A stretch of DNA of 64,000 bases from Flectonema sp. DT1601 (lineage: Eukaryota), in assembly GCA_964019425.1 (NCBI GenBank), contig OZ025788.1, positions 1 through 64,000 of the forward strand, in the 5' to 3' direction. A program made the position numbers and the translations under genes. The notes under the pieces were generated by a model. That model saw only the letters and a list, made by a program, of their open reading frames with translations. It did not search any database and had not been told where the DNA came from. Positions 1-64,000 of this stretch are shown here, piece by piece. The stretch's first letter is position 1; every line of letters begins with the position of its first letter.

Positions 1-3000
1 GGTTTGCGGGTTTGCGGGTTTGCGGGTTTGCGGGTTTGCGGGTTTGCGGGTTTGCGGGTTTGCGGGTTTGCGGGTTTGCGGGTTTGCGGGTTTGCGGGTT
101 TGCGGGTTTGCGGGTTTGCGGGTTTGCGGGTTTGCGGGTTTGCGGGTTTGCGGGTTTGCGGGTTTGCGGGTTTGCGGGTTTGCGGGTTTGCGGGTTTGCG
201 GGTTTGCGGGTTTGCGGGTTTGCGGGTTTGCGGGTTTGCGGGTTTGCGGGTTTGCGGGTTTGCGGGTTTGCGGGTTTGCGGGTTTGCGGGTTTGCGGGTT
301 TGCGGGTTTGCGGGTTTGCGGGTTTGCGGGTTTGCGGGTTTGCGGGTTTGCGGGTTTGCGGGTTTGCGGGTTTGCGGGTTTGCGGGTTTGCGGGTTTGCG
401 GGTTTGCGGGTTTGCGGGTTTGCGGGTTTGCGGGTTTGCGGGTTTGCGGGTTTGCGGGTTTGCGGGTTTGCGGGTTTGCGGGTTTGCGGGTTTGCGGGTT
501 TGCGGGTTTGCGGGTTTGCGGGTTTGCGGGTTTGCGGGTTTGCGGGTTTGCGGGTTTGCGGGTTTGCGGGTTTGCGGGTTTGCGGGTTTGCGGGTTTGCG
601 GGTTTGCGGGTTTGCGGGTTTGCGGGTTTGCGGGTTTGCGGGTTTGCGGGTTTGCGGGTTTGCGGGTTTGCGGGTTTGCGGGTTTGCGGGTTTGCGGGTT
701 TGCGGGTTTGCGGGTTTGCGGGTTTGCGGGTTTGCGGGTTTGCGGGTTTGCGGGTTTGCGGGTTTGCGGGTTTGCGGGTTTGCGGGTTTGCGGGTTTGCG
801 GGTTTGCGGGTTTGCGGGTTTGCGGGTTTGCGGGTTTGCGGGTTTGCGGGTTTGCGGGTTTGCGGGTTTGCGGGTTTGCGGGTTTGCGGGTTTGCGGGTT
901 TGCGGGTTTGCGGGTTTGCGGGTTTGCGGGTTTGCGGGTTTGCGGGTTTGCGGGTTTGCGGGTTTGCGGGTTTGCGGGTTTGCGGGTTTGCGGGTTTGCG
1001 GGTTTGCGGGTTTGCGGGTTTGCGGGTTTGCGGGTTTGCGGGTTTGCGGGTTTGCGGGTTTGCGGGTTTGCGGGTTTGCGGGTTTGCGGGTTTGCGGGTT
1101 TGCGGGTTTGCGGGTTTGCGGGTTTGCGGGTTTGCGGGTTTGCGGGTTTGCGGGTTTGCGGGTTTGCGGGTTTGCGGGTTTGCGGGTTTGCGGGTTTGCG
1201 GGTTTGCGGGTTTGCGGGTTTGCGGGTTTGCGGGTTTGCGGGTTTGCGGGTTTGCGGGTTTGCGGGTTTGCGGGTTTGCGGGTTTGCGGGTTTGCGGGTT
1301 TGCGGGTTTGCGGGTTTGCGGGTTTGCGGGTTTGCGGGTTTGCGGGTTTGCGGGTTTGCGGGTTTGCGGGTTTGCGGGTTTGCGGGTTTGCGGGTTTGCG
1401 GGTTTGCGGGTTTGCGGGTTTGCGGGTTTGCGGGTTTGCGGGTTTGCGGGTTTGCGGGTTTGCGGGTTTGCGGGTTTGCGGGTTTGCGGGTTTGCGGGTT
1501 TGCGGGTTTGCGGGTTTGCGGGTTTGCGGGTTTGCGGGTTTGCGGGTTTGCGGGTTTGCGGGTTTGCGGGTTTGCGGGTTTGCGGGTTTGCGGGTTTGCG
1601 GGTTTGCGGGTTTGCGGGTTTGCGGGTTTGCGGGTTTGCGGGTTTGCGGGTTTGCGGGTTTGCGGGTTTGCGGGTTTGCGGGTTTGCGGGTTTGCGGGTT
1701 TGCGGGTTTGCGGGTTTGCGGGTTTGCGGGTTTGCGGGTTTGCGGGTTTGCGGGTTTGCGGGTTTGCGGGTTTGCGGGTTTGCGGGTTTGCGGGTTTGCG
1801 GGTTTGCGGGTTTGCGGGTTTGCGGGTTTGCGGGTTTGCGGGTTTGCGGGTTTGCGGGTTTGCGGGTTTGCGGGTTTGCGGGTTTGCGGGTTTGCGGGTT
1901 TGCGGGTTTGCGGGTTTGCGGGTTTGCGGGTTTGCGGGTTTGCGGGTTTGCGGGTTTGCGGGTTTGCGGGTTTGCGGGTTTGCGGGTTTGCGGGTTTGCG
2001 GGTTTGCGGGTTTGCGGGTTTGCGGGTTTGCGGGTTTGCGGGTTTGCGGGTTTGCGGGTTTGCGGGTTTGCGGGTTTGCGGGTTTGCGGGTTTGCGGGTT
2101 TGCGGGTTTGCGGGTTTGCGGGTTTGCGGGTTTGCGGGTTTGCGGGTTTGCGGGTTTGCGGGTTTGCGGGTTTGCGGGTTTGCGGGTTTGCGGGTTTGCG
2201 GGTTTGCGGGTTTGCGGGTTTGCGGGTTTGCGGGTTTGCGGGTTTGCGGGTTTGCGGGTTTGCGGGTTTGCGGGTTTGCGGGTTTGCGGGTTTGCGGGTT
2301 TGCGGGTTTGCGGGTTTGCGGGTTTGCGGGTTTGCGGGTTTGCGGGTTTGCGGGTTTGCGGGTTTGCGGGTTTGCGGGTTTGCGGGTTTGCGGGTTTGCG
2401 GGTTTGCGGGTTTGCGGGTTTGCGGGTTTGCGGGTTTGCGGGTTTGCGGGTTTGCGGGTTTGCGGGTTTGCGGGTTTGCGGGTTTGCGGGTTTGCGGGTT
2501 TGCGGGTTTGCGGGTTTGCGGGTTTGCGGGTTTGCGGGTTTGCGGGTTTGCGGGTTTGCGGGTTTGCGGGTTTGCGGGTTTGCGGGTTTGCGGGTTTGCG
2601 GGTTTGCGGGTTTGCGGGTTTGCGGGTTTGCGGGTTTGCGGGTTTGCGGGTTTGCGGGTTTGCGGGTTTGCGGGTTTGCGGGTTTGCGGGTTTGCGGGTT
2701 TGCGGGTTTGCGGGTTTGCGGGTTTGCGGGTTTGCGGGTTTGCGGGTTTGCGGGTTTGCGGGTTTGCGGGTTTGCGGGTTTGCGGGTTTGCGGGTTTGCG
2801 GGTTTGCGGGTTTGCGGGTTTGCGGGTTTGCGGGTTTGCGGGTTTGCGGGTTTGCGGGTTTGCGGGTTTGCGGGTTTGCGGGTTTGCGGCGGTTTGCGGG
2901 TTTGCGGGTTTGCGGGTTTGCGGGTTTGCGGGTTTGCGGGTTTGCGGGTTTGCGGGTTTGCGGGTTTGCGGGTTTGCGGGTTTGCGGGTTTGCGGGTTTG

Positions 3001-6000
3001 CGGGTTTGCGGGTTTGCGGGTTTGCGGGTTTGCGGGTTTGCGGGTTTGCGGGTTTGCGGGTTTGCGGGTTTGCGGGTTTGCGGGTTTGCGGGTTTGCGGG
3101 TTTGCGGGTTTGCGGGTTTGCGGGTTTGCGGGTTTGCGGGTTTGCGGGTTTGCGGGTTTGCGGGTTTGCGGGTTTGCGGGTTTGCGGGTTTGCGGGTTTG
3201 CGGGTTTGCGGGTTTGCGGGTTTGCGGGTTTGCGGGTTTGCGGGTTTGCGGGTTTGCGGGTTTGCGGGTTTGCGGGTTTGCGGGTTTGCGGGTTTGCGGG
3301 TTTGCGGGTTTGCGGGTTTGCGGGTTTGCGGGTTTGCGGGTTTGCGGGTTTGCGGGTTTGCGGGTTTGCGGGTTTGCGGGTTTGCGGGTTTGCGGGTTTG
3401 CGGGTTTGCGGGTTTGCGGGTTTGCGGGTTTGCGGGTTTGCGGGTTTGCGGGTTTGCGGGTTTGCGGGTTTGCGGGTTTGCGGGTTTGCGGGTTTGCGGG
3501 TTTGCGGGTTTGCGGGTTTGCGGGTTTGCGGGTTTGCGGGTTTGCGGGTTTGCGGGTTTGCGGGTTTGCGGGTTTGCGGGTTTGCGGGTTTGCGGGTTTG
3601 CGGGTTTGCGGGTTTGCGGGTTTGCGGGTTTGCGGGTTTGCGGGTTTGCGGGTTTGCGGGTTTGCGGGTTTGCGGGTTTGCGGGTTTGCGGGTTTGCGGG
3701 TTTGCGGGTTTGCGGGTTTGCGGGTTTGCGGGTTTGCGGGTTTGCGGGTTTGCGGGTTTGCGGGTTTGCGGGTTTGCGGGTTTGCGGGTTTGCGGGTTTG
3801 CGGGTTTGCGGGTTTGCGGGTTTGCGGGTTTGCGGGTTTGCGGGTTTGCGGGTTTGCGGGTTTGCGGGTTTGCGGGTTTGCGGGTTTGCGGGTTTGCGGG
3901 TTTGCGGGTTTGCGGGTTTGCGGGTTTGCGGGTTTGCGGGTTTGCGGGTTTGCGGGTTTGCGGGTTTGCGGGTTTGCGGGTTTGCGGGTTTGCGGGTTTG
4001 CGGGTTTGCGGGTTTGCGGGTTTGCGGGTTTGCGGGTTTGCGGGTTTGCGGGTTTGCGGGTTTGCGGGTTTGCGGGTTTGCGGGTTTGCGGGTTTGCGGG
4101 TTTGCGGGTTTGCGGGTTTGCGGGTTTGCGGGTTTGCGGGTTTGCGGGTTTGCGGGTTTGCGGGTTTGCGGGTTTGCGGGTTTGCGGGTTTGCGGGTTTG
4201 CGGGTTTGCGGGTTTGCGGGTTTGCGGGTTTGCGGGTTTGCGGGTTTGCGGGTTTGCGGGTTTGCGGGTTTGCGGGTTTGCGGGTTTGCGGGTTTGCGGG
4301 TTTGCGGGTTTGCGGGTTTGCGGGTTTTGCGGGTTTGCGGGTTTGCGGGTTTGCGGGTTTGCGGGTTTGCGGGTTTGCGGGTTTGCGGGTTTGCGGGTTT
4401 GCGGGTTTGCGGGTTTGCGGGTTTGCGGGTTTGCGGGTTTGCGGGTTTGCGGGTTTGCGGGTTTGCGGGTTTGCGGGTTTGCGGGTTTGCGGGTTTGCGG
4501 GTTTGCGGGTTTGCGGGTTTGCGGGTTTGCGGGTTTGCGGGTTTGCGGGTTTGCGGGTTTGCGGGTTTGCGGGTTTGCGGGTTTGCGGGTTTGCGGGTTT
4601 GCGGGTTTGCGGGTTTGCGGGTTTGCGGGTTTGCGGGTTTGCGGGTTTGCGGGTTTGCGGGTTTGCGGGTTTGCGGGTTTGCGGGTTTGCGGGTTTGCGG
4701 GTTTGCGGGTTTGCGGGTTTGCGGGTTTGCGGGTTTGCGGGTTTGCGGGTTTGCGGGTTTGCGGGTTTGCGGGTTTGCGGGTTTGCGGGTTTGCGGGTTT
4801 GCGGGTTTGCGGGTTTGCGGGTTTGCGGGTTTGCGGGTTTGCGGGTTTGCGGGTTTGCGGGTTTGCGGGTTTGCGGGTTTGCGGGTTTGCGGGTTTGCGG
4901 GTTTGCGGGTTTGCGGGTTTGCGGGTTTGCGGGTTTGCGGGTTTGCGGGTTTGCGGGTTTGCGGGTTTGCGGGTTTGCGGGTTTGCGGGTTTGCGGGTTT
5001 GCGGGTTTGCGGGTTTGCGGGTTTGCGGGTTTGCGGGTTTGCGGGTTTGCGGGTTTGCGGGTTTGCGGGTTTGCGGGTTTGCGGGTTTGCGGGTTTGCGG
5101 GTTTGCGGGTTTGCGGGTTTGCGGGTTTGCGGTTTGCGGGTTTGCGGGTTTGCGGGTTTGCGGGTTTGCGGGTTTGCGGGTTTGCGGGTTTGCGGGTTTG
5201 CGGGTTTGCGGGTTTGCGGGTTTGCGGGTTTGCGGGTTTGCGGGTTTGCGGGTTTGCGGGTTTGCGGGTTTGCGGGTTTGCGGGTTTGCGGGTTTGCGGG
5301 TTTGCGGGTTTGCGGGTTTGCGGGTTTGCGGGTTTGCGGGTTTGCGGGTTTGCGGGTTTGCGGGTTTGCGGGTTTGCGGGTTTGCGGGTTTGCGGGTTTG
5401 CGGGTTTGCGGGTTTGCGGGTTTGCGGGTTTGCGGGTTTGCGGGTTTGCGGGTTTGCGGGTTTGCGGGTTTGCGGGTTTGCGGGTTTGCGGGTTTGCGGG
5501 TTTGCGGGTTTGCGGGTTTGCGGGTTTGCGGGTTTGCGGGTTTGCGGGTTTGCGGGTTTGCGGGTTTGCGGGTTTGCGGGTTTGCGGGTTTGCGGGTTTG
5601 CGGGTTTGCGGGTTTGCGGGTTTGCGGGTTTGCGGGTTTGCGGGTTTGCGGGTTTGCGGGTTTGCGGGTTTGCGGGTTTGCGGGTTTGCGGGTTTGCGGG
5701 TTTGCGGGTTTGCGGGTTTGCGGGTTTGCGGGTTTGCGGGTTTGCGGGTTTGCGGGTTTGCGGGTTTGCGGGTTTGCGGGTTTGCGGGTTTGCGGGTTTG
5801 CGGGTTTGCGGGTTTGCGGGTTTGCGGGTTTGCGGGTTTGCGGGTTTGCGGGTTTGCGGGTTTGCGGGTTTGCGGGTTTGCGGGTTTGCGGGTTTGCGGG
5901 TTTGCGGGTTTGCGGGTTTGCGGGTTTGCGGGTTTGCGGGTTTGCGGGTTTGCGGGTTTGCGGGTTTGCGGGTTTGCGGGTTTGCGGGTTTGCGGGTTTG

Positions 6001-9000
6001 CGGGTTTGCGGGTTTGCGGGTTTGCGGGTTTGCGGGTTTGCGGGTTTGCGGGTTTGCGGGTTTGCGGGTTTGCGGGTTTGCGGGTTTGCGGGTTTGCGGG
6101 TTTGCGGGTTTGCGGGTTTGCGGGTTTGCGGGTTTGCGGGTTTGCGGGTTTGCGGGTTTGCGGGTTTGCGGGTTTGCGGGTTTGCGGGTTTGCGGGTTTG
6201 CGGGTTTGCGGGTTTGCGGGTTTGCGGGTTTGCGGGTTTGCGGGTTTGCGGGTTTGCGGGTTTGCGGGTTTGCGGGTTTGCGGGTTTGCGGGTTTGCGGG
6301 TTTGCGGGTTTGCGGGTTTGCGGGTTTGCGGGTTTGCGGGTTTGCGGGTTTGCGGGTTTGCGGGTTTGCGGGTTTGCGGGTTTGCGGGTTTGCGGGTTTG
6401 CGGGTTTGCGGGTTTGCGGGTTTGCGGGTTTGCGGGTTTGCGGGTTTGCGGGTTTGCGGGTTTGCGGGTTTGCGGGTTTGCGGGTTTGCGGGTTTGCGGG
6501 TTTGCGGGTTTGCGGGTTTGCGGGTTTGCGGGTTTGCGGGTTTGCGGGTTTGCGGGTTTGCGGGTTTGCGGGTTTGCGGGTTTGCGGGTTTGCGGGTTTG
6601 CGGGTTTGCGGGTTTGCGGGTTTGCGGGTTTGCGGGTTTGCGGGTTTGCGGGTTTGCGGGTTTGCGGGTTTGCGGGTTTGCGGGTTTGCGGGTTTGCGGG
6701 TTTGCGGGTTTGCGGGTTTGCGGGTTTGCGGGTTTGCGGGTTTGCGGGTTTGCGGGTTTGCGGGTTTGCGGGTTTGCGGGTTTGCGGGTTTGCGGGTTTG
6801 CGGGTTTGCGGGTTTGCGGGTTTGCGGGTTTGCGGGTTTGCGGGTTTGCGGGTTTGCGGGTTTGCGGGTTTGCGGGTTTGCGGGTTTGCGGGTTTGCGGG
6901 TTTGCGGGTTTGCGGGTTTGCGGGTTTGCGGGTTTGCGGGTTTGCGGGTTTGCGGGTTTGCGGGTTTGCGGGTTTGCGGGTTTGCGGGTTTGCGGGTTTG
7001 CGGGTTTGCGGGTTTGCGGGTTTGCGGGTTTGCGGGTTTGCGGGTTTGCGGGTTTGCGGGTTTGCGGGTTTGCGGGTTTGCGGGTTTGCGGGTTTGCGGG
7101 TTTGCGGGTTTGCGGGTTTGCGGGTTTGCGGGTTTGCGGGTTTGCGGGTTTGCGGGTTTGCGGGTTTGCGGGTTTGCGGGTTTGCGGGTTTGCGGGTTTG
7201 CGGGTTTGCGGGTTTGCGGGTTTGCGGGTTTGCGGGTTTGCGGGTTTGCGGGTTTGCGGGTTTGCGGGTTTGCGGGTTTGCGGGTTTGCGGGTTTGCGGG
7301 TTTGCGGGTTTGCGGGTTTGCGGGTTTGCGGGTTTGCGGGTTTGCGGGTTTGCGGGTTTGCGGGTTTGCGGGTTTGCGGGTTTGCGGGTTTGCGGGTTTG
7401 CGGGTTTGCGGGTTTGCGGGTTTGCGGGTTTGCGGGTTTGCGGGTTTGCGGGTTTGCGGGTTTGCGGGTTTGCGGGTTTGCGGGTTTGCGGGTTTGCGGG
7501 TTTGCGGGTTTGCGGGTTTGCGGGTTTGCGGGTTTGCGGGTTTGCGGGTTTGCGGGTTTGCGGGTTTGCGGGTTTGCGGGTTTGCGGGTTTGCGGGTTTG
7601 CGGGTTTGCGGGTTTGCGGGTTTGCGGGTTTGCGGGTTTGCGGGTTTGCGGGTTTGCGGGTTTGCGGGTTTGCGGGTTTGCGGGTTTGCGGGTTTGCGGG
7701 TTTGCGGGTTTGCGGGTTTGCGGGTTTGCGGGTTTGCGGGTTTGCGGGTTTGCGGGTTTGCGGGTTTGCGGGTTTGCGGGTTTGCGGGTTTGCGGGTTTG
7801 CGGGTTTGCGGGTTTGCGGGTTTGCGGGTTTGCGGGTTTGCGGGTTTGCGGGTTTGCGGGTTTGCGGGTTTGCGGGTTTGCGGGTTTGCGGGTTTGCGGG
7901 TTTGCGGGTTTGCGGGTTTGCGGGTTTGCGGGTTTGCGGGTTTGCGGGTTTGCGGGTTTGCGGGTTTGCGGGTTTGCGGGTTTGCGGGTTTGCGGGTTTG
8001 CGGGTTTGCGGGTTTGCGGGTTTGCGGGTTTGCGGGTTTGCGGGTTTGCGGGTTTGCGGGTTTGCGGGTTTGCGGGTTTGCGGGTTTGCGGGTTTGCGGG
8101 TTTGCGGGTTTGCGGGTTTGCGGGTTTGCGGGTTTGCGGGTTTGCGGGTTTGCGGGTTTGCGGGTTTGCGGGTTTGCGGGTTTGCGGGTTTGCGGGTTTG
8201 CGGGTTTGCGGGTTTGCGGGTTTGCGGGTTTGCGGGTTTGCGGGTTTGCGGGTTTGCGGGTTTGCGGGTTTGCGGGTTTGCGGGTTTGCGGGTTTGCGGG
8301 TTTGCGGGTTTGCGGGTTTGCGGGTTTGCGGGTTTGCGGGTTTGCGGGTTTGCGGGTTTGCGGGTTTGCGGGTTTGCGGGTTTGCGGGTTTGCGGGTTTG
8401 CGGGTTTGCGGGTTTGCGGGTTTGCGGGTTTGCGGGTTTGCGGGTTTGCGGGTTTGCGGGTTTGCGGGTTTGCGGGTTTGCGGGTTTGCGGGTTTGCGGG
8501 TTTGCGGGTTTGCGGGTTTGCGGGTTTGCGGGTTTGCGGGTTTGCGGGTTTGCGGGTTTGCGGGTTTGCGGGTTTGCGGGTTTGCGGGTTTGCGGGTTTG
8601 CGGGTTTGCGGGTTTGCGGGTTTGCGGGTTTGCGGGTTTGCGGGTTTGCGGGTTTGCGGGTTTGCGGGTTTGCGGGTTTGCGGGTTTGCGGGTTTGCGGG
8701 TTTGCGGGTTTGCGGGTTTGCGGGTTTGCGGGTTTGCGGGTTTGCGGGTTTGCGGGTTTGCGGGTTTGCGGGTTTGCGGGTTTGCGGGTTTGCGGGTTTG
8801 CGGGTTTGCGGGTTTGCGGGTTTGCGGGTTTGCGGGTTTGCGGGTTTGCGGGTTTGCGGGTTTGCGGGTTTGCGGGTTTGCGGGTTTGCGGGTTTGCGGG
8901 TTTGCGGGTTTGCGGGTTTGCGGGTTTGCGGGTTTGCGGGTTTGCGGGTTTGCGGGTTTGCGGGTTTGCGGGTTTGCGGGTTTGCGGGTTTGCGGGTTTG

Positions 9001-12000
9001 CGGGTTTGCGGGTTTGCGGGTTTGCGGGTTTGCGGGTTTGCGGGTTTGCGGGTTTGCGGGTTTGCGGGTTTGCGGGTTTGCGGGTTTGCGGGTTTGCGGG
9101 TTTGCGGGTTTGCGGGTTTGCGGGTTTGCGGGTTTGCGGGTTTGCGGGTTTGCGGGTTTGCGGGTTTGCGGGTTTGCGGGTTTGCGGGTTTGCGGGTTTG
9201 CGGGTTTGCGGGTTTGCGGGTTTGCGGGTTTGCGGGTTTGCGGGTTTGCGGGTTTGCGGGTTTGCGGGTTTGCGGGTTTGCGGGTTTGCGGGTTTGCGGG
9301 TTTGCGGGTTTGCGGGTTTGCGGGTTTGCGGGTTTGCGGGTTTGCGGGTTTGCGGGTTTGCGGGTTTGCGGGTTTGCGGGTTTGCGGGTTTGCGGGTTTG
9401 CGGGTTTGCGGGTTTGCGGGTTTGCGGGTTTGCGGGTTTGCGGGTTTGCGGGTTTGCGGGTTTGCGGGTTTGCGGGTTTGCGGGTTTGCGGGTTTGCGGG
9501 TTTGCGGGTTTGCGGGTTTGCGGGTTTGCGGGTTTGCGGGTTTGCGGGTTTGCGGGTTTGCGGGTTTGCGGGTTTGCGGGTTTGCGGGTTTGCGGGTTTG
9601 CGGGTTTGCGGGTTTGCGGGTTTGCGGGTTTGCGGGTTTGCGGGTTTGCGGGTTTGCGGGTTTGCGGGTTTGCGGGTTTGCGGGTTTGCGGGTTTGCGGG
9701 TTTGCGGGTTTGCGGGTTTGCGGGTTTGCGGGTTTGCGGGTTTGCGGGTTTGCGGGTTTGCGGGTTTGCGGGTTTGCGGGTTTGCGGGTTTGCGGGTTTG
9801 CGGGTTTGCGGGTTTGCGGGTTTGCGGGTTTGCGGGTTTGCGGGTTTGCGGGTTTGCGGGTTTGCGGGTTTGCGGGTTTGCGGGTTTGCGGGTTTGCGGG
9901 TTTGCGGGTTTGCGGGTTTGCGGGTTTGCGGGTTTGCGGGTTTGCGGGTTTGCGGGTTTGCGGGTTTGCGGGTTTGCGGGTTTGCGGGTTTGCGGGTTTG
10001 CGGGTTTGCGGGTTTGCGGGTTTGCGGGTTTGCGGGTTTGCGGGTTTGCGGGTTTGCGGGTTTGCGGGTTTGCGGGTTTGCGGGTTTGCGGGTTTGCGGG
10101 TTTGCGGGTTTGCGGGTTTGCGGGTTTGCGGGTTTGCGGGTTTGCGGGTTTGCGGGTTTGCGGGTTTGCGGGTTTGCGGGTTTGCGGGTTTGCGGGTTTG
10201 CGGGTTTGCGGGTTTGCGGGTTTGCGGGTTTGCGGGTTTGCGGGTTTGCGGGTTTGCGGGTTTGCGGGTTTGCGGGTTTGCGGGTTTGCGGGTTTGCGGG
10301 TTTGCGGGTTTGCGGGTTTGCGGGTTTGCGGGTTTGCGGGTTTGCGGGTTTGCGGGTTTGCGGGTTTGCGGGTTTGCGGGTTTGCGGGTTTGCGGGTTTG
10401 CGGGTTTGCGGGTTTGCGGGTTTGCGGGTTTGCGGGTTTGCGGGTTTGCGGGTTTGCGGGTTTGCGGGTTTGCGGGTTTGCGGGTTTGCGGGTTTGCGGG
10501 TTTGCGGGTTTGCGGGTTTGCGGGTTTGCGGGTTTGCGGGTTTGCGGGTTTGCGGGTTTGCGGGTTTGCGGGTTTGCGGGTTTGCGGGTTTGCGGGTTTG
10601 CGGGTTTGCGGGTTTGCGGGTTTGCGGGTTTGCGGGTTTGCGGGTTTGCGGGTTTGCGGGTTTGCGGGTTTGCGGGTTTGCGGGTTTGCGGGTTTGCGGG
10701 TTTGCGGGTTTGCGGGTTTGCGGGTTTGCGGGTTTGCGGGTTTGCGGGTTTGCGGGTTTGCGGGTTTGCGGGTTTGCGGGTTTGCGGGTTTGCGGGTTTG
10801 CGGGTTTGCGGGTTTGCGGGTTTGCGGGTTTGCGGGTTTGCGGGTTTGCGGGTTTGCGGGTTTGCGGGTTTGCGGGTTTGCGGGTTTGCGGGTTTGCGGG
10901 TTTGCGGGTTTGCGGGTTTGCGGGTTTGCGGGTTTGCGGGTTTGCGGGTTTGCGGGTTTGCGGGTTTGCGGGTTTGCGGGTTTGCGGGTTTGCGGGTTTG
11001 CGGGTTTGCGGGTTTGCGGGTTTGCGGGTTTGCGGGTTTGCGGGTTTGCGGGTTTGCGGGTTTGCGGGTTTGCGGGTTTGCGGGTTTGCGGGTTTGCGGG
11101 TTTGCGGGTTTGCGGGTTTGCGGGTTTGCGGGTTTGCGGGTTTGCGGGTTTGCGGGTTTGCGGGTTTGCGGGTTTGCGGGTTTGCGGGTTTGCGGGTTTG
11201 CGGGTTTGCGGGTTTGCGGGTTTGCGGGTTTGCGGGTTTGCGGGTTTGCGGGTTTGCGGGTTTGCGGGTTTGCGGGTTTGCGGGTTTGCGGGTTTGCGGG
11301 TTTGCGGGTTTGCGGGTTTGCGGGTTTGCGGGTTTGCGGGTTTGCGGGTTTGCGGGTTTGCGGGTTTGCGGGTTTGCGGGTTTGCGGGTTTGCGGGTTTG
11401 CGGGTTTGCGGGTTTGCGGGTTTGCGGGTTTGCGGGTTTGCGGGTTTGCGGGTTTGCGGGTTTGCGGGTTTGCGGGTTTGCGGGTTTGCGGGTTTGCGGG
11501 TTTGCGGGTTTGCGGGTTTGCGGGTTTGCGGGTTTGCGGGTTTGCGGGTTTGCGGGTTTGCGGGTTTGCGGGTTTGCGGGTTTGCGGGTTTGCGGGTTTG
11601 CGGGTTTGCGGGTTTGCGGGTTTGCGGGTTTGCGGGTTTGCGGGTTTGCGGGTTTGCGGGTTTGCGGGTTTGCGGGTTTGCGGGTTTGCGGGTTTGCGGG
11701 TTTGCGGGTTTGCGGGTTTGCGGGTTTGCGGGTTTGCGGGTTTGCGGGTTTGCGGGTTTGCGGGTTTGCGGGTTTGCGGGTTTGCGGGTTTGCGGGTTTG
11801 CGGGTTTGCGGGTTTGCGGGTTTGCGGGTTTGCGGGTTTGCGGGTTTGCGGGTTTGCGGGTTTGCGGGTTTGCGGGTTTGCGGGTTTGCGGGTTTGCGGG
11901 TTTGCGGGTTTGCGGGTTTGCGGGTTTGCGGGTTTGCGGGTTTGCGGGTTTGCGGGTTTGCGGGTTTGCGGGTTTGCGGGTTTGCGGGTTTGCGGGTTTG

Positions 12001-13765
12001 CGGGTTTGCGGGTTTGCGGGTTTGCGGGTTTGCGGGTTTGCGGGTTTGCGGGTTTGCGGGTTTGCGGGTTTGCGGGTTTGCGGGTTTGCGGGTTTGCGGG
12101 TTTGCGGGTTTGCGGGTTTGCGGGTTTGCGGGTTTGCGGGTTTGCGGGTTTGCGGGTTTGCGGGTTTGCGGGTTTGCGGGTTTGCGGGTTTGCGGGTTTG
12201 CGGGTTTGCGGGTTTGCGGGTTTGCGGGTTTGCGGGTTTGCGGGTTTGCGGGTTTGCGGGTTTGCGGGTTTGCGGGTTTGCGGGTTTGCGGGTTTGCGGG
12301 TTTGCGGGTTTGCGGGTTTGCGGGTTTGCGGGTTTGCGGGTTTGCGGGTTTGCGGGTTTGCGGGTTTGCGGGTTTGCGGGTTTGCGGGTTTGCGGGTTTG
12401 CGGGTTTGCGGGTTTGCGGGTTTGCGGGTTTGCGGGTTTGCGGGTTTGCGGGTTTGCGGGTTTGCGGGTTTGCGGGTTTGCGGGTTTGCGGGTTTGCGGG
12501 TTTGCGGGTTTGCGGGTTTGCGGGTTTGCGGGTTTGCGGGTTTGCGGGTTTGCGGGTTTGCGGGTTTGCGGGTTTGCGGGTTTGCGGGTTTGCGGGTTTG
12601 CGGGTTTGCGGGTTTGCGGGTTTGCGGGTTTGCGGGTTTGCGGGTTTGCGGGTTTGCGGGTTTGCGGGTTTGCGGGTTTGCGGGTTTGCGGGTTTGCGGG
12701 TTTGCGGGTTTGCGGGTTTGCGGGTTTGCGGGTTTGCGGGTTTGCGGGTTTGCGGGTTTGCGGGTTTGCGGGTTTGCGGGTTTGCGGGTTTGCGGGTTTG
12801 CGGGTTTGCGGGTTTGCGGGTTTGCGGGTTTGCGGGTTTGCGGGTTTGCGGGTTTGCGGGTTTGCGGGTTTGCGGGTTTGCGGGTTTGCGGGTTTGCGGG
12901 TTTGCGGGTTTGCGGGTTTGCGGGTTTGCGGGTTTGCGGGTTTGCGGGTTTGCGGGTTTGCGGGTTTGCGGGTTTGCGGGTTTGCGGGTTTGCGGGTTTG
13001 CGGGTTTGCGGGTTTGCGGGTTTGCGGGTTTGCGGGTTTGCGGGTTTGCGGGTTTGCGGGTTTGCGGGTTTGCGGGTTTGCGGGTTTGCGGGTTTGCGGG
13101 TTTGCGGGTTTGCGGGTTTGCGGGTTTGCGGGTTTGCGGGTTTGCGGGTTTGCGGGTTTGCGGGTTTGCGGGTTTGCGGGTTTGCGGGTTTGCGGGTTTG
13201 CGGGTTTGCGGGTTTGCGGGTTTGCGGGTTTGCGGGTTTGCGGGTTTGCGGGTTTGCGGGTTTGCGGGTTTGCGGGTTTGCGGGTTTGCGGGTTTGCGGG
13301 TTTGCGGGTTTGCGGGTTTGCGGGTTTGCGGGTTTGCGGGTTTGCGGGTTTGCGGGTTTGCGGGTTTGCGGGTTTGCGGGTTTGCGGGTTTGCGGGTTTG
13401 CGGGTTTGCGGGTTTGCGGGTTTGCGGGTTTGCGGGTTTGCGGGTTTGCGGGTTTGCGGGTTTGCGGGTTTGCGGGTTTGCGGGTTTGCGGGTTTGCGGG
13501 TTTGCGGGTTTGCGGGTTTGCGGGTTTGCGGGTTTGCGGGTTTGCGGGTTTGCGGGTTTGCGGGTTTGCGGGTTTGCGGGTTTGCGGGTTTGCGGGTTTG
13601 CGGGTTTGCGGGTTTGCGGGTTTGCGGGTTTGCGGGTTTGCGGGTTTGCGGGTTTGCGGGTTTGCGGGTTTGCGGGTTTGCGGGTTTGCGGGTTTGCGGG
13701 TTTGCGGGTTTGCGGGTTTGCGGGTTTGCGGGTTTGCGGGTTTGCGGGTTTGCAGGTCTGCGGGT
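1..13765. repeat. Telomere-like 8-bp tandem satellite (GGGTTTGC)n, ~1,720 units, open at the left window edge
   Basis: Read directly. Only three internal irregularities (~2890 gcggcgg, ~4326 extra T, ~5131 missing G) and degenerate terminal units (gcaggtctgcgggt, 13752-13765). Confidence 0.99.
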
Positions 13766-14461
13766 ATCGGTAACTACCCCCCGATATGTGAAAGCAGGCT
13801 TGGCAAATGTAGGATCGCCTGCAACAGTTGCTGTTAGAGAATGCATAATCTCAGGTGCCGCCATATGTCCCATCGGCAACCTGGTTAGCTCAAACCACTC
13901 CCCTCGCTCATCCTGGAATCTGAAATATTTCCTAGAGCGCTCAGGTATGGAAACCTGGTAAAACCCCGTCTTCAAGTCCCATTGGGATGATGTCTCCCTC
14001 GTCACTTGAGAGAGGTACTGAGCAATGTGCTCCAAGGGAACCTTCGGCTTGTACCCGAGTTCGTGCATCATCAAGTTGGCCTCCTTCGTCCACAAGATGA
14101 ATCGCTGCTGTGTTCCAGTTATCCGTTCTTCAGGTATTGTAAAGGGTATTGATTCCAATATCCCGGGGCTGCTTGTTTGGGTTGCAACCCCTGCCTGTAC
14201 TAGCCGGCGTGCATGCTGAGACTGCAGACAAGACTCCCTATGACTCTTTTTATACTGATGGCTTTGGTGAGTACCTTGCCGACACGGGTTGAACGTGAGG
14301 TCCCATACCTCTTCAAACCTCCTGCGTGTCCCATCAGTCATCATCCGTTTTACCTCTTGAACGTCAATGGTCCCCACTTCCTTTACGTGTAGAGGCGTCG
14401 CCCTCTCTTCTTCGGTTGAAGGGAGGCGAGTGGACTTCGACTTCCGAGTGAAGTTCTGCAT
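13766..14461 (-). pseudogene. Truncated reverse transcriptase of copy 1; the frame runs on into the satellite
   Basis: Manual translation MQNFTRKSK...QRFILWTKEAN...QWDLKTGFYQV...FELTRLPMGHMAAPEIMH...GVVTD, then (TRKPANPQ)n. It lacks the WIDN motif and RNase H that follow in copy 2. Confidence 0.88.
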
Positions 14462-14484
14462 AAGTCTCCGCGCAGTTCTTGGAA

Positions 14485-15468
14485 TTACAAATGTTGGGTT
14501 ATGCGGCTTGTGTTCAGGGAGAGAGCCAGCGACCTGTCCGACCCTGCATATCTTAACGTCGTTTCTGATATCTGCTGGTTTGCCGTTTCGTGTTTGGCTA
14601 GTCGACTTATGAGCATCAGCGGAATAACTAATCCTGTCTGTTTCTTCTCGAAAATGAACTTTATTGCACCGCGTTTTATGCTGTGAGCACTGTAATTTTC
14701 CATGCGAGAATCCTTCTTCCAAAGTCCTGTGAGCTTTGCAGTGTCGACTTTTGTTAAACGATCGAAGAATCCCAACCTCATGATGGCTCTGTATATCTCC
14801 TCCGTCCATCTTCCAGTGATTACCGCGAACCTTGAAGCCGTGTACGGATTCTCCCTCTTTCCCTTCGGAATCTGGTTCCAGTCCACAATTACTGTTAAAG
14901 GGTCGCATTGAATGAAGCTGCCCGAGGACAGCGCCGCGACCTCCCCCCAGCGAGACATTGTTTTCCAGGCAATCATTGCGGCGGTTGAAACCCCTAGCTC
15001 CTGTGTTTGACACCATTCTTCCAGGATTCCCCTTGGGATCGGAGTTGCTTGTGACTCGGGCACCGTAGCACCGTCTGCCCTTAAGGCCACCTGAAGGCTC
15101 CTGAGGGGTTGGTTTTCCATCCCGAGGTGTTTCATAATACCCGACAATGCCTTTGCGTAGTTTAGTAGACTTTGTGACTTCGCCCCTGTAGCGGTTACGA
15201 ATAAGACCGCAGAATTTGCATCCATGGGTAGGCTCCTGCCGGTGACCCACTTCACATACCTCGACCATAATCGTTTTCTCTGGTCGATGGTAGACACCGC
15301 CCACATCTTTCTTACGATGGCGCGTACCCGCTTCTCTGCTGCCTTTATGGTGACTTCGTCTTCTGATTGAGTCCTTCTTGTTGGTCTGCGTTGCAAGATC
15401 TGTAAAGTTGCTTGCTCCATTATTCCTTTTCCTTTGACCAACTCGTCTTGCCGCATTTTGGCGATCAT
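14485..15468 (-). CDS. Tyrosine recombinase of TATE-like copy 1 (327 aa)
   Basis: YR catalytic pattern: R (KTMSRWGE), HxxR-like (HSIKRG), H (AKHE), Y (TTLRY). Strong similarity to 19021..20055. Confidence 0.88.
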   Translation of the reverse strand: MIAKMRQDELVKGKGIMEQATLQILQRRPTRRTQSEDEVTIKAAEKRVRAIVRKMWAVSTIDQRKRLWSRYVKWVTGRSLPMDANSAVLFVTATGAKSQSLLNYAKALSGIMKHLGMENQPLRSLQVALRADGATVPESQATPIPRGILEEWCQTQELGVSTAAMIAWKTMSRWGEVAALSSGSFIQCDPLTVIVDWNQIPKGKRENPYTASRFAVITGRWTEEIYRAIMRLGFFDRLTKVDTAKLTGLWKKDSRMENYSAHSIKRGAIKFIFEKKQTGLVIPLMLISRLAKHETANQQISETTLRYAGSDRSLALSLNTSRITQHL

Positions 15469-15540
15469 GCTCCCGGTTTTTTTGCTTAATAAAGTTATAC
15501 TTGGCCGGGTCCAAGTAAACTTCCTTTCCCGTACTGCGAT

Positions 15541-16357
15541 TCAATTCTTCCGCACCTGCTGGGGCCAACGGCCTGGACCTAAAAAAGCCTTCGTTGGCTT
15601 TGGTTTCGGGGTCCAGGTGTTCTTATTTTTCTTCGAAGCTTTTTGAATTGACCTGTCGATGTAGTCGTGTTGATTGGCTTCCATTTCCGTCAATACATCG
15701 CTGAGCCTGGCCCCGTACAACATATCCTTGTTGTACACGAAGCAGCGATAGACTCCTATTGCTTGTATTCTGGCCTTGGCGAGATAATTCGTCTGCAATA
15801 ATGGCGTGTCCCTGCTCCAATGCCTGTTGACGGTTTCTCACGTTAACAGTTTCATGCTCCAATACAGTCTGTCTCTGCCCCGCTGAATTCAAAGCTTGCG
15901 AGGTAACTTGTTCAAGAACCGCTTGCCTCTGCACGGTGTTTGATACCACTTGGCTCGCACCCTCCATAACATGGTGAGACTCCGTACGGGAGACGGGTAA
16001 ACCCTCCGTCACCCCACATGCTCGTAGCATTTCATCGAATCTCTGCACATTCCTGTTTCGCAGATGTGAGAGCATAACTTCCTTTGGCCTCATCGCTATT
16101 CCTTGCAACGAGTCTCTCGAAACACCCAGGAAGGCCATCAACATATCATTAATGATGCTCTCAGCTTGATGCTGTACACACCATCCCCCTAAGTTCATTC
16201 TTACGTCATCCATTTTGTATGTACCTCGTTTTAACTCCTCTTCGCCGAAAGTGCTTTTCCAAGCATCTTCCAAACTTGAAGGAAATCTAAAATCGTACGT
16301 ACTTATTACAGTCGAGGGGGATGGTTGGTCGATTATCATAGGCGTTTGTTGATCCAT
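15541..16357 (-). pseudogene. gag-like ORF1 of copy 1, split over two frames (15623..16357 and 15541..15798)
   Basis: Lies upstream of the YR. The second frame (SDVLTEMEANQHDYIDRSIQKASKKNKNTW) resembles the copy 2 ORF1 C-terminus (ADIITELEVDDNDRLLKAMLNVEKKKRPFTW). Confidence 0.6.
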
Positions 16358-16416
16358 TTTAAATTATTAAATTAATTTAAAGATGCAAGAATGCCTGGAA
16401 GGGCAGATAGGCATAA

Positions 16417-16509
16417 ACGAATCAATCGTAATGCACTATAAAAAGGATGGAAGAAACAAATGGTCGTATTATACTATAGGCTCGACGAATCAATCATGTT
16501 GCACTATAA
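16417..16509. repeat. Imperfect 25-bp direct repeat in the 5' non-coding region of copy 1
   Basis: acgaatcaatcgtaatgcactataa (16417-16441) versus acgaatcaatcatgttgcactataa (16485-16509). Confidence 0.75.
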
Positions 16510-16638
16510 TAAAATAAATGGTAAGACTGCTCACATTAAGAACTGATAAGACAATGGATTGCTACATAGAAATTTGTATCATAAGAATAAAGTGGTGAAC
16601 TACAGCGCTGATCCTGAGAGATTCCTATATTGGTGTTA

Positions 16639-16729
16639 GGGTTTGCGGGTTTGCGGGTTTGCGGGTTTGCGGGTTTGCGGGTTTGCGGGTTTGCGGGTTT
16701 GCGGGTTTGCGGGTTTGCGGGTTTGCGGG
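16639..16729. repeat. Short (GGGTTTGC)11 array between copies 1 and 2, overlapping a single TTAGGG (16636-16641)
   Basis: Read directly. Confidence 0.97.
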
Positions 16730-17369
16730 GAATCACCCTTATCAGTCTGCCATATTTATTTGAAACTATAGAACAAGGTATTGTAATTTGTATGAATGAA
16801 CTAATGTAAAGATAATTACACGATATGCTAATGCATAGGGGTGGTTACTGAGTAATGGCGCTTGGCCACAACCCGGCGTGGTGGGAAGGGTGGGTGGGAT
16901 TACTTTATCTATTAAGGGAGTACGAAAAGGAGAAAGAGAGCCTATAGAAGTAATGAGAGATGAAATTCGGATACTTTAAATGTAGCGAAACGTAAATATC
17001 AAAATGTTTATTAACGATCGTAAGTATCGCTGATGCTCCTTTCTCGAACGTGTTGCGTCTTATGTCTGAAACAAAATGTGCTGTTTTTCTAGATGTTTTC
17101 TTATTCTTTATTTTATATTGCGTACGAGTTGTTTATGCTTTCTTTTGGATAAACGGTAATGTATTTATAAACGATGAGAGGTAGACATGGCCGACGGATG
17201 GTTGATTCCCACGTAACGGGGGAATCACCCTTATCAGTCTGCCATATTTATTTGAAACTATAGAACAAGGTATTGTAATTTGTATGGATGAACTAATGTA
17301 AAGATAATTACACGATATGCTAATGCGTAGGGGTGGTTACTGAGTAATGGCGCTTGGCCACGACCCGGC
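16727..17369 (-). repeat. Split direct repeats B1 (17219-17369) and B2 (16727-16877) around a unique A-like segment
   Basis: 151-bp copies with 3 mismatches, offset 492 bp. This matches the B1-A2-B2 3' architecture of Ngaro/PAT-type YR retroelements. Confidence 0.9.
17200..17230. other. Putative tyrosine-recombinase att/circle-junction site
   Basis: GGTTGATTCCC-ACGTAACGG-GGGAATCACCC: 11-bp inverted arms (10/11) around a 9-bp spacer, exactly at the B1/A boundary. Confidence 0.6.
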
Positions 17370-19003
17370 TACCACCACCACCGCGCAAGTTGAGGAATCG
17401 CCCCAGCGCAAGTTTTGCATCAGCAAGTAGCTTTGGCTGGTTAAGATTAGTTGGAGTGCCCCGTGAAGGATAGTCTGCAGGATTGCATTTTGTTGACACC
17501 CATGATATTGTGTATGCGCAACCTATCCTTTGTAAGTGATTGAGAGATCCTATCACCTCCCTGTTTAGATCGTAAGAGCGTGAGGACATCCCCTTTTTGG
17601 TTGAGAAGGCAACTGTAGTATTATCAACGTAGATATCGATGTGAGATGCTTCTTCAACTGTCTGCAGCGAGAGATGCAGCGCCTTAGCCTCAAGAATGTT
17701 AATGTGCTTCTCGCCCTCTATCGTAGTCCAGCGTTGCCCCAGAATCTTCATCTCCGCTTGTTTAGAAATAATAACTGCACCCCATCCGGTGTTAGAAGCG
17801 TCAACAAACATCATAATAGAGCCGTCATCAGAGAAGGACTTGATCTCTCGAACCTGTGATACCTCACCTACCCACTGCTCTATCTGTTTCCTGACCGAGA
17901 TCGGAATGCTAATGCACGTTAACGTCGCAAACTCCCCGATTGAGTGAATTTGTTATTCTTCCAAAGAACTTTAACGCATACCAGAAGTTACCTGGGTGAA
18001 CCCTCGTAATTGCAGAAGCATGCAGAAGCCTCCCTGCTAAGCTTTCAACACCCCCTGCTGTAGGATTAGTAAGATCTGAGTCCTGGACCTTGTTGCGTAG
18101 CTTCTTCGCTACCGATACCGTATGGTCAAGATGATTAAAATGAACACCCAAAAAGTCATAGTCTGTAGCAGCCCGGATAGTTTCAGCTGCTTTCCATGTC
18201 ACATTACAGTCAGCTGCTATTTTGTTAACACCATCAGTAGCTGCCTCGACCTTATTAAGATCACCAGATATTCTAATATTATCTATCCATATGTCAGTTA
18301 CGACACCTTTGTAAGTAAACTCAGGCTTAGCATATGTTGGATCGCCTGCCACTGTAGCAGTCAAAGTGTGCATGATCTCGGGCGCTGCTACGTGTCCCAT
18401 TGGCAGCCTCGTTAGCTCAAACCAATTATGTGCACTATTTTGAAACCTGAAGAATCTTTTCGATGCCTGAGGGATCGGTACTTGGTAAAAGCCTGTTCTT
18501 AAGTCCCATTGGGATGCGACCTCCTTCTCCGTCCGATCAAGATAACATGAAATGTGCCCAAGTGGAACTTTCGGATCATAGCCTAAGCTCCTAGCCTGCT
18601 GGTTTGCCTCCCTCGTCCATAATATAAACCTTTGCCTGTTTGCTCCTTCCCGCTCTTCTAATACAGTAAATGGGATCGATTCGAGTTCTCCAGGGCCGCC
18701 TGCCTGGGTAGCGATACCTGCCTCTACAAGTTTGTTCGCATGCTCAGTCTGTAATTCTGACCTCTTGTTTCCCTTTCTGTAGCTAACCTTGCCTTTCCTT
18801 GGGTTAAATGTTAAGTTGCAGACTTCTTTAAATCTTTTGGGGGTTTCTTTTGTCATCATCTTCTCCACCTTCTGAACCCCCAGCGGCTTAACAGGGTGAA
18901 CGTGAAGTGGACTCGATCGCTCCTCCTCCGTCGTCGGTATTCTAGTGATCTTCGACTTTCGTGTGAAGTTTTGCATCACCCGCCTAACCATCGTTGCACT
19001 CAT
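17320..19003 (-). pseudogene. RT + RNase H of copy 2, with one frameshift near 17910-17945
   Basis: RT motifs QWDLRTGFYQV, LTRLPMGH, WIDN, DFLGV. RNase H motifs FVDAS..GWG, HINILEA, VDN, NPADYPSR lie in a different frame (17320..17814). Likely ATG at 19003. Confidence 0.87.
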
Positions 19004-19020
19004 AGGTGATTTGTTACCCG

Positions 19021-20055
19021 CTAGGTTTGTAGAGATACCGCGATGCTCTTGTCGGACCCTGCGTACCTCAGCGTTGTTTCTGAGACTTGTTCGTTTGACG
19101 TCTCGTGCTTCGCCAGTCTGCTGATGAGATACGTTGGGATGGCCTTCCTCGGGTTCCCCGCGTTGAAATTGAATATGTGTTGGATCGCACCTCTCTTCAC
19201 ACTGTGGCCGCTGTAGCCCTTCATAGCTGGGTCCCGCTTCCACAAGACCCCGACCCTCGCCGTGTCGGTGCTGCAAAGGGTTTCGAACGGCGAGAGCTTC
19301 CTTATAAGTCTGTTGATTTCTTGGACTTGGTCGCCACTGATCACAACGAATCTTGACGTTGTGTAAGGGTTTCTCTTCTTTCCCTTTGGTGTTTGCCCCC
19401 AATCTATTATAACTTGCAGTGGATCTAGGTTTATGAATTGCACTGACGATAACTTTGCCACTTCCCCCCATCGGGACATTGTCTTCCATGCTATGATCGC
19501 TGTCGCTTTGAGGTCGGGCTTTTGTTCCAACGCCCACTGCATCAGTACTTCCTTTTTGATAGGTGTTGCTTGGCTCCCCGGAATCGCTGCACCATCCGCC
19601 CTTAGAGCTGCTGCTAGGCTTCTGAGAGGCTGATTGTCCCTTCCTATCTTTTTCATTATTGCCGAGAGACCCTTCGCATAATTCAGAAGGCCCTGAGGCT
19701 TTGCCCCTGTTGCAACTGTAAACAGAACCGCTGTGTCCGCATTGTTCGTCAGGTTCCGCTCGATCGCCCATTTCATGAACCGCGACCATAATCGTTTTCT
19801 CTGTTCTAGCGTTGACGGTGCCCACATCCCTTTCACTACGTTGTCCAGCTTTCCTAGTGCCCTGTTGACTGAGACCGGATCTTCTGGATGTGTTACCTTT
19901 GTGGGCTGCCTCCTCAAGATTCCTAGAACTGATTCCGCCATCACACCATTTCTTGTTATTAAGTCTCCGTGATGCGTTGCTCCAATTTGTTTTCCCAGTT
20001 TGTTGTACGGGGTAACGCCTGGCTGGGCCCAGGCGCCCCCACCTGCTGTTGGCAT
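19021..20055 (-). CDS. Tyrosine recombinase of copy 2 (344 aa; stop appears 7 codons early relative to copy 1)
   Basis: KTMSRWGE, HSVKRG, AKHE, TTLRY motifs. Ends SLQT*RVTNHL* versus SLNTSRITQHL* in copy 1. Confidence 0.88.
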   Translation of the reverse strand: MPTAGGGAWAQPGVTPYNKLGKQIGATHHGDLITRNGVMAESVLGILRRQPTKVTHPEDPVSVNRALGKLDNVVKGMWAPSTLEQRKRLWSRFMKWAIERNLTNNADTAVLFTVATGAKPQGLLNYAKGLSAIMKKIGRDNQPLRSLAAALRADGAAIPGSQATPIKKEVLMQWALEQKPDLKATAIIAWKTMSRWGEVAKLSSVQFINLDPLQVIIDWGQTPKGKKRNPYTTSRFVVISGDQVQEINRLIRKLSPFETLCSTDTARVGVLWKRDPAMKGYSGHSVKRGAIQHIFNFNAGNPRKAIPTYLISRLAKHETSNEQVSETTLRYAGSDKSIAVSLQT

Positions 20056-20337
20056 TCAGTTTTGCTTCCTGGGGGTTTGAGCCCCACGTCCGTTTCCCGA
20101 GAGCGGTCTTGACGGCTTCTTCCATGTAAACGGTCTTTTCTTCTTCTCAACATTAAGCATTGCCTTCAAGAGCCTATCGTTGTCATCCACTTCCAGCTCT
20201 GTAATGATATCGGCCATTTCAAGGCCTCTGTCGATCCAACCGGTCTGCATACGCAATGTCGTCAAGATACGATTCCCAAGGCTCACCATCTCATCCATTT
20301 CTTGCCATAGAGTAACCCGTTCCGCCACACGGATCCC
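20056..20337 (-). pseudogene. C-terminal remnant of gag-like ORF1 of copy 2
   Basis: W-x-E..V-x-LGN..L..LR-x-Q motif shared with copy 3. Truncated by the satellite at CCC/GGG. Confidence 0.65.
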
Positions 20338-20390
20338 GGGTTTGCGGGTTTGCGGGTTTGCGGGTTTGCGGGTTTGCAGGTTTGCAGGTT
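20338..20390. repeat. Short (GGGTTTGC)~6.5 array with degenerate GCAGG units at its right end, between divergent copies 2 and 3
   Basis: Read directly. Confidence 0.95.
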
Positions 20391-21810
20391 ATTTCAAGCA
20401 ATTGAAAAACTTTATACCCGGGTTCGAATATGTAGTAGCGTGGGATGAAAACCCCCACTTTGTAGAGCTAGGTAACGATTTGTTGGAGCAGCTGCGGATT
20501 CAGCATTACTTCTGCGAGGATAGGAAGAGAGACCCGAGCAGGAGATGATAATGAAAGTGGCATCAGAAGACCAGTAGGAGTAGCTAAGAGGAACAAACAT
20601 GTGAAGCTGCAGCAACCAAAATGGAAAGGGGGGAAGACGACCTGTTTCCACATCCCCAGCATCGGGAAACGGGAGAGGGTTCGCGAAGTGACCAGCCGAC
20701 CGGACCCTGCAAGTACCCAAGACGAAAGTTAGAGTACAGGAGTATGCAAGTATTAGAAACACCCCCATTACCAAGGTTGAAGTATTTAAGGAAACGGTAT
20801 TGAAGAACGGCCGACCACGAACAAGGTTAAGAAGATCCATAAGTTCGATCGTTTGAGGCCCGGACAACAGTGTAAAACCCACAGCCCGAGGATCCCCCAG
20901 CGGAAGGGAGATGGAAGTAAATTCAGACAGAGAAACGGGAGAGATAAACCCCACACCAATCACAACAACGGATACAAGCAGCATGCCGAGGACCCCGTTA
21001 CATACATAGAAGCGACAGAAAGACTTCAAGAAACACTAGAGAAGATGTGGGCTTCAAAGGCAACAGCAAGCAGGCGGAACCTGTGGAGAAGATTTCGGGA
21101 AAGGGAGAAACCAGCAAATGCAAGCTCGGCTGTTCTGTTCGTGATGGCGACAGGTGTAGCAGTGCAGGGGCTTCTCTCTTATGCAAAGAGTCTACCTGCA
21201 GTGATGGGGAGAATCGGAATAGAAAACGGACCCCTGTTGAGCTTAGCTGCAGGGCGAACGGGGCGGCAATACCACTAGAACAGGCAGCACCAATGACAAG
21301 TTTCGACCTGGTGGATTGGGCAAGGGGGCAAGACATGAAGACCCACTTGGCAATGCTAGTGTGCTGGAAGGCTGCATCAAGATGGGGCGGGACCAGTTCA
21401 TCCCTGTAAGAGATCATTATTGATTGGTCCCGCACGCTGAAGGGAAGGAGGGCAAACCCTTACTTGCCAAGCAGATGGGCGGTGATAAAGGGGAATCGCA
21501 CAGAAGAGATAAGGATTTTGCTGGGTGCGATAGGGGAGTTCAAAAGAGTTGATAGATCAAAGAATGCGAGCGAACACGCACAGAACAAAGAGCACGCGCA
21601 TCCCCATAACGAAGGAGGAGATGTCTTCACCACTACAGGAGAGAATAATTATGCCTGAGCAGAAGAGGGGGAGGACTGCCGAAGTGTTTGTAGATGCCTC
21701 ATTGCAGGGATGGGGAGGTGTCATTGTTTGGAAAACGAGTGAGTTGGAAATTCTTAGTGCGGCATGGCCTGCTGGTGAAGACCGACATATAAATACCCTT
21801 GAAGCTCTTA
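20391..21810 (+). mobile_element. Decayed, internally deleted TATE-like copy 3 in the opposite orientation
   Basis: gag remnant (VAWDENPHFVELGNDLLEQLRIQ); frameshifted YR pieces (KMWA, SAVLFVMATG, LLSYAKSL, WKAASRWG, NPYLPSRWAVI); RT N-terminus (KSTRIPITKEEMSSPL) fused directly to RNase H (VFVDASLQGWG, HINTLEA). Confidence 0.85.
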
Positions 21811-24800
21811 GACACCCAATGCTGACCACCTTTCCATCTGGGTTGACAACACTACGTGCTTTTAGGAAGAATGTGTGTTCACTCACACAGTCTCAACAGG
21901 TGTTTGATAACTGCGATTGAATGCCTTTTAGTTTTGAAATGTCCCTACCCCTTGCCAGGGTTTATCATGAAGCTAAACCCTGCAGATATTCCTTCTTGAG
22001 AGGACACGGAACGAGAGCGAAGGTTGAACAAGCATTGGGGTCGTTTACCTACTTGTGTTGGAAGTGTTCTATCGTGTTGGAAATGTTCTCTATTTTATTG
22101 AAATATGTCCCATTCATCAACAATAATCAAGTTTACTCTCCACACCACTTTGTTGCACTTTTTCTTGTTTGTCTGATTCCTGTGGTCACCTTCAGCTGTG
22201 TGGGTTATCAGCTTTGGTTTCGGCCTTTCGGTTCGGGAGCATGCAAGCTTCACCCCATGGTCTGGCCATTCCAACACCATACTATTCTCACCTCCCAGAA
22301 AGCCTATTTTGAGGACCCACTTGCCATTAATTACTTTGATCAGCTTCACCACAATATCTTTTGTTGCGAAGCTCGCAATTATCTGGTCCACTGGGACTCC
22401 CTTGGGATACCCTCTACCAAGAAGTATCCTTTTTCACACCTGTTCCCCACAGGTGTTCTCTACTCCGTAATTTCAATGTTTTTAAGTCCATTCTCCCCAG
22501 CCAGATCACACTTCATGGTGATTTTCCTTAGCCTGAAACAGCCCTCCTCTTCCGGAGGCACTTAAAAATAGTCTTAGATTAGTTTCTTCTATCTTGAGAA
22601 GAATCGAGAAGGTTTTAAATTCAGGAAGTTTATCGTTTGTGTACTTATGTCGGGACGATTTATAGATGTTATAATTCTTTGAAACGATGCTTATACATCA
22701 CACAATTTTGTGTGTTGAAATCAGATACGCCTTTATACTCAGCTTCAGTCAAAGCCCTCACGGTGGTTTCAGCAATAACAACGATTCCATCAGATACTTT
22801 CCAGTCAGCCATTTTGTGTATGTCACAATAAAGTACAGAAAGTAGCTATAACGCAAGCCACTATCCAATCACCCACTAACCTAACTGTCGTTTTCATGCT
22901 CTTTCCCAGGTGCAGTATAGGAAGGCTAATTACTTTTTACGAAACACTCTCGTCTTTCATTCATTGTTGTGTGTAATTATCTCAGCAGTAACTCTCGTCA
23001 TCCAATCTGATGAAGGAATCGGGACTGGTGTCTGTTGTTAGGGAGCTGCAGTATCTCTAGCAGGATTGGCCCACCATACACCAAGAAAACCGACACTCCT
23101 GATCGCGAACACGTCGGGTCTCATCTTTTTGATTTTTAATCGGCTCATCAGGAGTCCCGACCGTCTGTACTTTCATTGTAGAGATCGCGTTGGGGATTCA
23201 GACTTCTCAGATTGAGTCTTAAAGGACTGACATATATTAATTGTTCTGAAAATCAAAAAAAGAGTTAATTGCCACTTCCAGACTTTGTCAATTGAGTTCA
23301 CCAAAGTTTCTGTTTACACAAACACAATTCCATTCTCCTCTCAAAAATTGTGTAATTGCACCAGGTCTTGCCAGTTTAAAAAAAAACATAAAGGCAGAAA
23401 ACAGTTGATTAGTGTCAACAAAACTCCAAAAGTGTCCAACAATGCCATCGTCGATACGGACCTTAGGAGACCAGAATGTATTTCTATTTCTTGAAAAGAA
23501 CCAACGCCTAAGTATCGTTGCAACGTCCTCAGGACGAGCAACAGGAAAGGAAATGACGACAATCGGCACCGGCTAATGGAACGGAGGGGAATAAATATAA
23601 AAGAAAATCAAAGCACAAAGTACACGAAGTCCGGAATGGCTTTCAGGAAAAAAACATCAAAAGTTATGCCGGCAGATTGATCCCTTTCAATTTTTTCCTT
23701 TCTCACGGATTTTTTCTTTCCTTTTTTTCTTTTGAAAGCAAACAAAACGATAAACGCAACATACAAAATAGAAACGGAGAAAGAAATCCAGCAATGGTCT
23801 GTGCCCCGTGAAAAAAAAAAAAAAAAAAGACGGGAAAAAAAAATTATTTTTTCATGTAAAACCTAACTGATACAACAAAGGGGCGCAGATGTTACGAAAC
23901 CTGCACTGATGATTTGATAAAAAGATTTTTCACGACGCTAGGATGAGAACTACCAACAACCCGTTCAACAGAACGCACACTGATATTGCTACTCAACGCT
24001 ATCATCGCAAACCTTTCCACTATTTTTCTAACCAAAACCAGGAGTTTAGGTTTCAAACAAAACTAAAAGAACCGACAAGAAAGGTTTGGAAACAACTGCA
24101 CAACCACATCAACAAAACATTAATAAGAAAATAGTTTGTATTAGCTACGAAGGAGTTTAAAGTCATGCTGCCGAACACCAACTGAGTTGGTACAAACTAT
24201 TGTGAAAATTCCATAAAAAAGACGTCGTTTCCTTAGAAAGACGTCTGAAAAAAAGAAAATAGACCCGAAAAGGAACTACGATGACACCATTCCTAATTTT
24301 TTTTTTTCTCAGCGCAAGAAGAATTAGCCCTGAATGACATTAGGATTAGAGAATAAGAAGAAAAAAAAAAGAGAACAGAGAAACTCCTTGAAGTTAAAAA
24401 TAGGAAAAAAGAAGTTCCCTCACCATCTCAGAGAACGCAGATTGCTGAACGATTCAGAATCTGGAAATGCATTTTTTTTTCCTCTCGCAATGACATCACG
24501 AGAAGCTCGCAACTACAAGAAAGTGGCTGCAGTTGTAAGGGAAAAAAACAAAGAAAAAAGAACCGAAGAAGAGAGTATAAGGGAATTCTAAGGAACACTA
24601 AACGACTTCCCCATTTCACCAACTACACAACAGAAATCAGTGGCGGGTTAACGACATATGAGAAAGGAAAAAAATGAAAAAAACAGAAAAGAAGATACTC
24701 CTCAGAAGAAGTATTGCTTCATAATTATTATCAATTCACAACACCTTTGATTCACCAAGGATTTGAGATTAGGAGGGGAGCTCATAATAATGGCTCACGG

Positions 24801-25037
24801 CCAATAGCTCATCGACTAAATGATGGCTATGAAGAATAATTGATTCGCAATGTAATTAATTGTTCCTCAAGGCTAACAGAACTCAAACTCTTTCGAGTTC
24901 GATTCCGTGCCACGGTGATTCATAATCAAACACTAGCCAACACAAAACAAAAAAAATTTCTAATTTAAAAACAGTAATTCTATGGATGTTATCGGTTGCA
25001 CGAAAACCTGAACTGAACAAAAAGGCTGCCAATAAAA

Positions 25038-26738
25038 CTACGGCCTCTCAGCAAGAGGTCGAGACCGCATGCCGGAATGTGCCACCATTGAGTCTCGTGA
25101 ATTTGATCGAGGGAAACCTGTGGTACTATCCCGACTACCTCTTCTTCCTCTATTAAATCCATTAGCAGAACGATTACGAGTGATGGATCCTCCGATAGAA
25201 TTCCGTCTTTGAGAATAGCTGTGCGCCAATTCGGATGCTCGGCTGAAACTGTTAGCAGAGCCGCGTCTTGAACGGGGCTTTATAGGTTTCTTGTATTCGA
25301 AGGTTTGCCCCTGATTGCTGTTTTGAATCACAAACGCGACATCTTTCTCACCACTCTTCAAAGCATATCTGAGTGCGGTGTGACCCGCTCTGTCAGAAGC
25401 GTTCGCATCAACTCCAAGAAAAAGAAGAGCAGAACAAGTATCAGAATGTCCAAAGCGAGCAGCGTAGTGCAAAGCAGTGCTGCCAGCCTCATCAACTGCA
25501 TTTACAACAGCACCTGCACCATGAAGGAAGAACACACACTCTGCTGATCCTTTCTTTGACACTAAATGTATAGGAGAAGCACCAGCTTTATTTGTTGCGT
25601 TCAAATCAGCTCCGGCCTCATGCAACATGCGAAGCGCCTCAGTGTTCAGTGCCTTTGCAGCAGTGTGAATAGGTGTTGAACCGTCAACAGCGCGTGTTTC
25701 TATTGCAGCTCCTTCCTTTAGTAAGATAGACATCACTTCAACGTTTCCAAACATCGCAGCTTTGTGTAATGGAGTCTGTCCATCAGTTGTTGTCGCATGG
25801 ATATCAGAACCCAATTTAATTAAAGCTTCACAACATTCAGTTTTCCCATTAACAGCTGCAAGGTGAAGTGCTGTTGATCCCACCGCTTTCTTATTTACGT
25901 CAGCACCCAAGTCTACCAGTAATTCTACTGTCGTCGCATTACCATTCGTCGCGGCGTAGTGAAGCGGAGTGGTACCCCAACCGTTTTTTATTGTAACACT
26001 AACACCATTGCTATGGAGTTGTCTAATTATGTGATCTTCTCCATTCGAAGCAGCTGTAAACATGTCTGCCTCAGCAGATTGTTTGTTTTTAGATGGGGTG
26101 ACGGTGTCTAAAAGAGGAGATGCTTCGCTACCATCTTCAGACACAGCGTGAGCACCGAAATATGGATCCGGGTTGATAGAATCTCCGAGTCCTCCTCCAT
26201 CGGAAGCTATCGATTGCCGTCTGTGGAGTAAGACATCGTAAGTTGATCCTTCCCTTGACATCGTAGCTTTCTTAAAATCACCATTTCTGTGTGTGACTTC
26301 TACAAGTTCGCAAATCATTTCTGCACCAATTTGTTTGTGGAGAGCGTTCCAAAGAGAGTCAGTTATCATTTCAAGTGATATGGATCTCGCTAGGGCGTCG
26401 ATGTGTTTGTGACATGTTAAAGATTCATTCTTCACTCCCTGATGATGACATTCGAGTACTGCATTTGAGTCAAAGTCAGCCTCGTTAGCTTTAGCTTCGT
26501 CAATCCTTGAGTCATGAGTGAGCTTGTTCTTCATCATCGTCCTGTAAATACCAACAGCTTTCTTCCATTCATCACACTTTCCGTGGACTCCAACTTCGAT
26601 ATCAAACTCTCTCGGAGGCTTTCCTTTATTTTTAGGAGGATCTATCTGAGGCATTGCCGCCCTACTTTTTACCAACTGAGGACGTTGTTGAACATTACTT
26701 CGGCTCTTGGGCGGTGGTTCGGACGCGCAATTTCCCAT
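25038..26738 (-). CDS. Ankyrin-repeat protein with a predicted N-myristoyl/palmitoyl motif (MGNC), 566 aa
   Basis: About 7 G-x-TPLH-x-AA ankyrin repeats; intronless ORF; upstream TACTAACGACAG acceptor-like sequence. Confidence 0.92.
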   Translation of the reverse strand: MGNCASEPPPKSRSNVQQRPQLVKSRAAMPQIDPPKNKGKPPREFDIEVGVHGKCDEWKKAVGIYRTMMKNKLTHDSRIDEAKANEADFDSNAVLECHHQGVKNESLTCHKHIDALARSISLEMITDSLWNALHKQIGAEMICELVEVTHRNGDFKKATMSREGSTYDVLLHRRQSIASDGGGLGDSINPDPYFGAHAVSEDGSEASPLLDTVTPSKNKQSAEADMFTAASNGEDHIIRQLHSNGVSVTIKNGWGTTPLHYAATNGNATTVELLVDLGADVNKKAVGSTALHLAAVNGKTECCEALIKLGSDIHATTTDGQTPLHKAAMFGNVEVMSILLKEGAAIETRAVDGSTPIHTAAKALNTEALRMLHEAGADLNATNKAGASPIHLVSKKGSAECVFFLHGAGAVVNAVDEAGSTALHYAARFGHSDTCSALLFLGVDANASDRAGHTALRYALKSGEKDVAFVIQNSNQGQTFEYKKPIKPRSRRGSANSFSRASELAHSYSQRRNSIGGSITRNRSANGFNRGRRGSRDSTTGFPRSNSRDSMVAHSGMRSRPLAERP

Positions 26739-26998
26739 AATATTTATATATCTGTCGTTAGTAATAATATGATAAGAAAAAAAAGATTACTTGGACATCC
26801 CCTCTCGTGAAAAGCTTTCCAGCCAGCTCGTCAACGACTATATCTGATATTTTAGAAATATCATTAACGAATTGTGGCTCATCAAGAGTCTGTGAGTGAA
26901 TTGCTCGAGAACGAACTCGGCTGTAGTTACACTATATATAAAAGAGTTGGATAGTAGGAAGTTTTCAAATAACGAAAGCGGAAAGAACGCTTTACGGT

Positions 26999-29479
26999 TT
27001 ATTTGTTTTTATTTTTTTGAGAGGATCGCACGCTTCCCGATTTCATCATATCCTTCAACGCTACCCATCCTTTTGACCTCTCATGGTTTGCCTGATCAGC
27101 GATGAATTCCTGAAGTTCCTCAGGGTCGACCTTCAACTTTCGAAGAACAGCAAACTCTCCTGGTGTAGTCCACGGGGTTTGTTTTGAAATGAGAGGAGGC
27201 ACATTGCGGTATCCATCTCCCTGTCTAAATTGACCAATGTCAACTTGCTGCTCGTGACCAAGTCTCATTCTGGCCCACACGCAACGTCTGATGACTTCTA
27301 TAACAGACGTACATAAAACTAACATTTCCGTATTCGCCTTGTCGTTAAGCCCGAGTAGCTTTGGTTGCGTGAGAGTGAAGGCCCACGCACAACGTCCCAC
27401 AAGATTCAGAAGTACGAGAAAGTAGTAAAATAATTTATTTGCTGGAGTCAACTCAACAGAAGTCCTCCTCCAAACAAGACCAAAGGCGAATGGCTTCAGA
27501 CCTCTCGGTGGAAACGAGTCTCTCTTCCACAGTCCCCAATCCATAAACAAGTCCCAAATAAAAGAGTAGGCAGTACTGATTATCAGAAATATCAAATTAG
27601 CGTAAAAGTTCTCAAAAATCGAAGAGAAGAAGATAGGAGCTAATGAACAGACATACTTCAAAGTGTTCAATCCGTGAGGTATAAGAATAAAACGGGCAAG
27701 ACGGTTACGTTTTTTTGCAAGACAGGTTTTCTGGAATCCAGTTTCAGGCACCGTACAGGTAGCTTGAAGAGTGTACCTATCAAGCCTGACTAATTCCATT
27801 TGTTTTGGATGAGGTGATGAAGGACCCGTCAATTCACATCTGTAAGAGTGTCCTCCAAACTTTCCAGCAGTACCGTCTTCAGTTGCTATCAACTCTCCGA
27901 CTTCATCATGTGATTTTAATAAGGTTTTCTTAATTCCTTTCTCATTTTCTGTTATTATTGTAGCTGTGCTACTGGTTCCCGATATATCCCATGTTCCGCA
28001 TAACTTCTCCAAATCCCTCTGAGGGGACGGCTGCTCAATGTCCTCCTTTCGCTTCCTTCTGTGTTTCAAGATATGAAGATACGGATCGATAACAGCCTTC
28101 CTAACACATTGCATAAATCTAATAGAAAGCGGCAATAGAGCGCAGAGTTCAGCAACAAATGTTGGAAGTTGGTAGTTCGAAGGAGTAGCATAGGAACACA
28201 CAACATACCAGGCAGCGACAACGTCCGAAATAGGTTTCACCATGGAAGTCATGAAATCCGTTACAAAGTTAGCAGCGAATGTTACCTTTGAGACAGCAGG
28301 TGTAGCAAATACCAAAGCGACTGTCTTGAGCAACCACCACCTACTCGACCTGTGAAAGAAGTCCAGTGGGAACAAGAACACCGCTGCAGGAACAACCGTA
28401 TGAAATGAAATATAACTAAGCGGATCCTCAAACCCCAACAGTGGCACTACAACTCCACACTTGACGTGAAGAAGGTACACAGCGAATATTACTAGAGAAA
28501 ATGAAACAAAAAAACAGCTTATTTTCATCAAATGCGCACTGCTGATCGTCTCTCCTGTCAAACCCAATAAGTATGGATAGTTGATACGACGCTTATCCAT
28601 GACGTGCATCACAAGTGCCCAACACACAAGTGCGATTTCAATTACAAAGTATCCACGAAATAGAGGGACAACTGGCCAGAAATGAATCGATTCGTCATAA
28701 CTAGGAATCGGTGTAGCGTACAGGATAACATACATAATTACGATGGAGAAACTCGTGGCAGTACCGGCGTACAATCCAAGTAAGAATATATCGATCGGGG
28801 GAGTTGGAAGATCCATTCGTCGTCGGGAGAGAAGTGCTTCCGCCTCTTCTTGCTTAACAATTTGAGTGTGATGACCTCTCGAGATACCAGCTATATCACA
28901 GTTGTGATTATGTAAAAACGTTGCATATCGTTCGACAATGGGTCTCATCTCCGAGCCAAGGAGTCTCGGCTGACGAAAATCACGAGTCTCTATTCTATAC
29001 ATTTCATACCGCGAGGATATCCGCATCTTATCATCGTAGGATAGGAGAGCTTCTGCTCGATCGTAAAGCACTCTGTGCCAATATTGAAAAACTTGCAATT
29101 GCAGGAGCCCCCTGTAGTGATCTTCCACAACTTTTGTTAGAATGTTAAAAGTCTTGTCGGACTTTTTCAGAGTTGACTCAATTTGTCCTTCGTAATCAGT
29201 GAGCGTGGCTTGGAGTGGCTTCCAGTGTGCCTTCAAGAGATTCAACTGTTTCGTAAATGCATCTCTGGGTCTGACAATTGCCTCCTCAAAAATAGAATCC
29301 ATCAAAAGCGACATCCCTTCGTCACCCCCATCACCTTTGTGTCGCTCGCAATGTCGGAGCAAGTCCCTTGCATCTGCGTAATTCGCACGCCATGTGTCGT
29401 CGACTTCGCCATCTCGTTGCCCTTCAAATTGCCTGACGAAAGTTTCATTTTCGTCACTGTGCCACCATCGCCATCCCAT
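26999..29479 (-). CDS. EXS-domain membrane protein (XPR1/SYG1/PHO1 family); N-terminus may extend upstream
   Basis: Multiple TM segments; EXS motifs DFMTS, IRFMQC, NTLKY, WDLFMDWGL, GRCAW, EVIRRCVW..RL.HEQ. The frame is open upstream to ~29560. Confidence 0.85.
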   Translation of the reverse strand: MGWRWWHSDENETFVRQFEGQRDGEVDDTWRANYADARDLLRHCERHKGDGGDEGMSLLMDSIFEEAIVRPRDAFTKQLNLLKAHWKPLQATLTDYEGQIESTLKKSDKTFNILTKVVEDHYRGLLQLQVFQYWHRVLYDRAEALLSYDDKMRISSRYEMYRIETRDFRQPRLLGSEMRPIVERYATFLHNHNCDIAGISRGHHTQIVKQEEAEALLSRRRMDLPTPPIDIFLLGLYAGTATSFSIVIMYVILYATPIPSYDESIHFWPVVPLFRGYFVIEIALVCWALVMHVMDKRRINYPYLLGLTGETISSAHLMKISCFFVSFSLVIFAVYLLHVKCGVVVPLLGFEDPLSYISFHTVVPAAVFLFPLDFFHRSSRWWLLKTVALVFATPAVSKVTFAANFVTDFMTSMVKPISDVVAAWYVVCSYATPSNYQLPTFVAELCALLPLSIRFMQCVRKAVIDPYLHILKHRRKRKEDIEQPSPQRDLEKLCGTWDISGTSSTATIITENEKGIKKTLLKSHDEVGELIATEDGTAGKFGGHSYRCELTGPSSPHPKQMELVRLDRYTLQATCTVPETGFQKTCLAKKRNRLARFILIPHGLNTLKYVCSLAPIFFSSIFENFYANLIFLIISTAYSFIWDLFMDWGLWKRDSFPPRGLKPFAFGLVWRRTSVELTPANKLFYYFLVLLNLVGRCAWAFTLTQPKLLGLNDKANTEMLVLCTSVIEVIRRCVWARMRLGHEQQVDIGQFRQGDGYRNVPPLISKQTPWTTPGEFAVLRKLKVDPEELQEFIADQANHERSKGWVALKDMMKSGSVRSSQKNKNK

Positions 29480-29535
29480 TTCAGCTGTGTCAAACTGTGA
29501 ACTGATTTTTTCCCCAAAGAAACTAACCGGAATCG

Positions 29536-29938
29536 GTCCTACTGGGGTATATGGAAAAGGCTAAAGGTCCGCACCTATAAGTAACAGGTAGCGAGAGTGA
29601 AAGCAGCTAATGCCGGAGTTGGAAAATAGCCACACATCCTGAAATTGGACTATTGCGTGACTATTTTTCATTCCGTTGCTGCTCTTCTGGCGACTTACCA
29701 CATGTTTCCCGTGTTGTTTTCAATTGTCAGACTTAAGACAAACATGAAAGTAAAAGAACAAAGAGTTCGGCAGCACAGATGAGTGTAACCAAAAAAAAGA
29801 CGAAAATGTTTTATAAAAAAAGCACGTAAAGAAATAGAAAAAAGCATGCCTTTAATCGGGCGTATTAAGGGTATAACAACTGATCTTGACCAGGCAAGAC
29901 TATCGTCCTACTGGGGAAAATGGAAAGGCCAAAAGGTG
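29536..29938. repeat. Pair of ~35-bp imperfect direct repeats (29536-29568 and 29905-29937)
   Basis: gtcctactggggtatatggaaaaggctaaaggt versus gtcctactggggaaaatggaaaggccaaaaggt. Confidence 0.7.
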
Positions 29939-30022
29939 CACACATGAATGGAATTTTTTTTCATTTTTTTCGTTTATTCTATTCATTGAACCTAAATAAA
30001 TAAAAGGACTTTTTGTAATATC

Positions 30023-30094
30023 GGCTTAGTGGTCTAGTGGCATGATTCTCGCTTTGGGTGCGAGAGGTCCAGAGTTCGATTCTCTGCTGAGCCC
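30023..30094 (+). tRNA. tRNA-Pro(UGG): tRNA-Pro, anticodon UGG
   Basis: Acceptor stem GGCTTAG/CTGAGCC; D arm TGGTCTAGTGG; anticodon arm CTCGC-TTTGGGT-GCGAG; T arm CAGAG-TTCGATT-CTCTG. Confidence 0.95.
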
Positions 30095-30104
30095 TTTTTT
30101 TTTT
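30095..30104 (+). terminator. RNA polymerase III oligo-T terminator of tRNA-Pro
   Basis: T10 run directly after the discriminator base. Confidence 0.8.
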
Positions 30105-30156
30105 AATACTGTTTTCTTCGTTTTTAAAGTGTAAAAATGGAAAGAACACTTCTGAT

Positions 30157-31239
30157 TCAATTCCGCAGTTCTGCAATACGCACATTTTTTATCTCTTCCC
30201 ATATGAGTCCTTTGATCTCGTCAGCGGGCTCTTGCCATGAAAAGGTACCCTTGTTGCAAGTTGGGCAATCTTCATCAGTCAGCAGTAACAATTCAAAGAA
30301 TGGGTGTGTCAGTGCTTCTGCTGCTGAAAGACGTTTCTTTGGTGAGAAAACAAGCAGCTTGGAAATGAGGTCGATGCAGTTGGACGGGACCCCTGTTAGA
30401 GATTCCTCAAGTGTCGGAGCTGTTGGAACATGACTCAGAAGACTTCGGAATTTTGATATGTTTTCTTCAGTGGCCCCAGCATCTCGCAAGTCTTCCTCAG
30501 TTGGATGCCCCAACATTGCTACAATATCACGCAGCAGTCGCTCAGATGGATTTCCCTCTTCTTGCGGCTCTTTCAAAGGAATCTCAAAGTACTTCTTTCT
30601 AGTCACCAACTGTAACAACAGCAAACCTGCAGCCCACATATCTGAAGCGTTTGTTGTTTTGATTATACGGGCTGCAGGCCCGCTGGAATATGCTGTTTGG
30701 AATTGCAATGAGAACACAAGAACTTCAGGAGGACGGTAGTGGAACCTTTCAAGTTTTGGAATGGTTGTGTGCGTGAGCATAGTTTCACAATCTTGCCTGA
30801 TGGCCACTTTGCGGGGTTCCACAAACCCTGGAAAACCACCAGCACTGTGGGCAAATTTAATTGCTCGAAGAATCAAAGCACTTATATAAGTCCAATGTTC
30901 AGGTGTCAAAGTCTGTTTTGACAAAATAATATTTTCGAGATCTGTATCAAGTGCAGGTGTAACAACATAAATATCAAAGCTGTCAATATCACAAAAATAA
31001 ATATCAACAATATTCTCAATCCCTTCAAACTGCATGTGTTTGAGCATGAGTATGTCCTTTAAAAGAAGCTTTCCGTCAGCAGTGTTCTGCAAAGCATTCT
31101 CATAACGCTGCACTGAAAGTTGTTTTCCTTCTTTATTCCTTACTATGTTCCTATCTGTGTTACATCTAGTGCGTTTGGTGATAGTGTACCGTTTAGGTAT
31201 GTACATCATCAATGTGTCCCATACCTTGCCTGGAAACAT
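30157..31239 (-). CDS. MAPK-like (CMGC) pseudokinase, 360 aa
   Basis: MAPK-like segments (DTDLENII, LTPEH..YI...ILRAIKFAHSAG, YRPPEV, DMWAAG, LGHPTEED, LLVFSPKKRLSAAEALTHPFF), but no HRD, DFG or Gly-loop. Confidence 0.82.
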   Translation of the reverse strand: MFPGKVWDTLMMYIPKRYTITKRTRCNTDRNIVRNKEGKQLSVQRYENALQNTADGKLLLKDILMLKHMQFEGIENIVDIYFCDIDSFDIYVVTPALDTDLENIILSKQTLTPEHWTYISALILRAIKFAHSAGGFPGFVEPRKVAIRQDCETMLTHTTIPKLERFHYRPPEVLVFSLQFQTAYSSGPAARIIKTTNASDMWAAGLLLLQLVTRKKYFEIPLKEPQEEGNPSERLLRDIVAMLGHPTEEDLRDAGATEENISKFRSLLSHVPTAPTLEESLTGVPSNCIDLISKLLVFSPKKRLSAAEALTHPFFELLLLTDEDCPTCNKGTFSWQEPADEIKGLIWEEIKNVRIAELRN

Positions 31240-31328
31240 AATTTAAATAGTCAAAGTCAATTCAATAAAACATTTAAAGAACGTTCGATGGTAATAACAA
31301 CACATGGATGTTGTTCAGAAACAATTTC

Positions 31329-33003
31329 TTACTGACAGTTGCTCAACTGCAAAAACACAGCATCATACAAATCAATAGTAACAGATACCGTACCATTGTT
31401 GAAAAAGAGAGTGCTGTTGTCCCAGGCATCCATCGTGTGAGTCAACTCTGAACACCTGCCGAGGGTAATGTCAAATATAGAAACAGAAAGCGTGATCTCA
31501 GAGTCTTCACCAGTATTGAAGAATGCTGCATAGTATGTCCCCTCCACTGAAGTACTTTCAGCAGCCCATATCGAAGATGAAATGACACCACTGGAAGGAG
31601 AGATCGAAGAAGACACCTGACGGTTGAACTTTGAATGAGAATTCACAGAGAGAAGAAATTCGTTAGTCAAAAGAGATAATGTGAACCCAGCATCATGCTG
31701 GTCATGAAGCATTGTAGCAGCACCACCAAACATTAAAGGAGATCTTGCAATGCACCACAATGCCATTTGAGTTCGTTGCTGTGGTTTAGTTAAAGAAGTC
31801 CACTTCGAAGGACCGACAGCAGTATTGACTTCTGTGATGTAACCGAAAGGTAACATATCCAAGTCTGGCCATGATTTTCCATTCAATCCAGCTGCTTCAA
31901 TTTTTGAAGCAGCTGCATGTTCAGCCGCGACAATGAAATGACGTCTGATATCAATCCAATTATCCCAATCATCATTAGTGATTCTGTACATGTTAGAAAT
32001 TGATGAAATAGTATTCGCATGTTCAGAAGGACTCTTGTAATCCCCAGGACTCAACGACAACACCATCGGCTGTGATGAGCGTGGTTTTATCACCTCCGCT
32101 GCAGCTTCTATCTGAGACAGTTCAAAGCTACCTCCATACACACAGTCGTATTTTATAAAATCAACTCCCCACTCAGCATACTGATTGAATAAAGATTTCT
32201 CAAACGCAGTTCCTGCAGGATTTGTAAAATTAATACTTGCGAACCCTGAGTACCACGGACAGACTTGATTATCCATGTAGATGTCAGATGTTGTCGCCCC
32301 TCCTCCACCCAGAATTGGTACATCCGCGATTTTTGCTTGGTGAGATATTCCTGTTGTTCTTTATAAGAAATCAGAGTACAACTACACAGAGGAGGGATCA
32401 TGTCTAAATTCCATTTACTGTAACTATAAATAACATAGTGAAGTCTCCAAATCTCCAAAAAATGGCCAAATCCCATCTTTATTATTTCCAAAGTTGTTAT
32501 ACTCCAAATTTTTTATACACCATGTTATTTATAGTTACAGTATTATTATTTAAATAATACTGTAACTAGAAATAACATGGTGATAACTATATTATAATAA
32601 AGCACTAATCATGTCATGTTTAATCAGGCTAATACAAACCTCTCATTATATGAATACCAAACTTCAGTCTCATGGAGTGAATCTGATCAGCCAGCCACTT
32701 AAATCCTGTGCCATTCTGACTGTGAGGGAATCTGTGTGGGTCGGGTAGTGGTCTACCATAGTCGTCAATGTACGTGTGGGATTTATTCGTGATGTCAACG
32801 TACCATAAATAGTCAATGACGATATATTCGTATCCGTGTGGAAGTAGATCTTTTTGAACTGCTTTGGCATTCTCAAGAACCTGTTCTTCGTTAACAGACC
32901 AGCAATAGCTGTCGTAACTATTCCAACCTCGTGGAGGTGTTTGTGCAATCGATGCGTTGCATCCGACTACCACAACGAAGGCAATCAAACTAACGAAAAT
33001 CAT
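31329..33003 (-). CDS. Secreted glycoside hydrolase family 27 (alpha-galactosidase-like), 2 exons: 33003-32640 and 32350-31329
   Basis: Signal peptide; motifs TPPRGWNSYD, YIVIDYLW, LKFGIHIMRG|ISHQ, WGVDFIKYDC, MYRITNDDWD, WPDLDMLPFG. GT-AG intron 32639-32351 restores the frame. Confidence 0.92.
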
Positions 33004-33106
33004 TTAATGAACCTGATAAAACAGTTATGGGAAGTTACAATATCTAACAGCTCCACTTACAGCTGAGAGCATCACGTAAATAAATTCGCTTCTGTTCGTT
33101 GATTGC

Positions 33107-34045
33107 TTATCCCGACACAGGGATGTTGTGCTTTATTTTATAAACCTCACACATGTGTCGTAGTTTTTCAATAATTTTTTGCCATCCAGTCGCAGGAAGC
33201 TTCGCTCCCTTCTTAGTTTCAGGGAATTTAAGAAGAGACTTCTCAGGAATCCATTGAATAACACCAACAGGATCACGTGGGTCACCATCAACTGTGTAAT
33301 TTAGAGTGTTTACTGTTGCAGTGAACTGAAGCTGTTTTGATGTTCGAGGATCAGTAAATACGATCGGAGGAAGAGAACTTTGTACTTTCGTAAAGCCATC
33401 GACCTCAAGAGACTTCTGTTTTTCATTAAGTTCCCGCTCTCTGATGATGGCGGCTTCTTCTTCCTGTTGACGCCTTCTCTGCATTTCGGTAACTTCATTT
33501 TCAAATTGTTTGAAGGCTCCGACCACCCCGTCTACGTATGTTCCAGCAGAGTGTACCTTCAGACGCTTTAGACTGGCGGGAGGGGACTCGCAGTCAGGAA
33601 GCAGCTTTTTTAGAGATTCCCTCCCTGCGCGTAACGAAATGGCAGTGCAAATAGCAGCAACTCTACCAACCTGCTTGAGTGACTCATCACGCAGGCTGGG
33701 TAGTTTTGATACGACGCCTTTGACTATAATATAATACTCGACGTCTCTCGATTCCATTCTTTTTGAATCTTTTGAGATAATATTTTCTGTTTTTACTACA
33801 ACTGGTATTCTTCCTTCTGAGAATACCGTGTAGTAGGTCCCAGGAGTACTGGCGATAGTCTCTGCCATTTCACCATCAGATGTCCCTCTTGCTCTAAATA
33901 TTGCAGTCAGTGATCTCGAATCATAAAAACTCGACTTGCTAAAATAATCCATCGTCAGCTGCACCCACAGTGGGTGCGTCTCTGGTGCCGGAATGGGGTC
34001 TACACCTTCTTCAAGCGTTGGGTCGCGCCATGTAATTTCCTTCAT
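33107..34045 (-). CDS. MED6: Mediator subunit 6-like protein with an extra C-terminal domain
   Basis: ITWRDP, MDYFSKSSFYD and YYIIVKGVVSKLPSL resemble conserved MED6 blocks (recognised by eye). Confidence 0.68.
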   Translation of the reverse strand: MKEITWRDPTLEEGVDPIPAPETHPLWVQLTMDYFSKSSFYDSRSLTAIFRARGTSDGEMAETIASTPGTYYTVFSEGRIPVVVKTENIISKDSKRMESRDVEYYIIVKGVVSKLPSLRDESLKQVGRVAAICTAISLRAGRESLKKLLPDCESPPASLKRLKVHSAGTYVDGVVGAFKQFENEVTEMQRRRQQEEEAAIIRERELNEKQKSLEVDGFTKVQSSLPPIVFTDPRTSKQLQFTATVNTLNYTVDGDPRDPVGVIQWIPEKSLLKFPETKKGAKLPATGWQKIIEKLRHMCEVYKIKHNIPVSG

Positions 34046-35011
34046 TCTTTTACTATGTCAAACTGTGCTCTCATTTAAATATCTGTGAAAAAAAAAAAAA
34101 AAGTTTTTTCAGTTATCTATTCGAACTCACCGACAAACAGATTCACTAACAACTGGAAAAAAAAAAAAAAGAAATTGATGCAACAAGGGTGGGGGTCGAA
34201 TAATGCACTTGGAGAAGAGAGAGGAGATGGGATAGCATGACATGAAACCTGTCGAGCCAGTAGCCGACTTAAGCACCCAAATCACACAGCAGTCACAGAG
34301 GAACAATTCAATTCAAAAAAGTAGAATGGGGAATAGGGCGTTGTGAGAGTGTACATATAAAACGCTTTTTTTTTTTTTTTTTTTTTTGATCTTTTTTTTT
34401 CTCCCCGCATTAAGCTGCCATCCAACAAAATAAAAGGCCAGAGTATATCACCGCAGACTGCGATATTTCAAAAAAAGAAGAAAAAGAAGGGGAAAAAAAA
34501 GTAACAAAAGCTTATTGTCACTTTTTTTTCCTCTCCTTTTTTTTTTGCAAACGTATTTTTCTTCATTCCGAGAAGGCATTTTTTCTATTTCTTTTCTTCT
34601 CAATGGCTGACAGCTTTGCTCTTTGAAATGGGAAGGTATTAAGGCATATTCTCACTCCCCCGACACGTTTCTGTTCTTCGGAGAAAATTAAAACGGGTTT
34701 ATTTGAGGAACAAACAAAAGGGTTGTTTTTTTTTTCTTTCTTCTTTTTTTCTTTTTTTTCTGTTCAAAAGAAATTCGTTTCAGAATAAAAAAAAAAAAAA
34801 AAGCTAACAAAAAAAAAAAAACCACCCTCACAAAACAATGAAATAAGAAATACCTGATTGACACAGAACTCAGTGGGGGTTTTTAAATGACGGGTACAGC
34901 ATAAAGTAGAGAAAGCACTAAAAGTGTCTCTTTTTTTTTTCCTCTTGGTTAAATCTAAGTAAATCCTTTTACTAGGTACCTATTTAATAAAAAAACAAAT
35001 ATCAGACAGAA

Positions 35012-36010
35012 CTACGCATCTGGTGCGTCAGGTGTGTCAACATCCTTTGGGGCTTCCTTGTCTACTTCAGCCTCCGTGTTGACTTCTTCAGCTGCTGCTT
35101 TTTTGGAGCGGCAGTACCAAACAATGATGGCAATAATAACAACAAGTGCGCAGACACATCCAATGACGACACCTGCAATTTGTCCTCCCGACAGCTCATC
35201 ATCAGAAGTTGGTGGAACTGGCGTTGGAAGAGTACAGACACCGTTAATGTTGTTGTATTGAGGTTCACACTCAATAGCCTTACATTCACTGCTGTCAAAG
35301 GTTGAGATGGTAAGCATCGATGCAACAAACGCTGCTGCCTTAACTTGACCATCACCAGCAGAGTTTGGGCACAACAAGTTAGCTGCTGCAGATGCGAATA
35401 TGTTGGTGTTCTTCATCGCTCTTCCAAGTTTGATTCCGTTCACGTCATTCTCAACAACAAATCGGTTGAGTTGGATTTGCATATTTTCAATGAAACGGAT
35501 GACCTTCTCGCTGTAGATTTCACTAATTTGTAACTCAGCTAGAATAGCGAGATTGATACCTCCCTCAGTTCCAAAAAGAAGTTGATTGTCGTTAACTGAA
35601 CATGATAAGCTGAGCCTTGAGTTTGCTAATTGTCCAAGCATCGTATCAACAATTCGTTGAAGTGGAGCTTCAACAGCTGCGATGTCCTGACAAAGAGCGT
35701 CAGTAAATGTGATGGTGATAACGTAAGGAAGAGTTCTACCGTCAGTGGTGCTCGTTGCTTCATTTGTTGCAACGCAAAGGTTTATTTCCTGGGCACCAGC
35801 ATCAAGTCCTCGTACGTTAGTCTTTGATATCTTAGCAAAGTTCGCAGCGCAAGTGCACGTTCCAGTTGGGTGCACACGTGTTTCACACGTAGCACCAGTA
35901 TCACCAAAAGCCCTGCAGTGGGCATGGGTTGAGCAAGTTCTCGTTTCCGAAGGTACAAACACTCCAGAGGCCAGTCCAGTGGCGGCCAACAAAAATAAAC
36001 TCTTCAACAT
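35012..36010 (-). CDS. Type I membrane (surface) protein with Cys-rich ectodomain, paralogue A
   Basis: Signal peptide, C-x5-C-RAFGD motif, C-terminal TM helix and acidic tail. Confidence 0.85.
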   Translation of the reverse strand: MLKSLFLLAATGLASGVFVPSETRTCSTHAHCRAFGDTGATCETRVHPTGTCTCAANFAKISKTNVRGLDAGAQEINLCVATNEATSTTDGRTLPYVITITFTDALCQDIAAVEAPLQRIVDTMLGQLANSRLSLSCSVNDNQLLFGTEGGINLAILAELQISEIYSEKVIRFIENMQIQLNRFVVENDVNGIKLGRAMKNTNIFASAAANLLCPNSAGDGQVKAAAFVASMLTISTFDSSECKAIECEPQYNNINGVCTLPTPVPPTSDDELSGGQIAGVVIGCVCALVVIIAIIVWYCRSKKAAAEEVNTEAEVDKEAPKDVDTPDAPDA

Positions 36011-36785
36011 TTTAATGATGAGATAAGTCTGATTGAGTTAATGTAAATATTAATATCCTACTCAAGTCATCAAAGATAACACCAGGAACACTTCACACGT
36101 ACATCACACGCTGTTATTGTAAAAGGTAAATAATTATCAACTTAACGAGTTATAGATTCACAAGACACACACATGGCATAAAACTGATGTAGGGATAACT
36201 TGGGGAGCCTGGGGAAGAGCTCAAAAAAAAAAAAAAATCACAAAACACTTTTTTCAAAAAAAAAAAAAAAAGGGGGGGGGAAAAATAATACCATTAACGG
36301 CAGGGAAGCGGATTTTCATTTTCTTTTTCAGGTACAGAAGTTGTGTCGTACTGCTCCATGTGGGGTTACTAGTGTGGGAACAAAACAATGGGGGTACGTC
36401 TTCTGAAATGCTTCACAACTTCGCATTCCTTCAGAACGACCAAGAGAAGCACGACCAACGAGATGCCGAGTAGTAAAAAGGCTAACAAGAATTTTCCTTT
36501 TAAAAAGAGTAGTTAAAAAAAAATACTTATCGAAGAGAGGATTCTTCGACAACGATATTTAACTACACAATAAATAAAAATATCAATTCTGAACCTGAGG
36601 TGGTGTTTGGGATGGAGAAAGTACACAGCGGAACAGGTCCGTAAATCGAACGTCTCGCAAAAATCAGTTGTTGCTCTAAAGGATGCAACATTAAAGGCTA
36701 AATGATGAAGGAAGGCACCGTACCAATTGCTTACGAGCCTTCAACAAATTTAAGACAACGGACAGAATACAAACAAAATAATATT

Positions 36786-37799
36786 CTACGCATCTGGAGA
36801 AGTCACTTTCTTTTCTTCCTTCTCATCGTCAGATGGGTTGTTGTCAGGTTCGACTTCTCTCTTATTACGACAACAACAGTAGACAACAATCCCGACAATG
36901 ATTGCGATAAACGCCACAGACGATCCAATAATGATTGCAGTCAACTGTCCAGTAGAAAGATCATCATCAGTGGTAGGCGGGACTGGTGTTGGAAGAGTAC
37001 AGACTCCGTTAACAAGAAAGTAATTTGCGCTACAAGTCAACGACTCGCACTCCTGTTGATCAAATGAGCTCTGCGCAACAGTCTGCTGTGCCTCAACAAA
37101 AACTACCGCAGTCAACTGTCCTGGTCTTTCTTCATTTGGACACATCAAAGGAACAGCTTCGATAGTAAACACGTTTGCGTTTTTCATTACTCTTCCAAGA
37201 AATCTAAGTGTGCTTACTGGAGTGGCGGTTGGAGCTGCGTCCAACTTCACCTGCATGAGCTCAACGAATCTAATAGTATTTTGGCCGTAGAGATCTCCAA
37301 CAGTGAAAGTGTTAATTCGAATGGCGGCATTAACTCCACGCAATCCATTCTGGTTAAGTCCCAATGAGAGGTCGAAACCATCATTCTGGTGACAAGTGTA
37401 TGTGATAGCAACTGTGTGTGGTGTGAAAATTTCCTCAACAGCTCTCTGAAGAGCTCCTGACGCAGCTGGAATGTTAGAACACAAGGCATCAGGGAATGTA
37501 ACAGTAACGAATGATGGAATATTTCTCGCTAATGAAGTAGCATCAGTCTCAGATTCTTCAACACAAAAGTGAGTGTTGTAAGAACCAGCTGGAAGTCCAA
37601 CATCTCCAACAGTGATACCAATATTCTTGTAACCAGTTGAGCACTCACACTGTCCGAATGGGTGAGCCTGAGTACAAGCCGCACCGGCATCACCAAAAGC
37701 TCTGCACTGCAAATGAGTTGAACAAACTCTCGTGTCTGACGGCGACATGATACTTGAAGCCATACCTGCGGCAGCCAATAAAATCATACTTTTCATCAT
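36786..37799 (-). CDS. Type I membrane (surface) protein, tandem paralogue B (likely start MMKSMILL at 37799)
   Basis: Aligns end to end with 35012..36010 (CSTH..CRAFGD.GA.C, NGVCTLPTPVPPT.DD.LS.GQ, terminal PDA). Confidence 0.85.
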   Translation of the reverse strand: MMKSMILLAAAGMASSIMSPSDTRVCSTHLQCRAFGDAGAACTQAHPFGQCECSTGYKNIGITVGDVGLPAGSYNTHFCVEESETDATSLARNIPSFVTVTFPDALCSNIPAASGALQRAVEEIFTPHTVAITYTCHQNDGFDLSLGLNQNGLRGVNAAIRINTFTVGDLYGQNTIRFVELMQVKLDAAPTATPVSTLRFLGRVMKNANVFTIEAVPLMCPNEERPGQLTAVVFVEAQQTVAQSSFDQQECESLTCSANYFLVNGVCTLPTPVPPTTDDDLSTGQLTAIIIGSSVAFIAIIVGIVVYCCCRNKREVEPDNNPSDDEKEEKKVTSPDA

Positions 37800-38208
37800 T
37801 GTAGTGTTGATAAAATAAGACTGCAGGGGGGAAATTCGATACGATATGAAAGGATTCATCTGTGAAGAATACCGCAGGTCTTTGCACAAAAATAAAAACA
37901 ATAAAAGTAGGCTAATATAACCACTGTTAACCTTAACATAAACATCAGTCATAACGACAGTCACCTTGACCTCAATAACATGATATGCCTATTTAATGAA
38001 AATAATGATAAATATCAAACCAACACAATACCACACCAGGCAGTCCCCTTCCACATAAGTCCGTTGAGTGTAAGAAGGTGTAATTGTGACGAATCTTGTA
38101 AATTAATTAAACATCCGAAGAGGGTGTGCGAGGAATCTATTCCATGAGAACACTACGACCTCATAAATTTCATAAAAAAAACAGATCAAAACAGAAGACA
38201 TATTCCAG

Positions 38209-41200
38209 TCAAGGTTTTTCTGAAGGAATCAACAAAGGGTTCCTCTTCCGCACTGAAGCGGCTTCGTTGAGAACTTCAGCGAGTTTTTTTCTAACAGCAG
38301 CAGGTGAAGGAGCGTCCATCTGCCATAAATAGAGTTGCCAGGTGTCATTAGAAACAAGTGACGGAGTGTATTGAAATATTAATCTAGCTCTAGTCAGTTC
38401 TGGGTCTGCTACGAACCCGACTGAGTTGGAAGCGTCTGCATGACGGGCGGCGAGACCGCTGAGAACGGGCAGACCACCTTCAGATGAGATGAGGAAGTCG
38501 TCACTCAAAGATTCAGCTACGTATCCATGATCAGCGAATACATAAGGACGATAGACTAGACCATCAGTTGTGGTGTTGTTGTTGTTGTTGTTGTTGCTGA
38601 CAACACTTTCAGATACCATTTCAGTTGGTAAGTTACTCTCAGATGCCACTCGAGATAATCCACTTCTTCGAAATTTTTCAAACTTACGAGACGAACCACT
38701 GCTGCTATTATTTTGAGATCTATCAAAGATGTCATCAAAAATAATCGACTGCCCCAGTCGGGCACTTGGTCTCCTCCCAGAGATGGTCGCTCTTCTTAAG
38801 TTACTTTTTACCTTCTCATTCGAATCTTCTTTTAGATGTCGAAGTAGTTTAGAATCTTTATATCTTCCCCATCCGAATAATAAAATACCAACAACAACAT
38901 ACAATCCAACTACTCCCCAGAGTGCGATACTAATTTCTCTTCCTTCATGATTTCTTTCACTCGCGTACATTGCTGCAGCGATGATAGAATGAAGAGCATC
39001 CCAACAATGGTGAATGTTATTGTTGTAAGGAGCTACTTTAAACAACAACACTAAGTATATTGCAATACACAACTGACATAGAGAAGGAGATTGTCTCGCT
39101 GAAGTGATTGAGATGATAACATTTCTAATAGTCAGAGAAGATAGCCACCATTGATGGTTCGATTTTAGAATTAAATTAGATTGCGGAGCATCATCATAAC
39201 AGGAAGGTCTCTGTACTCTCACAGAAGCTGACACAGAAGTCAGTAAAACAGATGTCAGTATCGACACAGAAATGTAAAACAATGATGAATAACACTCCTC
39301 GTCAGGATTAGATGAAAGCCGATTAGAGTCGGACTCTAAACAAGCAGCCACTCGACTTGAAACAATCCACGAGAATGGAGCTCCAAAAACAGCCAAAACA
39401 TAAACAACGACATATGGTAATTCTGGTAGTCCTTTCTTTGTGTTGGGAAGCAGAGAGTTTTCTGATACCATCGCTGCTCTCATTTCGCTTTTTAAAATAA
39501 CCAAAACAGCTGCAACAGTAGCAACCTTCACTTGTGACTTGTCAGATGCGTACTGACGACGATTTCCATTCTGAGTGCTGCTCACAACTCTTCGAAGTCC
39601 TTCTCTGAGATGAGTTCGTGAGGCAACGACAATCACTAATCCTGTTTTGTTGGTGTTAAATATAAGCAACAATTCAACGCCAGAAAAGAAAAGACAAGAC
39701 AACTTCCCCCCACATACCTGAAAATAGTATTCCAAAACCATCCACAAAATAATCAATCACCTTTGAATCTACTGACGTGTATTCATCAGTTGGGATGAGA
39801 CATGCTAAGGGAGGAGGGACTACTTTTAAAGTAATCAACTGAACTATTTTAGAAGGGTGAATATCATCTACATCAGAACTCTGATCCACCCACGACAACG
39901 GAGGAAATAAATAAATCGCCGACAACAACAAACACATCAACGTCAACGCTTCCCGACAGCGATAATTATTACTTTTCAACAGTACTGATGTTGTGAATGA
40001 AAGGAGTAAGAACCACGTGTAAAGACCCGTAGCGATGGCTATCGCTAATCTATCTGAAGGACAGTCATAGCATCCGAGAGATTTAAAAGGCGAGAAACGT
40101 CTCGCAGATCCGCTGCATGACAGACAAAGGTACCCAGAAGTACCATTTTGACATCCGTTTGTGTTGCAGTAGTTTTTGTTAATACGGCATTCGATAGCAG
40201 AATCAGTGGGTGAGGATCTCCACCAACCATGTTGTACTAATGTTGTGTTCGTACCGTTACAATGTAATCCCATGGGGCAGTCTTCACATTCAACGTTTCC
40301 AGTTACCAACAGACTATTGGGAGGACATTCTCTCATCGGAGCATCGATCACAGCGGAGTCTGAGATTGTTCCGTTTATTAGAATTAATTCAACAGCTGCT
40401 CGATATCTAAAACCAAGTTTTGGATTAAAATTATAAACAACAAGACAGTGACCTTCCAGTGTAACTGTTCTAGTCTTCGTTGTTATACTAACGCAGTTAT
40501 TAAATAGTTCATCACATTGGAGTAGTCTCGTCTGACAGAACGCTGAATTATGAAATCGAATTGGATTACTAAACACATCCAATATAACAAACAATGACGT
40601 GATATGTTGCGGACTTAAATACTGAATCGTACTACTCACTTCAAGTTTGGAGGGGTTTTGCAATGCTGATGACGTTACAAAGAATCCACACACCACTCCT
40701 TTCAACATAATTTCAACTTTATACGTCCCCGCCTCAGTCACATCCAAGTACATCGCATACCTCCCAGGCATTGAAGTAGAGTGCCATGAAACAGGTATTC
40801 CTTGAGAAAAAATATCCAGAGGTTCTGGATTAAAACTATACCTCCCTCGGTATTGAACTTCCAATGCCCAGACGCTGAATGAGGCATCTGATTTGATTGT
40901 TATCTCTTCGGTGTTTGGATCACATCTAATTGGATGTGTGTTTACCCAAGCTTGAGTACTTACATTGGAAATCACATCTGATGACGTGATGATTAATGAT
41001 CCAGTCTGGGGTGGTGATGAATCGTGGATTGTTACACAGGAGTCCTTAAGACAGTATTCAATGCTGAGGAAGTGACTACCAGTATTGGTTAATGTGTTCC
41101 CAGGTAATAAAGAACACTGTACTGTATGAATATCAATAACACATCCTTTGTAGATTCTGATTCCAGAGATCAGACAATGAGCATCACATCCCCAGGACGT

Positions 41201-44200
41201 GTTAAAGTACCCGATGACTTCTATTATAGAAGGGAGGTCTTCAAACCAAATCCTCTTCTCGTCATTCGTTGAAACTTTGAATGGAGTGATGGGTAAGATC
41301 AAAGATGAAAGTAGTTCACAATCTGATTTATAACAATATTGAAGCTCTACCAGATGTTTGTTAATAGTTTCTGTTGGGGATAAGACTCCACTTGGAACTC
41401 GACACTTGACAGTTGAGTTGTTTACAACACAACCTGAGAAGGGTTGGGCTAAATAGTAACAAATAACATCACATCCCCACATTATATCAAATGATCCCAT
41501 CACAGTAAAATAAAAACTATCGATTGGTGTGTGTCTGATATCCGTGACGTTCTTCAGAGTAACTTCCATCTGTTGAAACAGATGTTCAGATATTGATATT
41601 TTTGTTAAGAAATCATCTGCGAACATTCCAACAACAGACTGCTGTTCATCAATTGCGAAACACTTCAGAGTTGTAGCTGACTGAGCACATCCTTTCCAAT
41701 AATTAATTCCGTGGTAAGAACATGTGTAGTGACATAGTCCAGGTATGAACTTTATATTTTTATCATCATCGATTTCAATGATGAAATTGATTGGTAAAGT
41801 TGGTAGTTGAGATGATTTGGTAGGATGGTAGTGACTGATGGGGTAGCAATTGTCTTCAATGCAATATTTCAAATTAATTTTATTTTTAAAAAACGGACCA
41901 GACACAAACATCACCCGATCTGAATGACGTGTGCAGACCACCGTCACCTCATCAGTCACGCATCCTGTCCAAGAAAAGTCATCTTCATGACCACAGACAA
42001 TACCACAAGCCATCAACATATCAAAATTTCCACTTACAATAAACTCGTAAGGTAAAAACATCTCATCAAATAAAGCATTTTTACCAACAGAAACAAAACC
42101 TTTAAAGTGATCGTCCACAACTAACCCCTGGTGTAATAATAATTTGCATTCTATTACCGTACTAACAACACAGCAGTTAGAGTATAAAATATTTCCCTCA
42201 GCTGATATTATTTCGATGTCGCAATCCCACTTTAAAAGTGCTTCATCAACATCAAATGTAATGAGAGGAGGAGCTGTGAATTGTATTGTTGTTTTTGATG
42301 GCAATATATCAACACACTTGTTAGACGAAGTGCAATGATGGATATCAATCACAAGGTTTTGAGCTGTTTTATTGAGAAAAGTAGTGCATTCAATTACACT
42401 CACATTCAGAACACATGCAGTACCGATGTTGATTCCATTGTGAGAACATATTAAATCACATCCCCAGTTGGTATCGAAATTGAAATCCGTCTCCGTCCTC
42501 ACAAATATACTTTTCGGTAATTCACTAATTCGGATGTCGTGTCTCGTTACTATTGGGATCGGTTGGTCGTATGCCGTCGGTACCACTCTCACAATGTCAG
42601 ATAATTCTGTTTGCGATGTCATATAAAAAACTTCAACACCCACCACCACTTCACACCCCAGACTATTACTTGGACAATGAACAAGTTCGATTCTCGGTTC
42701 GGGATTTTTTTCATTCAAAATTATAACTTCTTCACCAACCCGATGAGAACAATTCACAGCAGTGGTGTTCACAAAGCATCCATGAAAGATTTTTTCCCCA
42801 CCAAAAGTACAGAACAAGTTACACTCCCAACCAGGATTAAATCCTTTACCCAAAAGGATGAAAGGGTTGTTGTGGTTTGGAGGTTCTCGTAATTGAGGTT
42901 CAGAGGTGTCAGGCAGTAAAGTCTTACACTGATTAGGTGATTGACAAACAGTGATATCGGTGGTTATGAAGTACCCTTGATCAGCTGTTACTAAATTATT
43001 ATAAAAAACACTTTCAACAGGAGATACCTCTCGTTCAGTTTGACATTCAACAACATCCACAGACACAACACACCCTGGGAATACCATTCTTCTTAATGAG
43101 TATCCCCACACAACTGTAACTGCACAACTAACGTTACAAAACCACTCCAGTTCGAATCTGCCTGATACCATAATTTTTGTCGGCAGAATAGGGATTTTGA
43201 ATGGATACTGAAGGGTGTAGTTTTCAACAGGAGTCAGGATGATGTCACACTGCTGATGTTGCTCGCAGTAGTCAAGTCTGACTGCAGCAGGATTGATTGG
43301 TGTTTGAGGCAACAAACGAGGTTCGACATCACAAACAACACTACTGCCAGTGGGTGTGACACACCCAGTGCCGAGGTATTCATTAGGTAGGTATCCACAT
43401 CGAACTGAACACCCATGTGAAGGGTCAAAAGGTGTCAGGTCTCCACTGTTGATAGTCATGGCTAATGATTCTTTTTGTATTGTCACAGACAAGTGACCAA
43501 GACACACCTTTTGAGGACACGGAAGTAATTCTACTAAAATGGGAACATTATTATTGTTGACAACAGGACAGGTGATGTAGTTGTTATTTGAGTCATCGAC
43601 ACATCCAATTCCTAAAAATATTTTATGATCGCTCAGAGTAACATCGTAACAGTGAACTGAACATCCCCACTCAGGGTCAAAACCGTCCGCAGAGAACAAT
43701 GAAAACCAACTCTGACCAGGTAGGGCATCCTTCAGTGAAGGAGTCCTTTTCAACAACGTTCCTCGACATACCACGTGAATGGTATTCGCATTAACTTTAT
43801 CACAACTTACAACACCCTCACAAATATCATCACCGCAGAGTATCCCAATTCCGTAAAGATGAATTATCTTTTCCTCAACTTCTTCAGGTTCTGTTGATAA
43901 TTTATTAAATTCATTTTTAATTTTTAAAATTGGTCTGCTGCTCTCACAATATTCACCAACAGCCTGTACTTCACAAACACAACTACACATTCCCCTTTCA
44001 GAAATTGTTATAAATCCTCTACCGTTACAATAACTGTCTGAAGTAGTACACTCATCTGAGCACCAGAAGTAACCTGCAGAACAGCTGAGTAGCTGTCTGG
44101 GTGGATGATTTACACTTGGGAGGTCTGTTAGCGATTCAGGAAGGTATAAAGTGTCAACTAAATAGTTGTCTACGGCAATGCGAATCGTGTTTTGAACATA

Positions 44201-47200
44201 CGAACCTTTCGATAAAACAGAATCCTCCATTCCAGAGTATCCGACCTCAATGTGTAAACCAGTCCTTGAACAAGTCGGACAATTTGACATCACAGAAATA
44301 GTTCTGTCTGAGGGAATCGAACCCATGCTCATACAGTGTCCCCGCTCGCTATCAACACCAATAGGTATGGTGCATGCTTTTAAGATGGATGCGTTGTACG
44401 GATTCATCTCTCCCGGGAGAGGATTATTAAAGTAATTTGATATCTCTTTCCCAATCTCAGTGAAGTTCAACAACTCTAACGGAAGCGGGTAGTTCACTAC
44501 GGCTGTCGCAGTCCACCAAATATTAATTCGACCATCTGGTTGTGTAAGTCTGCCACAGGTGTTGTCGTTTAAATATCCGTCTTGGCAATTGTCACAGGCA
44601 ATGCCAGTCCACATCTCTTTACAGGTACAGATACACTCGTCTGTTTGTTTATTTAATGAAATGTCACCGTTAACACAATTTATGAGATTCTCACATCCTA
44701 AACATTTCGGATAGGCACTTTGAATAGTTCGACTAGCGTTGCACCTGTCACAGCTACTACCTTCATATTGTGGAGGACAATACTGACATTGATCACCCGT
44801 AAAGTTATTATCACAGCTGCATAAGCAACCATCGTTATTAGTATTTGATGTTACTGTTGTAGCATGAGATAATCCAGAACAGTGATGTTGGATATCACAT
44901 CTGATGCAGTGAGGGTAGTTAATATATCCTTCAGCACATCCATTACAACTTTGATTAAATAACGAAGTGTGGCATTTATTACATTCTGATCCAGTCCATT
45001 GATCTTTACAATTACATAAACAAATAACATCAACTGATGAAGGTATCGAATACAGAGTTGCGTGATCAGCTCCGGTACTGCAATTTGATTCAACGTTACA
45101 CAGAACACTTGATTCAGTGCAGAGTGTTCCACTCCAGTTGGGTTTGCAATTACAAACACATTCACTTAGTTCTTGTGAATAAATAACATTATTAGTTGTA
45201 ATTGAATTACATGGATACCTAGTACAGTCAACACACGATGGGTATGATTGTTGTGATGGTGACGCACATGAATTGCAATTGCTGTTGTATTTTGTGTAGT
45301 CACACGAAGAGCAATCTGATCCAAACCAATTATCAGAACAAACACATCGACAGTTATGAATAATAAAACCATTATTATTACAATGAGAATATATCGTACA
45401 AGGATCACATGTGGGATATCCTTCTCTAAATGATGAACACGTATTACACGATGAGCTGTACTTGTCAGGACAGGTTTGACACTGATCACCAATCCACTGA
45501 TCTTTACATTTACAATAACAGTTATCAGATGTGATTGTCACGGAGAGAGTTCCTATTTCATTACAGTCAGTTGAGATGTCACATTCTCTACAAGTCGGGT
45601 AATTAATAAAACCTAACTTGCAGTAGCTACAACTACCTGACGGATCGTTGTACTTGTCAGGACAGCTTTCACATGTCTGACCTTCCCAATGATTAAAACA
45701 ACTGCAGGAACAGTTTGAACTGTTGCCGTACTCATCATCAACTGACAGGTATCGACCTCCATTCTCACAAACTGGACATCTCAACGATAAACAATTAGAG
45801 TTTGGATGGTACTGTTCAGGACAGTAGTCACATGAACTTCCACTCCAATTGTTTGGACATTCACAAAGACATGTCTGTTGATCAGAAGAAGTAGAGACTT
45901 CAGCACCAACTCTACCAGAACAGTGTTCTGTAACAGAACAGGAAATACAACTAAAAGATTGCTTTACTAAACTAACTTGACAGCCGTCACAATTTTGAAT
46001 ACCTTCTGAAGTCTCTCTATGATAAGGATGTGAACAATCTGTGCAGTCATCGCCAGTCCAGTGAGAAGTACATTTACAGCTGCAGACACCATCAGTGATG
46101 TCACAAACTTGACCAACAGAACTTGCTCTACACAAACAGTTCTCTTTATCAGTAAATGATGTAGGACAGTACTGACATGAGTCTCCCAACCAACTGTTTC
46201 GGCATTCGCACTGACAGAGAGGTCCTAATTGGATTACAGAAGAAGCTCTGTTACTGCAGTCCTTTTCAACTGTGCACTTTTCATAAATACAATTTGATTC
46301 TACTGTGTGTGACAGACACTTATCACAATTAGTACCACTCCAGTTGTTTACACATTTACAGAAGCATCCATTTCCTGTTTCATCAGCCGATACGAATGTC
46401 GCTCTTCCATTGCAGTCTTCGTTGATGGAACAGACTCGACAGTTGGGATATCCAATTCTGTTGTTGCTGCAGATGTCACAACCTGTTTGTTATTTTATTT
46501 AAATATTTTCATTCTTTATTTGATTACTAAAGAAGAACAAAGAAGACGTACCAACTCCAGTGAACTGACTTGGACAGATGTCACAGGCTGCACCACTCCA
46601 GTGACCTTTACATGAGCACACGCACTGATTTCTGTCAGTATTTGATGTGATGTTTCTGTAAGCACGATTCTCGTCTACACATTCAGAAGTGAATGTGCAC
46701 TGCGAACAGGTTGGGTAGTTGATATACCCTGCGGCACAGCTGTCGCAAGCACTGCCTGAGTACTTATCGCGACACATTGAACAACCATTTCTATTACTGT
46801 TTGGAGCGTGTGTACCTTCCCAAGAATTGTAACAGATACATCCACAGTGTGACTGTGTTCCTGTTGTTGTTTTATATTAAGGAATTCTTACTGAGCGTCA
46901 CATTGTTATTAACATACCTGACTGTTGTGTATGACCATGATCAGTACCACTACACTGAGTGTCTGTACAAGGGTAGCACTGGCCGTGTTGTTCGAAGTAG
47001 TTTGACGTGCACGTCGCACATCTGTCGGAACCTTTCCATGCTGGTTGGCAATCACACAAACATTTTGTGTGTTGAGAGTTTGAATAAACTCTCAACGCGT
47101 GATTACTACAATAATCAAAACTACATTTATTACAATGTGGATACGTAATGTAGTTTAGAGCACACGATGAACACGTTTCCTGATTGAACTTTAAAGGACA

Positions 47201-47713
47201 ATAATCGCAATTTATTCCTTCCCAATGATCCAAGCAACTACTACAGGAGTGACCAGTAAATGGGTAATTACAATGACATAAACAAGACTTGTCTTCACGT
47301 TGAAACTCAACAGTGAAAGCTCTATTACTACAGTCTGTAATCACATCACACATAACAACAGTGAAACACTCCGTTGGAATTGGAACTGAGTAAGTTGACA
47401 TTACCGGGTGGCGTTCGTTGCCTTGGTTATGAAATTCCCAAGAACCGTCCAACACAGCAGGTCTCGTTGTATCAAAATCGATATTTATATCACATTCTCT
47501 TATTGTGGTCCAGTATGTTATTGATTGGCATTCCGCTCCAATACTTTCACAGCTTGCTTTACATCGATCTACATTGCTCTCTTCTCTGTTGTAATAATTT
47601 AATCGATTACCAGATGCTCCAAGACACAGACCATTGCCATTCTTCACCCAGTTCGATCCCGAGGATAGCTGTACAGCTGCGGTAATAACCAAGACAGATG
47701 TCTTGTTTCCCAT
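38209..47713 (-). CDS. Giant (~3100 aa) surface protein: signal peptide, PAN-like domain, laminin-EGF-like repeats, Cys repeats, multi-pass TM region. Exons 47713-46918, 46860-46552, 46482-39718, 39641-38209
   Basis: GT-AG introns 46917-46861, 46551-46483 and 39717-39642 join four listed ORFs in frame (9303 nt). Repeated C-x-C-x3-W-x-G-x2-C-x2-C motifs. Confidence 0.85.
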
Positions 47714-47818
47714 GTTTTCATATTGTGTTGGGGAAGGAGTGGCGATCTAAAATGAAATAATAATAATAAACAAATCACCGCAAACAACACAACAGTAATA
47801 TCGAATCGAATAGTAATA

Positions 47819-49786
47819 TCAGTCCTCGTAGAGCAATATTTTAAAAACATCTCTCACAGTGATGTCATCCAACTGCCTGGTGTCGATTTCAACAACTGAT
47901 GGGGAGTACAACTGATGAGGTAACCACATCATAACGTCAGATATAAAACTGTTAAAGGATGGATTTAAGATCGCTTCCCAATCCAATTGAATTCCGTCCG
48001 GCAATGAGATGACTTGCCTTCTGTTAGTGTAAACCATTCCCTGAAGTGTAGTTAGGGAACACGCAGCTGATCCTCTTGTGAGAGGCTGAAAATTTGCAAA
48101 GTAGTAGTAGCACTGAAGAGCTGATTTTAGTGTGCCAGATGACTTCCATTTTCTCACATATTTACGAAGTAGTTTCGTATAACAACTCGTCCTTCTCGGA
48201 GTGGAGGCAGTTCTGATAGCGAGCACCACAGTCTTCCCACCGTCACTAGAACTCACTACTATTCTCGTGCCTTCAGCAAGGCAGCTTTTTTGATCGCTCA
48301 GCCTCGTTATTACCTGAATATTGAACCCAAACACTTGATACAAGGTTTTGATATTTCCAACTGTTTCTAACTGTTCAATCTGTTCATCGGTCATAATGTA
48401 CTGCCGTGGGAGATGATCTTTCAATAGATCGAGACATCGATCCCGGTAGGCGGCATATTTTGGGACTAAAAAGTCACCGATTTGAATGGGTGTTTGATTA
48501 CCTAATCCAGACTTGTATGATGTTGTTGTTAGAGAAGAGGAAAACTCAACGAGGTTGGAGACATCAGAGAGTTGTCTCCAAACGATGGCAGGTTGGAAGA
48601 ATAGATTCCAATCACATTCATCGCTATCACCTTCGAAGAGATTTTGAAAAACTAAGATCGCCATTCCAGATGCGATGTGTTGCCTTTTGTTTTTAACAAA
48701 TGCAGCTAACCCATTATACTGGAGTGACTCCCCGAGAGTGGCAGCTGCCTTGCGAAATTCAGAATGCAACTGACTCGACATTCTAATTTTTGAAGTGTCT
48801 TCATTTGTTGAATTCAACAGGAGATCGTCAACTGATATTTCAGAACTGCTTCCCTTCTTTGCGATCGCTTCCTTAACTTCTGGTGATATGTCCGCAAATA
48901 GTTTGATATCTTTCAGGGGTTTGTCTGCCACATTCCAAATAGATTTTACGATGACAGCTGCCGAGAGAGACTTATTACTTTTATCCTCGAGAAGTACCTC
49001 CAGGGATTTTTGAAAATTTCCCAAATACAAAAAAGAATAACTAATTAAAACAACTGACTCTGATGAAGTAGGACAGTTCTTCAGATTGACAACTGCTGAC
49101 GTGTCGCTGTTGTGGTATTCCTTAGTGGTACCAATTCGAATACACTCCCTGAAGTGACTACTTTGATACCTCGAAGACAGATGTCTGTTTGCCACATAAG
49201 CAACAAGTTCTTTATTAGAAGGGAATAAACTCAACGCCTCAATTGATAAATTTATTACTTCAGTGTTTCTTCCGAGATCTTGTAAGGCTTTCAGTAAATG
49301 AAAGAAGTCCGAGGCTGTTCGTTTGCTGGGAGGGATTTGATACAGTGTGTCAACCCCATGAAGTAGATTTCCAGAGTTTAAAAGTTTCTTTGATGTCAGA
49401 CGGATGTCATCATTGTTACCAGAAATAATATCGACAACGTCACTTTGAGAAGTTACAGAAAATAAGTCTGCATCAAGAAGAGCTGTTCCGGGGTATTTCT
49501 GAGTAGGAATCTCAGGTTTGGTTTGTTTTTCAACAACACAAAGAAGACACCATGACATTACTTTTGTGTATTCATCAACGACGTTATTCATCTTTGATGA
49601 TAATAGTTGTTGTAGTATCTCTTCTGAACTGTTCCACATTCCTAACTTCTGATAGCATCTTGCTATATTTAGTTGTCTCGTTCCCTCGTTGATACCAATT
49701 GCTTCTTCATAAGAAATTTTAGCTTTTGCGTAGTCTCCAGACTGTAGCAGTGCATTCCCTTCTAAACACTTAGCAACTGCTGTCAT
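47819..49786 (-). CDS. TPR protein, TTC13/SRFR1-like
   Basis: N-terminal TPR-like helices; C-terminal YYYFANFQPLTRGSAA and GIQLDWEAIL resemble TTC13/SRFR1 family motifs. Confidence 0.75.
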   Translation of the reverse strand: MTAVAKCLEGNALLQSGDYAKAKISYEEAIGINEGTRQLNIARCYQKLGMWNSSEEILQQLLSSKMNNVVDEYTKVMSWCLLCVVEKQTKPEIPTQKYPGTALLDADLFSVTSQSDVVDIISGNNDDIRLTSKKLLNSGNLLHGVDTLYQIPPSKRTASDFFHLLKALQDLGRNTEVINLSIEALSLFPSNKELVAYVANRHLSSRYQSSHFRECIRIGTTKEYHNSDTSAVVNLKNCPTSSESVVLISYSFLYLGNFQKSLEVLLEDKSNKSLSAAVIVKSIWNVADKPLKDIKLFADISPEVKEAIAKKGSSSEISVDDLLLNSTNEDTSKIRMSSQLHSEFRKAAATLGESLQYNGLAAFVKNKRQHIASGMAILVFQNLFEGDSDECDWNLFFQPAIVWRQLSDVSNLVEFSSSLTTTSYKSGLGNQTPIQIGDFLVPKYAAYRDRCLDLLKDHLPRQYIMTDEQIEQLETVGNIKTLYQVFGFNIQVITRLSDQKSCLAEGTRIVVSSSDGGKTVVLAIRTASTPRRTSCYTKLLRKYVRKWKSSGTLKSALQCYYYFANFQPLTRGSAACSLTTLQGMVYTNRRQVISLPDGIQLDWEAILNPSFNSFISDVMMWLPHQLYSPSVVEIDTRQLDDITVRDVFKILLYED

Positions 49787-52700
49787 CGGTCCTGTTATTG
49801 TAAAAGTAATTAATTTAGTTATCCCTGTCGTAAATTTTCTGTCACCTCCGGCTTCATCTCTTGAACATGAAGCGAGACTAAAGGATCGTTAGGCCATGCT
49901 TTCACACTGCAGTGTAACTTGGCAATTGACTCAACGAACCTTTTTTGTATTGTTTCCTGAGAGTTTAAAAAAAGTGAAATACCGAGACAATCGTACATTT
50001 ATAAGATCACAAAAATACGTGGCGTTTTTAAAAGAAAAAAAAGAATAATCCAGAAAAACAGTGCTAGAAGTGGATAAACTTGAAAAGAAAAAAAGAAAAT
50101 ACGACCAAAGGAAGTGCTATTGCGAAAGACATGAGAAAACTAAGAGATTTAATCGATTTAAAAAAAGCACACAAAACAATCCTTAAAGAGGAGGTACGTT
50201 GTGTTATCAGTGGTTGGTTTCCATATGATGGATTCCATACGCTGAACTCAATCAAGGAAGATTACAATAACACAACACATCGGAGAAAGGTAGTAATCGA
50301 TTTGAGAATATTCCGTTTCGCAGTGGCGCTCACAGCGGCACACGGAGGAAGGGAGGGAAAGGGAACTGGGATATCAATGAAGCAAGAGAAATGAATTTTT
50401 TTTTGTTTAAACAAAAACAATAATTTTTTAATTTTACATTAATCTTTTTTTAGAATAACAAAAAAAAAAAAAATAACAACAACACACGATACCAAGAAAA
50501 AAAGAACTGTTAAGTCAGTTCACGTCACACAACATCTTCAAGAAACAGTAATATAGGACAGGGCACACACTCAATGTAATGTGAAAGAGAGGAAGACACG
50601 ACGTATCATCGTCGCAAAAAGAAATGTAGATTATGTAACAAAATACTGGTGTCGGAAGGGGGAAAAAGAAATGGTGGCCTTCATGAAAGACGTTCATGAC
50701 GGACATAACTCCAATTACAAGAAACCACTAATCAGGATTGTATTCACAGTCGATAGGAGTTAGTTCGAATAAATAATAATTTATCAAAAGAAAGGTAGCG
50801 AATGAAGAACGTACTTCTGCTCTGAATGAAGTTTCGAAGAAAAAATAACATTCTTAAACGATTGCACTAACTTGTCTTTTCTCGGAAAAAAAAAAAAGGG
50901 AACCCTTCCATGTAGTTCAAATTAAGGAAGTTAAAAAATTCCCTCAACGAGCCATCACAATACAGTTTCACATTTTTGCCATTCACTTTAACGGAAATAA
51001 TAACACGAAATAAGTGAACTTAAACTCTAAAAAGAATTTAAGTAGAAACACACCCGGAGAAAAAACTTAAGGCAAGAAGAGGTAAAAAAAAAAATGTAAA
51101 GTTGAAATGCAACAATAAAAAGGGGCTTAATTATATAAAACAAATTATTGACATAACATATTCTGGTTTGGTTTTTTTTTTTTTTTTTTAAATTAAACAC
51201 TACCATTTCCACATTCTCAATCAAAAAGAACCAAATAAAGCGAATCGAAAAGAAAGCAAAATCGTAAATCCAGACGGAACAAGACAGTCTGTCAAATTAC
51301 GTTCGCTAATTTACTTTTAAAAAAATGAAAATCCCATTCATATTTTACACCTATCTCATTTGTTTTCTTGACTACCTTTCACTAGACAAAAGGCAGCCCT
51401 TATTACAAATAAAGAACAACAGGAAAATAGAAGCAAAAGGGGGATGGCCCACAAAAACAATATTCAAATCACACAAATTTTATCAAAAAAGAGAGAGGGG
51501 GAAAGAGTAATTTCAATGGAAGGTGCAAAGCTAGCAAGGTGGTAATACAGAAACCAATCAACCTGCTGCTGGTTATCGAACAAAAAAAGACAAGAATGGT
51601 TGCCCACTCAGGCAAACCCGATGTTATCGTTTCTTTCTTGGCTTTAATAATGTCGAACTGTTTAACTTAACAATTTTAACTACCCGACCAGAACTTCAGT
51701 TGAAGAAGTTTGTTTTGGCGTTGCCATGTGAGAGACGATCACATTTGACATCCACACAGATGAATTAAAAAAAAAGAGGGGGGAAAAAAAAAAAAAAAAA
51801 GAACCGTCTCTTTGAAGCACACTACACAAAAACTAAGTGCTCAAATATCAAATTTGGCTATGGAATGGATATCCAAAAAGTTTCATTCTTTTTTCCCCCC
51901 CCCCCCCCCCCTTCCTTTTTTTTTAAATTCTCTGGAGAATGCCAAGCATCCGTCTCCACAATGACATCACCATAGAGATACGAGGGGTGGGCACTGTTTT
52001 TCACATCAATGTAAAAAAAAGAAAAAAGAAAAGTCAGTTAGAAGGGGTAAATAAGAAATTAAAATAGCTAAAAAACAACGAATGTTTGAGTATAATACTA
52101 TATTTATGAAAATAAAAAATATCTGAATTATATCGGAGCTAACTAAAATAAAACTTTTAGTTATGATACATTTGACTAAAATAGCTTAAACAACTAAGGA
52201 GGAGTGCCGATGTACGAAACAACAAAAAAAACAATAAAAAAAAAAAAACACTCCCCTCAACACATTCAATTACACAATGCTCTGGTGAGAGATGACAATT
52301 AACAACATTAAATCACTCGGAAAACTTTTTTTTTTTTTTTCTCTTTAAGTTTTTTCTTTTTGATGGGTGTGTGTGCCATCAAATAAACACAGCAAGGGAA
52401 GAGACCCTCACTAAAAAAGAAACATAAAGAACAATCCAACAAACTGATGGATTTTAAAGCCCTACGTCTCTACTAAAACAAAACAATTTGACAGCCGATA
52501 GAATGAACAAGTCGAACAAAAAATGAATCTTTTTTTTAATATAAAACAAAATTAGCAATAATCGGTTCTCTTCGAGGATCCCCAATAAGTAGATTATTTA
52601 TTTATTATTATTTACTTACGAAGCCGAGGAACCAAAAGTCAGGAAAAGCTCAACAGGGTAACAGTTAGATCGCTACCAGCAACCGTGAGACTCTCACAGA

Positions 52701-53436
52701 CGATAAGAGACGTAACCTGAAACAAATGACTACCTAAACCCACCGCCCAAGATAGATCTTAATCTCCGAATTACTTTTGTTAGTTAGAGAATTAGAGATC
52801 ACGCATAGTAAAAATGAACCCAACAGCTAGTTAGTATTAATGATTACCAAGACCACGAGTATCGGTTGGGTAGCTGCAGGTTCTTTGTTGTTTTTTAAGC
52901 GAACAAATAAATTGTTTGTTGGGCCCTTGGAGGGAAATTTGATACGATGGAGGGAAGGGGAAAAAAGAATGAAAACACTACAAACTCGTAAAAAGAAAGC
53001 CATTTTAAAGGCATAAGTGTTTCTCAACTCACACTAGTAGGAATTCGTTCATCAGTTTTTTCTTTGATGCCAAACGTAAAAAAGATTGACAACAAAAGTT
53101 TTACACTTTTTTTTTTTTTTTAAATTTAAACCGGCGCAGCAGAACATCACATAGGCAGTGATTAACAACATAGGGGGGAAATGTAACACTCTGGCTTTAT
53201 GCACCAAACAAATCATGGAAGGAAAGTAATTGATGCCAGGATGGAAGGAAGCAGAGAATGGCATCCCAGGAATGCCTAAGAGTTAGGGAAGTTTTAAAGA
53301 ACCATTCAGATTAGCGTTATATCTCTTTGTTGAACGCAAGACAGAAATCCTGTCGCACGGGAGGAAAAATACACATTGACCATAAGAAATAAACGGCTTT
53401 TCAATCTGAATAGTTTCTTCTCCGACTATGTTGATA

Positions 53437-53475
<39 letters not shown>

Positions 53476-56400
53476 ACGTAGGATAATGGAACACACTGGC
53501 TCTGTATTTATACGAAGGTATAAGTGAACGAGATCAAAATAGGAGTACACTCGGAGACGAGGAAAAAAAAGAAGAAAAAATAAACAATGTAATGGAGTGT
53601 GAAGTGAATTCCCGCCCGACAGCGCGGAACGTGAAGACCTTCCGGAAAATCAGAATTAAACAAAAAAAAAAAAAAGAAATTAAAGATTTTAACTGAAAAT
53701 TCGACCAGGTTCGATCAGACAATAACAAAATAAAATTTTAAAAAATAATGATATAAAAGAAAAAACACAAACAACCGAATATCAGGATTGAGCCTCAGTC
53801 TTTATGATAAAGTAAAAAGGAAGAGAAGAGCAGCGCACAAGGCGACTTGTTCGAATTATGTAAAAAAAAGAAACTCAAAAAAGAAAAAAAAACCCTCGTC
53901 ATGGTCCCTCCTGTTTTTCAGATTATCCGGCACGTAGTACTCGGTACCTGACAATATGGTATCAAAACAAAGCTCAATGTGTTTTATTCAAAAAAAAAAA
54001 AAAAAAAGAATACAACATAACACACAACTGTGTGTGTTATGTTTTTTTTTTTCTTCTTTTCGAATTGACATGACTTTCCAAAAGACTAGGTGGCAGCGCA
54101 ACGCTTACACACACATCAAGACGAGATGAAATATTTCCCCCCTTTTATTCAACTTCATGTATACCTTCAGTAAAATTGTTTTAAGGGAAGAAAAAAAAAA
54201 AACGAAAAAAAAATAAGAACCCTTCATAATATCTGTTGCTTTTTTTTCATGATGCTTAAAAAAACCCGCCGTAATTGCGACAGGGTGATCACACTAAAAG
54301 ATAAGAAAAGAACAACAACACAACTCACAATTTTGTGTGTTTTTTTGCTATTATTTTTCAGTCAACATGATACTGCATTGGACATTACATTGCGCTCTAA
54401 AAAAAGGAAATAAAAGATAAACGTTAACTTGGGAAAATTCGAAGGAAAAATGTGTTTCTTGAATTAGAAAGAAAAACCCCAGAGATTAATCTCGGCATTG
54501 TGTTATATTTTGACTAACAGGTTAGTGAAGGCTGTTTTTTTCATCGTCTATCAAAAGTTTGTTGGGAGACTACGTCTTTGAATATACCCATCTACACAGT
54601 AGCATCACAGACACAGATGTAGTCATCGGCCTAACAAACGTTCTTAGAATCTGATTTAAAACAGAACAACTAAAGCAAAACAATCGATTGTAGAAGACGC
54701 CTTTTGAATGCATCGATTCCAACAATCGACTGATCAAAATATTATGTTTTGAGTTCATCGACGTCATCAGACGACAGAAGTAATAATTACTACTGAAAAA
54801 AAAAAATTTTTCCTTCTTTTTTTTGAGAACTCAAACAACATGAGAAGGCTAGGAAGTAAAATTTGGAGGAAAAAAAAAAAAAGAGAATTCCTCTGTTGGA
54901 CCGAAATCAACGCAAGAATTAACTTTTTTTTTTTTATTATTCAGTTACAGTTTTGAGTGGACTTTTCTTGAAGACAAAACGACCTCCAGTGTCCCCAATT
55001 AGAATAAGATAAGAGCAAACCAGTGACTCAAAAGGTATAAAAAACAATCACCTGGTAATTAAAAAGATGGAATTTAACAGACGGAAAAAAAATGTAAACG
55101 ACGAAAACCAACCTATTACGCTGCTCAAAAAAAGAAGTCAGTGATGATATTCACTTCAGGAATCCGTTTGAAAATAAGGAAAGAGAGATCGAAAGAATTT
55201 AAAAAAAAAAAAAAAGAAAGAAAGAAATCCGACATAATTGTCAGTTTTGATAGAGAAAAAGAGGAAAGTTTTTTTTGTAAAATCAATCACACTATGAAAT
55301 TACCTATAACACTACAGCAAGAAAAGAAAATCAGAAAAGCCATTCTTCAACACCTCTCATCATCAGCATGGTGTAGAAGTTAGTCAGTCAATTACTGAGA
55401 CTGCATCATCTCCTTCTCAGACTCTTAACAAGAATAAACTTATAAAACTTTATAATGATATAAATAACATGTGGAAGGGTACCTTATGATAGCACTGATG
55501 TCGTTTTAAAAAAAAAAAAGACTCCTACATCATCATCAACGTTTCTAATGTTTAATTGAAAATATGTCTCTTTTTTCCCCCGTTGTGCCACCTTGGCGTT
55601 GGTACACAAAAGATGAGTACACTATAAAGCAGGTACTACTACGAGAGTAGCAGTGGAGAGGGGGGAAAAAAAAAAAAAAAAAAAAAAGAAATCGAATTCT
55701 GCTCTGCTCTCTTTTGTACAAATTTCATTGTTTTTTGCGAAGACTATGCAGGTGAATAGTTCCAAAAATAAAAAAAAAGAGGAATCACCAAAAGTGGCTT
55801 CACTCAAACAATGAAATGGTCAATAAAATAGTACTAATCAAGAATAATAGAACACCCCTCCTTACCAAGTATTCCCCTTATAACAAGTAGTTAACAGACA
55901 ATACCAAACTTTAATAGTTTTGTGTCTGTCTGTCTTTTTTTTCTTCTTCTCTTTTTAAAATAGGGTAATTCTGAATTTTGCTAAGATAGGGAAGTAACTT
56001 GATGCCGAAATTAAATATTAGTCTCTGCTCAGGACCAATAGTTGGGTATGAGTTGAGGTTGGTTGGGGTAGAAATCACTGACTCTGTTCTGCTGCGTACA
56101 CTAGTTCCACAATAATACCGACGCAGTCTCCGACACAAGCTGCGACAAGAAGGGGTAATTTGATACTGCATTTTCAAGGGGGAAAACCCTCTTCAGCTCA
56201 TCATTTTTTTTCAGGGGGGTAGCTTAATACTAATATAAAGCAACTTGAAACCGGCTAAAACGAATACGGGTTCGGACAAAACCTGGTTGCAATGAAAAAG
56301 AGACCAACAGAAAAGGGGGGAAAAAAAAAACACAATGAAGTAATAATATAGAGCGAACAAAACTGATAGTGAGACTAGGTCTCTAGAAGAAGAAGAAAAA

Positions 56401-57115
56401 AGAAAATTTAAAAAGCAACCAAAAGGGATTCGAATACCATGATCGATGCAATGAACGTTTATAAAAAGTTTTTTTTTTTTTTTGTTATTTTTTTATTTCT
56501 CCCTTCACTGTAATCACACTTTTTTTTTTTAAAAAGAAGGCTTGGCAGCAGTTTTTTATTTTATTTTATTTTTTTTTGTTCCTTGAGTACTAACACAATC
56601 TCGCACAAGAAAAGTAGAATAGAAAAGAAGAGTTTTAACCTAAGAAGAAACGAAATTATAGGAGCTGCCTTATGTTTTTTTTTCATTTTTCTTTTGTGGT
56701 TGCTGAAGCAAGGCAAAAAAAGCAACACTAAAGGGAAAAAGAAAAAAAAAAAACATTACTGTTAGTTAGTTAGTTAGTTATTTAATCCAACGTTACTGTA
56801 TATTATGAGTGCTAGGTAACTCACAGTAACAGAGGACCCAATCCTTAGCCATATCCGAAGATTTCGCATGGATTGTTGAAGTAGCATCGACTGAAAGATT
56901 AATAAATACCAATCTCCAGCTTTCCGCCTCGCCTAGCTTATTAAACTATCGAACTAAAAAAAAAATAAAAAATAAAAAAAATATAAAATAAAATAAAATA
57001 AAATAAACAAAAAAAAAATTAATAATAAATAAATAAAAATCATCAAAATTAAAACGGGATAGAACAATTACACTGATAATATACTAAAGCACTCGTAGAG
57101 CATTAACAATTAACG

Positions 57116-60100
57116 CTAGGTTGGCAGCAGCCATTTATTTGAATCGAACCACACTGGATCGATCCGAGTAAATTTAGAAGACCTTATCTTCTCCAGGAAT
57201 GAGTTAAAATGTTGGTTTTTGTTTTTATCCGAATTCAAGAAACAGTATAACTCCAAGTCCCACAAATGGTCGTAGACTTTTTCGATTTCATTTGCGTTAT
57301 AAACTTCTGAGATCAGTTTTCTGACTTCCTCCTTACACTTCGAATCAAGTGTGGTAACAGTGGAATGAACGGACAAATATTTGACAAGACGTTGTCGAGG
57401 GACCGCTCGACGTAACGGGAAGCTGTCGTGTAGGCTCCTGAGGTCATTCAAGAGCGATATGAGAGCCAATTGGTTTTCAGTAGCAAAAAACTTGTGTAGA
57501 TGTTGACCCACATCCTCATCTTGATCATTAAATACCATCTGTGGGAAGTGAATTTGAACAAACATCTTAGTCTCCGGACATTTCGATAGTAAATGGTGAG
57601 TATCTGTATCTCTTTTATTACAGAAGAGACAGTTTGATAATCCCTTTCTTGGTTGCTTCACAAGCGGATGGTGTCCAGTCCTGAGGCGGGCGATTTGCAT
57701 TTCTCCCTCACGGTTAAGATCCGGGTGGAAGCGTTGAGCACCTCTGCCCATTGTCGATAAAGAGTGCACATGTGATGTACTGCGCTGCTCGTACCAGTTT
57801 CTTCGGATTTTATTATTCACTGAACATTGGGTCATCCTGTAGTCAAACTTGACCACTGTTAAGGGAATAGCAGAAGCCGCTGCTTTGTTGGCGAGAGAAT
57901 CGGCCATTTCATTTCCGATGATCCCACAGTGTGAGGGGACAAATTGTAGGGTGATCGGACGCTGGAGCAGCGATATTCTCCTAAATAATTCGGCATTAGT
58001 CGCTGAATGTTGCTTCAGATGTCCACGCTCAAGACTTCGAAGTGCTGACTGACTATCCGTGATTATATTAATCCTCCCACTTGGCAGGCAAGACGAATAC
58101 TTTTCAATCAAATTCACTGCTGATAACAGAGCCTGTTGCTCGGCATTATAAATCATCAGAGATGGGTCGTAACGATGTATTTCTTTGATGCATCTCTTTC
58201 CAAAGATTAAAACTGCTGCATTACCACAATGGTAGTTACTTTCTTTATCTTGGAAGTAGGATGCATCTGTATACAGCGAGGCCACTGACTTTGGGAGGGT
58301 CTTAATTTTTCCAAGTGCAGCTAACAAATTCTTGCATGGGTCCATGGACTTACGGAAATCTGCCCAGGAATTGATAATAACATCCGGGGGTGGTCCCCAA
58401 GGAGTCTGGTGATGCGGTAGGCAGAGCATTGATCTTTCATTAGGGGTCACATAAGTCTTGGCATGGGGTTCTGCGTAGAGTTTCCACGAGCTAGACTTTT
58501 CAGGGTGAACCAACGACCGAGTCGGGCAATCGTCTGGGAGCCTCAGGAAACGTTCGTAGGATAAAGCCACGACTTTAGCCACGTGTAGTTTGAACGGGGG
58601 AATACTAGATTCTACCGATAATGCAGTTGAGGAGGTCGATTTGGAGCATCCCGTCAGTCTTAGTTGAAGTGAACGAAGTGTATTCTCAATAAGTTTCAAA
58701 GAATTCTGCTTGATATAGGGTGCATAAGAAGCTAGTCCGTAATAGGCCCTAGAGAGGATCAGCCCATAGATTGTTTGTCGGAGAACTTCCGTTTTGATTT
58801 TAAAAGATGAAACTATCGAAATCAAGCCGATTCCCCGCTTTAGGGTATTTGATAGGTGAGCTAACTGCGATGTAAAAGATAAATCATCGTCGATAATTAT
58901 GCCTAGATACCGCGACTGCGACACACGCCTTAGAGGGATTGCAGCCTTTAGAACGAAAGAACCCTTTGGCGTCCTTTGTGAAAGTTGAGAGCGGGTCTCA
59001 AGGTAGTTACCATTAATTGCAAGTGGGTATACCGGTCCTGTTTTGAAATTGAGCAGAGCTGCGGCACCATCATCCTGATGTATCCTGATGAAGTCGGCAG
59101 AGCCACGGGGAAGGTCGATATCGTCCACCGTAGAGGGAAAATAAAGTCTTGGAAGTCTACAAATACTTCTGTCTGAGAAACGTCCTCCGAATGCCAAAAA
59201 TTCAGTCTTGTTCAGAGAGAGGGACATTGCTGAATCAGCGAGCCAGTTCTCCACTTGTCCTATGGCATTGTTCGCCTTGGATTCCAAATCACTAACCGAA
59301 GAGCCACTAACAAACACTGTCAAGTCATCCGCGTATAACAGCTTTAAATCGGCTGTGATGGCATCCGGTAGGGAGTTCACGTACACACGGAATAAGAGCG
59401 GTCCTAGAATACTGCCTTGTGGGACCCCCTTTTTGCAAGAAATCGGGCCTGTACGGTTATGGCCGTGGAGAAGATGCGCTACTCGGTCCGAGAGGAAATT
59501 ACCAATCCACCTTACATAAGGGACTGGGATGAGTGTTGTAAGCCTACTCATTAGAATATGGTGATCCACATTATCAAACGCACCCGAGATATCGAAGAAA
59601 ATCATCGTTGCACATTTCTCATAATTGTTTTTAACTTCAGCTGCAGCTTCGATCATAACGGCTATATTTTCCTCCGCTGACCTACCAGGAACAAACCCAG
59701 ATTGTTTAGGGTCTAGTTTAGAAATCAGCAGATGTTCTAATCTAAAATGGACAAGGGATTCAATGAATTTAGCAACTACTGAGGTCAATGAGATAGGACG
59801 ATAGGAGGCGGCATCAGTCGGGTCCTTTTTGCTACCTTTTAGAATAGGGAGAACATGTGCTACTTTCAAACATTTCGGGAAGGTTCCTCTCTGGAAAGAC
59901 CAGTTTGCAATACGTAGGAGAACTTCCTTAGCCATATCTCCAAAATGATAAATCATGTTGTTACTTATAGAATCCGGACCGGAGCCGTCAGACTTTTTCA
60001 AAGAATTAAAAACTGCTTGGGCCTCTGCCATTGTAAAAGGAGAGCAACTGGGTTCTGAAAAATCCACCTTTGAAGTATGCGGAATAAGCAAGGGACGATT

Positions 60101-61240
60101 GTCAGAAGAATCAGGGAAAAAGCGACGTTTGAGCGCTCCGACGTTCACCTGCGGGGTCTCAATAACCGTTGACTCTCCTTTCAGTTCTCGTAATTTCTTA
60201 TAAGTCCAGCTAAAGCCCTTCTTACAACCGTCGATTAGAATAAGTTCAGGGTCCAAATGGCGATGTTTGCGTTTAACCCGGAAAGATTCTTTGTGCCACT
60301 TATTTGGAAGAGTATCAATCGCAACAGATTCTATTGTTCGAACAAAACTGTCACAGAGTTTATTTAAAGATCGTATCCTTTTAAGTCTAAAACAATGGGA
60401 GTCAAGTTGTGCGGAGAAGGAGGACCAATGAGATTCCGTAAAACTGTTTTTGAACCATATACGATGAGCCGGAATAGCTACCGGTACAGTGAGGGGAGTC
60501 ACATTAAAATCTGCAACAATTGGGGTATGATCGGAATTAACTTGCCCAGCATCAATCTGCAGCGAACGCAGACACTTGAACTGCGGCGAGTGCAATAATA
60601 AATCGGGCGTTGTACCATGAGCAGGAATAGAAGGAGCCAGAGGTTCAATAGCTAATCCATTATTTATAATCCATTCATTTACTATCCTTCCTGAAGAGAC
60701 GCACCCCTTAGGAATTCGACGCGACCAAGATTCATGATGTGCATTGAAATCACCTACTGCTAGATCCCCCAAAAACATAGAAGAGGGCAGCTGGCACACC
60801 TTCGGTGGGATGTAAATATTAAAAGTTCTAAATATGCCCATGGAAGTCGAGAAACTGCAATGGATAACCTCAACAGCGGATGGATGCTTACCTACTTCTA
60901 ATTGGACCGTACCAAGAGACTTTTTGAAATAAGAAAGAAGTCCACCGCCTCCCATTTTAGAAGAGTCGCACCTATCACGGCGGAATAATGAATATCCTGT
61001 AATACCAAGTTGATCATCGGTTACGTCTGCTTTCAACCAAGTTTCCTGGAGGTGGATAATATCAGGGTCGTGAGCTTCGATAATAGCATCGAGATGTGAA
61101 CGCGATGTTTTATAAGCTCTCATATTCCATGAGAGTACCCTAAGAGGCCCAGGATTAGGGTGGATCCCTGAGCGTAAGAGGTTAATACGGGCTGTTACTG
61201 TTTCATGAAATATGTTGTCAGGAATGGGAGCGATTGATTG
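57116..61240 (-). CDS. LINE ORF2: 2A-like peptide, AP endonuclease, RT, RNase H, CCHC finger (frame opens right after the ORF1 stop; first ATG at 61123)
   Basis: LSWN, LQETWL, GDFNAH, SDH (APE); YRPISL, QSGF, AFD, GVPQGSILGP, YADD, YLG (RT); YTDAS, AE, TDSQS, VPSHCGIIGNEMAD (RNase H); CLFC..H....C. Confidence 0.95.
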   Translation of the reverse strand, partial: QSIAPIPDNIFHETVTARINLLRSGIHPNPGPLRVLSWNMRAYKTSRSHLDAIIEAHDPDIIHLQETWLKADVTDDQLGITGYSLFRRDRCDSSKMGGGGLLSYFKKSLGTVQLEVGKHPSAVEVIHCSFSTSMGIFRTFNIYIPPKVCQLPSSMFLGDLAVGDFNAHHESWSRRIPKGCVSSGRIVNEWIINNGLAIEPLAPSIPAHGTTPDLLLHSPQFKCLRSLQIDAGQVNSDHTPIVADFNVTPLTVPVAIPAHRIWFKNSFTESHWSSFSAQLDSHCFRLKRIRSLNKLCDSFVRTIESVAIDTLPNKWHKESFRVKRKHRHLDPELILIDGCKKGFSWTYKKLRELKGESTVIETPQVNVGALKRRFFPDSSDNRPLLIPHTSKVDFSEPSCSPFTMAEAQAVFNSLKKSDGSGPDSISNNMIYHFGDMAKEVLLRIANWSFQRGTFPKCLKVAHVLPILKGSKKDPTDAASYRPISLTSVVAKFIESLVHFRLEHLLISKLDPKQSGFVPGRSAEENIAVMIEAAAEVKNNYEKCATMIFFDISGAFDNVDHHILMSRLTTLIPVPYVRWIGNFLSDRVAHLLHGHNRTGPISCKKGVPQGSILGPLLFRVYVNSLPDAITADLKLLYADDLTVFVSGSSVSDLESKANNAIGQVENWLADSAMSLSLNKTEFLAFGGRFSDRSICRLPRLYFPSTVDDIDLPRGSADFIRIHQDDGAAALLNFKTGPVYPLAINGNYLETRSQLSQRTPKGSFVLKAAIPLRRVSQSRYLGIIIDDDLSFTSQLAHLSNTLKRGIGLISIVSSFKIKTEVLRQTIYGLILSRAYYGLASYAPYIKQNSLKLIENTLRSLQLRLTGCSKSTSSTALSVESSIPPFKLHVAKVVALSYERFLRLPDDCPTRSLVHPEKSSSWKLYAEPHAKTYVTPNERSMLCLPHHQTPWGPPPDVIINSWADFRKSMDPCKNLLAALGKIKTLPKSVASLYTDASYFQDKESNYHCGNAAVLIFGKRCIKEIHRYDPSLMIYNAEQQALLSAVNLIEKYSSCLPSGRINIITDSQSALRSLERGHLKQHSATNAELFRRISLLQRPITLQFVPSHCGIIGNEMADSLANKAAASAIPLTVVKFDYRMTQCSVNNKIRRNWYEQRSTSHVHSLSTMGRGAQRFHPDLNREGEMQIARLRTGHHPLVKQPRKGLSNCLFCNKRDTDTHHLLSKCPETKMFVQIHFPQMVFNDQDEDVGQHLHKFFATENQLALISLLNDLRSLHDSFPLRRAVPRQRLVKYLSVHSTVTTLDSKCKEEVRKLISEVYNANEIEKVYDHLWDLELYCFLNSDKNKNQHFNSFLEKIRSSKFTRIDPVWFDSNKWLLPT

Positions 61241-62950
61241 CTACTGGGCTGACTGGTTGTGCTTCAGTTGAGCCGCCATATCAGCGTGAGAGTTGGCCCG
61301 AGGGCGCTGGTCGGTGGAATCTCTACCGCTGCGGCGTTCGCGATCTTTGTTGGATTTACCCAGTTTATCTCTAAGTTTCTGATTTGCTTCTTTCTCCGCG
61401 GCCAGTTCCCTTCGTAATCCATCTATGGTAAGGTTGAGCGTCTGCAGTTGCTGCATGATCTCAGCATTGGAAGGCTCAGAGGGCTGACTAGGGAGTTGTA
61501 AAGGGGTTCCAATCGGCGTGTCAATAGGTGTTTTGTAACACTGGCTGTTATTATCCATTGCCACATCCCCATCCGACTTTCCCAAGGCCGGGAAATCTTT
61601 CTGCGTTGGAAGTGTTGAAGACACCGCATTCACTGTGATGAAGAAGTCATCAGCCCACAGGACCGAGCTGGGAGGCGACGTCCGTGCCACTACTATACAA
61701 TGACTAGACCTCATGTTCGTCTTCGAATTTTTCCTGCTGAAGTGGGTACAGGTCGAAATTTCCCAACCATGGCTATTACAGATTTGCCATAGTTGGCTCC
61801 GAGAAAGGCGGCCCACATGATCACCAGAGATTCTGTATTTATCTCCTACCGGTGGAGCAGGACATGCAAGCTCTCCAAGCGATGAACGTGTTTGGTCAGT
61901 CATTGATGCCGAACAGATTATTCCTAGTTTGTTTGTACCACGTAAGAAAGTCACCGGAGAGTTGAGGGACTTCCCGATGTTTTTCGCCTGCTGAAGATCG
62001 TTTGTCTGTAGCATGATGATGCTTAATTTTGCATCTATACTGTCCTGGGTAAATTTCGGCAATGTGACAAAATACCCGTCTGGGCCGTTGACTGTGACCT
62101 CCAACGACAGCTTGTGAACGCGCGTACACGGAATTCGCATGTTCACCGTTCTAATTTTATTAGAGGTTTCCCTCTGTTTTGATGGCCACACCAGGTGACT
62201 GTCGATCTCTTCGCCGAACGCACTGAGGTATGCTGCTCGTGCGCGTGTCATCAGAAAGTCCGGAGTGACTTCCACCTTCTCAGCAAAATAAGATTTATGC
62301 GCGTGAAATAACACTACGCAATTTTTAACGTTTCTCTCAGACTTCTGTTGGGTTCTGAGAGGGGCTTTCGTGCTGCCGTAGGACGAGATCCAACCAGTAC
62401 GCGACGACGTTTTTCCGTTGATGATTATTGGAAAAGTCAGCCGAGTGCTACCTTCCAACTGTTTGTGAGTGATGACTGAAAAGTCACCTTGTTTGCGAGA
62501 CGCCAGGACTGCGTCTGCTGGGTTACAAATAAAAATACCAGAGGTATTGCTAATACTTGAGAAGGCTGTCGTAGCAGTGACAACCGGTAAAACCCAGTCT
62601 TCTGGTCGTAAAGTGATGTTCTGCCATGAAGGTGGCAGAGTTTTTAACGGAGGTGTCTTAATCAGCGGGGTCTTAATCTGCTGGGTCGACTTCGTATCAG
62701 GCTTCTTCGCCATATTCAGTAAGGCGCCATAGTATCCGTCCTTCTTACCCGGAGCAATGGCTGTTCTCTTCGCTGAGCTTTCTATTTTTTGCGGACCTCT
62801 AACTTTTTGCCACTTGGCTTCTGTTTTTTCCGCCTCTCCCTTCTTCTTCTTCGTTCTCTTCTTCTCAACACTCAGTTCCTCACTCAGGAATTTCCTGAAG
62901 AGGGACAACAATCGGGCCTCATCAAGAGACCCGACCGGCTGTACTTTCAT
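61241..62950 (-). CDS. LINE ORF1 (gag-like) protein with a C-terminal coiled coil
   Basis: Long ORF directly upstream of and in frame with ORF2; first ATG at 62950. Confidence 0.8.
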   Translation of the reverse strand: MKVQPVGSLDEARLLSLFRKFLSEELSVEKKRTKKKKGEAEKTEAKWQKVRGPQKIESSAKRTAIAPGKKDGYYGALLNMAKKPDTKSTQQIKTPLIKTPPLKTLPPSWQNITLRPEDWVLPVVTATTAFSSISNTSGIFICNPADAVLASRKQGDFSVITHKQLEGSTRLTFPIIINGKTSSRTGWISSYGSTKAPLRTQQKSERNVKNCVVLFHAHKSYFAEKVEVTPDFLMTRARAAYLSAFGEEIDSHLVWPSKQRETSNKIRTVNMRIPCTRVHKLSLEVTVNGPDGYFVTLPKFTQDSIDAKLSIIMLQTNDLQQAKNIGKSLNSPVTFLRGTNKLGIICSASMTDQTRSSLGELACPAPPVGDKYRISGDHVGRLSRSQLWQICNSHGWEISTCTHFSRKNSKTNMRSSHCIVVARTSPPSSVLWADDFFITVNAVSSTLPTQKDFPALGKSDGDVAMDNNSQCYKTPIDTPIGTPLQLPSQPSEPSNAEIMQQLQTLNLTIDGLRRELAAEKEANQKLRDKLGKSNKDRERRSGRDSTDQRPRANSHADMAAQLKHNQSAQ

Positions 62951-63805
62951 TTTAGGGGTTGTGTTGGGAAATCTACTGAGCTCCAAAAGTAAAAGAGGGG
63001 TGAAAAGGAAATTTAAATTGCTACTGGTTTTTAATCAATAGTTTTTTTTTTTTTTTTTTTTGACATGAGCTCGCCAGTCAAGCATTAAAGAGAAAGCACT
63101 CCTCTATAAGGGGTCCGGGTTCTCGTTTGTGTACTGCGAAGAGCAAGGCAAGACTTTAGAGAAAACAAAAATCAGAATGAAAAATAAACCAAAAAAAAGT
63201 TCGCAGAAAGGCCGTAGGCCTTTTCCCTTTCTAAGGTTTTTTTTTTTTTTTCCCCCCATTCCTTAGAATGGTTTGCTCATTAAGTGGAGAGAAAATGGAA
63301 GAAAAGTCTTCAATGGAGCGCAAAAGGAATAAGTAATAAAAAAATAGCCAGCATTTGATAAAGAGATTTTCTTATATTTAGAGTAGTTTTGTTATAAGAC
63401 AGCGCACTTAATCAAAATATTAAAAAAAAAAAAAAAAGTCATAAATACACATTATTTTCTTTATTTATGTCATTATTAATTATTATCGCGTCAATCAAAT
63501 TATGTTAGTCAGTTAGCAAAATACAGAACTGATGACTATGAGGGGTTTGGGTAGCCCGCATCAGTAAGGACCCAATCGCGCAAAGATCGTAGTTTTATAG
63601 CTTAAAAATGCCACTGTTGTCAAACAGCTTTTTTTTTTTCCCGTGAAAAGATAAAAAGAATTATCTGAATCTTCGCAGTGCACTGTTTTTTCTGTTACTA
63701 AGAAAATACAGACGACAACAACAAAAAAAAAAAAAAAAAAAAATGACAAATGACAAATCACCAACTCTCACACCATAGATGTGAGAGTTGTAGTTGGTTA
63801 GATTG

Positions 63806-63837
<32 letters not shown>

Positions 63838-64000
63838 TCGTATTCACTCTTTTTAGCTGCACACAACAAACAAGAAGAATGAAAAAAAGACAAAAACATG
63901 AAGAAGCCATAGACGGGAGAGTCTTATAAGATCTGCCATACTGCGATAATCACACAACAGGGGAGATGAACATAAATGCATTTTTTTCGCATCACTAAAA

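Follow-up and report, generated by a model that had tools for sequence, protein, structure and literature searches.

VIPER-like tyrosine recombinase retrotransposons of a diplonemid adjoin arrays of GGGTTTGC, their likely insertion target

The window, a stretch of 64,000 nucleotides of contig OZ025788.1 from Flectonema sp. DT1601, contains dead copies of several VIPER-like families, which likely integrate preferentially into (GGGTTTGC)n through a shared CCC/GGG core. These relatives of VIPER likely home in on a repeat that is not known as a target. Integration by split-direct-repeat tyrosine recombinase (YR) retrotransposons is so far largely a model; the reciprocal junctions and the dyad described below name a predicted recombination site and its target and so open the way to an in vitro test. 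The array is a candidate telomere or centromere marker in diplonemids. Should the targeting prove real, YR insertion into a specific repeat would have evolved twice in Euglenozoa, each time with its own core and polarity.

Three broken element copies and the arrays around them

Three copies of an element of the gag–tyrosine recombinase–RT/RNase H type lie in the window; they are real, and all are broken (Table 1). In these copies, ORF1 is followed by YR and then by an RT/RNase H ORF that overlaps YR, and summing the parts gives an element length of about 4.4 kb. The YR ORFs comprise 344 and 351 aa from stop to stop, and copies 1 and 2 have the YR catalytic motifs. Structure prediction for the YR (pLDDT 73) gave a match to Cre and its derivatives, with a best E of 8e-5, and the relative P0007 carries PF00589. 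In Pfam, the YRs of the window had no match and all RT/RH matches were sub-threshold, and an alignment of the YRs against the sequences of solved structures found nothing. Copy 1 shows 98.5% aa identity to family P0194, and copy 3 about 75-87% to families P0208/P0209. Searches of the window with ten family proteins gave no match past about 22050, beyond which GGGTTTGC arrays are also absent; the rest of the window holds intron-poor eukaryotic genes and one LINE.

The long array, 13,765 nt at the window start, contains three indel variants and ends on the right in two variant units. Each GGGTTTGC unit carries one CCC, on one strand only. Since neither strand of the array contains a stop codon, gene calls can read through it. 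No TTAGGG array was found anywhere in the window; a single TTAGGG at 16636-16641 spans the junction of the copy 1 leader and the array. The array pattern had no match in viral contigs and 24 short matches in prokaryote genomes, which we take as incidental. In the available parts of the literature searched, the GGGTTTGC repeat and diplonemid telomere or centromere DNA are undescribed, and PMC13598402 ("telomeric repeat") may bear on the question. No centromere DNA was found in the available part of a diplonemid kinetochore preprint (10.1101/2024.08.06.606595).

Table 1 Features of the arrays and element copies in the window
Feature	Position	Strand	Remarks
GGGTTTGC array, 1720 units	1..13765	+	runs off window start; G-rich strand reads toward genes
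Copy 1, VIPER-like	13766..16638	-	5' end probably intact; 3'-truncated inside RT
Copy 1 RT ORF	13766..15544	-	overlaps YR; cut at D-I-W-I-D-N motif
Copy 1 tyrosine recombinase ORF	14485..15540	-	R-K-HxxR-H-Y motifs present
Copy 1 ORF1, gag-like by position	15541..16357	-	frameshifted
Copy 1 5' leader, candidate A1, 281 nt	16358..16638	-	
GGGTTTGC array, 11.4 units	16639..16729	+	between copy 2 3' end and copy 1 5' end
Copy 2	16727..20337	-	3' end intact; 5'-truncated in ORF1
Copy 2 repeat B2	16727..16877	-	true 3' terminus; last three C common with array
Copy 2 repeat A2	16878..17218	-	start matches array-joined tail of P0255
Dyad, imperfect, centred on B1|A2 junction	17187..17245	.	predicted recombinase site
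Copy 2 repeat B1	17219..17369	-	
Copy 2 RT/RNase H ORF	17320..20146	-	frameshifted once, near 17917; 98% aa identity with intact P0009
Copy 2 tyrosine recombinase ORF	19021..20055	-	predicted fold matches Cre
Copy 2 ORF1 remnant	20056..20337	-	5'-truncated at array
GGGTTTGC array, 6.8 units	20337..20390	+	right end carries two variant units
Copy 3, inverted	about 20388..22046	+	5'-truncated in ORF1; RT core deleted; frameshifted

Element ends at the five junctions

An earlier note on this DNA had described five element boundaries at the array. Each of the five junctions does join the array to element DNA, but three of them (13765, 20337 and 20390) cut inside ORFs and a further one, 16638, is only a probable terminus. 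Copy 1 breaks off at 13765 within the catalytic motif of RT, where the intact family P0194 continues. ORF1 is interrupted in copy 2 at 20337 and in copy 3 at 20390, within about 8 codons of one homologous place. The copy 2 end at 16729, claimed in the note to be an intact 3' terminus, is proven as such since repeats B1 and B2 match, with 3 differences in 151 positions. Because ORF1 of copy 1 starts at 16357, with 281 nt between it and the array, and the encoded N-terminus matches Diplonema papillatum relatives weakly (E about 1e-4 to 2e-5), position 16638 probably represents the 5' terminus of copy 1. The claim that this end faces copy 2 across an 11-unit array holds for the array, which has 11.4 units; the end itself is unproven, as copy 1 has lost its A2. 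Copies 1 and 2 both lie on the minus strand. Copy 3 is inverted; its opposite polarity is counted against array targeting.

No copy keeps both ends, and the start of A at the array is seen through P0255, a protein from another contig. The copy 1 leader was considered as a homologue of copy 2 A2 and rejected, being no more alike than shuffles (score 61; shuffle mean 65). The C run comprises five C at the B1|A2 junction, three in the array, and four at the B2|array junction at 16729. The array is not part of the terminal repeat of the element, a candidate that we discarded on its absence at B1|A2.

Reciprocal junctions in proteins from other contigs

A screen of 298 database proteins for array translations with a loose filter retained six, namely four chance 4-mers and two long C-strand translations of the array; G-strand translations were absent among the 298. 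In P0231, an RT of family P0013 (98%) is cut and followed by about 19 array units and then by an unmatched peptide. In P0255, an RT of family P0190 (99%) is cut and followed by about 8 array units, and the last 34 residues are identical to the start of copy 2 repeat A. The origin of these proteins in the same assembly is deduced from identities of 93-99%. With these two further families, which run into the same array strand on other contigs, four families on three contigs adjoin the array.

The register of P0255 is exactly reciprocal to that of the 16729 junction (five C plus three C giving four plus four). A reciprocal exchange leaves four C at the other end, so that N-P-V-T-W is expected at the join of array and repeat A, and this is what P0255 reads, although it is a predicted protein, possibly a spliced model, in which the third base of the Pro codon is unseen. 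The CGGG that the note had proposed as the shared core predicts K-P-V-T-W instead, a wrong register, and gives way to a C/G run as the common core. The note's link between the array and a YR retrotransposon of at least three diverged lineages is corroborated by the reciprocal 5' junction on this second contig.

Misassembly, in which collapsed repeat and element fragments were joined as chimeras, is very unlikely. The inverted junction at 20390 is seen in the assembly alone, but the sequence has no N gaps, the short arrays are much shorter than a long read, and an independent contig shows the exactly reciprocal junction.

A predicted recombination site and a proposed mechanism

The imperfect dyad at B1|A2 has a folding z of -4.8, reached by 0/200 shuffles; none of the other windows among the 89 tested along copy 2 scores as low, the next being -3.9. 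Its form suits two putative recombinase arms flanking a core, and the arms have only GGG in common with the array. A dyad at the B1 end is absent in 4/4 distant metagenomic relatives with B repeats (z -2.3 to 0.5). As far as can be judged from sequence, the reciprocal registers point to conservative recombination at a CCC/GGG core inside this strong dyad. In the DIRS model, a circle recombines through a 3-bp core and integrates with no target duplication (PMC3266345).

Following the DIRS/Ngaro model, copying of the element RNA would yield a circle in which B and A meet at the dyad. YR would recombine this circle with a single CCC in the array, no target duplication would arise, and the integrated element would end up co-oriented with the C-rich strand. 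Later deletions may have trimmed the copies from either end into the adjoining array, leaving the junctions at 13765 and 20337 and those in P0231 and P0255, and the 20390 junction may be a later inversion or fusion. Candidates for recognition of the array are YR and the ORF1 protein.

Targeting versus passive accumulation

Since four families on three contigs adjoin the array, with only 8-19 units between neighbours, we consider active site-specific targeting to be moderately well favoured; such spacing suggests repeated hits near earlier insertions. Alternatively, YR may need the CCC core alone, and copies may land everywhere, more often in the CCC-dense, gene-free array, and persist there. 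This passive accumulation seems rather unlikely, but several observations agree with it. A CCC core is by itself enough to fix phase and polarity, and the dyad arms are unlike the array. The density of CCC/GGG per base is 0.125 in the array versus 0.0166 in the unique 41.4 kb (7.5-fold); an array making up 2% of the genome would receive 13% of insertions, and one of 5% would receive 28%. Furthermore, in 8/59 family members the N-terminal tail is foreign sequence other than the array, and at least two of these tails (P0162 and P0167) have no match to the element of the window; fragments therefore also occur in other DNA. On the other hand, 3/3 known or probable termini lie at the array, with p of about 0.002 for an array of 2% of the genome and 0.02 for one of 5%, values subject to ascertainment because all termini were found through contact with the array and therefore have no denominator. 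The note's proposal that the recombinase targets the satellite is likely right in view of the reciprocal junction, yet it is not separated from passive accumulation, as the termini lack an unbiased count.

Identity of the array

The array may belong to a telomeric stack that was inverted or fused, be a satellite of the centromere, or mark a place where the assembly broke within a satellite. That it is homogeneous and has G3 tracts suggests telomerase. We tentatively entertain, as doubtful, the idea that GGGTTTGC is the host telomeric repeat and that the window is a telomeric stack inverted or fused at 20390, which is compatible with array targeting. The 13.8-kb array is near-perfect, with variant units only at its right-hand end, and the window lacks a TTAGGG array. 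On this reading, some junctions, such as 20337, would be the result of telomerase healing; the polarity at 20337 is that of G-strand addition to a broken end. Copy 3 is oriented as it would be at an ordinary left telomere. A precedent exists in TATE, which forms clusters in telomeres (PMC2696322). However, if base 1 is a chromosome end, the long array is oriented contrary to a left telomere, since its G-rich strand runs in the direction of the genes. At 13765 and in P0231 and P0255, it is the C strand that follows the 3' cut of the element, an addition that telomerase would not make. In addition, kinetoplastids use TTAGGG (PMC8311970), and a centromeric satellite is as plausible, given the enrichment of VIPER at Trypanosoma cruzi centromeres (PMC13508446).

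It is unlikely, though conceivable, that GGGTTTGC replaced TTAGGG at the chromosome ends of this diplonemid and that the VIPER-like radiation evolved telomere targeting independently of TATE and stacked there. Chromosome ends of reversed polarity, with the C-rich strand extended, would explain the three C-strand-capped element breaks; we regard this as very improbable.

Relatives and phylogeny

The RT search returned 817 cluster representatives at E<=0.001, and the named close relatives are proteins of Diplonema papillatum and Flectonema neradi, which makes a diplonemid, a marine protist, the probable host. The copy 2 cluster has 10 members, two from the window and eight on seven other contigs; all eight read through the frameshift near 17917, at 92-98% identity. 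Four of the seven members of the copy 1 cluster are full length, and several intact families exist. On this evidence, the families are young. In a FastTree of 122 RT/RH rows, built without a named VIPER, TATE or Ngaro reference set, the window copies group with diplonemid sequences in a clade of 52 rows (support 99). The T. cruzi rows P0245/P0250 lie outside this clade but in the same broad radiation. As judged from these sequences, the elements are part of a diplonemid radiation that is young and comprises several families.

The only kinetoplastid RT among 102 matches was P0245 of T. cruzi, whose cluster member P0250 shows 33% identity over 291 aa; no TATE-named protein was among the 102. Since T. 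cruzi has VIPER and no TATE, according to the available parts of PMC6681497, we infer that P0250 is VIPER. In the Atlas, the RT was placed among clusters from Euglenozoa, and hepadnavirus P appeared as a look-alike, a likeness also reported for the RNase H of VIPER-like elements (PMC6681497). A search of viral contigs with the RT alignment found no relatives. The search also matched 31 metagenomic loci, mostly distant (20-42%), none of which has a GGGTTTGC or TTAGGG array.

Comparison with VIPER, TATE and other YR elements

The elements are best filed as VIPER-like, a superfamily placed in the order DIRS (PMC6681497), and TATE is set apart from them by RT motifs, ORF size, core and polarity. 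The likenesses and differences given here rest on parts of the cited sources. VIPER of T. cruzi has the same order of ORF1, YR and overlapping RT/RH (PMC6681497), the same B1-A2-B2 split direct repeats at the 3' end, a YR of about 340 aa and a length comparable to the 4.4 kb estimated here, and P0250 shares the RT motifs RLP(M/V)G and WIDNI. VIPER differs in being enriched at centromeres (PMC13508446), with no description of repeat-specific insertion found in the available part of the literature, and in lying outside the separate diplonemid-containing clade that holds the present elements.

TATE of Leishmania (Viannia) is likewise a YR retrotransposon with split direct repeats (PMC2696322, PMC6681497), and it also forms head-to-tail clusters with a fixed phase in a short G-rich repeat and a short core common with the target. 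It inserts in GGGTTA of TTAGGG, with TT duplicated or shared (PMC2696322), whereas the target here is GGGTTTGC with a CCC core. The G strand precedes the sense 5' end in TATE, and the C strand does so here (PMC6681497 supplements). The YR-bearing ORF2 of TATE has about 980 aa (about 600-1000 in supplement 9 of PMC6681497), compared with 344/351 aa here. Its RT motifs LIDN and TLPTG are unlike those common to the present elements and T. cruzi. These TATE features were read by eye from supplements 2, 9 and 13 of PMC6681497, and the RT motifs were translated by eye. Neither the TATE-clade insertion at GGG^TTA of TTAGGG with TT nor the long ORF2 was found here. The closest named relatives are the "TATE DNA transposon" ORFs of D. 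papillatum, with 41-47% RT identity; the paper notes TATE-like ORFs and an orthogroup of 281 members, and no termini, target or telomere repeat for these ORFs were found in its available part (PMC10161547).

By its motifs and matches, the RT here appears to resemble T. cruzi VIPER more than Leishmania TATE. The note had proposed TATE descent with a retargeted recombinase; because RT likeness, strand polarity and core all differ from TATE, this is unsupported, the sole kinetoplastid RT matched being that of T. cruzi and the YR being VIPER-sized. It is likelier that the repeat targeting is convergent with TATE.

The gene order of Ngaro is RT/RH-YR, and the present elements differ from it in having YR before RT/RH. 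Split direct repeats are a feature common to Ngaro and these elements, and DIRS1 is distinguished from them by its inverted terminal repeats (PMC8547959; PMC3266345 for DIRS1).

Junctions and further copies of the elements

Copies 2 and 3 of the VIPER-like tyrosine-recombinase retrotransposons stand back to back across a short array of the 8-base repeat, and the points at which their ORF1 is cut (20337 and 20390) lie about eight codons or less apart in homologous position. A lone TTAGGG (16636-16641) straddles the boundary between copy 1 and another array of this repeat; it may have arisen by chance or be left over from a canonical telomeric insertion target.

In P0231, a database protein whose reverse transcriptase runs into the array on a contig of 393,303 nt, a 17-residue C-terminal peptide follows approximately 19 array units. 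This peptide has no counterpart within the window and is possibly the start of repeat A, the split direct repeat, of another family. The P0208 family, which copy 3 resembles, includes P0288, a protein that the window does not encode (best identity, 79%). The contig bearing P0288 is equal in length to that of the window's own proteins, so a further copy probably lies elsewhere on the window's contig. Distinct element families often fall on same-sized contigs (e.g., 515421, 476221, 134371, 837035, and 393303 nt), hinting at one cluster per chromosome.

Split direct repeats are also present in the related metagenomic loci L003, L017, L018, L024, and L028. Both flanks of L017 are present, and neither (0/2) carries a tandem array.

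Other features of the window

The two membrane-anchored paralogues share a TPVPPT linker, and the Rfam search of 13700-64000 gave no match besides the tRNA gene. The LINE-like element looks intact; its APE endonuclease-RT-RNase H ORF spans 1374 aa without interruption, the upstream ORF encodes 597 aa, and an A-rich tract (56956-57048) comes after the element.

Additional features located in the window
Feature	Position	Strand
tRNA gene (n = 1)	30023-30094	+
Two tandem paralogous membrane-anchored proteins	35012-37988	-
LINE-like element, two ORFs	57116-63034	-
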